Of a DNA stretch of 64,000 nucleotides, positions 1 to 64,000 are shown piece after piece. Location: positions 55,217-119,216 of the IMG/VR virus record IMGVR_UViG_3300047274_000273; one strand, 5' to 3'. The DNA comes from a virus (Duplodnaviria > Heunggongvirae > Uroviricota > Caudoviricetes). The translations under genes and the position numbers were made by a program. Positions within the stretch are counted from its first letter, which is position 1; every line of letters begins with the position of its first letter. The notes beneath the pieces were generated by a model. It was not told the origin of the DNA. It did no database searches and saw nothing but the letters and a program-made list of their open reading frames with translations.

Positions 1-345
1 TTTATCAAGCCCGATGTGGCTACCTACGTCATGGGACAGGCCTGCTCTATGGGATCATTCTTAGCTAATGCAGGAGCAGCAGGTAAGCGATTCATGCTGC
101 CTAATGCCCGTCACATGATCCATCAGCCATCGGGAGGCGCAAGAGGAATGGCATCAGATATCGAGATTTCCTATAAAGAGATCATGCATGTTAAAAAGCG
201 CCTTACGGAGTTGTATGTTAAACACAATACCAAAGGCAAGACCTACGAAGAGTTCGAAAGAGACATGGACCGTGACAAGTTCATGAGCGCAGAAGAAGCT
301 CTTGAATACGGACTCATTGACAAAATTATTGAGAAGCGACCATGA
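1..345 (+). CDS. clpP: ATP-dependent Clp protease proteolytic subunit ClpP, C-terminal part (5' end lies upstream of window)
   Basis: Frame-1 translation from nt 1 reads [21 protein letters not shown]...[17 protein letters not shown]...[13 protein letters not shown]. This matches the bacterial ClpP C-terminal half nearly residue for residue. Confidence 0.9.
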
Positions 346-743
346 CACAGAGATTAGAAGGTAAAGTAGACAAGGGTTGGGGATACGAGATCATTTGGGC
401 TACCAATGACAAATATGCAGGTAAGATCCTAGTATTTGAAAAGGTAGGTGCCAAGTTCAGTATGCATTTTCACAAAGAAAAAGACGAAACATGGTTCGTA
501 AATGCCGGCAGTTTCAAATTAATATATTGTGATACAAAAACAGCGACCTATCATGAAAAGATACTAAATGAAGGAGATGTTTGGAGAAATCCTCCTATGA
601 TGCCACATCAACTTATAGCTTTACAACCTAACTCAATGGTCTTTGAAGTTAGTACGCCCGATTCGGTAGAAGATAATTATCGAATTATTCCAGGAGATAG
701 TCAAAGTGCAACCAGCTCGCCAGAACAATCAACCAACACTTAG
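342..743 (+). CDS. cupin-fold protein (possible sugar-phosphate isomerase or epimerase)
   Basis: ATGA overlap with the clpP stop. Cupin motif G-x5-HxH-x3-E ([18 protein letters not shown]) and a second motif ([13 protein letters not shown]). Confidence 0.5.
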
Positions 744-1320
744 TTGGATAGGGGGAGAATTCCGAACTAAGTGTGTTATAGGTTTAGATCGGGACGGAGT
801 GATCAACAAAGACCTTGGTACATACTGTTATAAACCTGAAGACTTTGAAGCCATAGAAGGCAGTATGGAAGCTGTTGCTACTCTGCGCAGGAAAGGTTAC
901 AAGATAGTTGTGATAACAGATCAGGGCGGTATTGAGAAAGGACTGTATACGATGGAAGATGTAGACAAAGTCCACGAGAAGATGTTTGAGATGCTGGGTC
1001 AGGCCGGTTGCTCTAGTATTGATGCTCTTTACTATTCTGCTAGTAGTCGCAAGGAAGATCCTTTTGCCAAACCTAACACGGGCATGTTCAAACGCTGCGA
1101 AAAAGAAAATCCCGATATCAAATTCAAAGAAGGGTACTATGTAGGCGACAAGATCAAAGATCTTAAAGCCGCAGTCAACATGGGAGCAAAACCTATCCTT
1201 GTTCGAACTGGCTACGGACTAGAAACAGAAAAAGAATTGAATAAGTTTACCTACAGAGATCTTAAGAGACGCACAAAGATCTATGATAATCTTGCGGCCT
1301 TTGTTGAAAGCCTACCATGA
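706..1320 (+). CDS. HAD-superfamily phosphatase, GmhB-like (D,D-heptose 1,7-bisphosphate phosphatase family)
   Basis: N-terminal HAD motif VIGLDRDGVINKD; family IIIA layout (VVITDQGGI, GDKIKDL). The only ATG is at 706, so it overlaps the cupin ORF by 38 nt in another frame. Confidence 0.6.
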   Translation: MQPARQNNQPTLSWIGGEFRTKCVIGLDRDGVINKDLGTYCYKPEDFEAIEGSMEAVATLRRKGYKIVVITDQGGIEKGLYTMEDVDKVHEKMFEMLGQAGCSSIDALYYSASSRKEDPFAKPNTGMFKRCEKENPDIKFKEGYYVGDKIKDLKAAVNMGAKPILVRTGYGLETEKELNKFTYRDLKRRTKIYDNLAAFVESLP

Positions 1321-1721
1321 AGAAAGTAATTGTAAATGGAACTTTTGATATCTTCCACCTCGGGCACCTTAGATTATTGCAATACGCAAGGTCAGTACCT
1401 GACTCTTATGTATATGTTCTCATAGACAGTGACCGTCGAGTTAAACAACTCAAAGGTAATGACAGGCCTATACACAGCGAATACGAACGTGCAAGTTTCT
1501 TAGCAGCATTAAGAGCAGTCGATAGGGTAGATATATTTGACACCGATGACGAACTAATAAACTACATTAAAAACTTTGCTCCAGATATCATGGTCAAGGG
1601 CAGCGACTATAAAGATAAACCTATCATTGGAGCAGAATACTGCAAGAAGATTATATTCTATGACAGACTGGAAAAATACTCAACCACAAACAAAATACAA
1701 GATATTATTAATAGGAGATAA
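1317..1721 (+). CDS. heptose 1-phosphate adenylyltransferase (HldE domain II / HldC-like cytidylyltransferase fold)
   Basis: NGTFDIFHLGHLRLLQYAR (HxGH nucleotidyltransferase motif); RVKQLKGNDRP, VKGSDYK, STTNKIQDI. These align with the RfaE/HldE C-terminal domain. Confidence 0.75.
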   Translation: MKKVIVNGTFDIFHLGHLRLLQYARSVPDSYVYVLIDSDRRVKQLKGNDRPIHSEYERASFLAALRAVDRVDIFDTDDELINYIKNFAPDIMVKGSDYKDKPIIGAEYCKKIIFYDRLEKYSTTNKIQDIINRR

Positions 1722-2421
1722 CTGCGAAGATGTGTACCAATACGGCACTGTAGATCGCATATCACCCGAAGCACCTGTGCCGGTGTTTAAGTTTAGTCAC
1801 GAAGAACGTCGACCCGGTATGGCCGGTAACGTGGCTCGTAATCTAGAAGCACTAGGCTGTGAAGTTAATTACCTCCACGGCGAAACTTCGATCAAAACTA
1901 GATTAATTGATCGACGAAGCAAACAACATATTGTTAGAATCGACAATGATGTTACATCGAAGCCGATCGTCTTTGAAACAGAGATACCTAAAGCCTACGA
2001 CGCTATTGTCATCAGCGACTACAACAAAGGCACAGTTTCCTACGATATCATCGAGGAAGCCATCGCTACTAGAATTCCGGTATTCATAGATACTAAGAAG
2101 CCTGACCTCGAACACATGCAGGGTGCGTGGGTGAAGATCAACGAATTAGAATATAGTAAGATTAAATCAGAATGTTCTGGATTGATCGTTACACAGGGAT
2201 CGAAAGGTGCTCGTGCTGTACATCATGACCTTGAATTGCCTGCACCCAAGGTAGAAGTAGCGGATGTCACAGGTGCAGGTGATACATTTCTCGCAGCATT
2301 TGCCGTAGAGTTCATTAGACATAAAGATCTACGATCTGCCATGGAGTATGCTATACGAGCAGCTAGTATCACGGTACAGCACTTTGGTGTATACGCACCC
2401 ACAACTGAGGAACTTAAATGA
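1660..2421 (+). CDS. D-glycero-beta-D-manno-heptose 7-phosphate kinase (HldE domain I / HldA-like, PfkB family)
   Basis: KILLIGDNCEDVYQYGTVDRISPEAPVPV matches the HldE kinase N-terminus. C-terminal DVTGAGDTFLAAFA is the ribokinase-family anion-hole motif. Start taken at ATG 1660, giving a 62-nt overlap with the upstream gene. Confidence 0.75.
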   Translation: MTDWKNTQPQTKYKILLIGDNCEDVYQYGTVDRISPEAPVPVFKFSHEERRPGMAGNVARNLEALGCEVNYLHGETSIKTRLIDRRSKQHIVRIDNDVTSKPIVFETEIPKAYDAIVISDYNKGTVSYDIIEEAIATRIPVFIDTKKPDLEHMQGAWVKINELEYSKIKSECSGLIVTQGSKGARAVHHDLELPAPKVEVADVTGAGDTFLAAFAVEFIRHKDLRSAMEYAIRAASITVQHFGVYAPTTEELK

Positions 2422-3281
2422 TAGTCTTAACTGGAGCAGGTGGTTTTATTGGTAGTGTGATGTTGGGCTACCTCAACAAACAGGGCCGAGATGACGTTGT
2501 AATTTTCGATGATCTACCGCAGTCCAATCAATTTCAAAATCTAGTTGGCAAGAAGTACACTAACCTCTATAGGACACAGGATACCCCTGATCTAGATAAC
2601 ATAGAATGTGTGATACATCTAGGAGCCAACAGCAATACCCTAGAAAAAGATTGGAGTAGTATCTATAAGACCAACGTAGAATCTACTAGACTTTGGAATG
2701 CATTTTGTCTAGAACGTAACATTCCACTGATCTTTGCATCGTCTGCGGCGGTCTATGGTAATGGTCACGGTCCGATGAACCAATATGCATTTTCTAAACA
2801 TGTCAGTGAAAACGAAATCACTGCGGTGCGTCTTAGGCTGTTCAACGTCTACGGTCCAAACGAGCATCACAAAGGAGTCATGGCCAGTACAATCTACCAT
2901 TGGTATCAGCAGTTACAGTCGTCATCTAATATCAGGATCTTCCAAAATAGTAGACAGTACTTTAGAGATTTTATCTGGGTCGAAGATGTCTGTAAAACTA
3001 TCTATTATTTCATGACTAATTATCAGCCAGGCATCTACGATCTAGGCACAGGGAAACCCCGAGACTTTGAGTCTGTGGCTGATTTGGTCTTAAAGACAGT
3101 TGGACGTGGCGGAAAAACGTTTGTAGACATGTCTGAAGATCTCAAGGCACAGTACCAGACCTACACACGGGCTAACACAGATAGACTAGTTGAAGCAGGC
3201 GTACAGGTTCAAGAGTTCTTGGGCATAGAAGATGGTATTCCTCTATATATAGATTATCTCAAGAATGATTCTTACTATTAA
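2418..3281 (+). CDS. hldD: ADP-L-glycero-D-manno-heptose 6-epimerase-like NAD-dependent epimerase (HldD/RfaD family)
   Basis: [13 protein letters not shown] Rossmann start, short-chain epimerase layout, length 287 aa. Follows the HldE-like genes. Confidence 0.65.
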
Positions 3282-4465
3282 AATATCTGCTTGAGTGCAG
3301 ATACTAGGTCGCTCATCATGGCATCGTCATGATAGGGAGTAGGAGCGAATCTTAGTCTTTCGGTGCCTACCGCCACAGTTGGATAATTTATAGGCTGTAC
3401 ATAGATATTATAATCTGCCAGTAGTTGATCGCTCATGGCCTTGCATTTTTTAGCTTCCCCTACTAGTACAGGAACGATATGAGTAGTGCTGTCCATGACA
3501 GGTAGATCATTCTCTTTCAGCAGTTGTTTGAGCTTGGTAGCCCGCTCTTGATGGCGAACACGTATCTCGTTGTGATCTTTCAGCCATTTGACCGCAGCCA
3601 ATGCTCCTGCACAGGCCACAGGACTCATTGAAGTGGTAAAGATAAAACCAGCAGCTACCGAACGGATAGCATCAACGACATCTGCATCGGCAGCAATATA
3701 GCCACCTTGGACTCCAAAGGCCTTGCCTAGGGTACCATTGATTATATCAATCCTAGACTCTAGTCCGAGTTCTTCTACTTTTCCACCTCCGTGGGTTCCA
3801 TAGAGCCCTACCGCATGTACTTCGTCGATATAGGTAATGGCCTGATACTTGTCTGCGAGATCGCAGATATCTCGTATAGGTGATACATCACCGTCCATTG
3901 AGTAAACTGATTCAAATACTATACAGGGTGTATAGCCTGCGAGCTTTGAGGCTGCGAGTTTATCTTCTAGATCGTTTAGGTCATTGTGTTTGAAAACCTG
4001 TTTGGGGGCCTTAGAATGTTGTATGCCAACGATAAGGCTGTTGTGATTCTTACTGTCGCTGATAAATTGGATGTTATCAATGATCTTGCTCAGGGCAATG
4101 ATAGTCCACTCATTGGCCACATACGCAGAGCTGAACAGTAGAGCCTTGCTCTTATTGTGCAGCATGGCCAGTTCGTGTTCTAGGGCCACATGATAATGGC
4201 TGGTCCCCCCAATGTTACGAGTACCGCCCGAACCCGCGCCTGTTTGATCTAAGGCAGTGTGCATGGCATCTAGAACCACTTTGTGCTGCCCCATGCCTAG
4301 ATAGTCGTTGGAGCACCAATTAACTATAGTTTTAATGTTATAGGGACCGTACCAAATAGCACGAGGAAACTTGCCCGCTTCGCGAACGATGTCGTTAAAC
4401 ACGCGATATTTGCCCGTGTCTTTGAGATCTAGTATGAGTTTTTTAAAGGGTTCTTTGTTTATCAT
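3278..4465 (-). CDS. hemA: 5-aminolevulinate synthase (alpha-oxoamine synthase family, PLP-dependent)
   Basis: [63 protein letters not shown]. Alignable almost end to end with Rhodobacter-type ALAS. Confidence 0.8.
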
Positions 4466-4506
4466 AATCGTATTTAAGCCGATAAATATAGGATAAGGAA
4501 AGAGCC

Positions 4507-4746
4507 ATGGCAGATATTGTTAAATTAGATGTTCCCCTTTTTATTAGGTTACTCGAGCTTGCTAGAGAAGAAATCAAGGACGATGCAGACATCCACGATG
4601 TGGCAGAAATCGTTATCAAGATGAGCAAGGCAGGCCCGGTAACTATGGCCAACTACGATGCCATAGTTGAATTTATGAAAAAACAGGGCAGCGATTCCTC
4701 AGACAACGAATTGTCTAGGATTAAAAAATTAGGCGGTGTAGAATGA
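4507..4746 (+). CDS. hypothetical small acidic protein
   Basis: ORF with SD aaggaaagag upstream; no recognisable motif. Confidence 0.35.
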
Positions 4747-5033
4747 GAGTCACTGAGATCATACGGGGAATACTGGATATCATCGATGGAAAAAATATTC
4801 CACGTCCCGACCAAGAAGTTCCCAACGAACAGTTCTACGATGACGATGTTCGCAGGTTTCGTCAGATCGTAGATCTAAAAGATCAAGGTAATGCCACAGA
4901 ATATTCAAATACTCCCAAAGAAGAATATGCAGGTATTGAAGCAGTTACTACAGCAGCCGGCGGTGGCCCTAACAAACCTAAGCACATAGACGATATTCGA
5001 GGCGACAGTATTAGAGTACACGGAGGTAATTGA
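4743..5033 (+). CDS. hypothetical protein
   Basis: ATGA overlap with the upstream ORF. Confidence 0.35.
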   Translation: MRVTEIIRGILDIIDGKNIPRPDQEVPNEQFYDDDVRRFRQIVDLKDQGNATEYSNTPKEEYAGIEAVTTAAGGGPNKPKHIDDIRGDSIRVHGGN

Positions 5034-5034
5034 A

Positions 5035-5259
5035 ATGTCAGCAAACGGGATTTCAACTTTAGCAAATAAAAAATTAAGACAGGAAGCTAAACTTGCCTTA
5101 GCAGGACAAGATCGTGCAGATCAGAATGTTATCGAACCTGGAAGATACGCAGATACTACGGCAGACATTTCTCAGTTACCTACAAAATACAAAGCAGACA
5201 ACACTGTAGAAGACAATCCAAATGTAGGCGGACTACTACAAAGTCGGCCTTGGGCTTAA
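5035..5259 (+). CDS. hypothetical protein
   Basis: Tightly packed in the same operon. Confidence 0.3.
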   Translation: MSANGISTLANKKLRQEAKLALAGQDRADQNVIEPGRYADTTADISQLPTKYKADNTVEDNPNVGGLLQSRPWA

Positions 5260-5262
5260 TAT

Positions 5263-6597
5263 ATGGCTGAACGTAATCAAAGCAATACCACAAACTACGA
5301 GCATCCTCAGGAGAGTAATCTTCTAAACGTCCATAAGGCTATGGAGTACAATGCTTTAGGGCAACCTGTGCTTCGTACCACACTTAAGGTAGGACAGACA
5401 GATGCGTTTGGTCGTATTCGTATGTCTAGTCCGTTTACCTTAGGTGACTACAAACACTTATATGGATTAGATCCAAACTTTATTGACTATGCAGTTAACG
5501 GTGGTACAGTAGCATTTCAACCTAACAAAGCCTGTGCTAGACTAACAACCTCAAACGATCCTAGCAGTCGAGTAGTGCATCAGACTAAATTCTATCATCA
5601 CTACATGCCAGGCAAGAGTCAACAGATATTAAGTAGTTTTAACTTTTATGCGGCTACACCTAACGTAACTAAGCGTACAGGTTACTTTGACGACAACAAT
5701 GGTATCTACTTTGAACAAGCAGGCGACGGCACTCTATCGTGGGTTATACGCAGTTATACAACTGGAGCACCACAAGAAGTTCGCAAAACACAATCGCAGT
5801 GGAATATTGATCAGTGTAACGGACAAGGCGGCAGTCTGTTTAACTTAGACATAACTAAAACACAACTATCATTTATAGAGTTTCAATGGTTAGGTGTGGG
5901 TTCAGTTACTGTAGGATTTGTACACGAAGGTGCATTTATTCCCTGTCACATATTCCATCACTCTAATGATTTGTCTACTGTGTATATGAGTACACCTAAC
6001 TTGCCTGTACGCTGTGAAATTGTAAACACAGGCGAAACCACAGGTGCTTACTTTGATCAGATATGTTCAACTGTGGCTAGTGAAGGGGGATATGTAGAAG
6101 CAGGTATTGATTGGGCCGTAACTAGTCCTACATTAAAAACGATTGCCTCTGGCGCTACTTTGCCTATCATAGCTATTAGATTGAAAACAGCATTTAGAAC
6201 CTATGCCAATCGTATGATTGTACGCATGGGTAATCTTAAGATGTTTAGTGATGGCGACAGTATCAAGTGGCGTTTGCTAAAACTACCAGACAGTACCTAT
6301 CTCAACGATACCAATTGGGTTGATGTAGATGATGACAGTGGTGTTCAGTATAACGTAGATGCTACTACCTGGACCGACGGTGATGAACTGGACAACGGAT
6401 GGGTTGGTGCTAGTACACAAGGTAGTCAAAAAGCAGGCGGTGCGCCAGCATCTAACCTGCCCAGTGAAGCTAAGAAAAACTACATTGTACAAAACTATGA
6501 CAGTACTAATAGTGAAATCTATTTGGTAGTAGCAACTAATATTGGAGCACAGAGCACCAACGTAGGTGCGGGACTACAGTGGCGGGAGATTTATTAA
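5263..6597 (+). CDS. hypothetical beta-rich 444-aa protein (possibly virion-associated)
   Basis: Long ORF, Gly/Thr/Asn-rich beta-strand-like composition; no catalytic motifs recognised. Confidence 0.4.
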   Translation: MAERNQSNTTNYEHPQESNLLNVHKAMEYNALGQPVLRTTLKVGQTDAFGRIRMSSPFTLGDYKHLYGLDPNFIDYAVNGGTVAFQPNKACARLTTSNDPSSRVVHQTKFYHHYMPGKSQQILSSFNFYAATPNVTKRTGYFDDNNGIYFEQAGDGTLSWVIRSYTTGAPQEVRKTQSQWNIDQCNGQGGSLFNLDITKTQLSFIEFQWLGVGSVTVGFVHEGAFIPCHIFHHSNDLSTVYMSTPNLPVRCEIVNTGETTGAYFDQICSTVASEGGYVEAGIDWAVTSPTLKTIASGATLPIIAIRLKTAFRTYANRMIVRMGNLKMFSDGDSIKWRLLKLPDSTYLNDTNWVDVDDDSGVQYNVDATTWTDGDELDNGWVGASTQGSQKAGGAPASNLPSEAKKNYIVQNYDSTNSEIYLVVATNIGAQSTNVGAGLQWREIY

Positions 6598-7019
6598 TGT
6601 ATCGAAAGTATATCAAAATAGTAGAAGCAGCCAACAAAGGCTGTCCTATAGCGACCTATGACATCGATGTTAATCTAAAGAATCGTCAAAAAGCCATAGA
6701 TGAATATCACTACGGTCCTGCCAATCCCGAAGCACCAGAAAGTTATTGGAAAGATGCTGCCCGCCGTTGGGGTATTACAGAAAAGACTGCTAAGACTATG
6801 AAGTGCGGTAATTGTGCGGCCTTTGATGTTTCAGATAAGATGTGGTCTTGTATCGAGGACGGTATCAAAGGCGACAGCAAAGAAACAGATGCTATGGCCA
6901 CAATATACAAGGCAGATTTGGGCTATTGTAACTTTTTACATTTCAAATGCGCAGGCGATCGAAGTTGTACAGCGTGGGTCACAGGCGGCGCCATAGATAA
7001 CAAAGACCGAACACAATAA
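6579..7019 (+). CDS. hypothetical Cys-containing protein
   Basis: ORF only (KCGNCAAFD, CNFLHFKCAGDRSC). Confidence 0.35.
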   Translation: MAGDLLMYRKYIKIVEAANKGCPIATYDIDVNLKNRQKAIDEYHYGPANPEAPESYWKDAARRWGITEKTAKTMKCGNCAAFDVSDKMWSCIEDGIKGDSKETDAMATIYKADLGYCNFLHFKCAGDRSCTAWVTGGAIDNKDRTQ

Positions 7020-7029
7020 GGAGCGTATT

Positions 7030-7185
7030 ATGGAAAATTTTATAGACGGCGACGATACATATAAAAGATTAAAACTAGAATGCCAGTGCTGGCATACGCA
7101 ACACTGCGGGCATTCTTGTACAGATTCAGAATGCGATTGTAATGAATGTGTCTGTCCGGCATGTATAACTGAAACAGAGAAATAA
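7030..7185 (+). CDS. small Cys-rich protein (51 aa)
   Basis: MENFIDGDDTYKRLKLECQCWHTQHCGHSCTDSECDCNECVCPACITETEK: 10 Cys in 51 aa, below the ORF-track cutoff. Confidence 0.3.
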   Translation: MENFIDGDDTYKRLKLECQCWHTQHCGHSCTDSECDCNECVCPACITETEK

Positions 7186-7187
7186 AA

Positions 7188-7811
7188 ATGTTTCGTAGAC
7201 ATGATGTAACTCTCATGTCAAATCCTAGTTGTAGCAGAGCTGTTGATAATCTAGAAGATCGAGATTTTCGGTATTACGACAAAGACGGATTTGAGCTCAA
7301 TCAAGCAGAGCAGAAGTTTTACTCTGCTATGAGTTATCCTATCCAGTATCCCTGTCTCAATCATACCTGTTGGCAGGAGCCCTGGTTCGAACTAGAAAAG
7401 GGAGTTGATAACTTAATACTAGATCATTCTCTGTTCTTGTGTAGATGTGACTATGATAAAGAAGCCTTAGATCAATTACAGCAGATAAAAAATACTTTCC
7501 CCTTGGCTGACCTATTAATGCGTACAAAACGCAAGTGGGGATTTGATTTTTCATTAGATGCTGTGTCGAGAGAAGGCACAGTCTACGAAGTACTACATAT
7601 AGAGTACGATAACTATGACTACGAAAATTTTAAAAATCGTATGATTAATTTTGAGTGGATCGTCCGCCACACAGATTGGTCAGATGCTGCTCGACGTATA
7701 TGGGCAGAAAGAGAATCTTGGCAGCATCTGCACGGTTTTGATCAGAATAATTGGAAAGCTGAATATCTCTTAGGTTGGAAAAAGGCCGAGTATACTGAAA
7801 AGACCGTATAA
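7188..7811 (+). CDS. hypothetical protein
   Basis: ORF only. Confidence 0.35.
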   Translation: MFRRHDVTLMSNPSCSRAVDNLEDRDFRYYDKDGFELNQAEQKFYSAMSYPIQYPCLNHTCWQEPWFELEKGVDNLILDHSLFLCRCDYDKEALDQLQQIKNTFPLADLLMRTKRKWGFDFSLDAVSREGTVYEVLHIEYDNYDYENFKNRMINFEWIVRHTDWSDAARRIWAERESWQHLHGFDQNNWKAEYLLGWKKAEYTEKTV

Positions 7812-7838
7812 ATATAGTATCTTATTTGGATTCCTTAC

Positions 7839-8273
7839 ATGAAAAAACTGCTACTATTATTACTTGCTGTGCCTGCACTAGTATTCGCACAGAAAGCCCC
7901 ACAGGGTGTGACCTACGATGCTAAAATTCTTCGCGTGAGCGATGGCGATACGGTGGTGATCGCAGCTCCCTTTCTACCCGCACCCCTTAAGCCAGAACTC
8001 GCGATCAGAATTTATGGAGTTGACACTCCAGAAAAAGGACACAGAGCCCAATGTCCGAGTGAAAATCAACGAGGACAAGCTGCTTCTGCCTTTACCAAAA
8101 ACGCAGTCGCCACTACTCAAAAACATCAGGTCACGTTATACGGATGGGATAAGTTCGGTGGTCGTGTATTGGGAGATATCATTTTAAATGGTGTCAGTTT
8201 AAGAGCCGAGTTGATACGCAACGGATTCGCCCGCGAGTATTTCGGCGAAGCAAAGCAATCTTGGTGTAATTAA
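7839..8273 (+). CDS. secreted thermonuclease (staphylococcal nuclease / SNase-like)
   Basis: Signal peptide MKKLLLLLLAVPALVFA; LRVSDGDTVV...IRIYGVDTPEK...WDKFGGRVLGDI, the SNase-fold motifs. Confidence 0.7.
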   Translation: MKKLLLLLLAVPALVFAQKAPQGVTYDAKILRVSDGDTVVIAAPFLPAPLKPELAIRIYGVDTPEKGHRAQCPSENQRGQAASAFTKNAVATTQKHQVTLYGWDKFGGRVLGDIILNGVSLRAELIRNGFAREYFGEAKQSWCN

Positions 8274-8274
8274 A

Positions 8275-9141
8275 ATGCAGACAAAGAACTATCAAATCTT
8301 TGCACAACTTCTAGAAGGGTATGTTGACGAAGCGTCAACCTCCTTGAATCTAATCACAGATAGTCCTGGAGGCAAAGAAGTGGTTATGGCTCTGCACAAA
8401 GACATGCAGTTAGCGCACGATCAAGATTATCGTCAAGTAGATAAGATATCTTGGTCGGAACTCAAAGGCAGCTACAGAGGTGCATGGGTTATTATCAAAG
8501 GCAGCAAAGGTACAGGCGCTATCAAATCTAGAAACGATAACTACGACGCTGTGGCCAGCTCCGGCGGTCCTATACAAACTACCACTGATAGTAGAGGTGG
8601 TAATATTTTAGATTTTCTTAAAGGCGAGATTGGTAAACTACAAAAGTTTTATGTAGGAAAGAATACCACCGCAGTGGCTGACAAGCGTAAGAAACGCAGT
8701 GATAATGCAGCCGGTGCTAGTAACGAAGTCACTGTGGATACACTGACTAAAAAATTCAAACCTCTATGGGTACGAGCCATCACTGCCGCCATAGCAGATA
8801 TCAAAGGACATATCGCTAATCAGATCAAGAACGATGCCTTTGATAAAGCAGAAAAGAAACTTAGCCAAGTTAGAAATCTGCAGAATGCCATAGAAAGCCT
8901 AGAAGCAGGTTCTTCAGATGTACCAGGGTCTGTTGCCACAGCTATCAATACCGCGGTACTGATGGCAGCAAGTCACCATTATCCTGAACAGACAGGGAAT
9001 ATCACACGCGGTTATAATCGAGGCTTCACAGCACAGTTTCCGGAAGGAGCCAGGCAACTGTTACAAGACATTGCCGGTGGCGATCAAAAGAAACTAGGTA
9101 CAGTTCTTGGATTCTTCAAAAGGACTTTGATATCAGGATGA
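8275..9141 (+). CDS. hypothetical protein
   Basis: ORF only. Confidence 0.35.
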   Translation: MQTKNYQIFAQLLEGYVDEASTSLNLITDSPGGKEVVMALHKDMQLAHDQDYRQVDKISWSELKGSYRGAWVIIKGSKGTGAIKSRNDNYDAVASSGGPIQTTTDSRGGNILDFLKGEIGKLQKFYVGKNTTAVADKRKKRSDNAAGASNEVTVDTLTKKFKPLWVRAITAAIADIKGHIANQIKNDAFDKAEKKLSQVRNLQNAIESLEAGSSDVPGSVATAINTAVLMAASHHYPEQTGNITRGYNRGFTAQFPEGARQLLQDIAGGDQKKLGTVLGFFKRTLISG

Positions 9142-10268
9142 AATTAACTCAAATCGTATTAGAGGCCAATATCGCGGCCAAACTCAAAGATCCCAAGACT
9201 ATCAAGATGCTGGCCATCGCCATGCGTCACGATGGTACTTTGCCTAAGAACAGAGTAGCTAAACTAGGAACTAAACCTTCAGACGAGGAAGTGATTAAAC
9301 TATGGAGTGAGTTGTTAGATGACAGTCTTCGCAGCACAGACTACGGCGACCTAAGTGCCGATGGTAAGTTTGATGATTGGCTCACACGTCTTTATACCAA
9401 CGGTGTTGTTGACTACGAAGATATCAACGGAGAAGGCGGTGATGCACTTGGTGCTTGGAAGGCCCTGAGCACACGAGGTAAACTCAAAGAACCTCATCAA
9501 GATTTCAACAGGTTTAAGAGCCTAAAACAGATCCAGCAGATCGTACAAGACAGAGAATATCGAGAAGAACTGCGCAAGATCAAAGATGCAGAAACTATTG
9601 AAAAACACAAGCGTGAAAAGAAAGAAACCACACTGATCGATGATGATCGTTTCCTAGTAACATTGCCTTATAACTACGGCGCATGCTATACTTTCAATAA
9701 TAGCCACGGCTTCAATGCCAGCTTCTGTACAGGATCTAGCTCAGGCATGCGTTGGTTTGAAAGATATGCTCCAGAAGGTCCTATCATCAGTATTTTCGAC
9801 AAACAGAATCCAGACGAGAAGAATGGTAAGTGGCAGATGCATGGTCCAACAGGACAGATGAACAACGGAGATCAAAGTCTTAGTTACAGTAGAGGTGACA
9901 AGGAGTTTGCCGATCTATTCCCGGGACTATTGAAAAAGATTATCGCAGCTCTCAAATCTAAAGCAGAAGAAATCAAGACTAATTCTACAGAGATCGTCAA
10001 AGGGGGCTATGATATTAACAAGGCCATCGCCGATATCAAAGACAAGCTGCCTTATTCCTATGCATCAGAAGCAGCAGCTGAAGAACCAGAAGCTGAAGAG
10101 GATCCCAATGACGGCCCAGGAACTTATTTGGTAACACAGATAGCATCTGGTAGAACTGCACGTATCGAGGGCGAAAGCCGCCAAGACATCGTCACTAAGT
10201 TAACCACACGCTATCCCGATAGTACAGAAGCTGATTATACTATCGAGAAGCAACCTAACACACCTTAG
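9138..10268 (+). CDS. hypothetical protein with acidic C-terminus
   Basis: ATGA overlap with the upstream ORF. Confidence 0.35.
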   Translation: MKLTQIVLEANIAAKLKDPKTIKMLAIAMRHDGTLPKNRVAKLGTKPSDEEVIKLWSELLDDSLRSTDYGDLSADGKFDDWLTRLYTNGVVDYEDINGEGGDALGAWKALSTRGKLKEPHQDFNRFKSLKQIQQIVQDREYREELRKIKDAETIEKHKREKKETTLIDDDRFLVTLPYNYGACYTFNNSHGFNASFCTGSSSGMRWFERYAPEGPIISIFDKQNPDEKNGKWQMHGPTGQMNNGDQSLSYSRGDKEFADLFPGLLKKIIAALKSKAEEIKTNSTEIVKGGYDINKAIADIKDKLPYSYASEAAAEEPEAEEDPNDGPGTYLVTQIASGRTARIEGESRQDIVTKLTTRYPDSTEADYTIEKQPNTP

Positions 10269-10357
10269 GACCCGTTTAATTACGGTGTGTGTGCCCGGCT
10301 GCTGGGCGAGGATGATAGTAGGAGTCGTGCCCGAGGGCATCCTCAAGTGAGCTTTAT

Positions 10358-11005
10358 TTGGGATTTATGAAAACCATTGCTATTTTTGCACACCATCCTT
10401 TGTGTTCGGTGCAATCAGTAAACGGGATTATAGAATCCTTAACTCCCCATTACAAATTTAAAATTTTCACTAGACACGAAATCGAAGATGATTTCTTAGA
10501 TGATGTAGACTGTGTATGCTTTCCAGGCGGTGTCGGTGATTCTGATAGATACGATAATCTTTTAGTAAAACACAGGTCATCGATAAGGAAATTTGTCACC
10601 GGCGGTGGACATTATCTAGGAATTTGCCTAGGTGCTTATTGGGCGGGACATCACTACTTTGATATCCTAGATCCAGGTACACAGGTAATGCAGTATATCA
10701 AACGACCCAATGCCTGCACCAAAAGACCACATGCCAAGGGCATGCAGATCAATTGGCGGGGTACTGAACAGAGGATGTATTTCTATGACGGCTGTGCTAT
10801 TGTTGGTGATAATATGGACGTTGTGGCTACCTACAGCAACCATGATCCTATGGCTATTATACAAGGGAAAGTTGGGTTGATAGGATGCCACCCAGAAAGC
10901 CAAAAAAATTGGTACTCTTACCACTCTTGGATGCCCAAACATTGGCATCATAATACACATCACAAACTACTGTTAGATTTCACAGATTCTCTACTGTCTA
11001 GGTAG
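10358..11005 (+). CDS. hypothetical protein (class I glutamine amidotransferase-like / BPL_N-like fold?)
   Basis: CFPGGVGDSDRY...GGGHYLGICLGAY: weak resemblance only. Confidence 0.3.
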   Translation: MGFMKTIAIFAHHPLCSVQSVNGIIESLTPHYKFKIFTRHEIEDDFLDDVDCVCFPGGVGDSDRYDNLLVKHRSSIRKFVTGGGHYLGICLGAYWAGHHYFDILDPGTQVMQYIKRPNACTKRPHAKGMQINWRGTEQRMYFYDGCAIVGDNMDVVATYSNHDPMAIIQGKVGLIGCHPESQKNWYSYHSWMPKHWHHNTHHKLLLDFTDSLLSR

Positions 11006-11041
11006 TCCCGTATAAATATCTGTACAAGGAGGGGCAAGACC

Positions 11042-11194
11042 ATGAGACAGAAAAAGCTCGTAATGGAACTGTACAAGGCTTGCTTCGACCACGACGCCAA
11101 GAAGATGGCAGAACTCAAAAAGATCGAGTTCCAAAAAATCTTGAAACGCAAGGCCGAAGGTAAGCATTTTACACACCGCTGGACCGTTGTTCAG
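11042..11194 (+). CDS. small basic protein (50 aa)
   Basis: Strong SD (aaggagg) 7 nt upstream; below the ORF-track cutoff. Confidence 0.25.
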
Positions 11195-11244
11195 ATATAA
11201 TCGATCTGTAACATCTTAAAACTGATGCTGCGGTAAATACTGCT

Positions 11245-12075
11245 ATGCAGCGAACTTACCGCAGTATCTTCATCTCGGATGTACACCTTGGCACCAAGGA
11301 CTGTAAGGCCGAGGCGCTGAACAATTTTCTCAAACATCACACCTGCGATACGCTATATCTCGTAGGCGACATTATCGATGCCTGGAAAATACAACAGAAC
11401 AAGTGGCGTTGGAAACAAACACATACAAATGTTGTAAGAAGAATACTAGGACATGCCAAGAGAGGAACTCGTGTGGTCTATGTCGCGGGAAATCACGATG
11501 AGTTTTTAAGACCTATGATCCCATATGATTTCTCATTTGGGCTGGTTGAAATCCACAATCAGATAGAACACATAGGTGCAGATGGTAAACACTATCTAGT
11601 AGTACATGGCGATCTGTTTGACGGTATTACCAGATTGGCACCTTGGTTGAGTTTCTTAGGTGACAAGGCCTACGACTTCGTTCTATATCTAAACAGCAGA
11701 TTTAATTGGATAAGGCATAAGCTAGGTTTTGGATACTGGAGTCTCAGTAAGTATCTTAAACACAAGGTCAAGAAAGCAGTTGATTTTATATTTCAGTTCG
11801 AAATAAATTTAGCTGCCTACTGCAAGAAAAGAGGGTTTGACGGTGTGATCTGCGGACACATACATCACGCAGAGATCAAAGAAGTAGACGGTATTATATA
11901 TATGAATGACGGAGATTGGGTTGAGTCAATGACGGCCTTAGTAGAACACTGGGATGGTCGTTGGGAGATAGTAACTTGGACCAAGGAGCGAGACGATGTG
12001 GTTGCTGATAATACTAGCGGTACACGCAAACAATCCGCAAGACGTGCCGGGAAGAATAGTTCTAAACTTCGATAG
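11245..12075 (+). CDS. LpxH-family calcineurin-like phosphoesterase (UDP-2,3-diacylglucosamine pyrophosphatase-like)
   Basis: IFISDVHLG, LYLVGDIIDAW, VYVAGNHDE, VVHGDLFDG, ICGHIHH. This is the LpxH-type metal-ligand pattern. Confidence 0.6.
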   Translation: MQRTYRSIFISDVHLGTKDCKAEALNNFLKHHTCDTLYLVGDIIDAWKIQQNKWRWKQTHTNVVRRILGHAKRGTRVVYVAGNHDEFLRPMIPYDFSFGLVEIHNQIEHIGADGKHYLVVHGDLFDGITRLAPWLSFLGDKAYDFVLYLNSRFNWIRHKLGFGYWSLSKYLKHKVKKAVDFIFQFEINLAAYCKKRGFDGVICGHIHHAEIKEVDGIIYMNDGDWVESMTALVEHWDGRWEIVTWTKERDDVVADNTSGTRKQSARRAGKNSSKLR

Positions 12076-12150
12076 CCAGGAACAATGCGAAAAGACATTA
12101 TCAACTATGACATATTGGCTTAAATTTGACAGCTTCAGGATCAAGGGTGA

Positions 12151-13161
12151 ATGCATAAAAAAATCTTAATCATAACAGATAACCTACCGGATCAGATAAA
12201 TGGCGTGGTTACGACCTTTAAGAATATTGAGGCACGTGCTTTTCTGGACGGGCATAGCATTCTATACCTTGATCCCAGGCAGTTCTTACATTTTAGTAGC
12301 CCAGGCTACCCTGAAGTTAAACTTAGCCTTCCTTGGAAGATCGGCAAGAAGATTGAGGCGATGGCTCCGGATTATATACACATCGCCACCGAAGGTCCTA
12401 TTGGTCTGTGTGCTAGACTTTATCTTGACCAACGCGGCTATCGTTACAATACTAGTTACCATACTAAGTTCCCTGAATTTCTAAACAAAATCTACAACAT
12501 TCCTGTGGCATGGACCTACGCATATATGAGATGGTTCCATAAACACAGCGGTAGAGTATTGACCACAACGCAGTCTATGGTCGATGAACTTAGAGAACAC
12601 GGATTCAAGGGAGACATACGGCCCTGGACACGCGGAGTAGATCGAGCTAACCTCAAACCTACTAAGATATATTCTCACAGCGCATACCTACACCTGAAGC
12701 CTATAGTTCTTTATGTGGGCAGAGTCAGCAAAGAAAAAGGTCTAGATGATCTGTGTAGATTGCAAGATGAGTTCTCTATAGAAGTCGTGGGTGACGGACC
12801 TTATAGAGAAGAATTGATGAAAATGTATCCCGGGGTAAAGTTTCTAGGATATCAAACAGGTGCAGAATTGGCCAACAGCTATTCTCGAGCAGATGTATTC
12901 TGCTTTCCTAGCCAGACTGATACATTTGGTATCGTTATCATCGAAGCTCTTAGCCTTGGAACCCCAGTGGCTGCTTATCCCGTGCAAGGTCCTATAGATA
13001 TCTTAGAAACAGGTATCACAGGACACATGAGTTGGGATTTGAAGCAGAGTATAGAGATAGCCAAGCTATACCCTAGAGAGCGAGTAGCAGAAGCCAGCAA
13101 GAAATGGTCTTGGGATGCCTGCTGGCAGATCTTCAAAGAAAATCTTATTCCGCTACGATAG
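12151..13161 (+). CDS. glycosyltransferase, GT-B fold (GT4 family)
   Basis: N-terminal ITDNLPDQINGVVTT and C-terminal EALSLGTPVAAYP motifs typical of GT4. Confidence 0.65.
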   Translation: MHKKILIITDNLPDQINGVVTTFKNIEARAFLDGHSILYLDPRQFLHFSSPGYPEVKLSLPWKIGKKIEAMAPDYIHIATEGPIGLCARLYLDQRGYRYNTSYHTKFPEFLNKIYNIPVAWTYAYMRWFHKHSGRVLTTTQSMVDELREHGFKGDIRPWTRGVDRANLKPTKIYSHSAYLHLKPIVLYVGRVSKEKGLDDLCRLQDEFSIEVVGDGPYREELMKMYPGVKFLGYQTGAELANSYSRADVFCFPSQTDTFGIVIIEALSLGTPVAAYPVQGPIDILETGITGHMSWDLKQSIEIAKLYPRERVAEASKKWSWDACWQIFKENLIPLR

Positions 13162-13732
13162 TATCGTAGATTTCTTTCCAGTTCTTGACTTTACGGATAC
13201 CTTCTTGATCGAAGTCCATGTTATGTCCGTGTTCTACGAGCAAGGGTCTAAGACCTACATTTAGACCTGCGACACAATTGGTAAACTTATCTTCAATCCA
13301 CCAATAGTTTTTGCCTCGATACTGCTCAAGAACTTCATCTTTGTCTGCACCTGTTTCTAGGATGATAAATTTGGTAAATGCTGTCTTACCAAATAGCTTA
13401 CAGAGATTCATCTTGCGTAGAGCCTGGGCATTTTCATCTGAACTCATTGATGTGATACAATGGAACACATACCCATGCTCTTCGTGTAGTCTTTTTACAT
13501 AGTACATGGCATCACGCAGAGGGGGCAAGAAACCCATGTGCGCAGATTCATTGAAGATTTTGATTAGTTTTTTTGACTGCTCTTTTTCGATTCCATAGCG
13601 TTTGGCTATGTCATATTTGAACTGCCAATCATCTTGTTTTTGGAAGCCGTGTTGTTCCATCCAAACTGAGAATGCGAACTCCCAATCAAGGAGAACACCG
13701 TCTGCATCGGTTAAAATAATTTTATTTTTCAT
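13145..13732 (-). CDS. HAD hydrolase, 5'(3')-deoxyribonucleotidase-like
   Basis: N-terminal ILTDADGVLLDW (DxDG motif). Served by a consensus promoter that places the TSS on the start codon. Confidence 0.55.
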   Translation of the reverse strand: MKNKIILTDADGVLLDWEFAFSVWMEQHGFQKQDDWQFKYDIAKRYGIEKEQSKKLIKIFNESAHMGFLPPLRDAMYYVKRLHEEHGYVFHCITSMSSDENAQALRKMNLCKLFGKTAFTKFIILETGADKDEVLEQYRGKNYWWIEDKFTNCVAGLNVGLRPLLVEHGHNMDFDQEGIRKVKNWKEIYDTIVAE

Positions 13733-13738
13733 ACTGCT

Positions 13739-13767
13739 ATTATATACTCAGTTAATGATTATGTCAA
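13739..13767 (-). promoter_or_regulatory. consensus sigma70 promoter (TTGACA-17-TATAAT) giving a leaderless transcript for the HAD gene
   Basis: Minus-strand reading: TTGACA (13767-13762), 17-nt spacer, TATAAT (13744-13739). The predicted +1 falls on the ATG at 13732. Confidence 0.6.
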
Positions 13768-13813
13768 CCACTAGGACATTGCCATAAATATTGAACACAG
13801 TAAGGACAGACCA

Positions 13814-14434
13814 ATGTTAGAAACAATATGTGATATACTAGTAGAATCTTATAAACGAAATTGGATTACCAGCAGAGACGGTAATATCAGCATCCGCCAT
13901 CATGATCGAGACCATTTTTACGTAACGCCCAGTGGTGTTCGTAAGCAGACCATGCAGCCCGATCAGTTTAAAAAGATAGCCATAATTAATAGCAAAGATT
14001 GGACTGAATTGCCCTATAGCGATATCAGCATAGGGCTTAGGCCCACAGGAGAAATGCCTCTACATTTTGGCCTCCAGAGAAAAATTCATACGGACGAAGT
14101 TCGTGTCGTAACTCATATCCACCCTACCTATATCGTAGCTGCCATGCATGCTGGTATCGAACTCTGTGAATTAGTCAAAGACTTCCCTGAACTTAGTCGG
14201 TATACTAGAGTAGCACCTAATGTAGGTGATGTACCTCCTATTTCACAAGAACTAGGCGATCAGTGTCACAAAAACCTGGGTTTAAATGAAGAAACTGGAG
14301 AGATTAAGTATGATATCGTAGGAATAAAAGGTCACGGGGTCGTGGCCATAGATTCTACGCCGTGGCGTAGTTTCGAACATATAGAGCGTCTAGAACATAT
14401 CTGTAAGATAGTTTTAGCCTCTGGGAATTATTAA
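13814..14434 (+). CDS. class II aldolase/adducin-family protein
   Basis: SRDGNISIRH, YVTPSGV, VVTHIHPTY. Class II aldolase/epimerase signature. Confidence 0.55.
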   Translation: MLETICDILVESYKRNWITSRDGNISIRHHDRDHFYVTPSGVRKQTMQPDQFKKIAIINSKDWTELPYSDISIGLRPTGEMPLHFGLQRKIHTDEVRVVTHIHPTYIVAAMHAGIELCELVKDFPELSRYTRVAPNVGDVPPISQELGDQCHKNLGLNEETGEIKYDIVGIKGHGVVAIDSTPWRSFEHIERLEHICKIVLASGNY

Positions 14435-15138
14435 TGCTAACAATCTTATATACCCTAGTGATGGTACAAATCACTATTGCTTGTGTTACACTTTATCTAC
14501 ATCGTAGCCAAGCCCATAGATCAGTTCACTTTCATCCAGCGGTCGCACACTTCATGAGATTCTGGTTATGGCTGACCACAGGCATGAATACTCGAGAATG
14601 GGTAGCAGTCCATCGCAAACATCATCAGGCTGCTGATACAAGCGCAGATCCGCACAGCCCAAAAATATACGGTATTTGGCGTGTGTTATTTGGTGGTGCT
14701 CTGTTATATGTCAAGGCCAAGAGAAACAAGATACTTGTCAACGAATTGGGTCATGGCACACCCAGTGATTGGATTGAAGAAAAAGTTTATACTCCCCATC
14801 CTTACTTCGGGATTCTATTGATGTTGGTCATAGACCTTATTCTTTTTGGCCCGGTAGGAATAGTGGTATGGGGAGTTCAAATGCTATGGATACCTTTCTG
14901 GGCTGCAGGTGTAATCAACGGGCTTAGTCATTGGTGGGGTTACAGAGTATCAAATACTAACGATACTTCGAGGAATCTGTGGCCGCTGGCTATATGGATC
15001 GGCGGTGAAGAACTACATAACGGACATCACAGTGACGGAGCGAATGCAAAATTTAGTCAACGATGGTATGAAGTTGACATTGGATGGATATACATTTGTA
15101 TCCTGAGATTTTTTAAGCTAGCTAAAGTTAGGGCATAA
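14434..15138 (+). CDS. membrane fatty-acid desaturase (acyl-CoA/acyl-lipid delta-9 desaturase family)
   Basis: Three His boxes (HRSQAHRS, HRKHH, HNGHH) and hydrophobic spans. Confidence 0.75.
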   Translation: MLTILYTLVMVQITIACVTLYLHRSQAHRSVHFHPAVAHFMRFWLWLTTGMNTREWVAVHRKHHQAADTSADPHSPKIYGIWRVLFGGALLYVKAKRNKILVNELGHGTPSDWIEEKVYTPHPYFGILLMLVIDLILFGPVGIVVWGVQMLWIPFWAAGVINGLSHWWGYRVSNTNDTSRNLWPLAIWIGGEELHNGHHSDGANAKFSQRWYEVDIGWIYICILRFFKLAKVRA

Positions 15139-15140
15139 AG

Positions 15141-15168
15141 AAAGGGCTCCGAAGAGCCCTTTCTTTTA
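15141..15168. terminator. bidirectional rho-independent terminator between convergent genes
   Basis: aagggctc-cgaa-gagccctt: perfect 8-bp stem, flanked by an A-tract upstream and a T-tract downstream. Confidence 0.7.
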
Positions 15169-15217
15169 CCACACTAATATGTATACTTCCGCTATGCGGG
15201 ATATTTGAATAATATAA

Positions 15218-15499
15218 TTATTTCTTTGTACCGTTATTTACAAAAGCGTACATCTTTTCAGCGGTTTCAAGAACCTTGTCTAATCCTGGAAACTCAGGCA
15301 TAGAAACCTTGTTAACGATCTGACCGGTCTTCTCATCACGCTCTGCAGTCATTTCCCAACCTTGGAACTTGACATGGAAATCTTGGGCGACCAGGTCTTT
15401 GGCCATACCAAGGATTTCTGTACGGATTTCATAACCGTTCTTATTAAACTTAACTTCGGGTAATTTCATTTCTGGTAGGTTTAGTCCATTGTTTGACAT
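15218..15499 (-). CDS. hypothetical protein
   Basis: ORF with SD; last gene of a minus-strand operon. Confidence 0.4.
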   Translation of the reverse strand: MSNNGLNLPEMKLPEVKFNKNGYEIRTEILGMAKDLVAQDFHVKFQGWEMTAERDEKTGQIVNKVSMPEFPGLDKVLETAEKMYAFVNNGTKK

Positions 15500-15525
15500 A
15501 ATATTCTCCTTTGTGTGTGTATGTC

Positions 15526-15849
15526 TTATTCGGCTGCTTTGTCTACTTTGTAGGGAGCGGTTGCAGCCTGCTCCTTCTGCGGAAACAGCATCTTAGATAC
15601 TGAATCGACGGAATACTTAGCTAATGCAACAGTATTGTCTGCTAACATTAGAGCGAATTTGGTCTGTGCATCGATGTAGGCATGTGCTGCCTTGTTGAGT
15701 GTGGCGTCCTTAAAAATCTGATTAGCCACTACCTTTTTGGTGTTTTGAAAAGACTCAATATAGAAACTTGGTGAAAACATAACTCCTCCTTGTGTGTTTG
15801 TGTATGTAGTATTATATATCCCTAAGGGAAAGAAATCAAGACCCAACAT
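15526..15849 (-). CDS. hypothetical protein
   Basis: ORF only. Confidence 0.4.
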   Translation of the reverse strand: MLGLDFFPLGIYNTTYTNTQGGVMFSPSFYIESFQNTKKVVANQIFKDATLNKAAHAYIDAQTKFALMLADNTVALAKYSVDSVSKMLFPQKEQAATAPYKVDKAAE

Positions 15850-15852
15850 GAA

Positions 15853-16059
15853 TTAAAATCTCCTATCTGCCTCTAACAGCTCTACTTCCTGCTGACAATC
15901 TTCCCAATCACTGAACCGTTTCACGATCTTAGTTTTGTATGGGGTGATGCTCTTAAGGATTATATCATCATCAGCAAACTGAGCGATGGTAGTTATATAA
16001 CCCCATTGATTTCTCCAAGGACCCCATTGACTAAAAGGAATTTCCTTGAAATTTTGCAT
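15853..16059 (-). CDS. hypothetical protein
   Basis: ORF only. Confidence 0.35.
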   Translation of the reverse strand: MQNFKEIPFSQWGPWRNQWGYITTIAQFADDDIILKSITPYKTKIVKRFSDWEDCQQEVELLEADRRF

Positions 16060-16061
16060 GT

Positions 16062-16184
16062 TCAGTCTCTAAGAATGATATCCCTGGCCAGGTCGTGTCT
16101 GCCCATACGGCTGTAATATGCGGCTGCTCTGGCCTTACCGAAGCTTTCGCAAACTGCGAAGAATGATTTGATGATTTCTTTCAT
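16062..16184 (-). CDS. small protein (40 aa)
   Basis: MKEIIKSFFAVCESFGKARAAAYYSRMGRHDLARDIILRD; below the ORF-track cutoff. Confidence 0.25.
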   Translation of the reverse strand: MKEIIKSFFAVCESFGKARAAAYYSRMGRHDLARDIILRD

Positions 16185-16480
16185 ATGATTTTTCCCTGTA
16201 AGGTTCTGTGCTCGAACTCTTTAGTATAATGTTCGACATCTGCGGCGTTTTGGGGGTATTTTGATGCGATGTAGCGTTCTAGATCGCTGTGATATTGCTG
16301 CTTGGGGAACATTTCGGATAATCGTTCCAGGATACCAAGCATTTTGGCTGATAGTTGTTTCATTGTGGTCCTCTGTAAGTGTGTGTAGACTCTGTATATC
16401 AGTGTTTCTACTGATTTATTTATGTCACGATGCTGATGTGCAAAAGTATATAGAAAATCGTTAAATTTAATATCGAACAC
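16181..16480 (-). CDS. hypothetical protein
   Basis: ORF only. Confidence 0.35.
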   Translation of the reverse strand: MFDIKFNDFLYTFAHQHRDINKSVETLIYRVYTHLQRTTMKQLSAKMLGILERLSEMFPKQQYHSDLERYIASKYPQNAADVEHYTKEFEHRTLQGKII

Positions 16481-16515
16481 ATTTGAGTTAAATATACTCA
16501 GTACACGGGTAAATT

Positions 16516-16794
16516 ATGAAATTACGCACAAGATCTATCCTACAGGAACTTAATGAAATCGCAGAAGTCCGTAACAAGGACTCGCTGTTTGAAAGCCGCG
16601 CCACTAATATTATCAACTCGGCTATAAATCTACTAGAAAGTCTGCACAAGAACTACACGCCCGAGCAGGCAGATGAACTAGAGCGCAGATTTGTAAATGC
16701 TATCAGAGGACAGGATCCTGCCAAGTTCGTACGAGGTATACGCAAGATAGCAGAATCTCGTAGACAGAAGAGACCGTTAAATGAATCAGAGTAA
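16516..16794 (+). CDS. hypothetical protein
   Basis: ORF only. Confidence 0.35.
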   Translation: MKLRTRSILQELNEIAEVRNKDSLFESRATNIINSAINLLESLHKNYTPEQADELERRFVNAIRGQDPAKFVRGIRKIAESRRQKRPLNESE

Positions 16795-17572
16795 GCTATT
16801 AGAGGGCGGTAATGTATTCAAAGGCCCAGATAAAGAACCGTTGACACGCAGAATTAAGCGTGAGGAAATACCTACCACTATAGGATTCTTAGAGAAAGAA
16901 ACTGGCGTAGACTTTACGATGGACAAGGACGAAGAAGGTGTACCTATTAAGTGGCTAGGTACCACCGGACGTAAAGCTGATTCTGGCGACCTTGATCTTT
17001 CTGTTGATGCCAATGAAGTTGATAAAAAAGAATTTGCAGCCAAACTGATTTCCGTATTCGGCAAAGAATCAGTTAAACTCAGCGGAGACAGTGTTCACCT
17101 AAAAACTCCCATCAACGGAGATCCCAGTAACGGATTCGCTCAAACAGATTTTATGTTCAGCACTAATCCCAAGTTCCAACAGGGAAGCATGCTAGGAGGC
17201 GGCGCCGACAGCCCCTATAGAGGAGAGCATAGACACATCTTATTGAGCAGTATAGCTCGTGCTAGAGGTCTTAAATACTCCCCTAAGTTCGGACTTGTTG
17301 ATCCAGAAACCAACGAGCCAGTACCCGGCGGTGATGATTGGAATACCATAGCCAAACAACTGCTAGGACAGACCGCCACAGTCAAAGACATTCGTTCTGT
17401 AGAAAGCATCACGAACTACATCAAGAAGCTGCCTAACTATGAAGAGCTGATCGCAGCCGCTCAAGAAACACTTGGCAAGTCGGGCATCGAACTTCCTAAA
17501 AAAGAAGCACTAGAACATTATACACCTAATAGTCCGTCCTGGATGCGTAGGATTATTGACATCGTAAAATGA
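16781..17572 (+). CDS. Pol-beta-superfamily nucleotidyltransferase
   Basis: WLGTTGRKADSGDLDLSVD fits the G[ST]...SDLDL minimal NTase signature. Confidence 0.5.
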   Translation: MNQSKLLEGGNVFKGPDKEPLTRRIKREEIPTTIGFLEKETGVDFTMDKDEEGVPIKWLGTTGRKADSGDLDLSVDANEVDKKEFAAKLISVFGKESVKLSGDSVHLKTPINGDPSNGFAQTDFMFSTNPKFQQGSMLGGGADSPYRGEHRHILLSSIARARGLKYSPKFGLVDPETNEPVPGGDDWNTIAKQLLGQTATVKDIRSVESITNYIKKLPNYEELIAAAQETLGKSGIELPKKEALEHYTPNSPSWMRRIIDIVK

Positions 17573-18783
17573 GAGCATTTGAATTTTTAACAGAAGAATG
17601 GAGCCAGAAGTACAAACGCTCTATAAACTGCTCAAACCCCAAGGGTTTCAGCCAGAAGGCTCATTGTGCAGGCCGCAAGAAAAACGAAAGTGTTAATGAA
17701 GCAGAAGCTCCTGCTCCTAAAAAAGTAGGTCGTGAATTTAACCATCTAGAAGATCTAGTGTTCACAGAACCCAAAGGTGCTTTAAAAGCAGTATCTGTTC
17801 TAAAATCAATGAGCCAGGATTCGTCAGATGTTGCTATCAAATGGGACGGTAACCCCACAGTGTATTGGGGTCGCGACGAGGACGGTACCTTCCGTATGGT
17901 AGGTAAGAACAATTGGGGTCGTGAAGAAGGCAAGAGTTCTAGTCCAGAAGAGCTAAAACAGTTTATCAACAGTCGTGGCAAGGGCGAAGAGTGGCGTGCC
18001 AAGTTTGCTGGAGACATGGCAGCGATGTGGTCTGTGTTTGAAAAGGCGACCCCTGCAGATTTCCGTGGTTATGTCTACGGTGATATCTTGTTCCATCCAG
18101 GTAAGCCCTATGAAGGTGCCGATGGACGCATGACCTTCACGCCAAATCAAACCACATATTCAGTAAACGGAAATTCTCAGGTAGGTAGAAAGATAGCCAA
18201 GGCCAAGATAGCTGTGGCTGCACATCAACAGTACAGTTACTTCGGAGATAAGAGTGGAGAGCCGTTCGAGAATCCAGAAATATTTGCAGGCAATCCAGAG
18301 CTGATAGTCTTTGGACAGACCTATGTTAGCCATGTGCCTGCGGTCAATGCAGATAATCTTGGAGCCATAGAAAAAGTAGCTAACAAGAGCAGTTCTAAAA
18401 TCGATCAGTTCCTTGCTCCTATAGCAGGACTCAGCGATCTACAGAACATCATATACACTTATGTAAATGCCAGAGCCAAGGATAAAGCACTAGACAGCAT
18501 AGACAGCAAGGACTTTTTCAATTGGTTAAAGACCAGCAAAGTAAGTCCGGGCAAACAACAGAAAATAATAGATCATCCTCATGCAGAAGCCATGGCTGAT
18601 CTTTTCTACCTAGTCAAAGAGTTAATGAAAGCCAAAAACGAAGTCATCGCTGAGCTCGATCAAGCAGAAGGTGACATCACAGCTACCACGGGCGGTAAGC
18701 CTGGCGGAGAAGGCTATGTCAAGGGCAAAGACAGCGTAAAACTAGTGCCCAGAGATCGTTGGACACCATATCGAGCCGATTAA
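17569..18783 (+). CDS. hypothetical protein with MRAFEF N-terminus (possible nucleotidyltransferase/ligase-like KxDG motif)
   Basis: AIKWDGNP motif; N-terminal MRAFEFL shared with the ORFs at 21901 and 51051. Confidence 0.35.
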   Translation: MRAFEFLTEEWSQKYKRSINCSNPKGFSQKAHCAGRKKNESVNEAEAPAPKKVGREFNHLEDLVFTEPKGALKAVSVLKSMSQDSSDVAIKWDGNPTVYWGRDEDGTFRMVGKNNWGREEGKSSSPEELKQFINSRGKGEEWRAKFAGDMAAMWSVFEKATPADFRGYVYGDILFHPGKPYEGADGRMTFTPNQTTYSVNGNSQVGRKIAKAKIAVAAHQQYSYFGDKSGEPFENPEIFAGNPELIVFGQTYVSHVPAVNADNLGAIEKVANKSSSKIDQFLAPIAGLSDLQNIIYTYVNARAKDKALDSIDSKDFFNWLKTSKVSPGKQQKIIDHPHAEAMADLFYLVKELMKAKNEVIAELDQAEGDITATTGGKPGGEGYVKGKDSVKLVPRDRWTPYRAD

Positions 18784-18870
18784 GGCACCTATAACCATAT
18801 TTTTCTCCAAAATCAATAAATAAGATTGCCAGTCCCGGAGCGGGACTATAGATAAAGAGGAGAAAATATC

Positions 18871-19293
18871 ATGGCAGCATTTACAAGAGTAAATCCGAAC
18901 CCAACTACTACAGTTGACGTTCTATACGATACACTACAAATCCGTGCATTCAGAGTAGAAGCCCCTGGTGTAGACCTAGAGTCTGGTGTTATTGGTGGTA
19001 AGATGGAGCGTCTAGCTCAGGAGTTTGGTACAACCGGTGCGATCATCGAGTTCGATGCAGACGCCTTCGTTGTTATTGGCGATAGCCACGCCCTAAGCAG
19101 CAATATCATTGCTCGTCGTGCAGACAAAGTTCTAGGCGGTACAGGCGCATTGGTTAACTACGTTGCTGAAAACGGTAACCTAGGCACAGTAGGTTCAGGC
19201 TCCGCAGTAGCAGGTACAGTTGCAGCTCCAGTTACAACAGCTATCGTTGAAGTTGGTTCTGTAACATCACTATTTGGTCTAAGCTCAACCTAA
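18871..19293 (+). CDS. hypothetical small protein, probably highly expressed
   Basis: Strong SD (aaagaggag) and a strong terminator directly downstream. Confidence 0.45.
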   Translation: MAAFTRVNPNPTTTVDVLYDTLQIRAFRVEAPGVDLESGVIGGKMERLAQEFGTTGAIIEFDADAFVVIGDSHALSSNIIARRADKVLGGTGALVNYVAENGNLGTVGSGSAVAGTVAAPVTTAIVEVGSVTSLFGLSST

Positions 19294-19323
19294 TAGCGTA
19301 TTTTCCTAGGGATGGGAAGATGA

Positions 19324-19349
19324 GGGCGGATTTATTCCGCCCTTTTTTT
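19324..19349 (+). terminator. rho-independent terminator
   Basis: gggcgga-tttat-tccgccc followed by ttttttt. Confidence 0.8.
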
Positions 19350-19372
19350 ATCTGCGTAAATAGTAGCATATT

Positions 19373-19768
19373 ATGCCAAGATACCAGATAATTACCTTAG
19401 TTGACATCACACGCAGTCAAGCCCATCGATCTGAGACCGATCGGATCAAAGTTGGTCAGCAGGCGAATTTCAATTCTCTAATACAGGCCATCGGTATACG
19501 AGCCAATCCTTCTTGGTATCAAGATCCTAAGATGCATACCGGCAGATTACCCTTACCTCTTACCGGCAAATGCAATCATTGGACCTGGGAGTTTGACATT
19601 GAGCGAGATGATATATACAAAAAAGACGACGATCCAGTAGCATTGCTCAAAGAAGATCTCCATGGCGTACCGATAATAGATCAACTAAATAATTCAGCAG
19701 ACATACATCCTTCGGCGTTTCAAACAGAAGGTAAAAATCCTAATACCTGGATATGTATTTTGGAATAA
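19373..19768 (+). CDS. hypothetical protein
   Basis: ORF only. Confidence 0.35.
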   Translation: MPRYQIITLVDITRSQAHRSETDRIKVGQQANFNSLIQAIGIRANPSWYQDPKMHTGRLPLPLTGKCNHWTWEFDIERDDIYKKDDDPVALLKEDLHGVPIIDQLNNSADIHPSAFQTEGKNPNTWICILE

Positions 19769-19864
19769 CTCTGCTAAATACGATATCAAAGGCAAATCAC
19801 TAGGCATTCTTCATTAGGCACATGTCCTTAACGGGAACTTGACTTAACCAAGGAGACGGCTTAG

Positions 19865-20185
19865 ATGGCCACAGTAGCAGAACGAGTCAGTGTAGTAGAA
19901 GTAAAAGTCACTAACCTAGACGAAAAACTCGACGACCTAAAAGTAGATGTAAAAGAACTGCACGATTGTTTAGATCGTACAGGCGATAATCTATCTAGAA
20001 CTCTATCAGATATGAGAGCAGAAGCTACCAGTCAGCACGATCAGCTAGCCGGAAAGATCCAAGAATTAGAAAAATCCAAAGACAAGTTAATGATGTATGG
20101 AATGATTGGATTAGCATTCATAGCAGGTCTAGGCTGGACAGGACAGGTTAATATACAGACGATCTTCAGGTTTTTTGGTATTTAA
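19865..20185 (+). CDS. hypothetical coiled-coil protein with C-terminal TM helix
   Basis: SD aaggagacgg; C-terminal MMYGMIGLAFIAGLGW hydrophobic span. Confidence 0.4.
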   Translation: MATVAERVSVVEVKVTNLDEKLDDLKVDVKELHDCLDRTGDNLSRTLSDMRAEATSQHDQLAGKIQELEKSKDKLMMYGMIGLAFIAGLGWTGQVNIQTIFRFFGI

Positions 20186-20202
20186 AATATACCCACTTAA
20201 AT

Positions 20203-20224
20203 AAGGACCATAGGTCCTTTTTTT
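20203..20224 (+). terminator. rho-independent terminator
   Basis: aaggacc-ata-ggtcctt followed by ttttt. Confidence 0.75.
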
Positions 20225-20644
20225 ATGACACAACTTTCTAAGAAATTAGAATCACTGATCAAGAATTCCAAAGAGATTTTGCCTGTAAAAACAGAGCAGG
20301 GAATTCTGGTAGGCAGTATTTTAATTGTCAGCAAAGGACCTTTGAAAGATTTATATCATGATCAGAACTGTATCTACAGTGATGTTAGTCTAAACAAGAT
20401 AGCTATTAGGTTAGCCAACATGCTGGCCAGAAGCGGACAAACATATCAGACTGATAAAATTTACAGGGCCGATCAAGAATATGGACGATGGTTTGCCGAC
20501 AGCCAGATGCTGAGGAATCAGTATCAGCGAGCTGTAAATATTGGTAACTTTGAAAAATCAGATACACTATGGGCTAGATACTGTGAAAGCAGGAGCAAAA
20601 CCGTAGCAGCTAAAAACCTAGCTGAATTTTTGGCCAACGTTTGA
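20225..20644 (+). CDS. hypothetical protein
   Basis: ORF only. Confidence 0.35.
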   Translation: MTQLSKKLESLIKNSKEILPVKTEQGILVGSILIVSKGPLKDLYHDQNCIYSDVSLNKIAIRLANMLARSGQTYQTDKIYRADQEYGRWFADSQMLRNQYQRAVNIGNFEKSDTLWARYCESRSKTVAAKNLAEFLANV

Positions 20645-20675
20645 ATAAATATAGTATCAATCTGGACCCTTTATT

Positions 20676-21626
20676 ATGAAAACCACTGACTTATTTGCAA
20701 ATAACAGATCTTCTAAGAAACTTAACGAATCCCTACAAAAGGCCTTCGGAAAAAGTATTGATCTAGAAAAGTTCACCACTGAGCAGCTAGAAGATGCTAG
20801 GAATAAACTACGCACCCAGATACACGATGTGCGTTCTAACAGCAACTTCAACGAAACTGTAGAAAACGAAACTCTAACACAAGCCCAGTGGATGTTGGAT
20901 GCTATCGTTTCTGAACTAGCAGAACGTCAAGAATTTATCGTAGATAAGACCGGTGAACAAGTTGATGAAGTAAGTCCTCCGGGATTTGCAGGCACAGTGA
21001 AAGCTATGAAGAAACACAAGGAAGTTGATAATCCTTTTGCACTAGCATGGCACATGAAAAACAAAGGTTACAAGAGTCATAAAAAAGCAGATGGCTCTGA
21101 CAAGAAAGAATCAGTCGAAACAGGAGAAGAAATGACTAAAGTCACAGAAGGTGAGATCCAGCAAGCGTCTGCGATCGTTACCGCAAAAACAATGGTTGAC
21201 AGAGTAGGTCGTTGGATTGAAGAACTAAGTGGCATGGAGAACGACACACTCCTACAGTTAGGCGATTCTATCCGTGATGAGATGGGCTCAGAGCAGGCAA
21301 AGAATTTTATCTCTGCTGTAGCTCCAGCGATCCAGCAAGCTCTAGAAAATCTAAAGACCACACGCGAAACTCTAGCCACAGGTGTTCGCACACTCACAGG
21401 TGAAGAACAGGGTGCTGAGATGTTGGGTTCGGAACCCGGAGCCGAAGAAGGCGGTGATGATATGGCCGCAGCAGCTCCCGATGAAATGAACATGCCTGCT
21501 GAAGAGCCAGCAGCAGACGATTTTGCCGCAGCGGAACCGGCAGCAGGCGGAATGGGCGATGCTGGCAGAGAACAGCGTGAAAGCATTCAATTTGAAAATC
21601 GTCTACTGAAAGTTCTAGCAGGATGA
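20676..21626 (+). CDS. hypothetical acidic helical protein (scaffold-like composition)
   Basis: Highly acidic, low-complexity A/E/G-rich C-terminus. Confidence 0.35.
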   Translation: MKTTDLFANNRSSKKLNESLQKAFGKSIDLEKFTTEQLEDARNKLRTQIHDVRSNSNFNETVENETLTQAQWMLDAIVSELAERQEFIVDKTGEQVDEVSPPGFAGTVKAMKKHKEVDNPFALAWHMKNKGYKSHKKADGSDKKESVETGEEMTKVTEGEIQQASAIVTAKTMVDRVGRWIEELSGMENDTLLQLGDSIRDEMGSEQAKNFISAVAPAIQQALENLKTTRETLATGVRTLTGEEQGAEMLGSEPGAEEGGDDMAAAAPDEMNMPAEEPAADDFAAAEPAAGGMGDAGREQRESIQFENRLLKVLAG

Positions 21627-21904
21627 GATTCCAAGACGTTGCATACGAGGGCGACTTTTTAAAGATTAAAGAGCTTGCCCCGACTGTCGGAGCACCTGCA
21701 CCCGGTGCAGCACCTGCTCCCGGACAGCCAGCTCCACAGCAGGCTAAACCCGCAGCAGGATTACCTGGAGGACAGATGGATCCGGCCCAGGCTGCACAGG
21801 CGGTTAAAGATCGTGCTGAACAGAAAAAGCAACTACAAGATCAGATCAAACAATTAGAGCAGCAGATAGCTGACGCAAGAAAAAGATTAGCGAGCCTAGG
21901 ATGA
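21623..21904 (+). CDS. hypothetical Pro/Ala/Gln-rich protein (MRFQDV N-terminus)
   Basis: ATGA overlap with the upstream gene; low-complexity PAPGAAPAPGQPAP followed by a coiled coil. Confidence 0.35.
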   Translation: MRFQDVAYEGDFLKIKELAPTVGAPAPGAAPAPGQPAPQQAKPAAGLPGGQMDPAQAAQAVKDRAEQKKQLQDQIKQLEQQIADARKRLASLG

Positions 21905-22275
21905 GATTTTTTGAATTTGCCGGCGACGGCGACACTGGCGATAAGTTTGTAATGGTTCTTAGGAACTATATTGGTCGTGCTGCCAGCAAAAAATCTCCAG
22001 CCAAACTGAATTGGAACGGACTAAATCAAGTCCTTAAAACCAACGGCTTTGAATTAACCGCTGACTATGAAACTTTCAAGGCTATCTACGATTCAAATCC
22101 TGCCATACAATCAATGGTCAAAAATTTCAATGACGACGGAATAGAACTCAATGTTCCGGGCGCACCAGAAGAACAGCCCAAGGGTGACGGAACACAGACA
22201 CCCCAGGACAGTCAAGCAGCCGTAGATAAAATAGCCGCTTCAGCTGCTCCCCAACAATTAGCCACTCAGGCTTGA
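21901..22275 (+). CDS. hypothetical protein with MRFFEF N-terminus
   Basis: ATGA overlap with the upstream gene; N-terminal 18 nt identical to the ORF at 51051. Confidence 0.4.
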   Translation: MRFFEFAGDGDTGDKFVMVLRNYIGRAASKKSPAKLNWNGLNQVLKTNGFELTADYETFKAIYDSNPAIQSMVKNFNDDGIELNVPGAPEEQPKGDGTQTPQDSQAAVDKIAASAAPQQLATQA

Positions 22276-22307
22276 CACGATGAAAATTCTGTAGTAATAT
22301 ATACAGA

Positions 22308-23009
22308 ATGACTAATCAATTTACACCGCCTCCATTCGTTGAACGGTTCCAATATAAGAACTGTACTCAGATCAACGACCCTGTAACCAAAAAACGAGTT
22401 TACCTTACTCCCGACGGAGAAAGTCTTCCTTCAGTGACCACTATCCTTTCGGCTACAAAGGATATGACACACCTAAACGAATGGAAGAAGCGTATAGGTG
22501 AAGAAAAAGCCAAACAGATTACCACAGAAGCCGCAGGAGTGGGCACAGCCATGCACAGTAATCTAGAAAGGTTTATCGCAGGCATGCAGAGACAACCAGG
22601 CAATAATCCTGTACATGTGCAGGCCAATGCCATGGCTGATCAAATAATAATTAATGGACTTGTCCATGTTAACGAAGTTTGGGCCATGGAACAGAGTTTA
22701 TATTTTCCTGGACTGTACTCGGGAACCACCGACCTAGTAGCAGTGTATAAAGATAATCCTAGCGTCTGCGACTACAAGCAGACCAATAAGCCTAAGAAAG
22801 AAGAGTGGGTCGAAGATTATAAAATTCAGCTGATCGCTTATATATTAGCACATAATGAAGTCTACAGCACAGACATCCGTGAAGGCCACGTGTTTATGTG
22901 CAGTCGTAACTGTGAATATCAGCAGTTTGATTTATGGCCCTCAGACTTCAACAAATATCAAGATCTGTGGCTGGGCAAAGTAGAAGAATACTACAACAGT
23001 TTAAGATAA
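22308..23009 (+). CDS. PD-(D/E)XK family nuclease (phage recombination-exonuclease-like)
   Basis: GTAMH...E, GTTDLV, CDYK. D..E.K catalytic triad arrangement. Confidence 0.5.
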   Translation: MTNQFTPPPFVERFQYKNCTQINDPVTKKRVYLTPDGESLPSVTTILSATKDMTHLNEWKKRIGEEKAKQITTEAAGVGTAMHSNLERFIAGMQRQPGNNPVHVQANAMADQIIINGLVHVNEVWAMEQSLYFPGLYSGTTDLVAVYKDNPSVCDYKQTNKPKKEEWVEDYKIQLIAYILAHNEVYSTDIREGHVFMCSRNCEYQQFDLWPSDFNKYQDLWLGKVEEYYNSLR

Positions 23010-23034
23010 ATACCCTATAACGGGAAATTTATCT

Positions 23035-24624
23035 ATGGCTGTCGTACAGATCTCTAAAATACAAGTCCGCAGAGGACAGAAATTATCAGGTATAGGCATA
23101 CCTCAATTAAGTTCGGCCGAATTTGCATGGGCTGTTGACACGCAGGAATTATACATCGGCAACGGCAGTGTTGCTGAGGGCGCACCTTATGTGGGCAACA
23201 CCAAGGTCCTAACCGAACACGACAATATTCTAGAACTAGCATCTAGCTATAGATTCGCTAGTGTAGATCCTAGCATTTCTCTCAGCATTTCTCGTACCCT
23301 ACAGAGTAAACTAGATGAGTATGTGAGTATATTAGATTTCGGAGCAGTACCAGACGGCTCTACAGATTGTTTGGCCAGCTTCCAGAATGCGCTAAATCAG
23401 CTGTTTAGAAATCCCGATGACAAGTTTAAGAAAACACTGTTGATACCAAACGGTGTATATCTACTCACAGGAAACCTAAATGTTCCTAGCACCGCTAAGA
23501 TCGCAGGAGAAACCAGAGATGGTGCTGTATTAGAAATAGGTGACAACAACATTCTTTTTGTGACCGAAGACGGCGAAGGTGTGGCAAATTTCAACAGCAG
23601 CAACAGACCAAGAAATGTTTCTATTTCAAACCTAACCATCAGCCATAATCTAGGCGAGCTAGTACTCACTGGCTTGGCCGATAGTTCTGTTACCGGAGTT
23701 AGATTTAAATCTAGCTATGTGCTTGGCGACTCCATTGGAGCAGTTGAATCTCATCCTGCTTCTATATTCTGGGAAAATTCTTTACCGGGAACTAAAGTAA
23801 CAGACATTCGCATCGACGATTGTTTATTCGAAAGCACAGCATTGGCTATTAGGAGTGATCAGATCACTGTTGACTCTAGTTCTCCTCCTAATTTTGAAAC
23901 ACATATAGATATTACCAACTGTAAGTTCTACGTCTGTGATTCTGCTATCGTGATCAACGGCATAGCATCACAGGGCAATAAGTGGCATGTTGATCATTGC
24001 CATTTCGAAGAGATATCTCAATACGCTTTTAGAGCATCAAACGGTCGAGGAACGTTGATCAGATACTGTACACTGACCAACTGCGGCAACTTAACCAACA
24101 CAGCAGCATACCCAGTCAGCGAAATGATCTACTTTGGCGAAAGCGAAGGTAACAGAGTCATAGAGTGTTCGACTAACAGACACCAGTCGGGCGGTATCGT
24201 GTCTGTGAGCACTGTTGATGCTAAAGTAGAAGTATATAACTCTAGTCTAACATCACTGAATGATCAATACTATTCTGATATCTTTTTATCAGACAGTTTT
24301 AGACCGTTGGCCGTATTATCAGCTTTCAATAGGTTTACATATGTAGACTATACTCTTAGATTGAACAATCATGTTAGAGCCGGTAGACTTACTATCATGG
24401 TTGATGCTACACTAGGAGAATATAGTTTCGCAGATAATTATACCTATTCAACACCTTTCGCAACATCCCCAGGAGGAGTTCTAATGACAAACTTTGAATT
24501 TCAAGCAGAATTAAAAGACAATGACCTAGACAGCGGTATAGAAACCCTATTATTGTCATACCAGAACCCTATTAGTACTGGCGCTATCGGAACGATTTCC
24601 TACTCTGTGACCTACGGTGTTTGA
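23035..24624 (+). CDS. right-handed beta-helix (pectate-lyase-like) fiber or tailspike protein
   Basis: N-terminal IQVRRG...ELYIGNG motif seen in phage fiber proteins; repetitive N/S/T-rich beta-helix-like body. Confidence 0.45.
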   Translation: MAVVQISKIQVRRGQKLSGIGIPQLSSAEFAWAVDTQELYIGNGSVAEGAPYVGNTKVLTEHDNILELASSYRFASVDPSISLSISRTLQSKLDEYVSILDFGAVPDGSTDCLASFQNALNQLFRNPDDKFKKTLLIPNGVYLLTGNLNVPSTAKIAGETRDGAVLEIGDNNILFVTEDGEGVANFNSSNRPRNVSISNLTISHNLGELVLTGLADSSVTGVRFKSSYVLGDSIGAVESHPASIFWENSLPGTKVTDIRIDDCLFESTALAIRSDQITVDSSSPPNFETHIDITNCKFYVCDSAIVINGIASQGNKWHVDHCHFEEISQYAFRASNGRGTLIRYCTLTNCGNLTNTAAYPVSEMIYFGESEGNRVIECSTNRHQSGGIVSVSTVDAKVEVYNSSLTSLNDQYYSDIFLSDSFRPLAVLSAFNRFTYVDYTLRLNNHVRAGRLTIMVDATLGEYSFADNYTYSTPFATSPGGVLMTNFEFQAELKDNDLDSGIETLLLSYQNPISTGAIGTISYSVTYGV

Positions 24625-25039
24625 TCTATTTGGTAATAATAGATTAACCAAATGGAAAGAAATACGCGATGAGATCGAAACAGCCACTGACCCTTTGACG
24701 TTGGTAGCTGAACTCTGGGCGAGAGCGCCTTTGGTTAATCCTTTTCTAGAACCTACGAATCCAGATTCATGGCCGGACCCATGGCATTTGGTATTAGATG
24801 ATAGGTATGATGACCTTGCAATCGTAATAGGGATGCTGTATACTATAAAGTTAACACAGCGGTTTATGGACAGCGATTGCGAGATACATATGTCTGTACG
24901 TGACGAAAAGTTAGATCCAGAATTCTTTTTGATCGTAGATGGCAGGCTAGTATTGAACATAGAGCCAAGAAAAGTCGTTGATAAGAGCCAATTAAACTAC
25001 GATTCAAAGATAATTTGGTCCGGGAAAGCTATACAATAA
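24617..25039 (+). CDS. hypothetical protein
   Basis: ORF only. Confidence 0.35.
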   Translation: MFDLFGNNRLTKWKEIRDEIETATDPLTLVAELWARAPLVNPFLEPTNPDSWPDPWHLVLDDRYDDLAIVIGMLYTIKLTQRFMDSDCEIHMSVRDEKLDPEFFLIVDGRLVLNIEPRKVVDKSQLNYDSKIIWSGKAIQ

Positions 25040-25061
25040 ATATCAGACCAAGGTAAAAAAA

Positions 25062-27395
25062 ATGAGCATAACAGTAATTAAAAGAAACGGAACGAAAGAA
25101 CTATTAACGATTGAAAAATGGCAGGCTCAGGTAAACAAGGTCTGTAAAGGTATAGCTGACGTAAGTCAGTCAATGATTGAAATCAAAGCGCAGGTAAATT
25201 TTTACGATGGTATCACTACAAAAGAAATCGATGAGATAACTCTTCGAGCCATCGTCGATCTCATCGATGTAGAACATAATCCAGATGTTGGTCATACCAA
25301 CTATCAATACGTGGCAGGCAAGCAAAGACTCAGCATGCTACGAAAAGATGTATATGGTTCCTACGAACCGCCCCATCTATACGAACTAGTCAAAAAAAAT
25401 GTAGCCGTGGGACTGTACACTCCTGAACTACTAGAGTGGTACAGTGAAGATGATTGGAATCGCATGAACGACATCATCGACCACAGCAAAGACGAAGACT
25501 ATTCTTATGCAGCCATTGAGCAGTTAATTGAAAAATATCTAGTACGTAATCGCGCTACTAAAGAAATTTATGAAACACCCCAGGTCAGATACATGATAGC
25601 GGCTGCTACGGTATTTCACAAAGAAGAGCCCAACACAGCTCGTATGCGTTACATCAAGGAGTATTATAATGCAGCTTCAGACGGTCTATTTACTCTCGCT
25701 ACTCCTGTTCTTGCTGGCCTTGGCACTCCCACTAAGCAGTTCAGTAGTTGTGTGCTCATTCGCAGTGATGATGATCTTGACTCCATTTTTGCTAGTGGCG
25801 AAATGATGGCCAAATATGCCAGCAAACGTGCTGGTATTGGTCTGGAGATTGGACGTCTAAGATCGCTAGGTAGCCCCATCAGAGGCGGCGAAATCATGCA
25901 CACCGGCATGATTCCCTTTTTGAAGAAATGGTTTGGTGATTTAAGGAGTTGCAGTCAAGGTGGTATTAGAAACGCATCTGCTACAGTTTTTTATCCTATT
26001 TGGCATCATCAGTTTGACGACCTCATCGTTCTTAAGAACAATCAAGGAACTGAAGAAACTCGCGTTCGACACATGGACTACGGAGTTGTACTATCAGCGT
26101 TCTTTTGGCGTAGGTTTAAAAATAAAGAAAATATTACTTTCTTTGATCCTAATGAAGTGCCTGATCTCTACGAAGCATTTTACAAAGACACAAAATTATT
26201 TGAAGAATTATATGTAAAATATGAAAAGCGCCGCGACCTACGTAAGAAAGTCATGGGTGCTGAAGAAGTTTTCAAGGGTGGTATACTGAAAGAACGCACA
26301 GACACGGGTCGCATCTATTTGGTGTTTATTGATAATGTAATGAATCAAGGACCATTCGATCCTGAATATCATACGATATATCAGAGTAACCTGTGCTGTG
26401 AGATCCTATTACCCACACGTCCATTCAAACGACTCGACGACGACAGTGGTCGCATAGCGTTATGTACACTGGGATCTATCAACTGGGGTGCGTTCCGAAA
26501 TCCAGAGGATATGCGTAGAGCCTGTAGGATTCTACAGCGTAGCCTGTGTAACATCCTTGATTACCAGGATTTCTTATCGATACAGAGCAAGCTGTCAAAC
26601 GATGAAATCCAACCGCTGGGCATCGGTGTTACTAACCTAGCCTATTGGCATGCGAAGAGGAGTATCAAATATGGCGACAAGGACGCATTGGCAGAAGTTA
26701 AAAGTTGGATGGAGCATCAGGCCTTTTACCTTACGGAAGCGACCGTTGAACTCGCAAAAGAAAGAGGCAGATGCAAAGACTCAGACAAAATCTGGTACGG
26801 AAGAGGAATCTTCCCCTGGGAAAGAAGATCGCAAGGTGTTAACGAGCTCGCTGATTTTTCGCCCGAACTCGATTGGGAATCACTGAGACAGGAGATGAAA
26901 ACTCATGGTGTACGAAATGCTACTCTTATGGCTATTGCTCCAGTTGAGTCTAGCTCTGTTGTTATTAATAGCACAAATGGAATAGAAATGCCCATGAGTC
27001 TGATCTCAACTAAAGAAAGCAAAGCAGGATCGTTTACACAGGTCGTGCCTGAGTACCACAAGTTGAAGAACAAATATCAGTTGATGTGGGATCAAAAAGA
27101 CTGTTCAGGATATCTCAAGACTGCGGCAGTATTAGCGGCCTATGTTGATCAGAGCATTTCAACAAATACATTTTATAATCCGGCACACTTCCCGGATCGC
27201 AAAGTACCAACTACATTGATCGCTAAAAATCTAATGCAGGCTCAACTATGGGGTATTAAAACGTTCTACTATAGTTTAATTAACAAAGCAGGTAGTAAGA
27301 GTCAAGATCTTACACCCGAAGTACACTACAATGGTTTTCATAATGAAAGAGAACTAATCGAAGACGATGCCGACTGCGAATCTTGCAAGTTGTAA
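25062..27395 (+). CDS. nrdA: ribonucleoside-diphosphate reductase large subunit (class Ia, with ATP cone)
   Basis: N-terminal ATP-cone (VIKRNGTKE); active-site NLCCEI and C-terminal CESCKL thiol pair. Confidence 0.9.
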   Translation: MSITVIKRNGTKELLTIEKWQAQVNKVCKGIADVSQSMIEIKAQVNFYDGITTKEIDEITLRAIVDLIDVEHNPDVGHTNYQYVAGKQRLSMLRKDVYGSYEPPHLYELVKKNVAVGLYTPELLEWYSEDDWNRMNDIIDHSKDEDYSYAAIEQLIEKYLVRNRATKEIYETPQVRYMIAAATVFHKEEPNTARMRYIKEYYNAASDGLFTLATPVLAGLGTPTKQFSSCVLIRSDDDLDSIFASGEMMAKYASKRAGIGLEIGRLRSLGSPIRGGEIMHTGMIPFLKKWFGDLRSCSQGGIRNASATVFYPIWHHQFDDLIVLKNNQGTEETRVRHMDYGVVLSAFFWRRFKNKENITFFDPNEVPDLYEAFYKDTKLFEELYVKYEKRRDLRKKVMGAEEVFKGGILKERTDTGRIYLVFIDNVMNQGPFDPEYHTIYQSNLCCEILLPTRPFKRLDDDSGRIALCTLGSINWGAFRNPEDMRRACRILQRSLCNILDYQDFLSIQSKLSNDEIQPLGIGVTNLAYWHAKRSIKYGDKDALAEVKSWMEHQAFYLTEATVELAKERGRCKDSDKIWYGRGIFPWERRSQGVNELADFSPELDWESLRQEMKTHGVRNATLMAIAPVESSSVVINSTNGIEMPMSLISTKESKAGSFTQVVPEYHKLKNKYQLMWDQKDCSGYLKTAAVLAAYVDQSISTNTFYNPAHFPDRKVPTTLIAKNLMQAQLWGIKTFYYSLINKAGSKSQDLTPEVHYNGFHNERELIEDDADCESCKL

Positions 27396-27457
27396 ACTAT
27401 AAGTTTTCTGTAAAAATGGATGGATCCCAACACAAGATATCGAATGGAAAAATATAA

Positions 27458-28567
27458 ATGAGCAAACAACAATATAATTTACAAACAAAGACAGATTATC
27501 TTAACCGTAAGATGTTCCTAGATCCAGCGGGTCCAGTTACCATCCAACGATTCGAAGAAGTCAAGTATAACAAGATTGCAGACTTTGAAAAAACTGCACG
27601 TGGTTTCTTTTGGGTTCCTGAAGAAATTTCGTTAACCAAAGACGCACAAGATTTCAAGGATGCATCAGATGCGGTCAAACATATCTTCACTAGCAATCTG
27701 CTTAGGCAAACTGCTCTTGACAGTCTGCAAGGTCGCGGCCCAAGTCAAATCTTTACTCCGGTCGTAAGCCTCCCTGAGTTAGAAAGTCTTGTCTACAATT
27801 GGACATTCTTTGAAACTAATATTCATAGTCGTTCATACAGCCACATCATTCGTAACATCTACAACGTGCCTAAGGAAGTGTTTAACACTATCCATGACAC
27901 TAAAGAAATTGTTGACATGGCAAGTAGTGTTGGCAAGTACTATGATTATCTACATAGATTAAACTGCCGGAAAGAACTCAATGACAATGGTATCGCAGTC
28001 AGCGAAGAAGAACATATCAAATCTATTTGGCTGGCATTGAACGCTAGTTATGCCTTAGAAGCGTTCCGTTTTATGGTATCATTCGCTACAAGCCTAGCCA
28101 TGGTAGAGAATAAGATCTTTATTGGTAACGGTAATATCATCAGCCTAATCCTACAAGACGAGCTACTACACAAAGGCTGGACTGCCTGGTTGATCAATCA
28201 AGTAGTTAAGGAAGACCCGCGTTTTGCTCGAGCTAAACAAGAGTGTGAAGCTGAAGTCTATGAACTGTACATGGATGTGATCCGTGAGGAAAAACAGTGG
28301 GCAGATTATCTGTTCAAGAAAGGTCCTGTGATCGGTCTGAACGCTAACATCCTAAAAGATTTTGTCGACTATACCGCAGCCACCGGATTAAAAGAAATTG
28401 GTATTCGTTATCAACAGGCTGCTCCAAAATCAACTCCGATTCCTTGGTTTAACAAGCATAGCGACACCAGCAAAAAGCAGACCGCTCTACAGGAAAGCGA
28501 AAGTACCAATTATGTAATCGGTGTGATGAGTGAAAAAATCGACTACGAAGAATTACCGGCTATATAA
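27458..28567 (+). CDS. nrdB: ribonucleoside-diphosphate reductase small subunit
   Basis: Di-iron / tyrosyl-radical ligand pattern (E..H...E, ESxxxNYV C-terminus). Confidence 0.85.
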   Translation: MSKQQYNLQTKTDYLNRKMFLDPAGPVTIQRFEEVKYNKIADFEKTARGFFWVPEEISLTKDAQDFKDASDAVKHIFTSNLLRQTALDSLQGRGPSQIFTPVVSLPELESLVYNWTFFETNIHSRSYSHIIRNIYNVPKEVFNTIHDTKEIVDMASSVGKYYDYLHRLNCRKELNDNGIAVSEEEHIKSIWLALNASYALEAFRFMVSFATSLAMVENKIFIGNGNIISLILQDELLHKGWTAWLINQVVKEDPRFARAKQECEAEVYELYMDVIREEKQWADYLFKKGPVIGLNANILKDFVDYTAATGLKEIGIRYQQAAPKSTPIPWFNKHSDTSKKQTALQESESTNYVIGVMSEKIDYEELPAI

Positions 28568-28584
28568 GAAGAAAGGAAACAGAC

Positions 28585-28815
28585 ATGAAGGCAATAGTAT
28601 GGAGCAAGTACAACTGCCCATTTTGTGATCAGGCCAAGATGCTATTGAACCAAAAGGGTATCGCATTTGAAGAGCGTAAAATTGGTGATGGTTATACCAA
28701 AGAAGATTTACTAGAAGCAGTACCAACAGCAAGAACAGTGCCACAGATTTTTCTAGGAGAAGAATTAATTGGTGGATTCACAGAATTAAAGAAAAGGTTA
28801 GAAAATGTTAATTGA
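28585..28815 (+). CDS. glutaredoxin (NrdC/GrxC-like)
   Basis: CPFC active site, TVPQIF, GGF(T)E. Placed directly after nrdAB, as in T4-like phages. Confidence 0.8.
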   Translation: MKAIVWSKYNCPFCDQAKMLLNQKGIAFEERKIGDGYTKEDLLEAVPTARTVPQIFLGEELIGGFTELKKRLENVN

Positions 28816-29098
28816 TAAAGGTGTGGCAGCAGGAGAAGTAATCACGTTGAAATTGACCAGCGGCGAAGAATTAATCGGCAAGCTAGTAGAAGACAGCCCT
28901 ATGCACTATAAGATTTCAAAGCCAATGGTGTTGACAGCTGGACAACAGGGCCTAGGCATGGCTCCTTATCTGTTTACGGTCAATCCAGACAAAGACATCA
29001 AGATTTCTAAGAGTAATGTTACGGTTTGTGAAGCCACAGACAAACAGTTCGCTGATTCTTATATTTCAGGTACTACAGGTATCGCGATGGCGAGATAA
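28805..29098 (+). CDS. hypothetical protein
   Basis: ORF only. Confidence 0.35.
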   Translation: MLIDKGVAAGEVITLKLTSGEELIGKLVEDSPMHYKISKPMVLTAGQQGLGMAPYLFTVNPDKDIKISKSNVTVCEATDKQFADSYISGTTGIAMAR

Positions 29099-29101
29099 TA
29101 G

Positions 29102-29542
29102 ATGGCTCTGCAAGATAGAATACAATCAAGCACTGTTGTCGGGGAAGATTCGTCGAACCCCGTGACAGTGATCTATGATGATGTATCCGGCCACTTACAA
29201 ATAGATTATTCTTCTTATTATAATAGAATCGCAGCATCGTTAGAAACACTAGCAGCTAATTCTGCAGGTATTAAATCATCATTGCAGACCATAGAAGAAA
29301 AACAAACTGCGATGGAGTCCTATCAAAAGAAAATAAAAGAGTTGGCAGAGGGTGAAGGAATACACTTTTTGAGTCCTCTAGAGTACGTTGGATTCATAAC
29401 CACATATCGACTTTTGATCGAAGAAGGTAAGATTCTAAGTTGGAGAGATCTCCAGCCCACAGATAAAGAATTAAGTAAATCTCTCAATGATCTTGGCAAG
29501 TACATAGACAAGATCAGACAGAACATTCCAAAGGCCTTTTAA
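29102..29542 (+). CDS. hypothetical protein
   Basis: ORF only. Confidence 0.35.
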   Translation: MALQDRIQSSTVVGEDSSNPVTVIYDDVSGHLQIDYSSYYNRIAASLETLAANSAGIKSSLQTIEEKQTAMESYQKKIKELAEGEGIHFLSPLEYVGFITTYRLLIEEGKILSWRDLQPTDKELSKSLNDLGKYIDKIRQNIPKAF

Positions 29543-29543
29543 T

Positions 29544-29804
29544 ATGCCAGGCGCAGCGAGACAAGGACAAGATACAGCAGGCGGAGTTATAATCGGCGGA
29601 TCACCGAACGTATTTGTTAACCTCTCTCCTGTAGCAAGAATTGGCGACCCAGTTGTGCCTCACGGCAAAGGTCCTCATGCCGGACCAGTGATGGCGGCAG
29701 GCAGCGGAAATGTCTTTGCTAACAATATTCCTGTGTGCAGAGCAGGTGACACAGCTACCTGTGGTCATGCAGCTTCCGGTTCAGGAAATGTAATCGTAAA
29801 TTAA
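29544..29804 (+). CDS. PAAR-repeat protein (spike-tip, gp5.4-like)
   Basis: Repeated GDxxxCGH/PAAR-like segments: IGDPVVPHGKGPHAGP and RAGDTATCGHAASG. Confidence 0.7.
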   Translation: MPGAARQGQDTAGGVIIGGSPNVFVNLSPVARIGDPVVPHGKGPHAGPVMAAGSGNVFANNIPVCRAGDTATCGHAASGSGNVIVN

Positions 29805-29805
29805 T

Positions 29806-30216
29806 ATGAAAAAATTATTTTGGAACATCTTAGGATTTTTAAGTCTAGGTCTAGCCTATATAGGTTTGATCACCCCGGGTATCCCATACAGTCCGTTTAT
29901 CGTATTCTCTGCTTACTGCTTCAGCAAAGGCAGCGAACGTATGCATCGATGGATCTATAATCACAAGATCTTTGGGCCTTTCCTCACTAACTGGAACGAA
30001 AAGCGTGTATTCCCAACCAAACTAAGATATCTGATGTTGTTTATGATGAGCCTAAGTTTGGTACTAATGTACACAGGGGGAGTCAAACCCATAGGTATCG
30101 CCAGCACTGCTGTATTCATGGCCTTGGTTGCAGTCTGGGCATGGAGATATCCTGCTACCCCCGAAGAGCATGACCAACGTAAACTAGAAGGCAAGAAAAT
30201 TGGCTGGTGGAAATGA
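29806..30216 (+). CDS. inner-membrane protein, YbaN/DUF454-like
   Basis: Two TM pairs and the GIPYSPF motif. Confidence 0.5.
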   Translation: MKKLFWNILGFLSLGLAYIGLITPGIPYSPFIVFSAYCFSKGSERMHRWIYNHKIFGPFLTNWNEKRVFPTKLRYLMLFMMSLSLVLMYTGGVKPIGIASTAVFMALVAVWAWRYPATPEEHDQRKLEGKKIGWWK

Positions 30217-30953
30217 ACCTAGGCTTCTACGGTCACAGTGCCTGTAGATCAAAAAAAGAAAACAGTCACACTAGTTTATTAGCTGATAGATTATCGGCCA
30301 ATATAGTCAATATTGGTGTATCACACGGCAGCGAAGAGCGTATACTCCACGAACTAAAAAAGACCAAAAAGATCGACTTTGCTGTCATATTCCATTCGTA
30401 TCCCTGGTACGTTTACATACTGGATGTAGATCGTGATATCGACATTACGAAAAATATAGAGGAAAAAGCCGAATATTTGTATCCAAGACATTATCGAGAT
30501 TTCGAGAATCCCGAACTCATAGATAAAGACAAACATCCAAAATTTTACAAAAAATATTCAACTGCTATTGAGTTCCAGAATGTAATACAAAACTATAAAC
30601 AAAATTTTTACGATCCAGACCTTTTCAAATATAGATTCGAAGGTGCTGTAATCTCTATAGATTATTATCTCAAATTTAAAAATCTTCCCTGTTATCATAT
30701 TGTCGATCCGGATAAAAATTTCCTACCTTCGTGGTATAAGATACAATCCGGCCCGGTTGACTACGAATTAATGACCTACATCAAATCCAAACAATCTCGG
30801 GGCCCTAATCTAATAAGCAAAGAAGCCAATCAATATGTAGCAGACTATCTTTATGATAAAATTGCGGCCAGTGGTAGAGTGGTGCATACGCCAAATGTCC
30901 AATTTGGAGACGGAGGTTCGAATCCCCCGGCCGCTCCAGCTAACAATGTTTGA
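30207..30953 (+). CDS. hypothetical protein (3' end overlaps a tRNA-Gly-like element)
   Basis: ORF only. Confidence 0.35.
   Translation: MEMNLGFYGHSACRSKKENSHTSLLADRLSANIVNIGVSHGSEERILHELKKTKKIDFAVIFHSYPWYVYILDVDRDIDITKNIEEKAEYLYPRHYRDFENPELIDKDKHPKFYKKYSTAIEFQNVIQNYKQNFYDPDLFKYRFEGAVISIDYYLKFKNLPCYHIVDPDKNFLPSWYKIQSGPVDYELMTYIKSKQSRGPNLISKEANQYVADYLYDKIAASGRVVHTPNVQFGDGGSNPPAAPANNV
30864..30938 (+). pseudogene. degenerate tRNA-Gly(UCC)-like element embedded in a CDS 3' end
   Basis: Canonical T-arm GGAGGTTCGAATCCCCC; acceptor GCGGCC/GGCCGC with discriminator U and CCA; perfect 5-bp anticodon stem around tgTCCaa. The 5' D-stem strand is missing, position 33 is G, and there are A-C mismatches. 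Confidence 0.4.
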
Positions 30954-31377
30954 ATATCTTGATCATTTGCCTAAAATACCCGAACATCTAATAGCGCAGG
31001 TCTATGAATGTTTAGAATCGGATAATCTTTTTTCGAATAAAAAAATACACGGCAAATATGGAACCTATGCTATCACTAACGATCTAGCAGATTGGTTGTC
31101 TACTTTCTTTTCTCGTGAATACATGTTTAAGGTACAGAGAGTGGAAAATGGACTACATGCACACATAGACAAATCTAGACTAGAAGCCTTCAATTATCTA
31201 ATCGATACGGGTGGCCCTGAAGCTGCTCTGTGTTACTATGACAATCTCGGAAATATCACAGCCCAATTTCAAATCGAAGCACACCGCTGGCACAGAATCG
31301 ATGTCACACATCTGCATACTGTAAAACATATCAAAACAACTAGGATAGCCATAACTGTATTCAAACCTCTTGACTAA
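30946..31377 (+). CDS. hypothetical protein
   Basis: ATGTTTGA overlap with the upstream stop. Confidence 0.35.
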   Translation: MFEYLDHLPKIPEHLIAQVYECLESDNLFSNKKIHGKYGTYAITNDLADWLSTFFSREYMFKVQRVENGLHAHIDKSRLEAFNYLIDTGGPEAALCYYDNLGNITAQFQIEAHRWHRIDVTHLHTVKHIKTTRIAITVFKPLD

Positions 31378-31613
31378 TTTCTAAAAAGATTGTATAGTTA
31401 TCTATATCACTTTTGGAAGGTAACCTATGGCCAAGATCTTTTTGACATTTTTTCTTTTAGTAGTAATCTTTTATTTTTCCATTAATGCCGTACGGACATT
31501 GAATAAAAAGGAAAAATGGGCATTGACCAAGACCGTAGGCTATGCTATACTATGCGCATCGCTGGCTGTTCTAGCGATGATTTCTATCGTAATTCTCTTT
31601 TAAGGACACAGAC

Positions 31614-32411
31614 ATGAAACGTATTTTCACTCTCTCTATTCTCGCCGCCGCCGTCCTGGCCACTGGCTGCACTCGTATCGAAACCGGTGAGGTCGGTGTT
31701 CGAGTTGGTTTCGACAAGCAGGTCAAGCCCGGCGAACTCTTGCCCGGCTCATTCAACCAAACTATCATCGGTGATGTGCTTACATTTCCGATCAAGGATG
31801 TTAATGTTGTTCTTGAGAACATGACTCCTGTGGCCAAAGACAACAGCACTATGAAAGACTTTGATGCTGTGGTAGTCTACAACATCAATCCACAGAGCGT
31901 AGCTGAACTCTACAGCACCAAGAACAAGGCATTCCACGCAGAGTTCAAAGGTGACACCTACGTGATGTATAACTATGTTGTACAGAATGCTCGTAACGCT
32001 ATCTACAAGGCAGCACGTAAGTATGAAGCCTTGGACATGGCAGACAATCGCGAGCCTATGGAAAAGTACATCCAGGAAGAAATCACTCGTAATCTTGCCG
32101 AAGAAAAACTAGACGGCACTATCATCATTAGCCAAGTTCTAATCCGTAATGTAGTGCCTGCTGATTCAGTTGTTGAATCCGCTAATGCTCTTGTTCGTGC
32201 CAAGAACGAATACAAGCAGAAGGAAGTCGAAGTGCAAACTGCCAAGAAAGAAGCAGAACGTATGGCCGCATTGGCTAACAATTCAGCAAGTTCTATCGCA
32301 TTCATGAACGCACAGGCCGCACTTAATATTTCCGAAGGTATTAAGAACGGTAAAGTCCAGACTATCGTTGTTCCTGCTAACTTTAATGCTTTGATGTTAC
32401 CTAAGCAGTAA
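31614..32411 (+). CDS. SPFH/Band-7 domain lipoprotein
   Basis: Lipobox LATGC; ETGEVGVRVGF...FDAVVVYNINP SPFH core; C-terminal coiled coil. Confidence 0.65.
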   Translation: MKRIFTLSILAAAVLATGCTRIETGEVGVRVGFDKQVKPGELLPGSFNQTIIGDVLTFPIKDVNVVLENMTPVAKDNSTMKDFDAVVVYNINPQSVAELYSTKNKAFHAEFKGDTYVMYNYVVQNARNAIYKAARKYEALDMADNREPMEKYIQEEITRNLAEEKLDGTIIISQVLIRNVVPADSVVESANALVRAKNEYKQKEVEVQTAKKEAERMAALANNSASSIAFMNAQAALNISEGIKNGKVQTIVVPANFNALMLPKQ

Positions 32412-32412
32412 T

Positions 32413-32604
32413 ATGGCTCTGAGAATGATCAAGAAACTTTTCAGACCTCATCCTAATAATAGATATCCCGTGACACGGGATCCCAAACGGAATCCTAGGT
32501 GCTATGAACTCACTGATAAAGAGCGTGAAGAAGCTATTCAACGAGTGGATCGAATCTTACGAGAACGAACTGCTGAACACGAACACGGATACTACGGAGC
32601 CTAA
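32413..32604 (+). CDS. small basic protein
   Basis: ORF only. Confidence 0.3.
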   Translation: MALRMIKKLFRPHPNNRYPVTRDPKRNPRCYELTDKEREEAIQRVDRILRERTAEHEHGYYGA

Positions 32605-32720
32605 ATGACCAGGATTAGGATAGCCCTCGCTCGCTGGATTTTGGGTCGCCATTGTCCCTGCTACAAGATGGGCTATCATAATCTCTGCGATTTTCGTAAT
32701 CATAAGATCGGAAACAAAAA

Positions 32721-33065
32721 ATGAGTTTTCTAAGTTTTTTAGGATTTGGTAAAATGGTCAAAGATGGTGCAGAAGTTTTAGAGTTTCCAAAACCCAAGGC
32801 AGTTCCTAAGATGCCCGAAGTTCCACCACCTCCACCAAAAGAAGAGCCTGCTAAAATCTTTTATCGACTAGGAATAACCGATAACAACCGTGTTGCTTTT
32901 AGTATGGGCTACAGTGAAATACTAATGAATAAAGCGGGTTGTCAGCAAATGATTGATCAGATCGCCTTCTTTCAAAGTCAGTTACATGACGAAGGCGGCC
33001 CCTCTGATGATCCCGATGGTGGTTTGCCATTACCGGAAGAAGTTGAACAAGCAAAGGCAGCATGA
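32721..33065 (+). CDS. hypothetical Pro-rich protein
   Basis: ORF only. Confidence 0.35.
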   Translation: MSFLSFLGFGKMVKDGAEVLEFPKPKAVPKMPEVPPPPPKEEPAKIFYRLGITDNNRVAFSMGYSEILMNKAGCQQMIDQIAFFQSQLHDEGGPSDDPDGGLPLPEEVEQAKAA

Positions 33066-33736
33066 TGGGATCTATACTCAGTGACATCTTCGAAAGGATC
33101 GGAGATCTTGAAACGAAACCCCTACATAAGAATCACGGCAAGGCCGTAGATGTTGTAGAGTTTCCTTGTGTACATCGAGATGACAGCGAACCCCTGAGTA
33201 TAATTTGGCCTGATCTTAAACAAGGTCCTTGGCTCGCTGGCGGCGCCTGCCTGCGTTGGTATCAAGGACAGCCTGTGGGAGAAAATGACATTGATATATT
33301 CTGCTCCAGTGCAGAACAGGCACAGAACATCATCGATGATATCAAGAGCTATGGTAGATATTCTATAAAGTATGAAAGCGAAAATGCTACGACGTTGAGT
33401 TACTACAGTAAAGATTCTAATAAGACTTGGACATTACAGATCATCAAGCGTAGATATTTTACCAGCCTAAAAGACATCATCGATAACTTTGATATCTCTG
33501 TCTGCCAAATCGGAACTGCGGGCAATGATTGGTTATTAGGAAAGAATACCGCTCGCGATATTCGTGAGAGAAATCTGCGTATGAACATGCCTTTGCAGCC
33601 TGATGCTGTGAAAAGATTAGCGAAATACTGGACTTATGGTTATCGTCCAGTAGACGGGCTGTTAGATGCTGTTAGGGTGAATCCCATAGGAAAGAAAATG
33701 TTCCAAAGTAACGAGGACTATGAAAATGCGTTCTGA
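33062..33736 (+). CDS. nucleotidyltransferase with CCA-adding/poly(A)-polymerase-type head motif
   Basis: WLAGGACLRWYQGQPVGENDIDIF matches the GGxxR...G...DxDh head motif of class II tRNA nucleotidyltransferases and PAP. Confidence 0.45.
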   Translation: MMGSILSDIFERIGDLETKPLHKNHGKAVDVVEFPCVHRDDSEPLSIIWPDLKQGPWLAGGACLRWYQGQPVGENDIDIFCSSAEQAQNIIDDIKSYGRYSIKYESENATTLSYYSKDSNKTWTLQIIKRRYFTSLKDIIDNFDISVCQIGTAGNDWLLGKNTARDIRERNLRMNMPLQPDAVKRLAKYWTYGYRPVDGLLDAVRVNPIGKKMFQSNEDYENAF

Positions 33737-34115
33737 ACAATCATGGAGCCTTCTAGATCCGAAACCAGTGATGCTGTATCTTTCCAATCTAGATGAATAC
33801 ATCGTATATTGGAACGGTATCGCCACTACACATCTAATGGCTTTAAATTTAGCCATGGAGTATTATGGTATCTTTCCTACCCCTGAAATGAAATCAGCTA
33901 TGGAGCAAAACTACAGCAAGATTTACTATGCGAATGGTTTCAATACAAGAGCATGGGATCTTAAAGTATCCAGTTCGCCAATTTATCCCTATGTGAAAAG
34001 GCTGTTGGCAGAACACTGTAAAAAAGTGATTGACGAATCGGGTCGAGATATTTCTGAAGTTTTAGGCTGGTTCGATTACAGTCGAGCAAGAAAAGAACAA
34101 TGCGCTGATAGCTAA
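33720..34115 (+). CDS. hypothetical protein (3' end overlaps the tRNA by 14 nt)
   Basis: ORF only. Confidence 0.35.
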   Translation: MKMRSEQSWSLLDPKPVMLYLSNLDEYIVYWNGIATTHLMALNLAMEYYGIFPTPEMKSAMEQNYSKIYYANGFNTRAWDLKVSSSPIYPYVKRLLAEHCKKVIDESGRDISEVLGWFDYSRARKEQCADS

Positions 34116-34177
34116 ATGGAACAGCAGGAGCCTCTAAAACTCCAGATGCGTGGGTTCGATTCCCACTCAGCGCACCA
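34102..34177 (+). tRNA. tRNA with anticodon CUA (candidate amber suppressor), CCA encoded
   Basis: 76 nt. 7-bp acceptor stem GCGCUGA/UCAGCGC; U8; A14, G18, G19, A21; anticodon loop cuCUAaa with U33 and A37; T-arm GTGGG-TTCGATT-CCCAC; discriminator A; 3' CCA. One mismatch each in the D and anticodon stems; 6-nt variable loop. Confidence 0.6.
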
Positions 34178-34298
34178 GAGCAGCGAGACTATCACAACCT
34201 CAGTATGAGTCGCTAAGGTAGGCGCCTAATCCTTAGGGCAAGCAACAGTACGAAATTGTGAGTGGCACCTCGGAACTAGACGGGGCATAGGATTTAAA

Positions 34299-34550
34299 AT
34301 GGCAGCATTAATGTTTAAAACTAAAGAAGAAGCGCAGGCCTGGATCCGTTCAATTATGGGTCCTCCTAAGCGTATTCTCCATGGCGAAGAACACGATCGG
34401 GTTTGGTTGATGTTGCAGATGACAGAACCTGTTAGAGAAACTAACAATCAGCATAGTTGGTGTGCTGAATACAACGTTGGCGGAATTATGTATGATGTAC
34501 ATTATTTCCCAAACGAAGAACCTTTTATTGAGCAGTATCTAAATGATTGA
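34299..34550 (+). CDS. hypothetical protein
   Basis: ORF only. Confidence 0.35.
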   Translation: MAALMFKTKEEAQAWIRSIMGPPKRILHGEEHDRVWLMLQMTEPVRETNNQHSWCAEYNVGGIMYDVHYFPNEEPFIEQYLND

Positions 34551-34848
34551 TTATCACGAAGCACTTAAAGAAATGCATCAGGGCAAAGTAGTCAAATATG
34601 TTGGCACTGTGAATGGCAATGTAATGACTAACAAAGGTGCTAGTTTCTGTATGTGTCGCGGGTGTATCTTTCTTTTTGATAGTGGTGTAATCAAATGGAA
34701 CAAATTAGGCTATATGGTCTATGACCCAGACTTTCGTTATGAGCCAACAGGCGAAACAGTTGACCCTAGGGCTTGGAAACCAGAAAAGAAAAGTAAAGAA
34801 ATCAAATCAAAGTTAGGATACAGTCGTATTGGATTAAGCAATGTATAA
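34543..34848 (+). CDS. hypothetical protein
   Basis: ORF only. Confidence 0.35.
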   Translation: MIDYHEALKEMHQGKVVKYVGTVNGNVMTNKGASFCMCRGCIFLFDSGVIKWNKLGYMVYDPDFRYEPTGETVDPRAWKPEKKSKEIKSKLGYSRIGLSNV

Positions 34849-35026
34849 CGAACATTTTAAAAATCAAATAGAGCAAGGTGCTAGAGAAATGTTTTTCTAC
34901 GCACTTGAAAATGCAGATCAATCTAGGGTAGAAATAAAAAGTCACAAAGGTACAATTGATACTTTTCCTGAACTAGAATACATCCGCCATTTAAGCGATG
35001 GCGTTCCTTTATTCAAGAATAAATAG
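34841..35026 (+). CDS. hypothetical protein
   Basis: ORF only. Confidence 0.3.
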   Translation: MYNEHFKNQIEQGAREMFFYALENADQSRVEIKSHKGTIDTFPELEYIRHLSDGVPLFKNK

Positions 35027-35104
35027 AATTTGTAGGGTGGTCCTACAAACCAACACTCTTTAAACACTAGGTACTTAGAGTGTGTACCGTAACAAGGAGA
35101 AATC

Positions 35105-35839
35105 ATGATGTATGAATCAAAGCTCGCCGCGGCAATCAAAGTAGACGGTAAAGTCCTAAGAGAATTCAAGGACACAGTACATATCCCATTTGGCAGTGAA
35201 TATACAATCCTACTTAAGAACCTTAATACGACCCGTGCTGTCGTTAATGTTTTTATCGATGGTAACGATATGGTCCCTGGTGGACTTGTACTGGATCCTG
35301 GCAGAGAAGTCGACCTCGAACGATCGGTCAAGAACGGCAATCTCACAGAAGGCAATCGATTCAAGTTTATCGAACGCACAGGGAGTGTGGAAAAGCACAG
35401 GGGAATCGGTATTGAGGACGGACTGGTAAGAATCGAGTTCCAGTTCGAACAACCACCACGTCCTATCCTTTGGAATACTTCTAATATCAACAGTATCTAT
35501 CCGCAGGGCGGAATCCTTCGCGGTGTGAACGATGTTCATTACGGTGTGACTTGTTCTACAGCCAGCTATGATGCTACTTCTGTGAACAGCAGCCACTCGT
35601 TGTTAAACGATGTTGGTATCACTGTTCCCGGTAGTCACAGCACACAGAAGTTTTCAACTGCCTATGTTGGCGTACTAGAAAGTGTCAAACACTCAATGGT
35701 GTTCAAACTTTTCGGTGGTACTATGCCAAAACCGATTACAGTTAAGCACAAACCAAAATGTGTGACCTGCGGCAAGCAGAACAAAGCTACCAGCAAGTTT
35801 TGCCAAGAGTGCGGTACTGCTCTTGAAATATTCGCATAA
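35105..35839 (+). CDS. hypothetical protein with C-terminal zinc-ribbon
   Basis: SD aaggag; C-terminal CVTCG...CQECG double Cys pair. Confidence 0.4.
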   Translation: MMYESKLAAAIKVDGKVLREFKDTVHIPFGSEYTILLKNLNTTRAVVNVFIDGNDMVPGGLVLDPGREVDLERSVKNGNLTEGNRFKFIERTGSVEKHRGIGIEDGLVRIEFQFEQPPRPILWNTSNINSIYPQGGILRGVNDVHYGVTCSTASYDATSVNSSHSLLNDVGITVPGSHSTQKFSTAYVGVLESVKHSMVFKLFGGTMPKPITVKHKPKCVTCGKQNKATSKFCQECGTALEIFA

Positions 35840-36030
35840 GTAGTATATAATGAAAAGCATACGACACGGCACAGCAGCAGCCAACTCAAAGTTGCGTGGT
35901 CGTAAGACCGCGATGCTAACCTGCCGTTGTTGTATGCTGATTAATTTCAAACACGAAGAACGTGTAAAAGAAGCCAAAACTGACATAAGGAGATATCAAA
36001 ATGGCCTAGATTGAATATGCTTGTAAGGAC

Positions 36031-36561
36031 GTGGTGTTCCATTTCAACAAAAAACACCTAGAGGACCAAACCATACCTATGTGGGTCCTAAAAACACATG
36101 GGGAATCATTTTACGTCAATCACGTGACCTGCGAGATACCTTGGACTACCAAGGAAACGCCAGACAACTCGCATACCAAAGGCAGTATCAAAGTCAAAGA
36201 TTGTCTATTGACAATTGACGAAGAAAACTCTGCTACTATCAGTAATCTTTCAGTATTTGATAAAATCCGCTTACGCAACCAAAAGTTGGGTATCACTAGG
36301 ATAATCTTCTCTTGGGGATCCAAGATGCATACAGCTCTAGCCGGAAACGAGTTCAAACACAGTCCTTTCAAGAATGTTGAAGGAGGCTGTGGAACTAGTT
36401 TCGTTATCTGCGATCTACTAAAGAAAGAAGAAGCTACATTAGCAGCGTTGAAATATCCAAACTGTTGGCGTGTTCTCAAACCAAATGAGGCCTACTATCA
36501 GCGATACGATCAGAAAGGCACGATTTGGGAAGATGAAGATCTTGACGAGGATGACGAATGA
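36031..36561 (+). CDS. hypothetical protein
   Basis: ORF only. Confidence 0.35.
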   Translation: MVFHFNKKHLEDQTIPMWVLKTHGESFYVNHVTCEIPWTTKETPDNSHTKGSIKVKDCLLTIDEENSATISNLSVFDKIRLRNQKLGITRIIFSWGSKMHTALAGNEFKHSPFKNVEGGCGTSFVICDLLKKEEATLAALKYPNCWRVLKPNEAYYQRYDQKGTIWEDEDLDEDDE

Positions 36562-36587
36562 GTGTTAAATAACTGTATTGCTGTATG

Positions 36588-36899
36588 AAGCAAAGAGAAA
36601 AGTGTTCTGGACGCGGGTTCGATTCCCGCCCGGTCCACCAGAAAGAATTCTTCACCCTGTATAGAGACAGACAAGTGCTATAGACTATACTAAAGAGTTC
36701 TTTCTAATGGGCCGGACCTGGTTTCGACAGGGCAAAGAGTAACAGAGTGGACAGCAGGGTAGGCGATGACCCTAAATCAAGCAAAACTATAACTGCAAAC
36801 GCAGCTAATGACGAGGTTTACGCTCTAGCAGCCTAAACTTCCGGGGCAGGTATGCCTTGTAACCAAAAATACCAAAGCGGCTCTTGTGGCCGCTTTTTC
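36588..36899 (+). ncRNA. ssrA: two-piece (circularly permuted) tmRNA: acceptor piece upstream, coding piece with tag ORF downstream, intrinsic terminator
   Basis: 36607-36640 GGACGCGGGTTCGATTCCCGCCCGGTCCACCA is nearly identical to the E. coli tmRNA 3' end (T-arm, 3' acceptor, CCA). 36709 GGGCCGGACCTGGTTTCGACAGGG is the tmRNA 5' end-like, forming G3:U70 with the upstream acceptor strand. Tag reading frame 36795-36836 reads GCAAACGCAGCUAAUGACGAGGUUUACGCUCUAGCAGCCUAA (..ANDEVYALAA stop). Terminator at 36876-36899. Confidence 0.8.
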
Positions 36900-36927
36900 T
36901 TGACTTTTACTGATAGTTTGTTATATA
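36900..36927 (+). promoter_or_regulatory. sigma70-like promoter TTGACT-16-TATATA
   Basis: Sits directly after the tmRNA terminator in a 200-nt AT-rich region upstream of ahpC. Confidence 0.45.
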
Positions 36928-37020
36928 CTTGTCCTAGATAAAGGTTATTTTTGTACGACCGTTATTAATTTTTTATATTATCCTCATTGAAAAATACAAT
37001 AAAAAATCTATTAAAATTAG

Positions 37021-37049
37021 TTGATTAATAGGATAATTAAATGTATAGT
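37021..37049 (+). promoter_or_regulatory. sigma70-like promoter TTGATT-17-TATAGT upstream of ahpC
   Basis: Near-consensus hexamers with a 17-nt spacer, about 58 nt upstream of the ahpC ATG. Confidence 0.55.
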
Positions 37050-37106
37050 AATTACATAGGACATGGAGTTCTAAAGTTTTTCAAACACACACAAAGGAGA
37101 TTGTAA

Positions 37107-37658
37107 ATGAAAACAGTTGGTAATAAATTAGAAAAATTTGCAGTAACAGGAGTTAACCCAGGTAAGGATGATTTCTTTACTATCGATGAAAATAGTTTTT
37201 CAGGCAAGTGGAAGGTAATCGTTTACTATCCTAAGGACTTTACATTTGTTTGTCCCACAGAAATCGTTGCCTATGACAAATTGTTTCAAGACTTTGCTGA
37301 TCGTGACGCAGTATTGCTCACTGGTAGCACAGACAACGAATTCTGCAAACTAGCATGGCAGGCCGCACACGAAGATCTCAAGAAAATCAAGCACATCCAA
37401 TTTGCCGATACACAGCGTTGGAATGATGAGACTATGGAAGATTTAAGCCTAATTAATCAGTTAGGTGTGTTCTATGCTCCAGCAGGTGCCGCACTCCGTG
37501 CGACATTCATCGTCGATCCGGATAATGTTATCCAACACGTCACTGTCAACAACTTGAATGTTGGTCGCTCACCAGAAGAAACACTTCGTGTTCTTGATGC
37601 ATTACAGACTGGCGAACTTTGTGCTTGTAACCGCACAGTAGGCGGAGAAACACTATAA
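37107..37658 (+). CDS. ahpC: peroxiredoxin AhpC (typical 2-Cys, mycobacterial type)
   Basis: FTFVCPTEI peroxidatic Cys motif; C-terminal ELCACN; close alignment to actinobacterial-type AhpC. Confidence 0.85.
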   Translation: MKTVGNKLEKFAVTGVNPGKDDFFTIDENSFSGKWKVIVYYPKDFTFVCPTEIVAYDKLFQDFADRDAVLLTGSTDNEFCKLAWQAAHEDLKKIKHIQFADTQRWNDETMEDLSLINQLGVFYAPAGAALRATFIVDPDNVIQHVTVNNLNVGRSPEETLRVLDALQTGELCACNRTVGGETL

Positions 37659-38164
37659 TGGCATTCATTGACGCAATTAAAACTGCGTTGCCAGAATACG
37701 CAAAGGACACCAAGTTAAACTTGGACGCTGTCCTTTTGCGTTCAACATTAGATGCTGATGTGGCTATGGGATGTGCTGTGGCCGCCTTGGCCGCAACTGG
37801 TAACGGTAAGGTACTTGCTGTTATGCTGGCCGATGCACCTGTTCACGCAGAGTCGGCGATGACTGCTGCCAGCATCATGGCACAGAACAACGTTTGGTAC
37901 CCATATGTTGAAATGGCAGACGATGAAAGCCTAAAAGGATTGCCAGCACAGTTACGCATGAACGCTATTGCAAGTCATGGCGGAACTACAAAGGCAAACT
38001 TTGAAGCGTTTAGTCTTGCCGCAAGCATTGTGGGCAAATGTCATTTCTGTGTTAAGGCACACTACGACACATTGAAGAAGGAAGGCTACACAGTAGAACA
38101 ACTTCGTGACATTGGACGTATCGCCGCAGTAATGAACTCAGTGGCAAAGGTATTGAACTCTTAA
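37658..38164 (+). CDS. ahpD: alkylhydroperoxidase AhpD (CMD family)
   Basis: ALPEYAKDTKLNL N-terminus; GKCHFCVKAH (CxxCxxxH) catalytic motif; overall alignment to M. tuberculosis AhpD. TAATG overlap with ahpC. Confidence 0.75.
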   Translation: MAFIDAIKTALPEYAKDTKLNLDAVLLRSTLDADVAMGCAVAALAATGNGKVLAVMLADAPVHAESAMTAASIMAQNNVWYPYVEMADDESLKGLPAQLRMNAIASHGGTTKANFEAFSLAASIVGKCHFCVKAHYDTLKKEGYTVEQLRDIGRIAAVMNSVAKVLNS

Positions 38165-38167
38165 GAA

Positions 38168-38190
38168 AAACCCACCATTGGTGGGTTTTT
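38168..38190 (+). terminator. rho-independent terminator
   Basis: aaacccacc-att-ggtgggttt followed by tt. Confidence 0.8.
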
Positions 38191-38216
38191 AAATTATCTA
38201 TTAAAGAGAGAATAAA

Positions 38217-38630
38217 ATGTTAGAGTGTTTGATCTTAGGTGATAGTCTTGCAGTGGGCATAGGACAGATCCGCAAAGAATGTACGACCTATGCCGTCAGT
38301 GGTATCAGTAGCTATAACTATGTTAATAGACATATCTTATACACTGGTTCTAATAACAAAGAAGCCAAGACAGTGATAATCAGCTTAGGATCAAACGATC
38401 TCAAGAACATCAATACCTACGAAGAATTAGACACTTTGAGACAACTAGTCAAAGCAGATCGAGTTTATTGGATCTTGCCTGCTATCAAAGAAAATAAACG
38501 GGAAGCAGTCCAAAAAATTTCTCAAAAATACAATGATGTTGTCATTGACGCAAGACAGCATTCTATGAGTCCTGATGGGGTACATCCTACCTACAAAGGC
38601 TACAAAGAAATTTCTGCCAAAACCAAATAA
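38217..38630 (+). CDS. SGNH/GDSL-family hydrolase
   Basis: ILGDSLAVG (GDS block), GSND, DGVHP (DxxH block). Confidence 0.55.
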   Translation: MLECLILGDSLAVGIGQIRKECTTYAVSGISSYNYVNRHILYTGSNNKEAKTVIISLGSNDLKNINTYEELDTLRQLVKADRVYWILPAIKENKREAVQKISQKYNDVVIDARQHSMSPDGVHPTYKGYKEISAKTK

Positions 38631-38650
38631 ACTATAAAGTGCAGTAATAT

Positions 38651-38854
38651 ATGCAAGAATCATCACTACGCAGTCTGGCCAAAACACTTAGTTGGCGGGT
38701 CACAGGTAGTGCTTCTACATTCATTATCGTTTATCTTGTCACGGGTAGTGCAGGTGTAAGTTCGGGAGTGGCTGTTATACAGATGATCGTCAATACTTTC
38801 TTGTATTGGTTTCACGAACGAGTATGGAATCGTATCAAGTGGGGCAAAGACTAA
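38651..38854 (+). CDS. small membrane protein (DUF2061-like)
   Basis: Two TM spans. Confidence 0.35.
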   Translation: MQESSLRSLAKTLSWRVTGSASTFIIVYLVTGSAGVSSGVAVIQMIVNTFLYWFHERVWNRIKWGKD

Positions 38855-39711
38855 TTTTTGAGAAATAGTTTTTTTTCTACGATTTCTTTAAGAGGTATTC
38901 CGTGTAGTTTCGATTTTGTGTAACAGTCAGCATAGGGATCATAATCGATCCATGTGCCTAGACCTAAGACAATATGGATTCTATCTTCTGGAAATTCGCA
39001 GCGCCTGTTAACAGTGACCTTATGCGGAATCCTAGTATTCCAGATATAAGCCTTCCCTAATTCAAGATGTTTTCTTATAGATAATTCGTTTCCGTATTCA
39101 TCGCGACCATCGATTTCTATTATATATTCTCGAGATGTCTGCAATGGAATATTGATCCTCAGTAAGTGTGTAGGCGGCTCGTCTACGTGAGGATCACTGT
39201 CGTTACGAGATTTTCCGAACATATTTAAAAAAGCCACTCGACTGCGAAATATAGGCATACTCAATTTTGAAAATAAACTACCAAACGATCGTTCTATTAT
39301 GGGATCGATTTTTCTAAATGCAAATGTATCATAATAGGTATTTCTAATCTTATCATGCTCGCCCATGCCCGCAGACCTTCCATAGTTCTGGAGCAAATTA
39401 CCAGAACCCCAGGTCTGATGAAATTTAGAAGAGCCAGTATCTTTATAGTCAGGATTATAGGTGAGAGAAAATCCCGAATATTTTCTGCTCTTACCAAATT
39501 TAGTAGTCCATGGCTGTAGTCCTATTTGATTCTTAACAGCCATAGTTGACTCTAGTAGCTCGGTATGGCTAGGCAAGCCTAGCTCTCTCAAATCGAACTC
39601 ATAAAATAAAAAGTTCTGCAATGAATCCGAAATCATCTGCTCGGAGTAAAAACCGGCACTGGTTAGGTGTGCGATAATTTCTTTAGAATCATCGAGATCG
39701 GATATGTTCAT
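38851..39711 (-). CDS. hypothetical protein, possible 2OG-Fe(II) oxygenase / cupin-type HxD...H fold
   Basis: PHVDEPP...IPHKV, a possible facial-triad arrangement. Weak call. Confidence 0.3.
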   Translation of the reverse strand: MNISDLDDSKEIIAHLTSAGFYSEQMISDSLQNFLFYEFDLRELGLPSHTELLESTMAVKNQIGLQPWTTKFGKSRKYSGFSLTYNPDYKDTGSSKFHQTWGSGNLLQNYGRSAGMGEHDKIRNTYYDTFAFRKIDPIIERSFGSLFSKLSMPIFRSRVAFLNMFGKSRNDSDPHVDEPPTHLLRINIPLQTSREYIIEIDGRDEYGNELSIRKHLELGKAYIWNTRIPHKVTVNRRCEFPEDRIHIVLGLGTWIDYDPYADCYTKSKLHGIPLKEIVEKKLFLKN

Positions 39712-39843
39712 TAGTGTATTTATGGGCCGTATTCATTAGTCATCTTTAATGATTTAACGTATGTTTTTTCCGGTGATTTTACCGTATTATAATGATACAT
39801 ACTGATGCAATAGAAGTATGTTTTTATAAAAAGGAGACACATT

Positions 39844-39915
39844 ATGTGGACCAAACCTGAAGCAACCGAAATGCGTTTTGGCTTTGAAGTAACAATGTAC
39901 GTAGCTAATCGCTAA
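39844..39915 (+). CDS. pqqA: PqqA-like peptide (coenzyme PQQ precursor peptide, 23 aa)
   Basis: [23 protein letters not shown] versus Klebsiella PqqA [23 protein letters not shown]: same length, and the conserved MW.KP, G.EVT.Y..NR residues are kept, including the Glu and Tyr that become PQQ. Strong SD aaggag; terminator directly downstream. Confidence 0.6.
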
Positions 39916-39924
39916 TCCAAAAGA

Positions 39925-39945
39925 GCCCACTTCGGTGGGCTTTTT
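39925..39945 (+). terminator. rho-independent terminator
   Basis: gcccac-ttcg-gtgggc followed by ttttt. Confidence 0.8.
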
Positions 39946-40005
39946 CTTGACTTTTTTTCCTACCGGTGTTATAATAATATCAACAGTAACGACTGGAGAA
40001 CAATT

Positions 40006-40401
40006 TTGAGTATGCATTTGGAAGGCCCGTGGCTCAGCACCACAGGCAAAAAGAAAGGCAAACGCAAATTTCGAAACGCTGATGAAGCGAGAAAGGCTAG
40101 ACAGTTGAAAGAAGAATGGGAAGATCTTCTCAAACGTCACGGTATTGAGCAAGAACAGCGCCGTAAGAATCGAGCTCTAGCTGTCCCTACTTATACGCCA
40201 ATTAAGGCCGAACCTTATAGGCGAGATACAGGTCCAAGGATTCCTAGTTTGAATCCCACCGATATGGCTCCTTGCCTTAAGACTCCAGACAAGGTCTATA
40301 CAGGAACTGCTATCAAAGGTATTGGTACTATGCATAAATCTAACGCTGTACCTATCTTTTCGGACGAAGAAGCGATAGATATCGCCAAAATGCGTCGATA
40401 A
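40006..40401 (+). CDS. hypothetical basic protein
   Basis: ORF only; Lys/Arg-rich N-terminus. Confidence 0.35.
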   Translation: MSMHLEGPWLSTTGKKKGKRKFRNADEARKARQLKEEWEDLLKRHGIEQEQRRKNRALAVPTYTPIKAEPYRRDTGPRIPSLNPTDMAPCLKTPDKVYTGTAIKGIGTMHKSNAVPIFSDEEAIDIAKMRR

Positions 40402-40667
40402 TCACCGGTTTACAACTAGAATATTTGATGTTATGCTATATATAACTACGTTTCGCAAAGAAACTGAGATAGTAGAACCGAAGTATGTCAAAAGCTGAAA
40501 AGGTTCCGCGAGTCTTGGCCTATGAGAAACCCGTGAGATTCGGGCGGTCAAGGCTCCAAAGGCACATGAGTTATGAGATCATGCGTCCAATGGAGACAAC
40601 TACACGAACCCAGGGTTCTTTCAAGAGCCTCGTGAAGTTTACTCCCTTAATGTAATGTCGTGAAGTA

Positions 40668-41252
40668 TTGCGACACCAAGTGAAAGGAGGACTTATGGAA
40701 AAGTCAATTCGTTTTATCTGTTGCCTTCTCGGCTTTTTGGCCGTGGTAACTGTTATCCAATCTTTGGTTAACAAAAAGTTTGAAAATCTCAAACAAGTCA
40801 ATGGCTACTATAGCCAAGATGTAATTTCTATCAAAACCCGTGAAACTCAACTAGACTGTCTGGCCATGAATATCTATCGTGAAGCCGGATATGAAAATTT
40901 TGAGGGCAAGGTCGCAGTCGCACAAGTGACTATGAATCGTGTCAAGGACGGTAGGTTTGGAGAAGATGTCTGTGGAGTGATCTACAAGAAAAATGTCGTG
41001 ATGGACAAGGTCGTTTGCCAATTCTCATGGGCTTGCGATCATGCAGCCAGAACTAGACCTGTGAATCCCACAGCCTACAAAGAAAGTTACGAAGTAGCTA
41101 AGAAAGTTCTTTTGGAAGGTTTCCAATTGAGTGTTCTCAAAGATGCATTATACTATCATGCAAACTATGTGAACCCTCGTTGGCCCTTAGAAAAGATTGG
41201 ATCAATCGGTAATCACATTTTCTACAGAGGAAAGAAAGGCAACAATGTTTAA
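40668..41252 (+). CDS. SleB-type cell-wall hydrolase (endolysin candidate) with N-terminal signal-anchor
   Basis: LDCLAMNIYREAGYE...GKVAVAQVTMNRV...VCQFSWACD: the Hydrolase_2/SleB signature. SD aaaggagg. Confidence 0.65.
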   Translation: MRHQVKGGLMEKSIRFICCLLGFLAVVTVIQSLVNKKFENLKQVNGYYSQDVISIKTRETQLDCLAMNIYREAGYENFEGKVAVAQVTMNRVKDGRFGEDVCGVIYKKNVVMDKVVCQFSWACDHAARTRPVNPTAYKESYEVAKKVLLEGFQLSVLKDALYYHANYVNPRWPLEKIGSIGNHIFYRGKKGNNV

Positions 41253-41574
41253 TAAATTTAACATCCTACCACATTTTGAATCCATGGAAGAATTTAAATC
41301 TTGGGCAGTGGCCAAGGTTAGTTCGATTTCTTCTGAAACATTCGGATGGCTAGCTGTTATCGTTCTTCACGCAGCCACTATTCCTAGTATGCTAGCAGTA
41401 ATGAGCGGTCTAACCGATCGACTACCTGCGGTAGACCTAGTCTTATTGGTTTGGGGAGGACTCGGACTGTTGTTCGTCAAGGCCGCGGTGCAGAAAGACA
41501 TGCTGAACGTTGTCACGATTGGTTTGGGATTCATCCTACAGGCTGTATTAATGGCTCTGATATTTTTCAAGTAA
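41245..41574 (+). CDS. three-TM small membrane protein (holin candidate)
   Basis: ATGTTTAATAA overlap with the lysin stop; three hydrophobic helices. Confidence 0.45.
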   Translation: MFNKFNILPHFESMEEFKSWAVAKVSSISSETFGWLAVIVLHAATIPSMLAVMSGLTDRLPAVDLVLLVWGGLGLLFVKAAVQKDMLNVVTIGLGFILQAVLMALIFFK

Positions 41575-41653
41575 TTTGGTAAACGCCATAGTTGACTTTT
41601 GTCGGCTATGGTGTTACTATATGTAAGTCGTAACTACTCATAGAGAGGCACAC

Positions 41654-42253
41654 ATGAAAAAGGCATTTGTTGTTGTACCGTTGGTAATTGCTCTTACCGC
41701 CTGCGGTTCGATGACCACACTTCAAACTGAAAATCTAGAAAAGAAAACAGTCCCCACTTGGTATCTTGATCATGCAGATAAAGGCAGTGAATCAAAATCA
41801 TGGTACAAGCCCTGGGACCGTGATGGCATGTATTATGCTGTCGCAGAAGATGTTAGCCCTTCGATGGAAATGGCGCTGAAAAAGGCCACACTCAAAGCCA
41901 AGGCCAAGATCGCTGATAGGGTCAACGGTGAGATGAACAACCGTACTACTATCAAATATGACGAATCTGGTCCTCCGTCCAATCCGATCGGAACAGGTGG
42001 CGCACAGGATGTGATCGTTAATCTTATCGCCGAAAGCGTACTTCGTACCTACGGTGTTGAAAAGAAAATGATCATCTATAATCCAGAACTTCGAAATTAT
42101 AGAGCATTCGTGATGTTGAAGATCAGCCAGCAAGATGTGCAGGCATTGGCTGCAACTTTCGATCAAAACAAACAGGTCAAGCTTCAAGGCAGAGTCGCTG
42201 GCAAGACTCTAGATGAAACAGCCAAAGAAGTTCTTGAGCAATCACGTCGATGA
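41654..42253 (+). CDS. lipoprotein, hypothetical
   Basis: Lipobox LTAC. Confidence 0.45.
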   Translation: MKKAFVVVPLVIALTACGSMTTLQTENLEKKTVPTWYLDHADKGSESKSWYKPWDRDGMYYAVAEDVSPSMEMALKKATLKAKAKIADRVNGEMNNRTTIKYDESGPPSNPIGTGGAQDVIVNLIAESVLRTYGVEKKMIIYNPELRNYRAFVMLKISQQDVQALAATFDQNKQVKLQGRVAGKTLDETAKEVLEQSRR

Positions 42254-42609
42254 AAACACTATATCCAAAAACAGCACGGATCTTAACCTGCTCCGTGTTG
42301 ATTTTGGCCTTGTCGGCCTGTGCATCTAAGCCCGCGATCAAGGCCAAGTCAGAACAGTACTGCGATCTCAAATCAACGACTGTTGTGGTGAAAAATCAAC
42401 ACGGTGTTTTGGAAGAGCAAACAGTTGAGATTTTAAAGTGCAACGACAACGAAATTGACAGACTATTCTTGGCTCAATCCGGAATGGCTGCTAACTGCGG
42501 TGAATTCACTTATTGGATGAAGATTGGAGACAGGGATGTTAGACGTAAGGGCGTCAGCTGCCAAAAGTTGGATGGTAATTGGGAAATTGTTAATACTGGT
42601 CGCAACTAG
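42250..42609 (+). CDS. lipoprotein, hypothetical
   Basis: Lipobox LSAC. Confidence 0.4.
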   Translation: MKTLYPKTARILTCSVLILALSACASKPAIKAKSEQYCDLKSTTVVVKNQHGVLEEQTVEILKCNDNEIDRLFLAQSGMAANCGEFTYWMKIGDRDVRRKGVSCQKLDGNWEIVNTGRN

Positions 42610-42967
42610 TCCTGCACTGGCCAACGATATTAATAATCCTAGATTTTTTAATTATAGAGGTGAGTCTTTCGTTAACGATCTAGTCATTGGCGGGTTTGGT
42701 TGGTTTCGAACACTTAATGACGATCAGAAAGATGCTTACACACAGGCCGTGACTCATGCGGTAATGTACGCAGAAAATGGGCAAGCAGTTGAATGGTTTA
42801 AGGGCACAGCCAGCGGTATGGCAGTGCCTGTTATGACCTGGCCCACGGGTTCTGGCTACTGTAGAAGAATACATGCACAGGCCATTGCCTACGGTGTAGA
42901 AAAAACAATGAGTAAGACTGCCTGCTATTCAAATGCTAGCAGTAATTGGAGATGGATGGATAACTAA
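42572..42967 (+). CDS. secreted hypothetical protein
   Basis: Signal peptide MVIGKLLILVATSPALA; the start is uncertain and could be 42536. Confidence 0.35.
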   Translation: MVIGKLLILVATSPALANDINNPRFFNYRGESFVNDLVIGGFGWFRTLNDDQKDAYTQAVTHAVMYAENGQAVEWFKGTASGMAVPVMTWPTGSGYCRRIHAQAIAYGVEKTMSKTACYSNASSNWRWMDN

Positions 42968-42977
42968 ATAATTTTTC

Positions 42978-44438
42978 ATGAAAATCAATATTAGCGATCG
43001 TATCATTGCCTATTTGGCCCTAGTCAGCGGTTTATCAATATCCGCAGTGGCTATCTATTACTCTGTTGCAGGCCTAGTGTCTATCTTTGCCGCGGCAGTG
43101 ATTCCTATCACGGTTATGGGTGTGGTCTTAGAAGTAGGCAAGCTATCGGCCACTGTTTGGTTGAAGCAAAATTGGTCTGTGGCACCTAGGTTCCTTAAGG
43201 CCTACCTAATGATCGCTATCACGGTGCTGATGTTGATTACCAGCATGGGTATATTTGGTTATCTTTCTAAGGCGCATTTAGATCAAGCAGTACCTACAGG
43301 AGATGTAGCTGCCAAGGTCGCTCTCCTAGACGAAAAGATAAAAACAGAAAGAGACAATATCGAAACAGCCCGTGCCGCTATAAAACAAATGGATGCACAG
43401 GTCGAAGCGAGATTAAGTCGCAGTGATGACGAAAAAGGTGCAGAACGTGCTGTGCAAATACGTCGTCAACAACAGACAGAGCGCGGCCGCTTACAAAAAG
43501 AAATTGGCGATGCTCAGGCACGTATCGCAAAGCTAAATGAAGAACGAGCTCCAATCGCCAGCGAGCTTCGTAAAGTAGAAGCCGAAGTTGGACCTATCAA
43601 ATATATCGCTGCATTGATGTACGGTGATAATCCAGATCAAAATCTTTTAGAAGCTGCGGTAAGATGGGTCATCATTATCATAGTTTTTGTATTTGATCCG
43701 TTAGCAGTGATTCTGTTATTGGCCAGTCAGTATAGTTTCTCTTGGTTCCGCAAGCAGGAAGAAGAAAACCAATTACCTCCAGAGAACGTCGAAGAGGCAC
43801 CAATCGAAGAAGCAGTAGTCGAAGAAGAAAAAGAGGACGACTTTAAATTCTTGGCCGAAGATGAGGATCTTTATCCAGAAGGAAAACCTTGGGAAGAAAA
43901 AGAAAAAGAAAACGAATACAAGATCACTCCCGAAACTCACTCTTATCTTTTCAAACCATGGGTAAGCCGTGTGCCGGGAGTTGAACCTGTAGGCCCATTG
44001 GTTTATAAACCAGAAACTGATACAGTGATCACTCCTGAATCTGCGGTTGAAGAAGAACTAGACACAGACGACGAGGATGAATTAAATCATCCTGACGATT
44101 CGGCAGAAATGAAAGCAGCCAAATCTTCATGGAAACATGATCATCCTAATGACTCGTTGAAGCGTCATCGAAAGCTATTCGAAAAAGGCATCATCTCAAA
44201 ATTACCTTGGGAAAGTTATCTAAAACCTCAGGCAGATTTCAGCGACGACGAAGCAGCCGAGGAAGCAGCCAAGTGGGCCGCTGAACAACTCGAAGCCAAA
44301 AAAAAAGGCAGTGACTTGGATAGAGAGAGTGGGCAAGGAACAGATAACCAAAACCAAAGATTGATAGAAAACTACGAACAGAATGCTGAACAAAGTGAAT
44401 CCACTCTTTGGAAAAAGATAAAAGATGCTAAAAGATGA
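42978..44438 (+). CDS. membrane protein with coiled-coil and acidic C-terminal region
   Basis: Three N-terminal TM helices, a long coiled coil, a further TM helix and an E/D-rich tail. Confidence 0.4.
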   Translation: MKINISDRIIAYLALVSGLSISAVAIYYSVAGLVSIFAAAVIPITVMGVVLEVGKLSATVWLKQNWSVAPRFLKAYLMIAITVLMLITSMGIFGYLSKAHLDQAVPTGDVAAKVALLDEKIKTERDNIETARAAIKQMDAQVEARLSRSDDEKGAERAVQIRRQQQTERGRLQKEIGDAQARIAKLNEERAPIASELRKVEAEVGPIKYIAALMYGDNPDQNLLEAAVRWVIIIIVFVFDPLAVILLLASQYSFSWFRKQEEENQLPPENVEEAPIEEAVVEEEKEDDFKFLAEDEDLYPEGKPWEEKEKENEYKITPETHSYLFKPWVSRVPGVEPVGPLVYKPETDTVITPESAVEEELDTDDEDELNHPDDSAEMKAAKSSWKHDHPNDSLKRHRKLFEKGIISKLPWESYLKPQADFSDDEAAEEAAKWAAEQLEAKKKGSDLDRESGQGTDNQNQRLIENYEQNAEQSESTLWKKIKDAKR

Positions 44439-44812
44439 CTGATAAGATCATTATAGCAACACCGCCCGACGACTGCTATCTGGATGCTGTAAGAATCCTA
44501 ACAGTAAATCTCACACACGATCAGTCTAATACGATCTCCCAAGCACTGATGAATCTAGACACAGATGTCAACGTCGTCTGCTATGTCTGGAAAACAGGTG
44601 ATCCCATACAATGGTTACTAGATAAAAAGGTCAAAGCCGACTGCACGTTTTTTAATGCAGACACTGTGATATCGGAATTAGTCACAGGTTATATAGCAGC
44701 CCAATCTAGATCTTATTATTTTGGTAATCTCAGAGATTTACAAGAAGCTAATAGAAATGTTATATATACTAAAGATGATGTTTTATCAATTCTAGGAAAG
44801 ATCACAATTTAA
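44435..44812 (+). CDS. hypothetical protein
   Basis: ORF only. Confidence 0.35.
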   Translation: MTDKIIIATPPDDCYLDAVRILTVNLTHDQSNTISQALMNLDTDVNVVCYVWKTGDPIQWLLDKKVKADCTFFNADTVISELVTGYIAAQSRSYYFGNLRDLQEANRNVIYTKDDVLSILGKITI

Positions 44813-44813
44813 T

Positions 44814-45053
44814 ATGAAAAAACTCTACGAAGACAGAAAAGGTACAGGTGTTACTGTAAAAGAACACGAGAATATCAATCAAGCTCTACGCCGTTTTAAG
44901 AAGAAAGTAGAAGAGTCTGGCACACTAGAAGCTCTTAGAAAAAAAGAGTTTTATGAAAAGCCTACGACTGTAAAAAAGAGAAAAGCGGGTGCTGCTAAGG
45001 CTCGTTGGCAAAAGAAACTCAGAGATCAACAACTACCTCCCAAACTATTCTAA
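44814..45053 (+). CDS. rpsU: ribosomal protein bS21
   Basis: ALRRFKKKVEESGTLEALRKKEFYEKPTTVKKRK aligns with bacterial S21 (ALRRFKR...EFYEKPT..RKR). Confidence 0.85.
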   Translation: MKKLYEDRKGTGVTVKEHENINQALRRFKKKVEESGTLEALRKKEFYEKPTTVKKRKAGAAKARWQKKLRDQQLPPKLF

Positions 45054-45065
45054 GAAAGGTATTCT

Positions 45066-46100
45066 ATGCGTATCGAAGACGAAGTCAAGCTAGACTTCCG
45101 TGATGTGCTGATCCGTCCTAAGCGTTCTACGCTGTCAAGTCGCAAAGAAGTAGATCTCAATCGTACTTATAAGTTTAAGCATAGCGGTGCAGAATGGACC
45201 GGTGTTCCAATCATGGCCTCTAACATGGATGGAGTTGGTACACTTTCCATGGCATCAACTTTATACGATCATCGTATGTTTACCTGTTTGGTCAAATCAT
45301 ATGAGGAAGACGATCTCTTCGAAATCACAGGAAAGATTGGTGGAAATTATTTTGCGGTCAGTACCGGCACCAGCGAAAATGATTTTAGAAGATTAAGTCG
45401 GATCATCAATTCTTACCCCGAAATCCATTTTATCTGCATCGATGTGGCCAACGGGTATTCGGAAAGATTCGGAGATTATGTAGCGGATGTTAGAGATGCA
45501 TTTCCGCATTGTACAATTATCGCTGGTAACGTTGTTACCGCAGACATGACACAGGAGTTAATTTTACGTGGCGCGGACATTATTAAAGTGGGTATTGGCC
45601 CTGGTAGCGTTTGTACTACTCGTATCCAAACTGGTGTGGGCTACCCACAGCTTAGTGCTATTATTGAGTGTGCCGATGCCGCTCATGGTCTTGGCGCTCA
45701 TATTATTGCTGATGGTGGATGTGTTTGCCCTGGTGATGTTGCTAAGGCTTTCGGCGCTGGTGCGGACTTTGTGATGCTGGGCGGTATGCTGGCCGGACAT
45801 GATGAAGGTGGTGGTACCATTGTTTCTGAAGACGGATACAATCCTAGGGTAATCTTCTATGGAATGAGTTCAGATACCGCTATGAACAAACATCATGGTG
45901 GTGTCGCGGAATATCGATCATCTGAAGGTAGGACAGTAGAAGTAAAATACAAGGGTTCAGTTAATGGCACAGTGTTAGATCTCCTGGGAGGTTTGAGATC
46001 TGCATGTACCTATGTCGGAGCTCCGACTCTAAAGCAGCTATCTAAGTGTACTACATTTATTAGAGTGAATAGACAAATCAACGATGTGTTTTTAAAATAA
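45066..46100 (+). CDS. guaC: GMP reductase
   Basis: [23 protein letters not shown]...[11 protein letters not shown]...GGMLAG...[12 protein letters not shown]. Near co-linear with E. coli GuaC. Confidence 0.9.
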
Positions 46101-46723
46101 TGCTTGACTTTTATAACAAAAAACAATATAATAATACTATGAACACTGACGTAATGATTGATTTAGAAACACTAGATGTACGACCCTCAGCAACAGTATT
46201 GACTATCGGCGCTGTAAAATTTGATCCTTTTGGTTCTGATATTGAAGAACCCTCAATGGAAAAATTTTATGTTAGAGTCGATGTTGATAGCTGTGATCGA
46301 CTAGGCTGCACAGTTAGCCAATCTACTCTAGATTGGTGGGCCGGCCAAGATAAGGCTGCACAGGACGAAGCATTTGATCCTAATGGTAGGATTGACATTG
46401 TTGATGCAATGAATCAACTTTACAAATTCTGCTGGGGAGCCAAGCGTGTATGGAGTCATGGCGCAGGTTTTGATATTATTATCTGCGAAACATTATTCCA
46501 TAAAATTGGAAAAGCAGTTCCTTGGAGTTTTTGGGAAGTACGAGATACACGTACTTTGTTTGATTTAGGTATCGACTCTCATCGTCCGCCTGTACTAAAG
46601 CATCATGCCCTAGAAGATGCTTGGAACCAGGCTGTGGGAGTTCAAAATGTTTTTAAAATTTTAAGGACATCGAGCTCTAGTCTTAACGGAAAATTGATTA
46701 TGCCCTTGGCTAATCAGAGATAA
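46100..46723 (+). CDS. DEDD-family 3'-5' exonuclease (DnaQ-like)
   Basis: IDLETLD (Exo I) and HGAGFD (Exo III-like). The start could be 46139. Confidence 0.5.
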   Translation: MLDFYNKKQYNNTMNTDVMIDLETLDVRPSATVLTIGAVKFDPFGSDIEEPSMEKFYVRVDVDSCDRLGCTVSQSTLDWWAGQDKAAQDEAFDPNGRIDIVDAMNQLYKFCWGAKRVWSHGAGFDIIICETLFHKIGKAVPWSFWEVRDTRTLFDLGIDSHRPPVLKHHALEDAWNQAVGVQNVFKILRTSSSSLNGKLIMPLANQR

Positions 46724-46755
46724 ATAAAATTTATAAACTGTACCAATATGTGGGC

Positions 46756-46801
46756 AGTTTATAGGGCATAGTGCCCAAATAGATCTTACTTTACAAGGAG
46801 A
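46756..46801 (+). promoter_or_regulatory. conserved heat-shock-type promoter/leader cassette upstream of dnaK
   Basis: AGTTTA-N11-GCCCAAAT-N4-CTTACTTTACAAGGAGA; the same cassette precedes hsp20. Confidence 0.45.
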
Positions 46802-46805
46802 TATT

Positions 46806-48695
46806 ATGTCTAAGATCATCGGTATTGACCTCGGCACCACCAACTCATGCGTGGCTATCGTCGAGAACGGAACTTCCAAAGTTATTGAAAATTCAGAAGG
46901 TGCAAGAACTACACCTAGTATCGTTGCCTATGCTAATGATGAAATCCTCGTAGGCGCATCAGCCAAGCGTCAAGCAGTAACTAATCCTAAAAATACAATC
47001 TATGCGGCCAAGCGACTAATTGGTCGTAAGTTCAAAGAACAGGCTGTACAAAAAGATATCGATCTCATGCCATATGAAATCATGGAAGCCAAGAATGGCG
47101 ATGCATGGGTTAGAGCACAGGGCAAAGAACTAGCCCCTCCACAGATTTCCGCAGAAGTCCTTCGCAAGATGAAGAAGACCGCAGAAGATTATCTTGGTAC
47201 TACAGTTACTCAAGCAGTCATTACTGTTCCTGCGTACTTTAATGATCAACAACGTCAGGCGACCAAAGATGCAGGACAGATCGCAGGATTAGAAGTACTG
47301 CGTATCATCAACGAGCCAACCGCGGCCGCTCTAGCTTACGGTGTTGATAAGGAATCAAAAGGCGATCGCAAGATCGCAGTCTATGACCTAGGTGGTGGTA
47401 CATTTGACGTTTCGATTATTGAAATCGCGAATGTTGATGGTGATAAGCAAATCGAAGTATTGTCTACAAACGGTGACACTTTCCTGGGCGGTGAAGACTT
47501 TGACCAACGTATCATGGACTACTTGGTCGACGAATTCCGTAAAGAGCAGGGAGTGGATCTAACCAAGGACATGTTAGCTTTACAACGACTCAAAGATGCT
47601 GCTGAAAAAGCTAAGATTGAATTATCTAGCAGCACACAAACAGAAGTTAATCTTCCATATATCACAGCAGATGCCAACGGTCCTAAGCACTTAGTAGTCA
47701 AGTTGTCCAAAGCTAAACTAGAAAGCCTAGTTGACGATCTAATCCAACGCTCATTAGAGCCTTGCCGCATCGCTATGAAAGATGCAGGTGTTACTGCCGC
47801 TGACATCGACGAAGTTATTCTTGTTGGCGGTCAGACACGTATGCCTAAGGTACAAGAAGAAGTTGAGAAGTTATTTGGTAAAGCACCACGTAAAGATGTG
47901 AATCCAGACGAAGCAGTGGCTGCGGGCGCTGCTATCCAAGGTGCTGTTCTTGGCGGTGACCGCAATGATGTTCTATTACTAGATGTTACACCATTGAGCC
48001 TAGGTATTGAAACACTGGGCGGTGTAATGGCTAAGATCATCCAGAAGAATACAACTATTCCTACTAAGGGACAACAAACATTTTCTACAGCAGAAGATAA
48101 TCAACCTGCGGTAACTATCAAGGTTTTCCAGGGTGAACGTGAACTCTGTCAGCACAATAAGCTCTTGGGCGAATTTAATCTAGAAGGCATCGCTCCGGCA
48201 CGTCGCGGCCAGCCTCAGATCGAGGTTGCTTTTGATATCGATGCCAATGGTATCATGAATATCAGTGCCAAGGACAAGAGCACAGGTAAAGAAAATAAGA
48301 TCACTATCAAGAGCGACAGCGGTCTGAGCAAAGAACAGATCGAGCAGATGATTCGCGATGCTGAAGCTAATGCAGAAGCAGATAAGAAATCCAGAGAGCT
48401 TATTGAAGCTAAAAATCAAGCAGAGTCTACAGTTCACGAAGTGAAGCGTGATATGGAAGAACTCAAGGATGATCTCAGTGATGCCGAAAAGGCTGAAATT
48501 GAATCTGCGATCGCAGCCGTTCAAGAAGCAGCCAAGACAGACGACACAGACAAGATCAAATCCGAGCTTGAAAAAGTTTATCCGGCAATGAAAACATTGT
48601 TGGAAAAAAAGCAGGCCAAAGAGCAATCACAGGCTCAACCTGCTGGTACAGATGATAATGTAGTCGATGCTACCTTTACGGAGAAAAAAGACTAA
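46806..48695 (+). CDS. dnaK: chaperone DnaK (Hsp70)
   Basis: [21 protein letters not shown], full-length 629 aa with C-terminal lid. Confidence 0.95.
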
Positions 48696-48701
48696 TTATC
48701 A

Positions 48702-48750
48702 TGTTTAGGGGTACCTACGGGGCCCTAATTGTTCTTACTTTATAAGGAGA
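48702..48750 (+). promoter_or_regulatory. conserved heat-shock-type promoter/leader cassette upstream of hsp20
   Basis: TGTTTA-N14-GCCCTAAT-N4-CTTACTTTATAAGGAGA. Confidence 0.45.
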
Positions 48751-48755
48751 CTATT

Positions 48756-49190
48756 ATGAACAATCAACTCGCAAGACTAGATGCTCTGAACAGAGCTCTT
48801 ATTGGTTTCGACACCATGTTCGACCAAATGGAACGCCGTTTCGCTAACAGCGTTAATAATAACTATCCCCCACACAACATCCTACGTTTGGCTGACAATG
48901 AATATGCCATTCAACTGGCTGTCACGGGCTTTGATAAAAGCGAAATTTCAGTGACTATTGAAAACAACGTTCTAGTTGTCAAGGGTGAAAGCATGACCAC
49001 TGATTATGCTGCTGAACAATATCTACACCGTGGACTAGCTACCCGAGACTTTGTCAAGGAATTTTCTCTTGCAGAGCACATCGAAGTAGCAGGCGCAGAA
49101 ACTAAGAACGGTATGCTAACCATTAAGTTGATTAGAAACATTCCAGAATCTGCCAAACCGCGTGTCGTTGATATCGTAGAGGTTAAGTAA
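48756..49190 (+). CDS. small heat-shock protein (Hsp20/IbpA family)
   Basis: Alpha-crystallin domain (YAIQLAVTGFDKSEISV...LLVVKGE). Start moved to 48756 to sit behind the SD. Confidence 0.8.
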   Translation: MNNQLARLDALNRALIGFDTMFDQMERRFANSVNNNYPPHNILRLADNEYAIQLAVTGFDKSEISVTIENNVLVVKGESMTTDYAAEQYLHRGLATRDFVKEFSLAEHIEVAGAETKNGMLTIKLIRNIPESAKPRVVDIVEVK

Positions 49191-49194
49191 ATAT

Positions 49195-49216
49195 ATATGG
49201 GGGCAAAGCCCCCATA
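49195..49216 (+). terminator. GC-rich hairpin between hsp20 and clpS (possible attenuator or weak terminator)
   Basis: atgggggc-aaa-gcccccat, but with a poor U-tract. Confidence 0.35.
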
Positions 49217-49233
49217 TCATCGAAGGAGAACTT

Positions 49234-49536
49234 ATGAGCACTGAAATCCAATTTGATGAAAAGGTAAAGGTTGGTCTTCAACCGCCTAAGATGTGGAAGG
49301 TCATTTTTCTTAATGACGATCACACTCCCATGGAATTTGTCATGGAATTGCTAACTTCTATTTTCAGACACAGTGAAGAAGAAGCTAGGACGATAACTCT
49401 AGAAATCCACAATTCGGGCAGCGCAGTTGTTGGAGTTTATACTCACGAGATTGCTGAGCAGCGAGGTCTTGAATCTACACAATTAGCTAGAAGTAATGGA
49501 TTTCCGTTGAGAATCACTCTTGAACAAGAGCAATGA
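49234..49536 (+). CDS. clpS: ATP-dependent Clp protease adaptor ClpS
   Basis: PKMWKVIFLNDDHTPMEFVMELL...AEQ aligns with ClpS (P.MYKV.L.NDD.TPM.FV). Confidence 0.85.
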   Translation: MSTEIQFDEKVKVGLQPPKMWKVIFLNDDHTPMEFVMELLTSIFRHSEEEARTITLEIHNSGSAVVGVYTHEIAEQRGLESTQLARSNGFPLRITLEQEQ

Positions 49537-49793
49537 CCTTTGACGATGTAAAACTTATTAAACATCAAAGCACAGGCGCAAGAAAATTTGGTTACTGGGT
49601 TCATTTTAGAGACCAACGCCCGCATCATCTATCTGTGGGTGTAGCCGGAAAAAAATCAATCAGAAAATTTTTAGAGACAAGCCTTGGTCCTATGGGACAA
49701 AAATGGCAGTATGAAAAGTTCAATCAATTTGATTATTTTATCAAATTAGACAACGAAAAAGATCTCTTATTTCTCATCCTCAAGTTTAAGTGA
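49533..49793 (+). CDS. hypothetical protein
   Basis: ATGA overlap with the upstream gene. Confidence 0.35.
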   Translation: MTFDDVKLIKHQSTGARKFGYWVHFRDQRPHHLSVGVAGKKSIRKFLETSLGPMGQKWQYEKFNQFDYFIKLDNEKDLLFLILKFK

Positions 49794-49809
49794 TAGTAAA
49801 TAACTCACT

Positions 49810-50367
49810 ATGAATCTAAAAGAACTCACTCACGAACAACACAGAAGGGCCGAAACTCGTCCTTTTGTCAAGGTACTATTTTCAGGTAATGTAAATCCTA
49901 AGATTTATGCGACCTATCTAAAAAATCAGCATCCTATGTACGAAATCTTAGAAGTCTGTGCCATGCCGCATGGACTACTAAATGGACTATCCGAAATACG
50001 CAGAGCACCGGCGATACTCGAGGATTTCTCCGAACTATGGGGAGATTCAGATGAAAAGCCATATATGTGTCCTGTAGTAGATGATTATATCAAATACATT
50101 CTCGGTATCAAGGATAACCCAGAAAAATTAATGGCACATATCTATGTTCGTCATATGGGAGATCTCAGCGGCGGACAGATGATAGCTAAACGTGTTCCCG
50201 GTACCGGTAAGTATTATCAATTCGGCGATTCTCCGGAAAAGATCAAAGAAGCTATCAGATCAAAACTAGATGATAGTATGGCTGAAGAAGCCAAAGTCTG
50301 CTTTGATTTTGCCGCTAGATTTTTCGACGAAATGATGGAAGTGGTAAAATTATATGACACAGAGTAA
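49810..50367 (+). CDS. heme oxygenase
   Basis: LKELTHEQHRRAETRPFVK...NPKIYATYL: the heme-oxygenase N-terminal proximal helix with conserved His. Confidence 0.7.
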   Translation: MNLKELTHEQHRRAETRPFVKVLFSGNVNPKIYATYLKNQHPMYEILEVCAMPHGLLNGLSEIRRAPAILEDFSELWGDSDEKPYMCPVVDDYIKYILGIKDNPEKLMAHIYVRHMGDLSGGQMIAKRVPGTGKYYQFGDSPEKIKEAIRSKLDDSMAEEAKVCFDFAARFFDEMMEVVKLYDTE

Positions 50368-51040
50368 GGTCTGGGATACACTGATAGAAATACAAACTCT
50401 ATTAGAAGATTCTTTTAACCGCACAGGTAAAGAAGTATTCGAGCCAGGAATGGATCGTTTCAATCAGCCGGGTTGGGTAAATCGTGTCTGGACCAGTGAC
50501 AGTTATCGTAGAGCTCATATCGATGTAGTCGATGCCCGATCCACAAAGGGCCTTTGGATGATGCACTGCTGTATCTTCCCACATATCCATAACCCGGCAC
50601 CCATATTTGGTTTTGATGTTATCGCAGGTAAGAACAAAATCACAGGTTGTTTTCATGATTTTAGTCCCGCAGGTGATAGCGAGCATCACCTAATCGATTG
50701 GTTCGCAGATGAAGCCAGTAGATTAGAGTGGAATAAAACCCGTAAACTTCCCGAGTGGGCGGAGCGTATTTTTACAGGTAGTATGATAGCTGCCGGTAAT
50801 GTACAAGATGAAGCTGAACTAGAACAGCTCACAGATCTTGTAAAATTAACCACTAAAGTCTATCTACAGCACGTGGGCGATACGAATCATACTGCAAAGA
50901 ATACTACCTTTAATCAAAATTTCTACGCCCAAAATCAAAAAATGAATCCTCATACTCCTAAAGTAATGGCTAGCCTAGGCCTGAACGAAGAGGATGTACA
51001 GGTGTTTATACAGGATTGTCTGTTCCCAGAGATCCGATAA
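50354..51040 (+). CDS. ferredoxin-dependent bilin reductase (PcyA/PebS/PcyX family)
   Basis: FDBR family layout with central GFDVIAG and conserved His/Asp positions (HIDVVDA, HDFSPAGD). Overlaps the ho gene by 14 nt. Confidence 0.7.
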   Translation: MTQSKVWDTLIEIQTLLEDSFNRTGKEVFEPGMDRFNQPGWVNRVWTSDSYRRAHIDVVDARSTKGLWMMHCCIFPHIHNPAPIFGFDVIAGKNKITGCFHDFSPAGDSEHHLIDWFADEASRLEWNKTRKLPEWAERIFTGSMIAAGNVQDEAELEQLTDLVKLTTKVYLQHVGDTNHTAKNTTFNQNFYAQNQKMNPHTPKVMASLGLNEEDVQVFIQDCLFPEIR

Positions 51041-51050
51041 ATACTCTGTT

Positions 51051-52427
51051 ATGAGATTTTTTGAATTTAATCTACACGAGTCATCTAGAGGAATCCTATT
51101 TCGTACAGTAGGAGATCCCTTTAAATCCACTGCGGACCCTAATAAAACACTGACCTATGCAGGATCGCAGACATTTCCCGCCCCAGTTCCGGGCCAAGGT
51201 GCAGCTCAATTTCCCGATCCTGAAACATTTAATCAAGAAGTCGCTGCTGCTGAAAAAAAGTTTCCGGGGATCACATGGACTAATAAATCAAATGCTTCGA
51301 TGCGAGCATTTGCTGTGGTTACCTTAGACGATCCTGTCGCAAAGAAGAAGGTACATTTTGGTAGATTTTTCAAAGAAATATCACCGGACATGGCAGGTAA
51401 ATGGAAAAATGACGGTATACCCGGATATAGTCTAGAAATTAAATCTTCAAAGAAATCTAGATCGGGTCTTAAGCCCAACGATCTAATTCCATTAGGGCAG
51501 CAATTTCCAAACCCACAGGCACTTATAGAAGCTCTAAAACCAGATTTAGATCCTGCTATCAAAGCAGGATTGACAATGATAGTTGAAAAGAAACTACCAG
51601 TGTTTAATGTTGATGCTAGCATGGAAGCAGCTATTAGAGATGACCTAGGGGAAATAATCGCTCCCATGGCACTATGGCAAGGCATGATATCTGCAGAAGC
51701 AGAGTCAGCTAGAAAGTTTTTGTTGAAAACAACACCATGGAGTGCCTGTGCTATAACATTTTCATCAACTAAGAATGCAGGCTTGATTGATAGCTATGTT
51801 AAACCTCCAAAAGGCGTAGCTGTTGGTATTTCTAGTAAGGGTGCAGAAGGAGCTAAGGCATCTGCATCGAACATATGGGCAGGTGTTGAATTGCTACGTT
51901 CTACAGGACAACAAGATGTTGTCGATCAATACCCAGAAGCTGTTCATGTATTAGAAATGATCAAGCGAGAATCTCAATACCGAGGACCTATGGTACTAGG
52001 TACAGAATATGGTTTTCTTACTGGTCAAGACGAAACATTGATCAACCAGGCAATCAAGCAGGGAATGCAAAAACTACCTCCAGGACCAGAATGGGAAAAC
52101 ATAGGTGCATTAATGAAAAAATTTGCTCCTAGAGACATGTCTAAATCTAACTATAACATAGGGTATCATGCTCTTGCCGGATTGGCAAAAATGGTACAAG
52201 AAAAAGTCAACAGTAGTGTTCCAAAGTTTAGTGAAGCGTGTATAACATTCCTAAATAGTTCTCCATTATTACAGATACATCTGTATACCAAAGCATCCGG
52301 TAATACTGTTTCAGTAACCGGTTTCAAAACAATATGGCCTCCACAGTTCAAAGGATCCGTATCTCTCAATGCCGGCAAGAGTTATTATGCTACCGGTGTC
52401 ATAAACAAGTTCGCGTTTAGTTGGTAG
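51051..52427 (+). CDS. hypothetical protein with MRFFEF N-terminus
   Basis: Start chosen at ATGAGATTTTTTGAATTT, identical to the start of the ORF at 21901. Confidence 0.4.
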   Translation: MRFFEFNLHESSRGILFRTVGDPFKSTADPNKTLTYAGSQTFPAPVPGQGAAQFPDPETFNQEVAAAEKKFPGITWTNKSNASMRAFAVVTLDDPVAKKKVHFGRFFKEISPDMAGKWKNDGIPGYSLEIKSSKKSRSGLKPNDLIPLGQQFPNPQALIEALKPDLDPAIKAGLTMIVEKKLPVFNVDASMEAAIRDDLGEIIAPMALWQGMISAEAESARKFLLKTTPWSACAITFSSTKNAGLIDSYVKPPKGVAVGISSKGAEGAKASASNIWAGVELLRSTGQQDVVDQYPEAVHVLEMIKRESQYRGPMVLGTEYGFLTGQDETLINQAIKQGMQKLPPGPEWENIGALMKKFAPRDMSKSNYNIGYHALAGLAKMVQEKVNSSVPKFSEACITFLNSSPLLQIHLYTKASGNTVSVTGFKTIWPPQFKGSVSLNAGKSYYATGVINKFAFSW

Positions 52428-52497
52428 TCTATATCTAGTGTTATAATTTTTTCAACCCGCTCAGTAAATACTAATACCGTTTACCGGGAGCGAAAAG

Positions 52498-52953
52498 ATG
52501 AAAAAATTGATAGCTGTGGCCATGGTTGCCTCTATGGCCGTTTCTGCACACGGAGCAGAAATAGTACATCAGTTCAATAGCCCTTCTTTTTCTGGAATAG
52601 GCTTCTCTAGTCATACGTTGACAATCTATTCCCAGGAACTAAGTAGAAAATTAGCTATTGCCGCTGAAAAAAAGGCAGAAGAGTTAAAAGCAGAGCAAGA
52701 TGCTAAAAATACCACACAGGCCAAGTTTATTGCGAACTTAGAAAGTAGGGTATACAACGAACTTGCACGTCAAATCACAGAAAAACTGTTCGAAGGAACA
52801 GGCACACAAGTCACTGGAACCTTCGCGTTCAACGGTGGCACCATTCGTTATACAAAAACAGGTAACGAAATAACCATAACAATAACAGGTGCAGACGGAA
52901 GTGTAACTACCATGACTGTGCCAGTAGGAGACTTCGGATGGCTAGCACCTTAA
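52498..52953 (+). CDS. csgF: CsgF-like curli assembly protein
   Basis: Signal peptide; mature N-terminus IVHQFNSPSFSG versus E. coli CsgF TMTFQFRNPNFGG; similar length. Confidence 0.55.
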   Translation: MKKLIAVAMVASMAVSAHGAEIVHQFNSPSFSGIGFSSHTLTIYSQELSRKLAIAAEKKAEELKAEQDAKNTTQAKFIANLESRVYNELARQITEKLFEGTGTQVTGTFAFNGGTIRYTKTGNEITITITGADGSVTTMTVPVGDFGWLAP

Positions 52954-54149
52954 TGAAACTTACACCGATAGCACTGGCTATCACACTAACTGGCTGTGGA
53001 ACAATAGGCAATGCTGTCCGATCATTTGACGAGCCTACTGTAACTAAACCTACACTAAAAGTAGAATCAACCTTAAAAGAACCGGCTGCTGGGGCTATCG
53101 CCATAGCTGTCTACAACTTCCGTGATATGACTGGCCAGCGTAAGGCCAGCCAAAACATTGCCAGCCTTAGTTCGGCTGTAACACAAGGTGCAGATGCTTA
53201 CCTTGTTAAGAGCCTACAAGAAGTAGGTGGCGGTCGTTGGTTCAAAGTATTAGAAAGAGGTGGATTAGATAATCTGGTCAAAGAACGTCAGCTTATCCGT
53301 CAAATGCGCGAACTGTATCAAGGTAAAGATGCACAGCCTTTACCTCCTATGCTGTTCGCTGGAATCATATTAGAAGGCGGTATTATCGGCTATGATTCTA
53401 ACACAATGAGCGGCGGATCCGGTGCTAGATTCCTAGGCATTGGCGCTTCTACAGAATATCGACAGGACGAAGTTACTATCAGCCTACGAGCAGTTTCAGT
53501 AGCCACTGGAGAAGTTCTAGTGACTGTGAACACAAACAAAAAAGTCTACAGTTTTCAAGACAAGCTAGGAGTTTTGCGTTTTGTAGATGCCGGAACACAA
53601 GCACTGGAGTTAGAAACAGGTTCTGCTACTAACGAATCTATGAACAAAGCGGTACAATTAGCCATACATGCTGCGGTCATAGAACTTATTAACTCTGGAG
53701 CAGGAAAAGGTCATTGGGCATTTAAATCCGATGTTGCTGCGGCACCTCAGCCAAGACCAGAACCTGTGGTTGTAAAAGAGGAGGAGGTAAAGAAAGATGA
53801 GTTGGTTCAAAAGGACTCCGCACCTAAAGAAGAAAAAATTGAAGCACCTGCGACACCCGCAGTACCACAACCCGATGACAGAAAAACTGTTACAGAAGAG
53901 CCAGCAAGAACAGAATCAAAAAACACAGACACAAACACAGTAATAACCGTGCAGCCTAAAGTTACTTTAGGAAATGTCACAGATTGGGTAAACGTAAGAA
54001 AAGAACGCGATATAAACAGCGAAAAGTTAGCCAATCTTAGGCCTGGAACGCAAGTAGAAGTACTTGATACTAAAGGCGATCACTACGTTGTTAGAGTCAA
54101 CGGAAAGGAAGGTTATGTAGTAAGAAAATTTATTAAGGTACAAAAATAA
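52938..54149 (+). CDS. csgG: CsgG-like curli secretion channel lipoprotein with C-terminal SH3b domain
   Basis: Lipobox LTGCG. IAVYNFRDMTGQ, LERGGLDNLVKERQLIR, GGIIGYDSNTMSGGSGARFLGIGAS and ISLRAVSVATGEVL align with E. coli CsgG. C-terminal VNVRKERD...GTQVEVL...YVVR is SH3_3-like. Confidence 0.8.
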   Translation: MASTLMKLTPIALAITLTGCGTIGNAVRSFDEPTVTKPTLKVESTLKEPAAGAIAIAVYNFRDMTGQRKASQNIASLSSAVTQGADAYLVKSLQEVGGGRWFKVLERGGLDNLVKERQLIRQMRELYQGKDAQPLPPMLFAGIILEGGIIGYDSNTMSGGSGARFLGIGASTEYRQDEVTISLRAVSVATGEVLVTVNTNKKVYSFQDKLGVLRFVDAGTQALELETGSATNESMNKAVQLAIHAAVIELINSGAGKGHWAFKSDVAAAPQPRPEPVVVKEEEVKKDELVQKDSAPKEEKIEAPATPAVPQPDDRKTVTEEPARTESKNTDTNTVITVQPKVTLGNVTDWVNVRKERDINSEKLANLRPGTQVEVLDTKGDHYVVRVNGKEGYVVRKFIKVQK

Positions 54150-54176
54150 CAATAACAGTACCACGGAGCGAAGAAA

Positions 54177-54860
54177 ATGATCAAAAATAATTATAAAATG
54201 GCTTTCATTATGGCGGCCATATTTGCCGGTTCAGGATCAGTTCAGGCAAACAACGGAGTCTATATTGAACAAGTAGGTTCCACAAACACAGTTACTATCA
54301 CTCAAATAGGCGCTAATAATAGAGTGGGTAACAGCGGTTTAAATCAACAGAGTAAAATTACAGGCAGCAACAACACATTGACTGCTAGCCAAACAGGCGA
54401 CGGAAATATCATAGACTACACAGTAATAGGCAGCGGCAACACTATTACTAAAACTGTAGCAGGAGATACCAATCAAATCACCTTTATCTGCGGCGATGGA
54501 ACAACCAGCTGTAGTAATGTGACCAGCACCATGACACTCACTGGTAATCAAAATACTGTTACTAGTACGATCAAAGGTTCTTCGATCACTAACATGTTGT
54601 CTATCACCGGTGACAGCAATACTGTAACACAGACTATCACTACCAACAATAGCACTAGTTCTATTACTATCCTAGGCGACAGTAATACCTTTACTAGTTC
54701 GATGACTGGTGCCAGCGCAGGCGCAGGACATCATTTGCTGGCGTCTGTTACAGGTACCAGCAATACCCATACTATTACACAGAGCGGTACCGTGAATACC
54801 ACGGTTAATGTTACCACCAATGGTAACAGCAATAATGTAACTGTAAGTACTGGAAACTAA
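54177..54860 (+). CDS. curlin-repeat protein (CsgA/CsgB-like amyloid subunit candidate)
   Basis: Signal peptide, then repeats of T-x-T-Q-x-G-x-x-N type (VTITQIGANN, LTASQTGDGN, HTITQSGTVN). Confidence 0.55.
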   Translation: MIKNNYKMAFIMAAIFAGSGSVQANNGVYIEQVGSTNTVTITQIGANNRVGNSGLNQQSKITGSNNTLTASQTGDGNIIDYTVIGSGNTITKTVAGDTNQITFICGDGTTSCSNVTSTMTLTGNQNTVTSTIKGSSITNMLSITGDSNTVTQTITTNNSTSSITILGDSNTFTSSMTGASAGAGHHLLASVTGTSNTHTITQSGTVNTTVNVTTNGNSNNVTVSTGN

Positions 54861-55939
54861 TGAAATATGCATGGCTACTATTGACCGTATTTGCCCTGGA
54901 CGCTAATGCCGCAATTGGCACGATGAGCGAAGTCCAGGGCACAGCCATTGAAATCAAAAGAAACAAATCTGCCATCGTAGGCAAAACAAATTCAGAAGTA
55001 GAATCTATGGATGCAGTAACCGTAGGTTCAAAATCACAGGTCGGAATTATTTTCAAAGATAGTACCAAAGTAAAGATCACAGAAAATTCTAGACTGGTCA
55101 TAGACGATTTCGTCTTCGACCCTAAGAAATCAGATGCTGGTAAACTAGGCATGAAAGTGGCTCTAGGCACCGTACGTTACGCATCTGGGCAGGTAGCTAA
55201 AAATAATCCTCAAAATGTAAACATAAAAACCCCTACAGCTTCTATCGCTGTACGTGGAACAGACTTTGCCATGACTGTAGATGAAGTTGGACGTAGTCTT
55301 GTTGTATTGTTACCTAGCTGCGATGATCCCACCAAACTAAACAACTACCAGATACAAGGTAACTGCGTGGTAGGGGCTATCGATGTTATTACAGATGCAG
55401 GTCTAGTCAGCCTCAATCAAGCCTATACAGCGACTTATGTAACTGATGCACAACAGCCTCCACTGCCCCCAGTAAAGGTCGATCCTGTGGCTGTTAGCAA
55501 TGACAGCAATCTTAAAAAACCGGAAAACATCGCTCGGGCAGAAACTGATAGAGAAGAGAAGAAAGACGCAGCAAGAGATAAATCAAAGTTCGGTGATGAC
55601 GAACGTAAAAAGGCCGGCGAATCTAATGAAAGATCTCTGTCGGAAAAGAAAGCTCAAGAAGAAGAAGGTACGAAACTCATAGGATTGAATGGTAATAATA
55701 ATGGTGCATTAGGTAATCCTGCATCTAATCCCTGTTGGCCTTTCAATGACTGTGGTAATGAAAAAGGACTGAACTGGTACTATCGCAAAGATGACGATCG
55801 CGGCAATACTATCTTTATTAGGTCCGGAGAAAAGTTCGATAATACTACCTATAATATTTCTATCAACAGCAACGACATAGAAACTCGCGTCAACGGAGAT
55901 GGCAGTAATAAAGTTACAGTAAGGATATGGAACAAATGA
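54860..55939 (+). CDS. secreted FecR-domain protein
   Basis: Signal peptide; IAVRGTDFAMTV FecR-like core. Confidence 0.45.
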   Translation: MKYAWLLLTVFALDANAAIGTMSEVQGTAIEIKRNKSAIVGKTNSEVESMDAVTVGSKSQVGIIFKDSTKVKITENSRLVIDDFVFDPKKSDAGKLGMKVALGTVRYASGQVAKNNPQNVNIKTPTASIAVRGTDFAMTVDEVGRSLVVLLPSCDDPTKLNNYQIQGNCVVGAIDVITDAGLVSLNQAYTATYVTDAQQPPLPPVKVDPVAVSNDSNLKKPENIARAETDREEKKDAARDKSKFGDDERKKAGESNERSLSEKKAQEEEGTKLIGLNGNNNGALGNPASNPCWPFNDCGNEKGLNWYYRKDDDRGNTIFIRSGEKFDNTTYNISINSNDIETRVNGDGSNKVTVRIWNK

Positions 55940-57858
55940 GAAATCTGTTGATTTTTTTGTTCGGTGTTATGTCTGTATTGAATTCTGCGATAGCTAATGC
56001 TAACTACGGATTTGAAGGCGGCCTAGGAGCTGAATGGCAGATCGGAGGTACTACCGGCACACAATCTGCAACTGCCTGGAATGATACAGGAGTTGGTGTA
56101 AGTATAGTTACTGGTGTTACAAACTACAGTCCTGGCGGTGGTAATACTTGGAACATAACTCCCTATGGTACTAAAATGGCCAGTATACAAGGCGGTGGTT
56201 TAGCCTTTGATCAGATCACTTCGGGACTAGGGCTGTCGGGAGTAGAGAACACTGCGATCAAAAATATGTTGACCTATCAGTCACAGAATGGTGGCGGTGG
56301 CAATCCAACACCTACCACAGGTTCCTATATGAAACGGGAAGTCACACTGCAAGCAGGTCAGACCTATACCATGGCCTGGCAGTATCTTTCCACAGACTAT
56401 ACTCCGTTCAATGATGGTTCTATCATGACTTTGGTTCATAGCAGTGACGGAAACATTACTCCTACACTAAACAATAAACAACAGAGATATTCTTTACTAG
56501 GTTTTACCAATCCCGGAACGGGTAACTATGCCACAGGCAGCTACGGTGCCACAGGTTGGCAGGTAGCTACATTTACTGTGCCGGTGTCGGGCACATATGT
56601 TCTAGGTTTTACATCATTTAACCTAGGTGATACAGCATTGAGTCCTATCCTACTAGTTGACGAAGTACAGGGAACAACTACACTAAACGGACAGACATTT
56701 ACTCCAGTTAATCCTAATCCGGGATCAGATGCACCTCCACCTCCTACACCGTCTGTGCCCACAGCCGTGTATAACTCGGGCATCAGTCAAAATGTTTGGA
56801 TAACTAATCACTATCCTACATCAAATAATTCACCTGCAGGAGAAGGTGCTGCTAATGCCTTTGACAATAATCCCGATACCAAATATTTGAACTTTGATAA
56901 GAAGAATGCAGGTGTTACGGTCAAACTAAACGTTGGTAAAGTCATAACAGGATTTACATTGACCACTGCCAACGACTTTCCGGGACGAGATCCAACCAGT
57001 TACAAACTATATGCGTCTAACGACGGCGTCACTTGGACACTGATCAGTGAAGGTAGTCTTTCATTGACTGACAGTAGAAAAACAACCAGCAGTATGATCT
57101 CAGTGACCAATACCAACCCTTATGTCTACTACTACATTTTCTTTCCTACAACCAAAGCAGGTGAGGGTTGCGGATTAAACTGTGACAGTATGCAGATCGC
57201 TGAAATCACTTTTTATTACGAATCTGGTAATACAGCAACTTCAACTGCCACAGGATCGGGATCGGTGTCAAACCCTAGTGATCTTTGTTGCGGCGGAGTT
57301 AGCACTCCATTCAATGCTAACACAGGATTCGCTACTAGAGCAGGAGTATTTTCTGCCGCAGGAGACAGCCGTGTTATCATAGAACAGATAGGTAACTATA
57401 ACACAGCTAACATTACACAGTCAGGCAGCAAAAACTATCTCGAAGCTAATTTCACAGGCAACAATAACTCATTGACTGCTAATCAAACTACTGCTAACTC
57501 GTCTACAAACTACACAGAGTTAAACGTTACAGGAAACAGTAATACTCTTAACATCACACAGAATAATACAGGTGGTTCCAAAGGCATAATGGCTACTGTG
57601 GATAATTCTTCTAACTCTGTAACTGTTAATCAATCTGGTACGGGCAATCATTATTCAGAAATAAACCTCACTGGTGGTAACAAGACCGTGAATGTAACAC
57701 AGAGTGGATCAGCAGCACACATGGCCAAGATTGAACTCAGCGGTGGTGCTACATCGATCACTACCACACAGACTGGTGCTACACAGCAGCACTATTCAAT
57801 CACTCATAACTGCGCTCAAGCTAGTTGTGCAGCAATCACTGTAACACAAGGGCAATAA
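55927..57858 (+). CDS. large secreted protein: F5/8-type-C (discoidin) domain fused to C-terminal curlin repeats
   Basis: Signal peptide; AFDNNPDTKYLNF...YKLYASNDGVTWTLI discoidin-like segment; C-terminal approximately 200 aa of ITQSGSKN / VNQSGTGN / VTQSGSAA repeats. Confidence 0.55.
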   Translation: MEQMRNLLIFLFGVMSVLNSAIANANYGFEGGLGAEWQIGGTTGTQSATAWNDTGVGVSIVTGVTNYSPGGGNTWNITPYGTKMASIQGGGLAFDQITSGLGLSGVENTAIKNMLTYQSQNGGGGNPTPTTGSYMKREVTLQAGQTYTMAWQYLSTDYTPFNDGSIMTLVHSSDGNITPTLNNKQQRYSLLGFTNPGTGNYATGSYGATGWQVATFTVPVSGTYVLGFTSFNLGDTALSPILLVDEVQGTTTLNGQTFTPVNPNPGSDAPPPPTPSVPTAVYNSGISQNVWITNHYPTSNNSPAGEGAANAFDNNPDTKYLNFDKKNAGVTVKLNVGKVITGFTLTTANDFPGRDPTSYKLYASNDGVTWTLISEGSLSLTDSRKTTSSMISVTNTNPYVYYYIFFPTTKAGEGCGLNCDSMQIAEITFYYESGNTATSTATGSGSVSNPSDLCCGGVSTPFNANTGFATRAGVFSAAGDSRVIIEQIGNYNTANITQSGSKNYLEANFTGNNNSLTANQTTANSSTNYTELNVTGNSNTLNITQNNTGGSKGIMATVDNSSNSVTVNQSGTGNHYSEINLTGGNKTVNVTQSGSAAHMAKIELSGGATSITTTQTGATQQHYSITHNCAQASCAAITVTQGQ

Positions 57859-57974
57859 TCCTCTAACTAAATAGCTGTGTTTTTTTAAGGACAAGCTATG
57901 ATTTTAGAAATAATGATGTGGGGATTTTTCTCTGCGTGGGGCTGGTTTGGTGCTAGTTATATCAAAGATAAAGT

Positions 57975-58283
57975 TTGGCCCGAAACTCCCCCGGCACAGT
58001 CACAGCCCGAAACGCAACACAGAAAAGACAGCTGATGTTAACATATCTTATAACTTTTATTGCGATTTTTGTAACAGATATAATTTATGTTTGTTTTGTA
58101 AATTCTATACAACAAAATCAACCAATGACTGCTAGCTTCTGGTCGGCGTTCGTTACCTTCACCGCCAGTATCGCAGTGATTAATTATACCCAGGATAACT
58201 GGGCATTGATACCTGCGTTACTGGGCGCATTCTGCGGAACCTATGCAGGCATGCTTATAAAGGATAGGATTAAAACTAAATAG
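57975..58283 (+). CDS. small membrane protein
   Basis: Three hydrophobic spans. Confidence 0.35.
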   Translation: MARNSPGTVTARNATQKRQLMLTYLITFIAIFVTDIIYVCFVNSIQQNQPMTASFWSAFVTFTASIAVINYTQDNWALIPALLGAFCGTYAGMLIKDRIKTK

Positions 58284-58301
58284 TGTTTTAAGGAGTGAGC
58301 C

Positions 58302-58598
58302 ATGCGTTTTTTAACCGTGGCGTTCCTATTCTGCCTATCCGGCACCGTAGCCAACGCCCAGCCATTTGAGAGCCGTAAACCTGTGCTCTGCGATGATACC
58401 AAAACTCTAATCAAGAGCCTTACGGAAAACTATAACGAAAAACCCATTTGGACAGCTCGCAATCCCGTAGACCATACAAGATTTGGGTTATTCGTTAATT
58501 CTAAAACCGGATCTTGGACACTTTTACAAATGACTCCGGACATAGCCTGTATTCTCGGCGTTGGCGAAGAATCTAGTTCGATTGGCGATTCGACCTAA
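58302..58598 (+). CDS. small secreted protein
   Basis: Signal peptide MRFLTVAFLFCLSGTVANA. Confidence 0.4.
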   Translation: MRFLTVAFLFCLSGTVANAQPFESRKPVLCDDTKTLIKSLTENYNEKPIWTARNPVDHTRFGLFVNSKTGSWTLLQMTPDIACILGVGEESSSIGDST

Positions 58599-58733
58599 AA
58601 AGAAATTTCTTATGTAGGTGTAGTCTTGTCTTGTTGTATTGAACAGCAATAACGACTAATGCATCTAATCAAGGTAGTGTTTTTGCTACCAATAGTGCCA
58701 TACCTGCCCACTATGCATTTAGTTAAATATAAA

Positions 58734-60788
58734 ATGATGAAAAAAATACTTTTAAGTCCTTGGACTGCCTTGATCACATTAGTACTTGTTACAAGTATAA
58801 GAATAGCCGATCCTGTACTTGTAGAAAGTATAAGATTACGTTATTTCGACACGCTGATCACTAGTAAAGCACCTACAGAAAATAACATCGTTACTGTAAA
58901 CATAGATGAGTCGGCCTTAGAGAAATACGGCCAGTGGCCATTTAAGCGAGACATTTATGCCGATCTAATCGAAGATCTTTATAAAAGAAAAGCAGGTCTA
59001 GTAGTTTTCAACGTGCTGATGACCGAACCAGATCGACAAGGTGGTGACGGAGCTCTAGCAGCCACACTTAATGAGTTTCCTGTGGTGTTGCCTAACATGC
59101 CCGCAGATCGAAATAAAAATATGCCTCGACAACCAGGTACGGCTGTGATAGGTGCAGACTTCCAGGATATGATAGTGCAGTATCCCGGTATCATAGCTAA
59201 TGTTCCGGATTTAGAAAGCAGAGCAGTAGGAGTAGGTACGGTCAACACACTACCAGAAGTAGATGGAGTTAATCGTCGCATGCCACTGATAGTGTCTGTC
59301 GACGGCAAAGTATATCCTAGCCTATCTATGGAGATACTAAGAGTGGCATCTGGGGATACTACTACACAGATCAAACTGTTTGAAGGTGGTGTTGAAAAGA
59401 TGCGTATACCTGCCTACGGTCCTGTGTCTACAGATCCTCTAGGCCGTGTGTGGATTGATTGGAGCCAGAAGAGTCGCTCAGTGTCTATGACAGATCTTCC
59501 TAAAGACTTAAATGGTGCTGTAGTTATCGTAGGAGTAGCCGCAGCCGGTCTAGGTAATCCTGTGCCCACAGCAGTCGGCAGCATATGGCCGCACGAAGCA
59601 CAGGCTGCGGTAGTTGGAACGATGTTCAACAATGTCACTATTCAACGCCCTGATTATGCCGACGGTGCTGAAATCTTAACACTGGCTCTAGCAGGTATAT
59701 TATTGATATTTTTAACGAGGTATGTATATGCAGGTTTGGCAACGACGATTATTCTTATCTCTGGCACTGCTGTTGGCAGTTGGATTGTGTTCGATCTCTA
59801 TCTATGGTTATTTGACGCTACTGCCCCTGGAGTTGGCCTACTCATGGTCGCTCTGCATGCCTATGGCGTCAAGTTTGTAAGTGAGTTCTTACAGAAGCAG
59901 GCAATCAAGAAACAGTTCGCTGGCTACTGCTCACCTGAAGTTGTTAGACTTCTACAAGAAAATCCAGACTTAATCAAGAAAGGTGTTAAGAAAGATGTGT
60001 CAGTTATGTTCAGTGACCTGCGTGGATTTACTCCTATCGGTGAACACTTTGACAAGCCAGGCAATGGCGGGCCTGAAGGTCTGGCCAAGTATATGAACGG
60101 ATATATGGATGCTATTACTATTCCTATCATTGATGCCAACGGTATGGTGCTCAAGTATGTAGGTGATGCATCAATGCACATACATGGTGCTCCTTTAGAA
60201 GATCCTAACCATGCACATACTATTGTAAGGGTAGGACTAGAGATGTTAGATCGAGTAGACGCTTATACAAAAGAAATGGAAGCAAAAGGTCTACCACCTG
60301 CCGCAATGGGGTGGGGTTGCAATACAGGAGACGGATATATCGGTGAGATGGGATCAACTGCAAGACACGGCTACGACATCCTAGGTGATATGGTTTCAAC
60401 TGCGGCTCGTCTAGAAGCACGTTGTAAGGCCTACGGTGTGTTGTGTATCATTGGTGCTGAAACTTATAAGCGTACCAAGGATGATTTCTTTTATTTGCTA
60501 CTAGACAACCTACAACCAAAAGGTAAGAGTGTAGCAGATCTGATCTATACTGTGTTGCGCACTCATGGTGAAGATTATACAAAAGATCGAGAACAACATG
60601 ATAGGATGCATGCCTTGTACAAGGCCAAGAAGTTTGACGAAGCAGCCGCTATGTGCGAAAAACTAAAGGGTAACTTCGGTGGACAAATGGACAAGTACTA
60701 CGATATCTGGATTGACCGTTGTAGTTTTATGAAACAGCAAGATCTAGGCGATAATTGGAATGGCGAATTTATCGCCCACGAAAAATGA
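58734..60788 (+). CDS. CHASE2-sensor membrane class III adenylate/guanylate cyclase
   Basis: CHASE2 segment (IVTVNIDESALEKYGQWPFKRDIYADLIEDL...VVFNVLMTEPD), TM cluster, then CYCc domain (VSVMFSDLRGFTP, KYVGDASM, MVSTAARLE). Confidence 0.7.
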   Translation: MMKKILLSPWTALITLVLVTSIRIADPVLVESIRLRYFDTLITSKAPTENNIVTVNIDESALEKYGQWPFKRDIYADLIEDLYKRKAGLVVFNVLMTEPDRQGGDGALAATLNEFPVVLPNMPADRNKNMPRQPGTAVIGADFQDMIVQYPGIIANVPDLESRAVGVGTVNTLPEVDGVNRRMPLIVSVDGKVYPSLSMEILRVASGDTTTQIKLFEGGVEKMRIPAYGPVSTDPLGRVWIDWSQKSRSVSMTDLPKDLNGAVVIVGVAAAGLGNPVPTAVGSIWPHEAQAAVVGTMFNNVTIQRPDYADGAEILTLALAGILLIFLTRYVYAGLATTIILISGTAVGSWIVFDLYLWLFDATAPGVGLLMVALHAYGVKFVSEFLQKQAIKKQFAGYCSPEVVRLLQENPDLIKKGVKKDVSVMFSDLRGFTPIGEHFDKPGNGGPEGLAKYMNGYMDAITIPIIDANGMVLKYVGDASMHIHGAPLEDPNHAHTIVRVGLEMLDRVDAYTKEMEAKGLPPAAMGWGCNTGDGYIGEMGSTARHGYDILGDMVSTAARLEARCKAYGVLCIIGAETYKRTKDDFFYLLLDNLQPKGKSVADLIYTVLRTHGEDYTKDREQHDRMHALYKAKKFDEAAAMCEKLKGNFGGQMDKYYDIWIDRCSFMKQQDLGDNWNGEFIAHEK

Positions 60789-60939
60789 TGTATACTCCAC
60801 TGGATTGGTGGTTTGACTATTCTGTATGGTTGATGCTACAATATAAGTTTATATATCCAGCTAAGTTGATCAGTGTCAACGAAGACATGGAAAACTTCTT
60901 AAAACAATTTAGTCTTAACGGAATCAAAACCGTTAACAT

Positions 60940-61659
60940 TTGCAGACCATGGTAAAAATAACTTTATTTCTATTTACGATATTGTTATCAGTACAGAGCT
61001 ATGCTAAAGATATCACTGCTACAGCTTGGTTAGTAGCCAACGGTGATGGGGATATCATTCAGAGTGAAAACATGCATGAACGCAGAAGCATAGCCAGTAT
61101 TACAAAACTGATGACTGTCATGGTGGTACTTGATGCTCATCAAGATCTAGATCAATACTTCCGACCCTATACTAGAAAAGAACTGATACAACTGGCTATC
61201 GTTCATTCTGATAATAGAGCTTCGGAAAAACTGTGCAATCATTATCCGGGAGGAAGACCCGCCTGTGTCTCGGCTATGAATGCTAAGGCCAGATATCTGG
61301 GCATGATTGATACCAACTTTGTCGACCCCACTGGTCTGGGAGTAATGAATTCTAGCACAGCCTACGATCTAATTAAATTGGTCAGAGCAGCAGAGCATTA
61401 TAGTGAAATCGTAGAAGCCAGCAATATGTCTGCGGTTAAGATACAGAACAAGAAAAAATTCCTAGTGTTTAAGAATACTAATCCGTTAGTCGCTCAAAAT
61501 GATTTTATCATTAGCAAAACTGGTTATATCAGAGCATCAGGGGGCTGTATAGTTATGATGCTAGATACAAAAATAGGACGACGCATAGTCGTCCTATTGA
61601 ATTCAAAGAATACTAGAACTCGTATTCCTGAAGCCTATAAGCTAGCCAGTAGCTATTAA
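60940..61659 (+). CDS. secreted D-alanyl-D-alanine carboxypeptidase/endopeptidase (peptidase S11, PBP7-like)
   Basis: Signal peptide; SIASITK (SxxK), HSDN (SxN), SKTGY (KTG). Confidence 0.65.
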   Translation: MQTMVKITLFLFTILLSVQSYAKDITATAWLVANGDGDIIQSENMHERRSIASITKLMTVMVVLDAHQDLDQYFRPYTRKELIQLAIVHSDNRASEKLCNHYPGGRPACVSAMNAKARYLGMIDTNFVDPTGLGVMNSSTAYDLIKLVRAAEHYSEIVEASNMSAVKIQNKKKFLVFKNTNPLVAQNDFIISKTGYIRASGGCIVMMLDTKIGRRIVVLLNSKNTRTRIPEAYKLASSY

Positions 61660-62000
61660 CCTTCTCCGCTGGCCGCTGACTTTTTATCATCTATGTGAGC
61701 AGCTTCGTCAAATTTTTGATTGGCTTCTTTGTCTACCTTGACCTGTTCAAGCACACGTTCGCTTTCAATAATCTTGCCTCTTAGATGCAGAGTAGTATTA
61801 ACCTTCTGTTGAAGCCTTATAAGATCATTATCAAGCATACGAATACGATCAATAAGCGCGATTAAGGTAGTATTAGCTTCGCTGAGCACAGGTTTGATTT
61901 CAGTAGTGGCCCACTTCCATACGTAGAAAATAAGATATCCCATACCGCCGGCAGCGACGATAGGAAAACCGTATTTGTTAACTAATTCTACTGGATCCAT
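61656..62000 (-). CDS. single-TM coiled-coil protein, paralog of the ORF at 62761..63042
   Basis: YGFPIVAAGGMGYLIFYV TM, then a coiled coil. Confidence 0.4.
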   Translation of the reverse strand: MDPVELVNKYGFPIVAAGGMGYLIFYVWKWATTEIKPVLSEANTTLIALIDRIRMLDNDLIRLQQKVNTTLHLRGKIIESERVLEQVKVDKEANQKFDEAAHIDDKKSAASGEG

Positions 62001-62009
62001 TTATTTCTC

Positions 62010-62225
62010 CTAGATATTGTTGAATGGTGTATTTGGATTTTTTTTCACGGGTTTTTCTTTGGCTTTGTCGTGATAATAATTCCATGCACTCATTGACTGC
62101 CTTTTTTTAGTATCATTAAGTTCTTTTTCTATCTCTTTATAAGACATACAGGCATAGACGGCAAATACCAGAGCGATCGTAGCCAAAATGTAAGTTATTC
62201 CGAATAATATGATCGTCGAGTCCAT
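62010..62225 (-). CDS. small N-terminal-TM protein
   Basis: ORF only. Confidence 0.3.
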   Translation of the reverse strand: MDSTIILFGITYILATIALVFAVYACMSYKEIEKELNDTKKRQSMSAWNYYHDKAKEKPVKKNPNTPFNNI

Positions 62226-62461
62226 TATCCGATCAAAGGTCTAAAAGATTGTTCAACTGGTCTCCATGCCCATTCATAGCCTACTACGAGACCAACTAAA
62301 AATCCTATGACCACTCCTATGGCTAGAGATTTATACAAATCTTTGTCGCGCCAAACCGGTTGCTCCTTGATATACTTCTGCATCTGTGGAGATAAAGAAT
62401 CCCACCATACTTCATACTTGTTCATTTTTTTCCGCTCCTTTGAGTATGAACTGCTGTACAT
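62225..62461 (-). CDS. small C-terminal-TM protein
   Basis: ORF only. Confidence 0.3.
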   Translation of the reverse strand: MYSSSYSKERKKMNKYEVWWDSLSPQMQKYIKEQPVWRDKDLYKSLAIGVVIGFLVGLVVGYEWAWRPVEQSFRPLIG

Positions 62462-62642
62462 CTCCTACCTTTCTTAAAATTTGCCTTCCGTTAATATTGA
62501 TGAGTTGGAAATAATCACCGCCTTTCCAACCTAGTCTATCACTGTTAAATTCCTCGTCTAGGATGATGCCTCTTTCGCTACAATCCCAGGTATAATCAAT
62601 GTATAACATTTTTATTCCTTCCAAAATCCCCACGGATCCCAA
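62412..62642 (-). CDS. hypothetical protein
   Basis: ORF only. Confidence 0.25.
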   Translation of the reverse strand: MGSVGILEGIKMLYIDYTWDCSERGIILDEEFNSDRLGWKGGDYFQLININGRQILRKVGDVQQFILKGAEKNEQV

Positions 62643-62760
62643 ATTTTCCTAGGTTGCATTTTGGGTTCGTGATAATAGTATAATGCTGCTCCAACCAATA
62701 CCAAGCATTCGAGGAGATAAAAAACCAAAAAGGATTCGAACAGCAGGCTAAGTTCCATGC

Positions 62761-63042
62761 TTAATCTCTTCTAGCATCATTCTTTCCATCTGCACGAGCG
62801 ATACGTTCTACATCGGGTCTAAGACCCAATGCATTCGAAACCACTGTGTCGATTCGAATCACATCGTGATTCATGGTTTTGACTCTGTTATCCAATGCAC
62901 CAATGATACCTTTGATACCATTAACACTAGATGTAACACCAGCCAAAATAAATTTGAGCGTTAGGAATACGAAGTATCCTGCTCCCATTGCAGCCGCGAT
63001 TGGAAATCCCAATTCCGCGACCAGTTTGAAAAAATCTCCCAT
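62761..63042 (-). CDS. single-TM coiled-coil protein, paralog of the ORF at 61656..62000
   Basis: LGFPIAAAMGAGYFVF TM; ALDNRVKTMNHDVIRI parallels LIDRIRMLDNDLIRL in the paralog. Confidence 0.4.
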   Translation of the reverse strand: MGDFFKLVAELGFPIAAAMGAGYFVFLTLKFILAGVTSSVNGIKGIIGALDNRVKTMNHDVIRIDTVVSNALGLRPDVERIARADGKNDARRD

Positions 63043-63079
63043 CGTTTCGCTCCCGGGTTATGTACGTGTATTTAACTGA

Positions 63080-63108
63080 TTGACAGGATCTTTAACTGGT
63101 GCTATAAT
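63080..63108 (+). promoter_or_regulatory. perfect consensus sigma70 promoter TTGACA-17-TATAAT
   Basis: Exact consensus hexamers and a 17-nt spacer, about 30 nt upstream of the phosphoesterase ATG. Confidence 0.7.
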
Positions 63109-63137
63109 ATACACATATTTCTAACAAAGTGAGCAAA

Positions 63138-63983
63138 ATGCGTATCCAAATCGTATCAGATCTGCATCTAGAATTCGCAGATATCAACATCCAAAATGCA
63201 GGCGACACTGATGTGTTGATCCTGTCCGGAGACATCATGGTCGCTCAAGATCTCCATGATCATCCTACGGTTGATAGCCTTTGGGATCCACCAAATGCCC
63301 AGGGCATAGGACGTCGACAAGAAACTGCTCTTCGCTTTCGCGACTTCCTCAAGCGTTGTAGTTTTCAGTTCCCTCACGTTATCTATGTTGCCGGCAACCA
63401 CGAATTTTATCATGGTAAGTTTTTTGCCAGTCTTGATTATCTACGTGAAGAATGTGCCAAGTTCGATAATGTGTATTTTCTAGAACAAGATGTTAAGACC
63501 ATAGATGGTATTATGTTTATGGGTGCTACTCTGTGGACTGACTGTAACAAACATGATCCGTTTACACTTCATGCTCTAGCAGATATGATGAACGATTTTA
63601 GAATCATTCGACATGACTATGCCGGATTCCGTAAACTTAAACCTGCTGATATCGCAGAACGACATCGCAAGACTCTAGACTACTTTAAGACTGTTCTAGA
63701 TACACAGGCTCCTGAACAAAAGTTTGTGGTGGTGGGACATCACACCCCGAGTCACTTGAGCTGTCATCCGCAGTATGCACATGATTATATCATGAACGGT
63801 GGTTATCACAGCGATCTAAGTGAGTTCATACTAGATCATCCTAACATCGTTCTTTGGACTCATGGTCATACACATCATCCTTTTGACTATGTCATAGGCA
63901 GTACTAGGATCGTGTGTAATCCCAGAGGCTATGATGGCTATGAGGATACTGGTTGGGACATGATGAAAGTCATAGAAATATGA
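63138..63983 (+). CDS. calcineurin-like metallophosphoesterase
   Basis: IVSDLHLEF, LSGDI, VAGNHE, GHHTP, THGHTH. Start taken at ATG 63138 rather than the GTG at 63129. Confidence 0.6.
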   Translation: MRIQIVSDLHLEFADINIQNAGDTDVLILSGDIMVAQDLHDHPTVDSLWDPPNAQGIGRRQETALRFRDFLKRCSFQFPHVIYVAGNHEFYHGKFFASLDYLREECAKFDNVYFLEQDVKTIDGIMFMGATLWTDCNKHDPFTLHALADMMNDFRIIRHDYAGFRKLKPADIAERHRKTLDYFKTVLDTQAPEQKFVVVGHHTPSHLSCHPQYAHDYIMNGGYHSDLSEFILDHPNIVLWTHGHTHHPFDYVIGSTRIVCNPRGYDGYEDTGWDMMKVIEI

Positions 63984-64000
63984 TCGATGTGTATCTAAAT

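Follow-up and report, generated by a model that had tools for sequence, protein, structure and literature searches.

Introduction

The isomerization of sedoheptulose 7-phosphate is normally catalyzed by the SIS-fold protein GmhA, which acts with HldE, GmhB, and HldD in the E. coli pathway. Heptose genes also occur in viruses. T4-like cyanophages carry clusters annotated as “LPS/heptose” genes, including P-SSM2 (PSSM2_309-313), S-CAM1, S-CAM3, S-SSM7, S-SM2, P-TIM68, and others. An alternative heptose route is represented by a viral module consisting of a SIS isomerase, a GHMP kinase, a HAD::NT protein, and an SDR; of 22 viral loci picked by their SIS gene, 21 carry this module.

Here we analyzed the window, a whole stretch of 64 kb of viral DNA, in which a five-gene ADP-heptose set (342-3281, plus strand) lies immediately 3' of clpP (Table 1). 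The window encodes proteins homologous to GmhB, to each of the two HldE domains, and to HldD of the E. coli pathway, and the chemistry of steps 2-5 would be alike. In contrast to E. coli, it has a cupin in the cassette instead of a SIS-type GmhA, and the two HldE domains are encoded by separate genes that stand in reversed order and overlap by 62 nt; moreover, no GT9 heptosyltransferase is encoded near the cassette. The window also differs from the alternative heptose route, since it has neither a SIS isomerase nor a GHMP kinase.

The cyanophage clusters are similar to the window in that they contain matching protein families, including the cupin and the HldD-like SDR (approximately 37-44% protein identity), and an adenylyltransferase gene followed by a kinase gene with a +1 overlap of 41-80 nt. 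However, their gene order is different, the epimerase is on the opposite strand, and the neighbors are carbamoyltransferase and tail fibre genes, while those in the window are clpP and 5-aminolevulinate synthase. Their HAD protein is a small EcbF/BcbF-type protein of 106-114 aa, mis-annotated as a phosphoheptose isomerase, whereas that of the window is a GmhB-type HAD-IIIA protein. The cassette is thus not unique and was previously annotated in P-SSM2 and other T4-like cyanophages.

On balance, we favor the view that this coupled operon encodes a self-contained route from sedoheptulose 7-phosphate, a pentose-phosphate intermediate, to ADP-L-glycero-beta-D-manno-heptose, with the cupin as the isomerase. 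[quoted passage not shown] The PfkB kinase would then form the beta-1,7-bisphosphate (step 2), the HAD-IIIA phosphatase would remove the 7-phosphate (step 3), the adenylyltransferase would convert heptose 1-phosphate to ADP-D,D-heptose (step 4), and the HldD-like SDR would epimerize C6 (step 5). If this is correct, a cupin has been swapped in for GmhA, the usual first enzyme, in thousands of marine phages and some very small archaea.

Gene organization and the adenylyltransferase/kinase overlap

Table 1. Features of the cassette and its surroundings in the window.
Feature	Position	Strand	Remarks
clpP, 3' part	16..345	+	PF00574 6.8e-43; context, upstream in the same coupled string
Cupin, 133 aa, single-domain metal cupin	342..743	+	Proposed sedoheptulose-7-phosphate isomerase (GmhA analogue)
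GmhB-like HAD phosphatase	706..1320	+	GTG start; NF006506 2.1e-41
HldE-domain-II-type adenylyltransferase	1317..1721	+	TIGR02199 3e-31; PF01467 2.7e-15
HldE-domain-I-type PfkB kinase, 253 aa	1660..2421	+	TIGR02198 1.9e-46; PF00294 1.7e-21
Dual-coding overlap, 62 nt	1660..1721	+	3' end of the adenylyltransferase gene in frame 0, 5' end of the kinase gene in frame +1
HldD-like ADP-glyceromanno-heptose 6-epimerase (SDR)	2418..3281	+	TIGR02197 3.8e-72
GT4/GT1-family glycosyltransferase	12151..13161	+	PF00534 7e-21; PF13439 5.8e-15

An ORF check located all five ORFs where the first-pass annotation had placed them downstream of clpP. The sequence, read directly, contains ATGA start/stop overlaps at 342-345 (clpP/cupin), 1317-1320, and 2418-2421, and the cupin and HAD genes overlap by 38 nt, with AGGAG located 9 nt upstream of the HAD GTG at 706. 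The five genes are translationally coupled and form one operon that continues from clpP. The clpP-cupin gene order was also found in loci L005-L007.

The kinase and the adenylyltransferase are, as first annotated, separate overlapping genes in the reverse of the HldE order, both in the window and in related loci. The kinase ORF is open from 1576 and ends at 2421, its sole ATG is at 1660, and the N-terminus from this ATG is co-linear with residue 1 of E. coli HldE in the alignment. In 27 of 28 related split-gene loci, including those of cyanophages, the kinase is in the +1 frame, and its start codon (ATG in 24 of the 27) falls within the 3' end of the adenylyltransferase gene, by 41-92 nt. Because the overlap is kept in these loci, the arrangement in the window is not a product of chance or error.

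The annotation had further proposed a fusion of the two proteins by +1 frameshifting, and the open kinase frame back to 1576 and the conservation of the +1 overlap are in line with a programmed ribosomal frameshift within 1576-1721. However, among approximately 120 related loci, the fusions are all kinase-adenylyltransferase, in the canonical order, or cupin-adenylyltransferase, and no adenylyltransferase-kinase fusion ORF was found in these loci or in 150 cluster representatives. Most split loci have an ATG where the HldE N-terminus aligns, and a shift would cost the adenylyltransferase its conserved C-terminal STTN segment. The frameshift proposal is unsupported by these results, and we regard such a fusion as extremely improbable. 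The overlap would instead be an inherited layout in which the kinase is initiated independently, at the ATG at 1660, and not a frameshift site.

Enzymes assigned to steps 2-5

The best NCBIfam models were compared for each of the four enzymes, and the GmhB, RfaE domain II, RfaE domain I, and HldD models far outscored TagD, ribokinase, and GalE, although all four scores were below the curated equivalog cut-offs. The HAD protein matched NF006506 (GmhB) best, with 141 bits against a cut-off of 178, and the SDR scored 243 bits with TIGR02197 (HldD) against a cut-off of 274.6. The adenylyltransferase matched the RfaE domain II model far better than the TagD-type TIGR01518 (1e-13) and also matched phrog_7878 (1.5e-37), while the kinase matched the RfaE domain I model far better than ribokinase (4e-16). 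Thus, neither the TagD-type nor the ribokinase model, either of which would have pointed to unrelated families, was the best match.

Catalytic motifs are retained in all four proteins. The LDRDGV, VITDQ, KP, and GDKIKD motifs of the HAD protein align with E. coli GmhB, in which alignment the Zn-binding cysteines of the GmhB loop are absent from the window protein, and the FHLGH and STTN motifs of the adenylyltransferase align with E. coli HldE residues 331-477. The kinase keeps ISPEAPVPV and DVTGAGDT, but has two deletions relative to HldE and is approximately 45-60 aa shorter than bacterial domain I. The nucleotide-binding segment and HKGVMAS of the SDR align with the HldD nucleotide-binding motif and the positions of the catalytic Tyr/Lys/Lys. 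The first-pass assignment to the ADP-heptose pathway is upheld by these matches, with homology and the retained catalytic motifs as the basis for assigning steps 2-5.

The sub-cut-off scores of the four enzymes, the deletions in the kinase, and the missing Zn loop would also suit a cassette that makes another nucleotide sugar, such as an NDP-hexose, via a PMI-like cupin and a kinase and transferase of relaxed specificity. In addition, the cupin of SynMITS9220M01 is located beside a GHMP kinase and a different nucleotidyltransferase. We consider this very unlikely, since four independent best matches lead to one pathway by wide margins, only heptose routes use the kinase-phosphatase-transferase logic that proceeds through a 1,7-bisphosphate, and GT9 heptosyltransferases adjoin or are fused to the module in archaeal and other relatives.

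Absence of SIS-type GmhA

The reported lack of a SIS-domain GmhA was borne out across the window: a profile built by jackhmmer from E. coli GmhA as seed detected no SIS/GmhA ORF in the 64 kb, nor did the profile after it had been broadened by 22 viral SIS sequences. No SIS gene was present near the cupin in any of 80 sampled viral loci, and when 50,697 phage records were searched by tblastn with two GmhA queries, only 1 of the approximately 35 records holding the cupin was matched. The “phosphoheptose isomerase” of the cyanophages has no SIS similarity and is in reality a small HAD phosphatase with a DIDGT motif (TIGR01689, 1e-8). Viral SIS GmhA genes belong to a separate module, adjoining a GHMP (HddA-like) kinase in 21 of the 22 loci selected by SIS, in which the PfkB kinase is absent. 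In SynMITS9220M01 and contig L108, the cupin and SIS GmhA are both present, each in its own module; thus, the two are not strictly exclusive.

Similarity of the cupin to sugar isomerases

PMI converts a ketose phosphate to a manno-configured aldose phosphate, the C6 counterpart of the GmhA reaction. Type II PMI cupins (PF01050; the C-terminus of ManC/CpsB/AlgA) and the minimal cupin PMI of Thermococcus kodakarensis (PDB 7zvy) are single small metal-site cupins, like the window protein. Its metal ligands are inferred to be H42, H44, E49, and H89, a His/His/Glu/His site that is invariant over three cupin clades of 31-46% mutual identity; K11, W13, E16, Y25, K28, K47, E102, S104, T105, D111, and R114 are also invariant (alignments A1 and A3). 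These additional polar residues point to a conserved small polar substrate.

The window protein matched Cupin_1/Cupin_2, PF01050 (0.0033), and Lyx_isomer (0.014), and within the family Lyx_isomer was matched in 38 of 52 members and PF01050 in 16 of 52. Using hhalign, we obtained E 0.0018 with the C-terminal cupin of E. coli CpsB and 0.1 with RfbC; KGWG, Y-GK, and SxHxHxxKxE-W of the window protein were paired with RPWG, Y-VK, and SxQxHxxRxE-W of the CpsB/ManC PMI-type domain. The AlphaFold2 model (pLDDT 88) suggests a fold whose top matches include structures of minimal cupin PMI, of D-lyxose isomerase, and of cupin PGI. The protein is similar to PMI and D-lyxose-isomerase cupins rather than to RmlC, and no dTDP-sugar-epimerase signature was seen.

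The protein nevertheless differs from PMI cupins. Its PF01050 score (18.1 bits) is under the gathering score of 23.6, which archaeal and some other members exceed; the first metal ligand is His, not Gln; a C7 sugar is proposed as substrate; and the transferase that it partners belongs to the cytidylyltransferase-like class. Among phosphoglucose isomerases, which comprise cupin and SIS types, archaeal cPGI (e.g. PDB 1j3p, approximately 190 aa) belongs to another cupin family, and no sequence-level match of the window cupin to it was seen.

CapF is fused to a reductase and acts on a free 4-keto nucleotide sugar from a dedicated dehydratase. It is rather unlikely that the cupin is instead a metal-dependent epimerase of the CapF/WbuC kind that uses ADP-heptose or a keto intermediate as substrate, gives a modified heptose, and leaves isomerization to host GmhA. 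CapF had a low rmsd in Foldseek, and WbuC TIGR04366 was the best specific NCBIfam match (1.9e-6), but with 27.8 bits against a cut-off of 42, while Cap5F was weak (E 0.06 by profile); aldose-ketose isomerases were the consistent family matches. No partner of the kind known for the CapF C-terminal cupin/WbuC in the UDP-L-FucNAc pathway is present in the window, and the cassette has no dehydratase or oxidase to furnish a free keto-sugar. Its single SDR retains the equivalents of the HldD catalytic residues, so that no helper is needed for 6-epimerization. The co-occurrence of the cupin with SIS GmhA and the frequency of incomplete auxiliary pathways in phages, with certain cassettes having no phosphatase nearby, favor the epimerase, as do a few fusions of the cupin to SDRs or adenylyltransferases; however, most of its fusions are to the kinase, the step after isomerization.

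Distribution and linkage of the module

At least 578 viral contigs carry the module. Within 6 kb of the cupin, the 80 sampled IMG/VR loci had an adenylyltransferase (80/80), an epimerase (80/80), and a PfkB kinase (79/80). As the cupin was the basis for selecting these loci, the census speaks to heptose genes accompanying the cupin and not to the reverse. The 150 best cluster representatives include at least 14 fusions of the cupin with the kinase, with either protein first, as well as fusions with the adenylyltransferase, with HAD phosphatases, with SDRs, and with a PF00483 nucleotidyltransferase, the last of which (P0421) mirrors ManC. Fusion types include cupin-kinase-NT, kinase-NT-cupin, and GT9-cupin-kinase.

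Woesearchaeota chromosomes contain a five-gene operon in the order cupin-SDR (epimerase)-PfkB kinase-HAD-NT (adenylyltransferase), that is, one gene per step of the five-step pathway, and no SIS gene was present within 10 kb of these operons. The contigs are truly cellular, as ribosomal proteins, eIF2-gamma, and histone are encoded nearby. If the cupin were an epimerase, this operon would be left without step 1. The module is a mobile cassette common to T4-like marine myoviruses and Woesearchaeota/Nanoarchaeota chromosomes, with several gene orders and fusion states.

Some close homologues of the cupin stand alone, far from heptose genes; that of Marinoscillum pacificum (61% identical) is located beside radical-SAM and methyltransferase genes. 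Such homologues are consistent with a cupin that is linked to sugar-nucleotide building but not catalytic in it, namely a glycan dioxygenase/hydroxylase, a sugar-binding regulator, or a hitch-hiker. The PHROG label of the family (“cysteine dioxygenase”), the high fold and sequence matches to cysteine dioxygenase, quercetinase, and oxalate decarboxylase, and weak JmjC_2 matches in 36 of 52 members agree with such a role. We regard it as distinctly unlikely, since dioxygenase-type matches reflect the generic metal-cupin core, many polar residues besides the metal ligands are invariant, and the linkage to kinase, adenylyltransferase, and epimerase extends across phage clades and archaea, with multiple fusions to pathway enzymes. 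A cupin-type sedoheptulose-7-phosphate isomerase, as initially proposed, is the reading that best fits the linkage, the lack of SIS, the archaeal operons, the fusions, and the likeness to PMI and lyxose isomerase, which together give it substantial comparative support.

Possible use of ADP-heptose

The LPS of marine Synechococcus WH8102 and CC9311 has no heptose (PMC4515613), and WH8102 is a recorded host of cassette-bearing phages. Heptose-free LPS in cyanobacterial hosts also argues against the epimerase alternative, in which host GmhA would isomerize the substrate. Remodelling of the LPS core by the phage copy, as first suggested, is doubtful, and the accompanying remark on ADP-heptose as a PAMP is irrelevant to a marine phage. 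A glycosyltransferase encoded elsewhere would probably use the product to glycosylate a component of the virion or of the host surface. No GT9 heptosyltransferase was detected in the window, and the GT4/GT1 glycosyltransferase, which might, speculatively, consume the cassette product, is the only protein near the cassette that is recognizable as a candidate for using a nucleotide sugar.

The cupin as a candidate isomerase

Our analysis suggests that the cupin may serve as a sedoheptulose-7-phosphate isomerase analogous to GmhA, an assignment toward which, in our judgment, the balance tips slightly. The first-pass annotation had raised this idea. The comparative context (gene linkage, fusions, an archaeal operon, the absence of an SIS protein and PMI-like features) supports it, and from this context we infer the catalysis itself. 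In the proposed pathway, the cupin would convert sedoheptulose-7-phosphate to D-glycero-D-manno-heptose-7-P by metal-dependent enediol isomerisation, the PfkB kinase would form the beta-1,7-bisphosphate, the HAD-IIIA phosphatase would yield the beta-1-phosphate, the adenylyltransferase would produce ADP-D,D-heptose, and the HldD-like SDR would convert this to ADP-L,D-heptose.

The four classical enzymes

NCBIfam models with curated cut-offs and pairwise alignment to the E. coli proteins were used to compare the four remaining enzymes. A heptose-pathway model was the top match of each by a wide margin, in agreement with the pathway first annotated. The HAD phosphatase matched GmhB best (NF006506, 2.1e-41, 141.4 bits vs a cut-off of 178; TIGR00213, 87.3 bits, cut-off 149.6), and all four HAD motifs (DxDx[TV], [ST], K and [DE]D) were aligned to E. 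coli GmhB as LDRDGV, VITDQ, KP and GDKIKD. The Zn-binding Cys/His loop of E. coli GmhB was not kept, the corresponding segment being shorter and without cysteines (YYSASS--RKEDPFAKP vs CPHH...CDCRKP). The adenylyltransferase scored highest with RfaE domain II (TIGR02199, 3e-31, 108.2 bits vs a cut-off of 181.5; TagD-type glycerol-3-phosphate cytidylyltransferase TIGR01518, 1e-13, 51.6 bits) and, in alignment with E. coli HldE, keeps the HxGH motif as FHLGH and the C-terminal STTxI-type motif as STTN. Likewise, the top model of the kinase was RfaE domain I (TIGR02198, 1.9e-46, 158.7 bits vs a cut-off of 345; ribokinase model, 4e-16, 59.2 bits), and the HldE alignment shows the PfkB motif DVTGAGDT, with the GAGD anion-hole/catalytic residues, and an ISPEAPVPV segment. 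Being 253 aa long and carrying two deletions compared with residues 1-330 of HldE, this kinase is not a full-length domain. Grouping of these two proteins with unrelated PfkB or TagD families, which had been named as a possible objection, was not observed, the RfaE models being clearly ahead. The epimerase narrowly missed the HldD cut-off (TIGR02197, 3.8e-72, 243.1 bits vs 274.6), with GalE as the next family (3e-13, 49 bits). It contains the HldD motif set of GxxGxxG, catalytic Ser, YxxxK and a second catalytic Lys, and in alignment with E. coli HldD a 20-residue segment and HKGVMAS correspond to the nucleotide-binding and catalytic Tyr/Lys/Lys positions. Because all four scores fall under the curated equivalog cut-offs, the four enzymes are, as judged from their sequences, divergent members of the heptose-pathway families.

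Gene arrangement

The ORF positions in the window agree with the five genes originally annotated. ATGA start/stop overlaps join clpP to the cupin gene (342-345), the HAD gene to the adenylyltransferase gene (1317-1320) and the kinase gene to the epimerase gene (2418-2421). The cupin and HAD genes share 38 nt; the HAD gene can start only at the GTG at 706, which follows AGGAG at 692-696. Coupled translation probably leads to co-expression of the five genes with clpP.

The adenylyltransferase and kinase genes overlap by 62 nt, and the sole ATG of the kinase, at 1660, lies in the +1 frame, which is open from 1576. Since the N-terminus starting at this ATG is co-linear with residue 1 of E. coli HldE in pairwise alignment, the kinase start requires no frameshift. 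The kinase starts in the +1 frame, 41-92 nt inside the adenylyltransferase gene, in 27 of 28 loci with separate genes (with ATG in 24 of the 27); therefore, the overlap is an inherited, conserved arrangement. The earlier suggestion that a +1 shift could fuse the two enzymes was not supported. No adenylyltransferase-kinase fusion occurred among the surveyed loci, which comprised about 70 with a kinase-adenylyltransferase fusion in the order of canonical HldE, about 32 with separate genes, adenylyltransferase then kinase (the window and the cyanophages among them), and 3 with a cupin-adenylyltransferase fusion. Such a shift would also cost the adenylyltransferase its conserved STTN C-terminus. 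The split, overlapping HldE genes are a conserved variant common to the window and published cyanophages.

In 71 viral loci (e.g. contig L014, 7499-7945), the gene just upstream of the fused HldE-like gene encodes a NUDIX hydrolase, and NUDIX::cupin and cupin::SDR::NUDIX fusion proteins (P0392 and P0497) were also observed. The NUDIX protein may be an ADP-sugar pyrophosphatase tied to the pathway.

Coordinates of features in the window and in related loci
Locus	Feature	Position	Strand	Remark
Window	clpP 3' end	16-345	+	PF00574 6.8e-43; cassette entirely 3' of clpP
Window	Five cassette ORFs	342-3281	+
Window	Cupin	342-743	+
Window	HAD phosphatase	706-1320	+
Window	Adenylyltransferase	1317-1721	+
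Window	Kinase	1660-2421	+
Window	Epimerase	2418-3281	+
Window	5-Aminolevulinate synthase	3278-4465	-	TIGR01821 577 bits, above cut-off 338; convergent with cassette end
Window	Metallophos phosphoesterase	11245-12075
Window	GT4/GT1 glycosyltransferase	12151-13161		9 kb downstream of cassette
Window	Class II aldolase-like	13814-14434
Window	Fatty-acid desaturase	14434-15138
Window	Tail-spike-like protein, pectate-lyase fold	23035-24624
Window	Class I ribonucleotide reductase, large and small subunits	25062-28567		phrog_84 7e-266; phrog_86 3e-111
P-SSM2	Adenylyltransferase	PSSM2_309		First in order
P-SSM2	Kinase	PSSM2_310		41-nt overlap with PSSM2_309
P-SSM2	'Phosphoheptose isomerase'	PSSM2_311, L001 6716-7060
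P-SSM2	Cupin	PSSM2_312		PHROG label 'cysteine dioxygenase'
P-SSM2	Epimerase	PSSM2_313		Opposite strand
S-CAM3	Orthologue of PSSM2_311	gp150, L002 6749-7069
Woesearchaeota	Operon loci	L155/L156 10001-13992; L157 2968-13152

Absence of an SIS-domain GmhA

A jackhmmer profile seeded with E. coli GmhA, and later widened by 22 viral SIS sequences, detected no SIS/GmhA ORF across all six reading frames of the 64-kb window, confirming for this stretch the lack of GmhA noted in the first-pass annotation. The same profile does recover viral homologues at 24-30% identity. An SIS protein was likewise found in 0 of the best 80 viral cupin loci, anywhere in the locus, and tblastn with E. coli GmhA and a marine viral SIS as queries found SIS in only one cupin-bearing phage record, SynMITS9220M01. 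Viral contigs selected for SIS carried a module of GHMP (HddA-like) kinase, SIS, HAD/adenylyltransferase and SDR, without a PfkB kinase, in 21 of 22 cases. SIS is kept in the GHMP-kinase type of module, and therefore each viral heptose module has one candidate isomerase.

Two heptose-type modules stand side by side in the cyanophage SynMITS9220M01 (MT408532.1, 154309-164001; locus L158) and in contig L108 (6488-12346). One is a kinase-cupin-nucleotidyltransferase-SDR set, and the other a GHMP kinase-SIS GmhA-HAD::adenylyltransferase-HldD-like set. These two cases show that cupin and SIS do not strictly exclude each other; nor is the cupin strictly paired with a PfkB kinase, as in SynMITS9220M01 it stands with a GHMP kinase and another type of nucleotidyltransferase. 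The double module suggests synthesis of two different NDP-heptoses. The presence of both modules would also suit a cupin that acts as a CapF/WbuC-like epimerase.

A 'phosphoheptose isomerase' is annotated in cyanophages. PSSM2_311 and its S-CAM3 orthologue showed no SIS similarity by Pfam, NCBIfam or BLASTP against GmhA; both have DIDGT as their HAD motif and fall with the capsule phosphatases of the EcbF/BcbF family (TIGR01689, 1e-8 and 4e-9). These proteins are small HAD phosphatases and are ruled out as the missing GmhA; thus, the cyanophage cassettes are also without GmhA, and their phosphatase step employs a different HAD from that of the window. The label appears to have been propagated among cyanophage annotations, and our analysis corrects this mis-annotation. 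'Phosphoheptose isomerase [gmhA]' has been counted as a marine viral AMG marker (PMC9238414), and the gene behind that label may be another.

Distribution and genomic context

No DNA near-identical to the window was found among 50,697 phage records, a collection from which the phage itself is absent. The kinase and cupin queries each matched about 35 phage records at 36-44% identity. Apart from four kinase matches (a pair of uncultured phages, a fragment of a fecal phage and a mis-filed Salmonella genome), these were T4-like cyanophages or marine single-virus genomes, including P-SSM2, P-SSM5, S-CAM1, S-CAM3, S-SSM7, S-SM2, S-T4 and P-TIM68. As a phage auxiliary module, the cassette is of a known kind, and papers that mention its cyanophage genes list them only among auxiliary genes related to LPS or heptose (PMC7029224, PMC7378029).

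The cupin family comprised 2,767 and 4,368 clusters at 90% identity with two queries and 7,707 representatives at 50%, and at least 578 IMG/VR contigs encode it. Among the best 80 viral loci, an adenylyltransferase and an epimerase lay within 6 kb of the cupin in all 80, a PfkB kinase in 79 and an HAD in 35; as the loci were chosen via the cupin, this census shows its companions, not how often phage heptose genes occur without it.

A clade of 749 clusters belongs to Woesearchaeota/Nanoarchaeota. The archaeal contigs are truly cellular, reaching 322 kb and carrying genes for ribosomal proteins, eIF2-gamma, eRF1 and histone nearby. Here the cupin gene is the first of an operon that continues with an HldD-like SDR, a PfkB kinase, an HAD and an adenylyltransferase, followed by GT2. 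The five genes equal the five pathway steps, and no SIS was found within 10 kb of the operon. In one genome (L157), the operon adjoins AglB/STT3 and a GT9 heptosyltransferase, which suggests heptose in the surface or N-glycans of DPANN archaea. A PF00483 nucleotidyltransferase gene is divergently adjacent in all three Woesearchaeota loci (L155, L156 and L157).

Gene fusions were surveyed in the best 150 cupin representatives. The commonest partner was the kinase, the enzyme of the step after the proposed isomerisation: at least 14 fusions to a PfkB kinase occurred, with either protein first, among them cupin-kinase-adenylyltransferase, kinase-adenylyltransferase-cupin and GT9-cupin-kinase. In the same set, the cupin was fused to an adenylyltransferase 3 times, to HAD phosphatases 4-5 times, and also to SDRs, NUDIX and a PF00483 nucleotidyltransferase, the last being the ManC architecture in reverse.

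The LPS of marine Synechococcus WH8102 and CC9311 contains no heptose (PMC4515613). Phages that bear the cassette are on record as infecting WH8102, so heptose-7-phosphate cannot be taken as supplied by the host.

Cupin genes also occur alone. A stand-alone cupin of the cultured Bacteroidota Marinoscillum pacificum MRN461 (L094, 9989-10375), which shares 61% identity with the phage protein, is oriented divergently from a methyltransferase gene and two radical-SAM genes of the B12-binding type, is syntenic with contig L092, and has no heptose genes within 10 kb. It possibly reflects transfer from phage to cell, or else a second role of the family. In Marinoscillum and Poriferihabitaceae, loci with the cupin alone have unrelated genes or mobile elements as neighbors and give no functional clue.

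Sequence and fold of the cupin

The family proteins are 118-133 aa long. Two cupin motifs and the beta-barrel fold were recognized, the AlphaFold2 model being confident (pLDDT 88), and the classical cupin metal ligands H42, H44, E49 and H89 are invariant. Residues K11, W13, E16, Y25, K28, K47, E102, S104, T105, D111 and R114 are also invariant across three clades that are just 31-46% identical.

Beyond generic cupin models, family members matched D-lyxose isomerase (38 of 52), PF01050, the PMI C-terminal domain (16 of 52), and, weakly, JmjC_2 (36 of 52). The window cupin itself scored 18.1 bits against PF01050, below the gathering score of 23.6, which is exceeded by an orthologue of the archaeal clade (L124, 25.1) and by P0421 (26.9) and P0418 (24.9). 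In hhalign, columns 11-67 of the family alignment A1 were aligned to residues 365-421 of E. coli CpsB, in its PMI-type domain (KGWG...Y-GK...SxHxHxxKxE-W vs RPWG...Y-VK...SxQxHxxRxE-W) at E 0.0018, but with a probability of just 15%; the first metal ligand is Gln in this type II PMI domain and His in the cupin. PMI and lyxose isomerase convert a ketose to a manno-configured aldose, and GmhA catalyzes the same reaction on a C7 sugar.

None of the 52 members matched the RmlC family (dTDP_sugar_isom, PF00908), and hhalign against E. coli RfbC gave E 0.1 and a probability of 0.6%. Unlike the metal-free RmlC-like His/Tyr site, that of the window cupin is a metal site. The dTDP-sugar epimerase signatures that had been proposed as a counter-indication are thus lacking. 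The epimerase alternative of the CapF/WbuC kind draws on the CapF cupin, which acts as a C3 epimerase on nucleotide sugars and is the best structural match, and on the best specific NCBIfam match, WbuC (TIGR04366); the latter reaches only 27.8 of the 42 bits required, however, and ORF and domain searches found no CapE/FnlA-type dehydratase in the cassette. We consider this alternative unlikely, and other cupin roles less likely still. Since the sequence and fold searches return the entire metal-cupin superfamily, including quercetinase, oxalate decarboxylase, KdgF, CapF, cysteine dioxygenase, PMI and lyxose isomerase, no function can be assigned from them, and their use is limited to excluding RmlC-like epimerases.

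Implications of a possible isomerase role

No report linking a cupin to the heptose isomerase step was found in the literature searched, a corpus without most subscription journals, and the assignment of the cupin as a GmhA analogue appears new. A broader claim, to which we give an even chance, is that cupin isomerases of 118-133 aa form a new family that replaces SIS GmhA non-orthologously and accompanies the other ADP-heptose pathway genes in thousands of marine T4-like phages and on Woesearchaeota/Nanoarchaeota chromosomes. This 15-kDa protein represents a candidate analogous enzyme family with a very wide environmental distribution. If the assignment is true, the well-known ADP-heptose pathway would have a second enzyme for its first step, unrelated to GmhA, and provide a further SIS/cupin analogy, for which phosphoglucose isomerases are the precedent; searches for gmhA only would miss heptose makers among these phages and DPANN archaea. 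It would also mean that phages make ADP-heptose from a Calvin-cycle/pentose-phosphate intermediate even in hosts with heptose-free LPS, such as marine picocyanobacteria, raising the question of what very abundant ocean phages glycosylate with heptose when the host LPS has none.

Profile searches found no GT9 heptosyltransferase in the 64-kb window, and relatives of the cassette stand amid tail-fibre and virion genes; therefore, LPS-core remodelling, suggested in the first-pass annotation, is not the obvious purpose, above all where the relatives in cyanophages are concerned. It is as likely that components of the virion or the host surface are glycosylated.

Other genes of the window

The 5-aminolevulinate synthase gene keeps its place beside the heptose cassette in the related contigs L005-L007. 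This enzyme belongs to the C4 (Shemin) route, typical of alphaproteobacteria, and may hint at the host. An auxiliary-looking gene run lies downstream of the virion genes at 11245-15138, and the product of 33062-33736 matches PF26128 (Gad2), a family named for a phage anti-Gabija protein.

Follow-up and report, generated by a model that had tools for sequence, protein, structure and literature searches.

The formation of 5-aminolevulinic acid (ALA) constitutes the controlled entry into the biosynthesis of heme, chlorophyll, and B12. A phage with its own feedback-insensitive 5-aminolevulinate synthase (ALAS) can override this entry control in the infected cell, a point raised in 2024 together with a test of a single enzyme. 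Viral alaS genes (valaS) are known from marine and freshwater phages (Chen 2020; Wegner et al. 2024, Nat Commun 15:8783), and many, though not all, of their products lack one or both of the heme-feedback residues of the Rhodobacter capsulatus (Rc) enzyme, His342 and Cys400. The sole experimentally tested member is the CB_2 vAlaS from Crystal Bog (Chen et al. 2020; Wegner et al. 2024), which was active in complementation of the ALA auxotroph Escherichia coli ST18 and in a lysate assay. Freshwater UViGs of 179 to 374 kb with AlaS, heme oxygenase (HemO), and ferredoxin-dependent bilin reductase (FDBR) are listed as "cassette N" by Wegner et al. (2024), who do not describe gene orientation, promoter motifs, tmRNA, or flanking heptose genes.

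The window analyzed here, a stretch of 64,000 nucleotides from IMG/VR virus record IMGVR_UViG_3300047274_000273, carries the same three gene families, together with a clpS gene and a tmRNA gene:

3278 to 4465, minus strand: valaS (alaS), 5-aminolevulinate synthase (EC 2.3.1.37), an intact ORF of 395 aa with an ATG start and a TAA stop
36528 to 36898, plus strand: permuted (two-piece) tmRNA with tag ANAANDEVYALAA (ARAGORN; RF01850 beta_tmRNA)
49234 to 49536, plus strand: clpS adaptor gene (PF02617, E 5e-29)
49810 to 50367, plus strand: hemO, heme oxygenase of 185 aa (PF01126, E 2.7e-22; PDB heme oxygenases, E 1e-15)
50354 to 51040, plus strand: pcyX-type FDBR gene of 228 aa (PF05996), overlapping hemO by 14 nt

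The closest described relatives are the GROS21-1 vAlaS proteins of Lake Grosse Fuchskuhle (Wegner et al. 2024, Suppl. Data 1 and 5). They belong to the same subclade as the window protein, share its MINKEPF N terminus, and are 82 to 85% identical to it over the first 109 residues without being the same protein; their UViGs (179 to 374 kb, GC content of 38 to 42% compared with 40 to 44% in the window) likewise have AlaS, HemO, and a bilin reductase but no cassette. CB_2 vAlaS is about 72% identical to the window protein over 96 aligned N-terminal residues. Both keep the PLP-lysine and the substrate sites and lack the heme-feedback residues, and in CB_2 (genome of 527 kb, GC content of 37.5%) HemO and FDBR also lie elsewhere in the genome, a "broken cassette." The CB_2 FDBR, however, is a true PcyA forming phycocyanobilin, whereas that of the window is of the PcyX type (227.3 bits to PcyX 5OWG and 48.6 bits to PcyA among PDB chains).

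The marine pelagimyophage-like contigs of Wegner et al. (2024) have the same three gene families and share with the window three features of the pelagimyophage/Melnitz group, namely a T4-like myovirus background, curli CsgGF, and a two-piece tmRNA. In these contigs hemO, pcyX, and valaS are contiguous and the GC content is 31 to 38%, while in the window alaS is encoded on the other strand, 45 kb from hemO-pcyX, which is tied to clpS. Among cellular genomes, only that of Bradyrhizobium sp. ORS278 has been reported to contain all three genes together, as a hemO-pcyA-alaS island by bphP. That island is cellular, contiguous, and in the service of a phytochrome, and it encodes PcyA; in the window, no phytochrome-like gene was detected. 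Since the vAlaS family, including freshwater giant phages of the same layout, was published and tested in 2024, the window gene is another member of a known family and not a discovery. What it adds is a freshwater large-phage member and some details of its setting.

The alaS protein scored 577.6 bits against TIGR01821, the ALAS-specific equivalog model, 239 bits above the curated cutoff of 338.55, and matched PF00155, the family of fold-type I PLP enzymes, with 222 bits. The models for 2-amino-3-ketobutyrate CoA ligase (Kbl; NF005394, 315.8 bits with a cutoff of 460; TIGR01822, 252.9 bits with a cutoff of 493) and 8-amino-7-oxononanoate synthase (BioF; TIGR00858, 315.2 bits with a cutoff of 426.45) stayed below their thresholds. 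Among PDB chains, the ALAS structures 7X98 and 2BWN scored 441.1 and 430.9 bits, compared with 200 for a Kbl chain. The alignment with 2BWN, R. capsulatus AlaS, runs end to end (residues 8 to 392 against 8 to 394) with 54% identity over the full length, compared with 30% to Kbl and 28% to BioF. In a neighbor-joining tree (Kimura distances, 68-sequence subsample, 100 bootstraps; a distance method and not maximum likelihood), ALAS separated from Kbl and BioF in 100 of 100 replicates. The sequence-only reading had called the gene an ALAS, alignable along its length with Rhodobacter HemA, and family models, structures, and tree placement all bear this out. Its motifs fared less evenly: the PLP-lysine region is as described, with Lys248 inside GTLGKAFG, but the N-terminal motif given as FCSNDYLGM reads WCSNDYLGM, within the stretch at residues 49 to 61.

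Thirteen catalytic and substrate positions (R21, N54, T83, N85, I86, H142, S189, D214, H217, T245, K248, T365, and R374 in Rc numbering) are conserved in the protein and invariant in 81 viral sequences. They include the PLP ligands H142 (Rc; given also as H141), D214, H217, and T245. The succinyl-CoA residues Arg21, Thr83, Asn85, and Ile86 and the glycine residues Asn54 and Arg374 are identical to those of 2BWN. Arg21, Asn85, and Ile86 reportedly act on succinyl-CoA and Asn54 and Arg374 on glycine, and the roles of Thr83 and Thr365 are taken from the literature on cyclizing ALAS (cALAS). R. capsulatus AlaS and other alphaproteobacterial ALASs are of the same length class as the window protein, and catalytic and substrate residues are the same; the window gene differs in being phage-borne and in a separate clade. 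The heme-feedback site also differs: Rc His342 is replaced by Lys340, and the C terminus stops short of Cys400. In none of the 81 members of the vAlaS clade is position 342 a His; the residues there are R, K, Q, L, or T.

The gene belongs to the published viral vAlaS clade. Its product is 69 to 93% identical to those of 80 IMG/VR loci and 52 to 59% identical to those of the best 80 cellular genomes among the matches listed; the closest protein across the searched collections, at 96% identity, is viral. Any viral and any cellular ALAS share at most 58 to 59% identity among the matches listed, and this distance argues for an ancient acquisition. The viral sequences (the window and 80 from IMG/VR) are monophyletic in 100 of 100 neighbor-joining bootstraps, on a long stem. 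The clade counts at least 92 IMG/VR stretches with alaS plus thousands of metagenome proteins, and it is under strong purifying selection (dN/dS of 0.02 to 0.09, with synonymous sites near saturation).

That the gene is carried by a phage, as had been proposed from the sequence, is confirmed by its surroundings. The window contains genes for a virion structural protein (phrog_1645, E 8.5e-108), a tail-spike-like protein, a PAAR protein, and a ribonucleotide reductase (RNR), and its synteny is common to 80 IMG/VR viral contigs of up to 280 kb. In these, alaS is always antisense to its neighbors, between a clpP-cupin block and a virion-protein block. On its left flank in the window lies a conserved gene cut by the window edge:

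16 to 345, plus strand: 3' part of a clpP-like gene (PF00574, E 6.8e-43; NCBIfam ClpP models)

Against GenBank phages, megablast of positions 1 to 20000 gave no match. A tblastn search with the ALAS protein gave only matches at the level of Kbl or BioF (27 to 35% identity), mostly in contaminated or transducing records, which indicates that no isolated phage carries alaS. A search for the nearest phage by way of the 629-aa protein at 46806 to 48695 was set aside as taxonomically uninformative; this protein is DnaK, and its matches were to huge phages and to records that are host-like or contaminated.

We consider it very probable (about 0.88) that the gene encodes a functional, classical, feedback-insensitive vAlaS, expressed from its own late TAAATA-type unit as an auxiliary metabolic gene of a large, myovirus-like freshwater phage that is related to the pelagimyophage/Melnitz group. 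The protein would be a PLP-dependent homodimeric alpha-oxoamine synthase that converts glycine and succinyl-CoA to 5-ALA, CoA, and CO2; such activity has been demonstrated by others for a homologue and is predicted here from the conserved residues. Because both heme-feedback residues are missing, a judgment from two sequence positions, the enzyme would supply 5-ALA whatever the heme status of the host. The host enzymes HemB to HemH would turn phage-made ALA into heme and other tetrapyrroles during infection, and phage HemO and PcyX may convert part of the heme to biliverdin, iron, and a phycoerythrobilin-type bilin. The phage may benefit from this through a supply of heme or B12, through the bilin, or through the iron set free.

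The expression of alaS is predicted from a conserved element in the 41-nt divergent spacer:

4471 to 4488, both strands: inverted repeat TATTTA-N6-TAAATA

The minus-strand box (plus-strand positions 4471 to 4476) ends 5 nt ahead of the alaS ATG, and the plus-strand box (4483 to 4488) lies 18 nt ahead of the ATG of a 79-aa ORF at 4507. This is the sole exact copy in the window, with 0.08 expected. The repeat is kept at 90% or more across 55 distinct viral loci, in 48 of which TAAATA ends 4 to 8 nt ahead of the alaS start. TAAATA is also the most upstream-enriched hexamer of the window (17 of 37 copies, P of about 2e-17). An AU-rich translation enhancer, an operator palindrome, or an RNA hairpin would fit the same motif. 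With the genome-wide upstream enrichment and with a box ahead of the divergent gene on the opposite strand, two back-to-back T4-late-like promoter boxes are the simpler reading. The transcription unit of alaS, antisense to all neighbors, would most probably start at this T4-late-type box, and since the box is so near the ATG (5 to 8 nt), the mRNA would have little or no leader. A Shine-Dalgarno site is absent ahead of alaS, and together with the box position this suggests leaderless late expression. A PHROGs scan, which covered part of the window, gave no gp55-like late sigma factor. Relative to the literature, the antisense alaS with a late-promoter-like box and without a ribosome-binding site is a small addition; the fixed placement may be useful for experiments.

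The alternative that survives best concerns the host. ALAS had been taken in the sequence-only reading as a clue to an alphaproteobacterial host, and the gene could accordingly be a recent capture that boosts the Shemin pathway of such a host. The closest cellular ALASs are almost all alphaproteobacterial among the matches listed, the marine relatives group with pelagimyophages, and CB_2 is predicted to infect Methylocystis. A recent capture sits poorly, however, with cellular ALASs that are at most 59% identical among the matches listed, viral ones that reach 96%, and the long viral stem; a transfer that old says little about the present host. The tmRNA fits best to the betaproteobacterial two-piece model (RF01850 beta_tmRNA, 134.1 bits with a gathering score of 84; RF04321, 138.1 bits), which argues against ALAS as an alphaproteobacterial marker, as does the window GC content of 40 to 44%. 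For one alaS phage the predicted host is a gammaproteobacterial methanotroph, and in the pelagimyophage/Melnitz group, in which Melnitz is described as switching hosts between classes, such markers mislead. We therefore do not retain ALAS as a host clue, and an alphaproteobacterial host with a recently captured gene seems doubtful to us.

A second alternative is that alaS mainly feeds phage HemO-PcyX, the three genes forming a single but split pathway that ends in a bilin or in released iron. A ho/FDBR module had been noted some 45 kb downstream, and it is indeed there, 45.3 kb from the alaS start and on the opposite strand. The three genes share one genome, the marine relatives hold them as a contiguous cassette, and in two further UViGs (UViG_3300042402_002641 and UViG_3300028275_000480) alaS and FDBR are again on opposite strands, 42 to 48 kb apart. 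Moreover, a TAAATA box stands right before the ATG of both alaS and hemO in the window, that of hemO ending 7 nt ahead of it. Against this, ALA and heme are separated by seven host enzymes, none of which is encoded in the window, so any feeding would be indirect. The two loci are separate transcription units. In the relatives hemO is translationally coupled to clpS, which lies directly ahead of it in 76 of the 80 related loci (in the window an 86-aa ORF, 49533 to 49793, lies between them), and an own TAAATA box ahead of hemO-pcyX is missing in 50 of 54 distinct upstream regions. With hemO-pcyX normally in a clpS operon without its own box, there is no conserved co-regulation signal, and a promoter class common to alaS and hemO, true of the window, was rejected as a conserved feature. 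FDBR is also about four times as frequent (375 viral stretches versus 92 for alaS), stand-alone alaS contigs exist, and the purpose of the catabolic genes is called "still enigmatic" by Wegner et al. (2024). Of the earlier proposal that alaS feeds this module, the co-occurrence thus stands and the link is possible but indirect; that it is the main role of the gene we regard as unlikely.

A third, more speculative reading, which we rate as rather improbable, places the phage on a C5-route host, of betaproteobacterial type because the tmRNA suggests so. There, vAlaS from a leaderless late transcript would act as a feedback-blind Shemin bypass, while phage ClpS/ClpP would remove the host glutamyl-tRNA reductase (GluTR); this would free tRNA-Glu for translation, with vAlaS taking over the ALA supply. 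Clp genes flank both tetrapyrrole loci, with clpP by alaS in 55 of 80 loci and clpS upstream of hemO in the proportion given above, a consistent neighborhood that may also help in designing experiments. In plants, GluTR is known as a substrate of ClpS/Clp, and in bacteria Clp and Lon turn it over. Of these elements, the bypass was already proposed by Wegner et al. (2024); new would be the Clp link and the late expression without a leader.

The remaining alternatives to a phage-borne classical ALAS have hardly any probability left. A bacterial origin of the DNA, by misassembly, a binned host fragment, or a host gene flanking a prophage, might be suspected for what is typically a cellular housekeeping gene found in none of the deposited phage genomes, but the recurrence of alaS, in the same place and orientation, in dozens of independent viral contigs that come from many samples, the virion and phage genes on both sides, the tight gene packing with a 3' overlap of 4 nt between alaS and the convergent epimerase gene, and a clade separate from all cellular ALASs in the tree make it negligible. 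Nor do we give credence to a cALAS that, like those of actinomycetes, makes the C5N unit of secondary metabolites: cALASs are ALAS homologues with the VWCSNDYL and DEVHAVG motifs in common, but their markers T83S, I149L/V, D231T, and T365S are all missing (the window protein has T, I, E, and T), and no amide synthase or ALA-CoA ligase gene, described as always adjacent to cALAS genes, adjoins alaS, whose neighbors are the epimerase gene and the 79-aa ORF. Another alpha-oxoamine synthase (Kbl, BioF, serine palmitoyltransferase, or CqsA) mistaken for ALAS is equally implausible, for although the fold and PF00155 are common to all and the sister models match at E values of 1e-94 to 1e-48, every sister model falls below its curated cutoff, the sequence identities and the monophyly of ALAS point the other way, and the succinyl-CoA- and glycine-binding residues are kept.

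Two further observations concern the window at large. A suppressor tRNA is present, and TAG still stops 10 of the 100 ORFs, with short read-through extensions only; a recoding of TAG that alters the ORF calls was rejected, the stop codon of alaS being TAA. Heptose genes flank the alaS locus.

The minus-strand gene alaS encodes a 5-aminolevulinate synthase (ALAS), and the sequence-only reading was right to name it so. The ORF is exact, it carries the family motifs, and its product matches crystallized ALAS end to end.

3278-4465, minus strand: alaS, ORF of 395 amino acids with ATG start and TAA stop

The motif first read as FCSNDYLGM is present within residues 49-61, but its first letter is W (WCSNDYLGM); Lys248 lies in GTLGKAFG. 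Against PDB chains, the protein scored 441.1 bits with 7X98 and 430.9 bits with 2BWN from R. capsulatus, in nearly full-length alignment, and 375 bits with human ALAS2, versus merely 200.6 bits for the top Kbl chain. The Pfam search returned the generic Aminotran_1_2 domain only. With NCBIfam, TIGR01821 (5-aminolevulinate synthase) gave 577.6 bits (cutoff, 338.55), and the models for glycine C-acetyltransferase (315.8 bits; cutoff, 460), BioF (315.2 bits; cutoff, 426.45), serine palmitoyltransferase, and CqsA stayed under their cutoffs. Grouping with the sister α-oxoamine synthases Kbl or BioF was checked in a neighbor-joining (NJ) tree of the window protein, IMG/VR viral homologs, cellular homologs, R. 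capsulatus AlaS (RcAlaS), and Kbl/BioF outgroups. ALAS formed a clade in 100/100 bootstraps, and the tree, together with identities of 54% to RcAlaS, 30% to Kbl, and 28% to BioF, places the window protein among ALAS. In R. capsulatus numbering, it keeps Arg21, Asn54, Thr83, Asn85, Ile86, Ser137, His142, Lys156, Ser189, Asp214, His217, Thr245, Lys248, Thr365, and Arg374; a subset of these, rechecked across the viral clade, was invariant in 81/81 sequences. The cyclizing ALAS of actinomycetes is marked by T83S, I149L/V, D231T, and T365S, and was rejected because the window ALAS has none of these substitutions.

The phage context of alaS is likewise right, with virion genes nearby and conserved viral synteny. 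An assembly artifact or host fragment is excluded by this conserved neighborhood.

16-345: clpP
0.8 kb from alaS: virion structural protein (phrog_1645, E 8.5e-108)

The window also encodes more virion proteins, a tail-spike-like protein, a PAAR protein, nucleases, and both RNR subunits, and its genes are densely packed, nearly all on one strand. The order in 80 retrieved IMG/VR loci is clpP (beside the alaS block in 55 of the 80, L001-L080), a cupin gene, sometimes four ADP-heptose-type genes, and alaS, followed by two or three small ORFs, the phrog_1645 virion protein, and more shared genes; alaS is antisense to all these neighbors in every informative locus. Since neighborhood and orientation are strongly conserved across loci, alaS is a stable part of the phage lineage. 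No DNA-level match of the window was found among deposited phage genomes, and none of those searched encodes an ALAS. A protein search gave 8000 matches, the best 120 at 82-96% identity, and at least 92 IMG/VR stretches encode a close relative. The heptose genes (706-3281, plus strand), a variable insert, separate the cupin gene from alaS in about one-fourth of related viral loci. They are homologs of the ADP-L-glycero-β-D-manno-heptose pathway (GmhB phosphatase, HldE domain II adenylyltransferase, HldE domain I kinase, and HldD epimerase), assignments that are best matches yet under equivalog cutoffs; no GmhA was seen with them. Virion or DNA glycosylation and LPS remodeling are candidate roles.

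The phenomenon is already known, freshwater subclade included, and the family is described and experimentally supported. In large freshwater phages, ALAS was listed alongside ho1 and a pcyX-like gene by Chen et al. (2020). The name valaS comes from Wegner et al. (2024, Nat Commun 15:8783), who described the gene in phage contigs of marine and freshwater origin, where it forms a three-gene cassette with hemO and pcyA/X, belongs to a broken cassette, or stands alone; they noted that many vAlaS proteins lack His342 and Cys400, the residues of heme feedback. Their Supplementary Data 1 includes viral contigs (UViGs) from Lake Grosse Fuchskuhle of 179-374 kb and 38-42% GC that encode HemO, bilin reductase, and AlaS and are marked "Cassette = N." These share the layout of the window (40-44% GC), and their vAlaS are 82-85% identical to the window ALAS over the aligned N-terminal 109 residues; identity over the aligned N-terminal part is ~72% for the vAlaS of the Crystal Bog phage CB_2 and ~73% for a marine example. 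The window ALAS has Lys at the His342 position, where His occurs in 0/81 viral clade members, and its C terminus falls short of position 400. By layout, N-terminal identities, and loss of His342/Cys400, the window alaS is a further member of this family.

The ho/FDBR module that had been placed downstream of alaS does lie in the same genome (FDBR, ferredoxin-dependent bilin reductase).

46806-48695: DnaK
48729-49190: Hsp20
49234-49536: clpS
49810-50367: hemO, heme oxygenase
50354-51040: FDBR, overlapping hemO by 14 nt

The FDBR is of PcyX type, since it scored 227 bits with the PcyX structure 5OWG and 48 bits with PcyA; that of CB_2, in contrast, is PcyA. alaS and FDBR are 45.9 kb apart on opposite strands, and this split arrangement is conserved, as two long IMG/VR contigs carry the pair on opposite strands at 42.4 kb and 47.9 kb. 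In 64 additional window ORFs, no further tetrapyrrole-pathway family was found, so the steps from ALA to heme must come from the host. Among viral stretches, FDBR is ~4-fold more frequent than alaS (375 versus 92, on fragmented contigs). The link between alaS and ho/FDBR is real as co-occurrence; as for function, feeding of the module by alaS is possible but indirect. One contig, IMGVR_UViG_3300027679_000366 (85.9 kb; L191, L240), has two FDBR matches ~6.8 kb apart on opposite strands; these are 76% and 73% identical to the window PcyX and may represent a duplicated locus or an assembly repeat.

The spacer of 41 nt between alaS and a divergent 79-amino-acid ORF holds a conserved element.

4471-4488: inverted repeat TATTTA-N6-TAAATA

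This is the sole exact copy in 64 kb. Over 55 distinct viral loci, the repeat is at least 90% conserved with variable flanks, and TAAATA ends 4-8 nt ahead of the alaS start codon in 48; a Shine-Dalgarno (SD) core precedes alaS in 1/55 loci, versus 30/99 window ORFs. TAAATA also tops the upstream-enriched hexamers of the window, ahead of SD hexamers: 17 of 37 copies precede a start by ≤40 nt on the coding strand (17-fold enrichment; binomial p ~2e-17), versus 3/37 in the antisense control. In T4, a late promoter is a simple TATA box of 8 bp, placed roughly one turn of the helix ahead of the start site. The T4 box reads TATAAATA. The 17 upstream TAAATA sites of the window (e.g., 7809-7814, 20646-20651, 23007-23012, 25037-25042, and 49797-49802) often read ATAAATATAG. 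Two spacing classes were seen: box start 24-33 nt before ATG, then an SD site, and box start 11-16 nt before ATG without SD (alaS, 11245, 19373, 38851 on the minus strand, 42978, and hemO). This suggests that the TAAATA boxes are T4-type late promoters, with some genes leaderless. The repeat could instead act as an operator or form a weak AU hairpin; given the TAAATA enrichment and the resemblance to the T4 late box, we read it as two back-to-back late-type promoter boxes, presumably one for each divergent gene, and the alaS mRNA would be leaderless or nearly so. These signals go beyond published work (Wegner et al. 2024). A 3-mismatch copy of the repeat, TTTTTATCTGCGTAAATA (19345-19362, plus strand), lies 10 nt upstream of a 131-amino-acid ORF (19373-19768).

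The viral ALAS is an ancient acquisition under strong purifying selection. The viral sequences, 69-93% identical to the window ALAS, form a clade in 100/100 bootstraps (NJ), on a stem 0.18 substitutions per site long; paired with its viral homologs, the window gene gives dN/dS values of 0.02-0.09, and synonymous sites are near saturation even between 93%-identical proteins. We also scanned one cellular genome per species (185,579 species). Among the matches listed, the best cellular ALAS reach only 54-59% identity, and the top ones are nearly all alphaproteobacterial. Two of the best 80, from Leptospira interrogans LS0056 (L125) and a "Ca. Sulfopaludibacter" MAG (L128), are not (55-56% identity), and may reflect horizontal transfer, or contamination or misbinning.

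An alphaproteobacterial host, which had been read from the presence of ALAS, is doubtful.

36528-36898, plus strand: permuted (two-piece) tmRNA, tag peptide ANAANDEVYALAA
34102-34177, plus strand: tRNA with anticodon CTA, amber-suppressor-like (ARAGORN, tRNA-Pyl; Rfam tRNA, 59 bits)
30864-30938: tRNA-Gly(TCC)

The inference is weakened by the distance of the viral clade from all cellular ALAS in the matches listed and by the tmRNA, whose best Rfam subtype is betaproteobacterial RF01850 (134.1 bits versus a gathering score of 84, full model length), unlike the alpha-type tmRNA of the marine phage Melnitz. It is weakened too by Wegner et al. (2024), who cited an alaS phage predicted on a gammaproteobacterial methanotroph and explicitly modeled nonalphaproteobacterial hosts, and by the precedent of Melnitz, a related myophage, that in this phage group the ancestry of tmRNA and tRNA can point to another class than that of the actual host. 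No glutamine riboswitch was found beside the tmRNA at gathering thresholds. Among stops, TAG is used least (10/100 ORFs), but its continued use and the shortness of read-through extensions give no hint of wholesale recoding.

Clp genes lie near both tetrapyrrole loci. In 76/80 related loci (L163-L242), the gene directly ahead of hemO is clpS, whose stop adjoins the hemO start; in the window, an 86-amino-acid ORF separates them, and DnaK and Hsp20 precede clpS. The heme genes appear to be associated with a proteostasis module. GluTR, the entry enzyme of the C5 pathway, is a known Clp/ClpS substrate. Residual interest lies in these Clp genes, in the beta-type tmRNA, and in the conserved antisense, SD-less, late-box arrangement of alaS, none of which affects the classification.

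Further genes were noted in the window.

52498-54860, plus strand: CsgF, CsgG with C-terminal SH3 domain, and curlin-repeat protein (weak match, E 3e-5)
54860-55939: FecR-domain protein, after the curli genes
31614-32411: SPFH/Band 7 (bulk Pfam)

Phage CsgGF pores are known in pelagimyophages and Melnitz, reported without amyloid subunit genes, so the curlin-repeat protein, if real, is a difference. The bulk Pfam scan gives domains per region, without assignment to single ORFs. It found a fatty-acid desaturase, class II aldolase, GT4 glycosyltransferase, DUF454, and BPL_N domain in 6579-30953, and IMP dehydrogenase/GMP reductase, ribosomal protein S21, AhpC/TSA peroxiredoxin, carboxymuconolactone decarboxylase family, CHASE2 domain, adenylate/guanylate cyclase domain, D-Ala-D-Ala carboxypeptidase, cell-wall hydrolase, and Rv2179c-like exoribonuclease in 31614-46723.

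Follow-up and report, generated by a model that had tools for sequence, protein, structure and literature searches.

A conserved MRFFEF-type leader on unrelated late proteins of a T4-like phage lineage: a candidate capsid-targeting propeptide

Leader-bearing genes of the window

The window, that is the whole stretch of 64,000 nucleotides analysed here (positions 55,217 to 119,216 of IMG/VR record IMGVR_UViG_3300047274_000273), contains exactly three matches to ATGAGANNNTTTGAATTT, at 17569, 21901 and 51051, all on the + strand; 100 of 100 dinucleotide-preserving shuffles of the window contain none. A long ORF begins at each of them: 17569-18783 (404 aa), 21901-22275 (124 aa) and 51051-52427 (458 aa). 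The initial annotation had singled out these MRFFEF/MRAFEF starts as conserved at the nucleotide level on otherwise dissimilar proteins, and this is what we find. Identity around the three sites is limited to 18 nt with flanking DNA that cannot be aligned, and the three carriers fall into separate BLAST clusters once their first 12 residues are removed. Two of the reported sizes, 124 and 404 aa, were correct, but the protein given as 459 aa has 458. For this last ORF the mechanical start is an upstream in-frame ATG at 50994; since that start would overlap the preceding gene, which ends at 51040, and since all homologues begin MRF, 51051 is taken as the true start. The ATGA overlap with the upstream stop that had been described for several of these genes is present at 17569, 21623 and 21901, but not at 51051. 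A further MRFFEF, on the minus strand at 9497, runs antisense to a genuine gene and was set aside as chance.

The same kind of leader is found on three further genes of the window, at 20676 (MKTTDLF), 21623 (MRFQDV, a start that had already been pointed out) and 4743 (MRVTEI). The last of these encodes a 96-aa protein (4743-5033, + strand), and its late operon also contains the gene for a virion structural protein of cyanophage type (5263-6597). As residues 8-22 of the 96-aa protein contain no [LIV]xE, its membership among the leader carriers is uncertain. A loose form of the leader pattern also matches the window's GMP-reductase-like gene at 45066, and likewise the non-head T4 proteins rI.-1 and UvsY.

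Three of the carriers form one operon (20676-22275), headed by an ATAAATA late-promoter-like element (20645-20651, + strand). Its first gene (20676-21626, +) encodes an acidic 316-aa protein with the leader MKTTDLF and a putative site KKLNE↓S (E18). This protein matches PHROG 14154, 'virion structural protein', and more weakly the 'structural protein' A4_53 of the E. coli jumbo phage A4, with which it has ...KLNE↓S in common; weak similarity and synteny connect the leader carriers with 'structural protein' genes of phage A4. The second gene (21623-21904, +) encodes a Pro/Ala/Gln-rich 93-aa protein with the leader MRFQDV and a putative site LKIKE↓L (E17). The leader of this family is kept, with varied codons, in 58 homologues found in the loci, of which 98% show [LIV]xE within residues 8-22. 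The unusual composition ascribed to these two neighbours was borne out (D+E 19% for 20676-21626; 46% Pro+Ala+Gln for 21623-21904), and both proteins, whose composition had been called scaffold- or internal-protein-like, do bear leaders and [LIV]xE sites.

The last gene of the operon (21901-22275, +) encodes the 124-aa protein, whose leader MRFFEF (21901-21918, +) is an exact ATGAGANNNTTTGAATTT match without an [LIV]xE after it. This is the commonest leader carrier and a very conserved family, with more than 1000 homologues, a mean column identity of 82% and the leader retained in 118/120 homologues and in 78/80 protein-fetched loci. An [LIV]xE at residues 8-22 was found in 0/70 members. The AF2 model has a pLDDT of 48 and no confident fold. 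Gene 54 of phage A4 (MKFSDL..., same genomic position) was considered as a homologue, for which the comparison gave no support (hhalign probability 0.2%).

The 404-aa protein (17569-18783, +) belongs to DUF6267 (Pfam PF19782, E 4.7e-23). Its leader and putative site, MRAFEFLTE↓E (17569-17595, +), are followed by an inserted 35-aa Cys/basic module, EWSQKYKRSINCSNPKGFSQKAHCAGRKKNESVNE (17596-17700, +), which ends in a second putative site, VNE↓A. Within the family MR[AF][FW]E[FIL][LI]xE is kept, with [LI]xE at residues 7-9 in nearly all of the best 120 homologues, whereas the Cys/basic module is present in some homologues and absent in others. Among T4-like cyanophages the module has counterparts of 70-80% identity, either at protein N-termini or as small ORFs; one of them is gp122 of Bellamy, which lies between terS and terL. 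In fused genes an internal MRAS[DE]F is kept. Ligase-like motifs (KWDG, GDLLY, GGEGYV and IKLVxR) are visible by eye alone, and an assignment as an ATP-dependent ligase or nucleotidyltransferase is not supported, there being no PDB sequence or profile match and no hhalign match to T4 Rnl2.

The 458-aa protein (51051-52427, +) begins with the leader and putative site MRFFEFNLHE↓S (51051-51080, +). Its ATG is preceded at 8 nt by a T4-type late-promoter-like ATAAATA (51037-51043, +) and lacks a Shine-Dalgarno sequence. The family follows the pattern M[RK]xx[EDN][FIL], 1-12 variable residues, [LIV]xE and an invariant SRGxL[FY]R, and this architecture of leader, linker, [LIV]xE and SRG is retained down to ~35% identity, including leaders with other codons and residues such as MRDLINL. 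In the AF2 model (pLDDT 89) only residues 1-11 fall below a pLDDT of 50, and the modelled fold matches restriction endonucleases (PD-(D/E)XK). A T4 Alt-like ADP-ribosyltransferase, suggested by an 'LFR' motif, was rejected on this fold match and on an unfitting order of motifs.

The gene for the 458-aa protein occupies a hypervariable slot. Its upstream border is a conserved gene (50354-51040, +) that is kept across contigs and is 70-74% identical in eight loci (L004, L006, L017, L052, L056, L060, L067 and L117), in each of which a different MRFFEF cargo lies 3' of the homologue. Six unrelated cargo genes occupy this one slot across contigs, and an ATAAATA-type element like that at 51037 is also found upstream of the other slot cargos. 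The T-even internal-protein loci likewise carry variable genes at conserved positions (PMC3012670), and the slot resembles them in having exchangeable genes at a conserved position.

Spread of the leader, the [LIV]-x-E motif and constraint at the gene start

At least 119 viral contigs of IMG/VR contain the exact 18-mer, and nearly always it stands at the start of an ORF. Its carriers form 12 BLAST-unrelated clusters, and 18 further clusters bear leader variants with other codons, so that the leader is found on at least 30 unrelated families in related contigs. Among the other ORFs of the motif contigs, with the ascertained ORFs removed, 152/1661 starts (9.2%) fit M[RK]xx[ED][FILV], against 3/6222 internal Met (0.05%). 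The leader precedes ordinary domains, which begin at residue 19 in the case of SOD and at residues 18-20 in the cases of DUF6267 and the P-loop. The cargos include the REase-like fold, DUF6267, SOD, M23 peptidase and GH19 lysins. There are cytoplasmic-type enzymes among them, and some cargos (SOD, kinase, cytidylyltransferase) are not obvious virion proteins. The leader is an add-on extension of ordinary enzyme domains such as SOD and M23 peptidase. The string 'MRFFEF' was not found in the published literature, and 'capsid targeting sequence' was found together with cyanophage only in a T4 review.

The leader is usually followed by a candidate cleavage site of the T4 prohead-protease (gp21) type. 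Scored at residues 8-22 per family or cluster, [LIV]-x-E is present in 16/27 leader clusters compared with 61/383 control clusters (Fisher p 1.4e-6), and 30 residues further in it is present in only 3/27 of the same leader proteins. The distance from start to site is 8-18 residues, and some families are without a site; in the 458-aa and DUF6267 families the motif sits at the border of the conserved body. In T4, the capsid targeting sequence ends in the gp21 cleavage motif, [LI]-x-E (PMC9026906). Signal peptides of the Sec, Tat or lipoprotein kind would call for a positively charged n-region and then a hydrophobic h-region of 7-15 residues; no such h-region follows the tag, where polar or acidic sequences such as NLHESSRG, AGDGDTGD and LTEEWSQKYK are found instead.

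Elements of the ATAAATA/TAAATA type head the operons at 4482, 16489, 20645 and 51037. Of the 13 ATAAATA in the window, 8 are followed within 30 nt by a start on the same strand, and the elements that head the carrier operons are among these. For the T4 late-promoter octamers TATAAATA and ATAAATAC no enrichment is seen over the whole window; only their position relative to gene starts is informative. By promoter motif, the assignment of the leader-carrying genes to the late class is supported. Several carriers have TAAATA just 6-8 nt 5' of the ATG and no Shine-Dalgarno sequence.

Codons 2-5 are ~100% AGA-TTT-TTT-GAA in 46 distinct genes, whereas equally invariant R, F and E residues elsewhere in those genes are written in mixed codons. 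Since these codons are conserved beyond what the peptide needs, part of the signal appears to act at the level of RNA or DNA. On the other hand, the peptide pattern is also retained with different codons, as in ATGCGAGTTATAGAAATT and ATGAAACTTCAAGAATTC.

Comparison with T4 and other phages

The T4 capsid targeting sequence (CTS) was reportedly the subject of work by Mullaney & Black in 1996. It tags the internal proteins IPI, IPII and IPIII as well as Alt and is removed by the prohead protease gp21 (PMC9026906, PMC3012670); in the CTS MKTYQEFIAE, targeting depends on residues 4 and 7 and processing on residues 8 and 10 (PMC9026906). In the T4 record ipII and ipIII both start MKTYQEFIAE and are identical there at the nucleotide level, and the starts of other head proteins end in [LI]xE (gp24, MAKINELLRE; gp21, ...LLIE; gp22, ...LIAE). 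The leader described here resembles the CTS: a tag of ~10 residues sits at the very N-terminus of proteins that are not otherwise related, with an aromatic residue 4, an acidic residue followed by F, I or L, and [LI]-x-E at about residue 9-10 (within residues 7-10 in the 17569 and 51051 proteins). Further likenesses are the nucleotide identity between copies, as between ipII and ipIII, the late genes, the variable cargo at conserved loci and the T4-like lineage. It differs in its consensus, MRFFEF against MKTYQEF, which has Arg for Lys and is one residue shorter before E-[FIL], and the motif is too short for this pair to be given a statistical test of homology. It also differs in the variable distance of 8-18 residues to the site, with some families lacking one, and in a far larger set of predicted cargos, which consists mostly of enzymes (REase-like fold, DUF6267, SOD, M23, GH19).

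By its gene content the phage belongs to a T4-like, aquatic, uncultured lineage. The product of 5263-6597 is homologous to a virion structural protein from a cyanomyovirus, the N-terminal Cys/basic module is common to the window phage and Kyanoviridae, and a CsgFG/cyclase cluster is common to the window, Methylophilales phage Melnitz and HTVC008M. We also considered whether the tag might be connected with the CsgF/CsgG secretion genes nearby and rejected this, as the tag is not a Sec signal and carriers are found at many other loci. Among cultured phages, no match was obtained in a near-identity DNA search with 17000-25000 or by tblastn with the 124-aa and 458-aa proteins.

CTS-like leaders are nonetheless present in cultured marine T4-like phages, in Melnitz (_15 to _18 and _118), cyanophage Bellamy (gp122) and S-SM2 (SSM2_108), and we found no published description of them. 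In Melnitz, which has an annotated prohead core serine protease, adjacent unrelated genes start MQGFKTFLSE↓A, MKKFSELTSELIE↓R and MKKFSEIIE↓A, and _16 is a member of the DUF6267 family. These leaders are similar to ours in the Kyanoviridae-type lineage and in the combination of a leader and [LI]xE on adjacent unrelated genes, and DUF6267 and the Cys/basic module are common to both groups. They keep the T4 spacing (MKKFSEI, MKTFAEL, MKSFKQF), in contrast to the shorter MRFFEF of the window clade.

The protease gp21 belongs to the T4-like core genome (PMC9026906), and gp227 of Asteriusvirus phAPEC6 is the prohead protease of a relative (PMC7247149). A tblastn search with T4 head proteins and the whole Melnitz proteome against the window and the 119 motif loci hit only one locus, L107, which was rejected as a locus with both protease and leader, the MRFFEF there being a chance internal copy in an unrelated contig. 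No head module is present in the window or its 10-kb flanks, and a scan for relatives of the Melnitz protease gave only close Melnitz relatives.

In the giant phages phiKZ, 201phi2-1 and SPN3US, a protease related to gp21 cleaves long N-terminal propeptides at (S/A/G)-x-E or A-x-E, and the diverged paralogues gp53 and gp54 of SPN3US have identical N-termini that have been likened to a CTS (PMC5694885). The likeness lies in head and ejection proteins that bear N-terminal propeptides ending in x-x-E. However, the propeptides of the giant phages are mostly longer than 100 residues, have small P3 residues and include no short tag portable across families. A more distant analogy is offered by the encapsulins, in which a short terminal peptide directs diverse enzymes into a shell of the HK97 fold. 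Those cargo-loading peptides are non-viral, usually C-terminal and not removed by proteolysis, and their sequences are unrelated to the MRFFEF tag.

A proposed targeting role and its alternatives

The initial annotation had likened the common N-terminus to the T4 CTS, as a signal for targeting or processing, and this is largely supported by a tag that is conserved, portable, enriched for [LIV]xE downstream, an add-on and late, with cargo exchanged at a fixed slot, in a T4-like lineage. On balance we therefore favour the reading that MRFFEF/MRAFEF (M-[RK]-x-x-[ED]-[FILV]) is the capsid-targeting propeptide of this lineage and the functional equivalent of T4 MKTYQEFIAE, which we hold to be probable with some reserve. 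We propose that tagged proteins would be made late in infection from T4-type late promoters and that the N-terminal tag would bind the scaffolding core of the assembling prohead, so that the tagged protein would be enclosed when the shell forms. A prohead protease of the gp21 family would then cut behind the [LIV]-x-E nearest the N-terminus, at a distance of 8-18 residues; the predicted cut points are LTE-9 for the 17569 protein and LHE-10 for that of 51051. Cleavage would free the mature protein inside the head of the virion and ejection with the DNA would follow, while carriers without a site, such as the 124-aa protein, would stay uncleaved. Since the tag is short and lies behind a conserved promoter and start region, new cargo genes could be swapped in by recombination, as appears to have happened after 50354-51040.

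It is also conceivable, though unlikely, that the tag serves other machinery: it might be bound by the phage Hsp70/DnaK (46806-48695), act as a degron recognised by a protease of the phage or its host, or be a signal for some other assembly or compartment. A short, hydrophobic and basic N-terminal tag would be in keeping with chaperone or protease recognition motifs, and the cytoplasmic-type enzymes among the cargos would fit. The cargo slot has the DnaK-like gene immediately upstream of it, and the window opens with a ClpP/NfeD-like gene. However, DnaK and ClpP are tied to the tag by proximity alone, whereas [LIV]xE and the T4-like lineage point specifically to gp21-type processing and some carriers are homologous to proteins with a virion or structural annotation. 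A Sec or Tat signal is contradicted by the missing hydrophobic h-region.

The near-invariance of codons 2-5 in the 46 genes, set against the mixed codons for the same residues elsewhere, lends weight to the idea, already raised in the initial annotation, of a translation-initiation device. On this view, initiation on late mRNAs that are coupled or almost without a leader would be helped by the A/U-rich, unstructured start AUG AGA UUU UUU GAA UUU, and the peptide would be a by-product. The carriers with TAAATA close to the ATG and no Shine-Dalgarno sequence, and the three window carriers that start in ATGA overlaps, agree with this. Yet a role at the RNA level only would leave unexplained the enrichment of [LIV]xE 8-18 residues downstream, the variable-length linker ending at a domain border and the internal MRAS[DE]F in fused genes, and the peptide pattern survives codon changes (the two variant starts above; MRDLINL in the 458-aa family). 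As the main function we consider it rather improbable, and it is the nucleotide-level constraint that stands from the earlier idea; an RNA-level role is probably in addition to the peptide function and not in its place.

Another suggestion was a recombination cassette, in which the 18-nt identity and the promoter mediate exchange of the downstream gene and the peptide has no function. The part of it that stands is that a conserved promoter and leader flank swapped cargo: six unrelated genes lie behind the same promoter and leader in one slot, the starts are identical at the nucleotide level and T-even internal-protein loci act similarly (PMC3012670). However, 18 nt would be very short for homologous exchange, the same peptide pattern occurs in leaders with different codons, and the [LIV]xE site and its position at a domain border are protein-level features. 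A cassette and nothing else is thus very improbable, and the exchange of cassettes more plausibly follows from the modularity of a targeting tag. Chance resemblance or recent local duplication, which the mere three copies in the window and the evidently chance MRFFEF at 9497(-) might suggest, is refuted by the empty shuffles, by the unrelated flanks and by the conservation of the leader, which hundreds of homologues keep and which extends over no fewer than 30 unrelated families of other contigs.

Beyond the capsid-targeting reading, we put forward a broader one that is possible but doubtful at present. Abundant uncultured T4-like aquatic phages may load their capsids by way of a clade-specific tag, and exchangeable enzymes may be injected with the DNA as first-strike effectors; the tag may also tune translation of near-leaderless late mRNAs, and the uncleaved 124-aa protein may be a core component that nucleates cargo loading. 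The first-strike cargo would, on this tentative reading, comprise the REase-like nuclease, DUF6267 (possibly ligase-like), Fe/Mn SOD, M23/GH19 hydrolases and small basic Cys peptides.

To our knowledge, the CTS principle has so far been worked out only in the coliphage T-evens. If the targeting role is correct, the principle would extend to the ecologically dominant marine and freshwater T4-like phages, and an M-[RK]-x-x-[ED]-[FILV] start with [LIV]-x-E within ~20 residues would be a sequence-only flag for packaged, injected proteins. This would assign a place and time of action to hundreds of 'hypothetical' phage proteins, such as the REase-like nuclease, SOD and the hydrolases. The hypervariable cargo slots would be hot spots of arms-race evolution, and the leader would offer a natural short tag for engineered protein delivery in non-coli T4-like phages. 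The T4-like aquatic phages considered in the broader reading have genomes of ~160-180 kb, with some contigs of up to 370 kb.

A leader peptide shared by unrelated proteins

The sequence ATGAGANNNTTTGAATTT matches the window at exactly three + strand sites (17569, 21901 and 51051) and was found in none of 100 dinucleotide-preserving shuffles of the window. The initial annotation had described these starts (MRFFEF or MRAFEF) as conserved at the nucleotide level, and correctly so, its sole slip being a length of 459 aa for the third protein, since the ORFs opened are of 404, 124 and 458 aa, respectively. For the 51051 gene, a mechanical ORF list places the start at an upstream in-frame ATG (50994), overlapping the preceding gene; the start is MRF in all homologues. 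The carriers are otherwise dissimilar, as had also been noted: an alignment of the 180 nt around each site showed identity limited to 18 nt, and the three proteins without their first 12 residues fell into separate BLAST clusters. The reported ATGA overlaps with the upstream stop are present at 17569, 21623 and 21901. Further leader starts on the + strand are MKTTDLF (20676), MRFQDV (21623) and MRVTEI (4743). A minus-strand MRFFEF (9480-9497; ATGAGGTTCTTTGAGTTT) opening a 48-aa ORF was judged to be a chance match, because it lies antisense to the real gene 9138-10268, with the codons aligned.

MRFFEF begins 118 of the 120 best clusters of homologues of the 124-aa protein. The 458-aa family keeps the N-terminus M-[RK]-x-x-[E/D/N]-[F/I/L] down to approximately 35% identity, and homologues of the 404-aa protein, which belongs to DUF6267, keep MR[AF][FW]E[FIL]-[LI]-x-E. 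The exact 18-mer occurs in at least 119 IMG/VR contigs, where it nearly always opens a substantial ORF; among the matches listed, such ORFs fall into 12 clusters with no relation to one another, whose members include DUF6267 proteins, peptidoglycan-binding and GH19 lysin-like proteins and one GP88-domain protein. The remaining ORFs of these contigs, chosen without regard to the motif, provided an unbiased sample in which M[RK]xx[ED][FILV] was present at 152 of 1661 ORF starts versus 3 of 6222 internal Met positions. Since these leader ORFs represent 18 additional clusters with varied codons, the leader is, as judged from the sequences, under selection at the peptide level and portable between proteins. 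The loose pattern also fits three proteins that are not head proteins, namely T4 rI.-1 (MKFSDF; T4 locus L122, 820-1206 (-)), T4 UvsY (MRLEDL; T4 locus L123, 16915-17328 (-)) and the GMP-reductase-like protein at window 45066 (MRIEDE), and therefore is not diagnostic on its own.

A putative cleavage site and the parallel with T4

The motif [LIV]-x-E was scored once per family, with the Glu at residues 8-22 and present in most members. It was found in 16 of 27 leader families versus 61 of 383 control families of the same contigs (Fisher p = 1.4e-6), and in only 3 of 27 when the same leader proteins were scored 30 residues further in. Residues 9-10 and 17-18 are the usual positions of the Glu; the commonest P1' residue is Ser or Ala. 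In the 458-aa family the leader is followed by 1-12 variable residues, always closing with [LIV]-x-E immediately before an invariant SRGxL[FY]R, as in MRFFEFNLHE/SSRG, MRDLLNLLDNVLME/KSRG, MRVIDIISE/SSRG and MKIREFIQESKLIIE/GRG (the slash marks the putative cut). The 458-aa protein has a confident AlphaFold model (pLDDT 89.4), in which only residues 1-11, the leader through LHE/S, score below 50. Elsewhere the leader and [LIV]-x-E form an N-terminal extension of ordinary domains: an Fe/Mn superoxide dismutase has its Pfam domain from residue 19, after MRLNEVTLHE/A, an M23 peptidase begins MRFREFRVVE/A, and an SGNH, PG-binding and GH19 protein is a further carrier (comparison loci L075, 5767-6324, and L099, 5575-7586; - strand). 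In the DUF6267 protein and P-loop kinase of the cultured T4-like phage Melnitz, the domains begin at residues 18-20.

The window DUF6267 protein has, directly after its first site (LTE-9), a 35-residue Cys/basic module (WSxKYKxSIxCxxPKGFSQKAHCAGRKK; 17596-17700) which ends in a second putative site, VNE/A. Homologues occur with and without this module. In T4-like cyanophages it stands alone as a 51-aa ORF located between terS and terL, as in Bellamy (gp122; L002, 3001-3156), where it has a leader of its own (MKSFKQF...); locus L001 (2695-3123) also has the module. The 500-aa DUF6267 versions (L007, 8006-9505 (-); also L028, L029 and L096) are fusions with the downstream gene and retain the internal MRAS[DE]F leader of that gene at about residue 385. 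Ligase-like motifs can be seen by eye in DUF6267 but found no support in profile searches.

According to the T4 record, MKTYQEFIAE opens both ipII and ipIII, which are nucleotide-identical there, ribosome-binding site included; other head-protein starts with [LI]xE are gp24 (MAKINELLRE), gp21 (MNEPQLLIE) and gp22 (MLKEQLIAE). The first 10 residues of the T4 capsid-targeting sequence (CTS) are enough for packaging, residues 4 and 7 being important for targeting, as residues 8 and 10 are for processing, and the CTS may be the way in which T4-like phages incorporate diverse proteins (PMC9026906). Melnitz, whose annotation includes a prohead core serine protease, has adjacent unrelated genes starting MQGFKTFLSE/A, ...YITE/D (DUF6267), MKKFSELTSELIE/R (followed by a very basic stretch) and MKKFSEIIE/A (cytidylyltransferase), and elsewhere in the genome a kinase starting MKTFAELQE/G. 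The Melnitz leaders have T4 spacing, whereas the leader of the window clade is one residue shorter and has Arg. Our literature search found no paper on such leaders outside T-evens and giant phiKZ-like phages.

We propose that the leader is probably a T4-type capsid-targeting propeptide with a putative gp21-type cleavage site, in keeping with the CTS-like targeting or processing signal first suggested for it. The best explanation combines this propeptide role with an RNA-level constraint on the start region and cassette-like exchange of cargo. While the kind of system is known, the clade-specific consensus and the unusually broad, enzyme-rich cargo set would be new; the implied cargo, if packaged and injected, includes nucleases, superoxide dismutase and lysins. 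That this selected and portable peptide is instead a tag for other machinery, such as a phage Hsp70 or a Clp-type protease, seems unlikely beside the [LIV]-x-E enrichment.

Start-region constraint and the cargo slot

In 80 loci of the 124-aa family, fetched by protein similarity, codons 2-5 were AGA (80/80), TTT (77/78), TTT (78/80) and GAA (80/80), the genome-wide usage being 33% for AGA, 60% for TTT and 78% for GAA. In the bodies of these genes, Arg, Phe and Glu positions that are just as invariant have mixed codons (AGA 26-45%, TTT 28-50%), so the first ~15 nt are constrained beyond the peptide. The ATGA overlap accounts for the A at +4 only, and the simplest reading is an A/U-rich start favouring initiation, especially where TAAATA lies 6-8 nt before the ATG without a Shine-Dalgarno sequence. 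This short spacing is seen at window 11234, 42965, 49797 and 51038 (+) and at 4471 and 39717 (-), and suggests late mRNAs there that are leaderless or have a very short leader. The codons thus fit, in part, the suggestion of a translation-initiation cassette, but this constraint supplements the peptide function and does not replace it, and a purely translational element is quite unlikely.

T4-type late promoters have ATAAATA as their core. Of its 13 occurrences in the window, eight precede a gene start on the same strand by no more than 30 nt; it heads the operons 4507-6597 (which includes 4743) and 20676-22275 and also precedes 51051, and the shorter TAAATA is ahead of the operon whose last gene is 17569. 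T4 late-promoter octamers alone were not enriched in the window.

Immediately after the conserved gene 50354-51040, which is 70-74% identical across contigs, comes a hypervariable slot (window slot region 50354-52427; comparison loci L004, L006, L017, L052, L056, L060, L067 and L117). Its occupants in different contigs are six MRFFEF proteins with no relation to one another: the 458-aa family of the window, a 431-aa family (hhalign probability 0.2%), a 464-aa protein (probability 2.9%), a 389-aa family, a 373-376-aa family in inverted orientation and one more in L067. Every cargo comes with a TAAATA element and the leader, between flanks that are otherwise syntenic. This architecture of varied cargo and kept leader is like that of T-even internal-protein loci, where the CTS alone is conserved (PMC3012670). 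The six cargos in one slot favour the recombination cassette also considered at first, but as the whole explanation a cassette is disfavoured and very unlikely. Chance or a recent local duplication can be dismissed, the flanks being unrelated and the leader so widespread.

The 124-aa protein, lineage and head genes

No family or confident predicted fold was assigned to the 124-aa protein, and no [LIV]-x-E motif follows its leader; possibly it is a core component that stays uncleaved. Its upstream neighbours (20676 and 21623), which had been likened to scaffold or internal proteins, both have the leader and a putative site, and the acidic 20676 protein matches a PHROG 'virion structural protein'. 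It also weakly matches a 'structural protein' of the E. coli jumbo phage A4 (A4_53), with ...KLNE/S in common. Window 20676-27395 is syntenic with an A4 block (L293, 245412-253771) of 'structural protein' genes, an exonuclease and a fibre-like protein, ending at the ribonucleotide reductase (RNR) gene. A4_54 starts MKFSDLTE; its homology to the 124-aa family was not supported. In phAPEC6, of the same genus as A4, the virion proteins include a T4-type 'prohead core scaffold and protease', and there is an uncharacterised inner body (PMC7247149).

A near-identity search with window 17000-25000 found no close cultured phage at the DNA level. The protein relationships point to a Kyanoviridae-type, T4-like lineage. 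In 173 records, almost all of them cyanomyoviruses, a 'virion structural protein' matches the 444-aa late protein (5263-6597) at up to 50% identity; T4-like cyanophages also have the N-terminal module of the DUF6267 protein, the T4-like marine phages Melnitz and HTVC008M also have the CsgF/CsgG/FecR/cyclase cluster, and a DUF6267 protein identical to that of the window is encoded on a 178-kb contig. The cluster (52498-60788; CsgF/CsgG/FecR/F5-F8-type-C/CHASE2-guanylate-cyclase) is syntenic with both.

No head module was found in the window and its 10-kb flanks, and searching for proteins related to the Melnitz protease gave close Melnitz relatives only. One motif locus alone (L107) has genes for portal, protease and capsid, and it was rejected, its MRFFEF being a chance internal match. 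With the head genes not found, we infer a gp21-type protease from the lineage and from the place of gp21 in the T4-like core genome (PMC9026906).

Dense sugar and lipid metabolism genes occupy window 1-15138 (cupin, HAD phosphatase, cytidylyltransferase, PfkB kinase, epimerase, aminotransferase, GT4 glycosyltransferase, class II aldolase and fatty-acid desaturase). A DnaK-like Hsp70 is encoded at 46806-48695. The window starts inside a 196-aa ClpP/NfeD-like serine protease gene (16-345 (+); PF00574; together with L207, 9414-10004). NfeD-SPFH pairs are common in bacteria, and an SPFH/Band-7 gene (31614-32411) is located 31 kb from the ClpP/NfeD-like gene.
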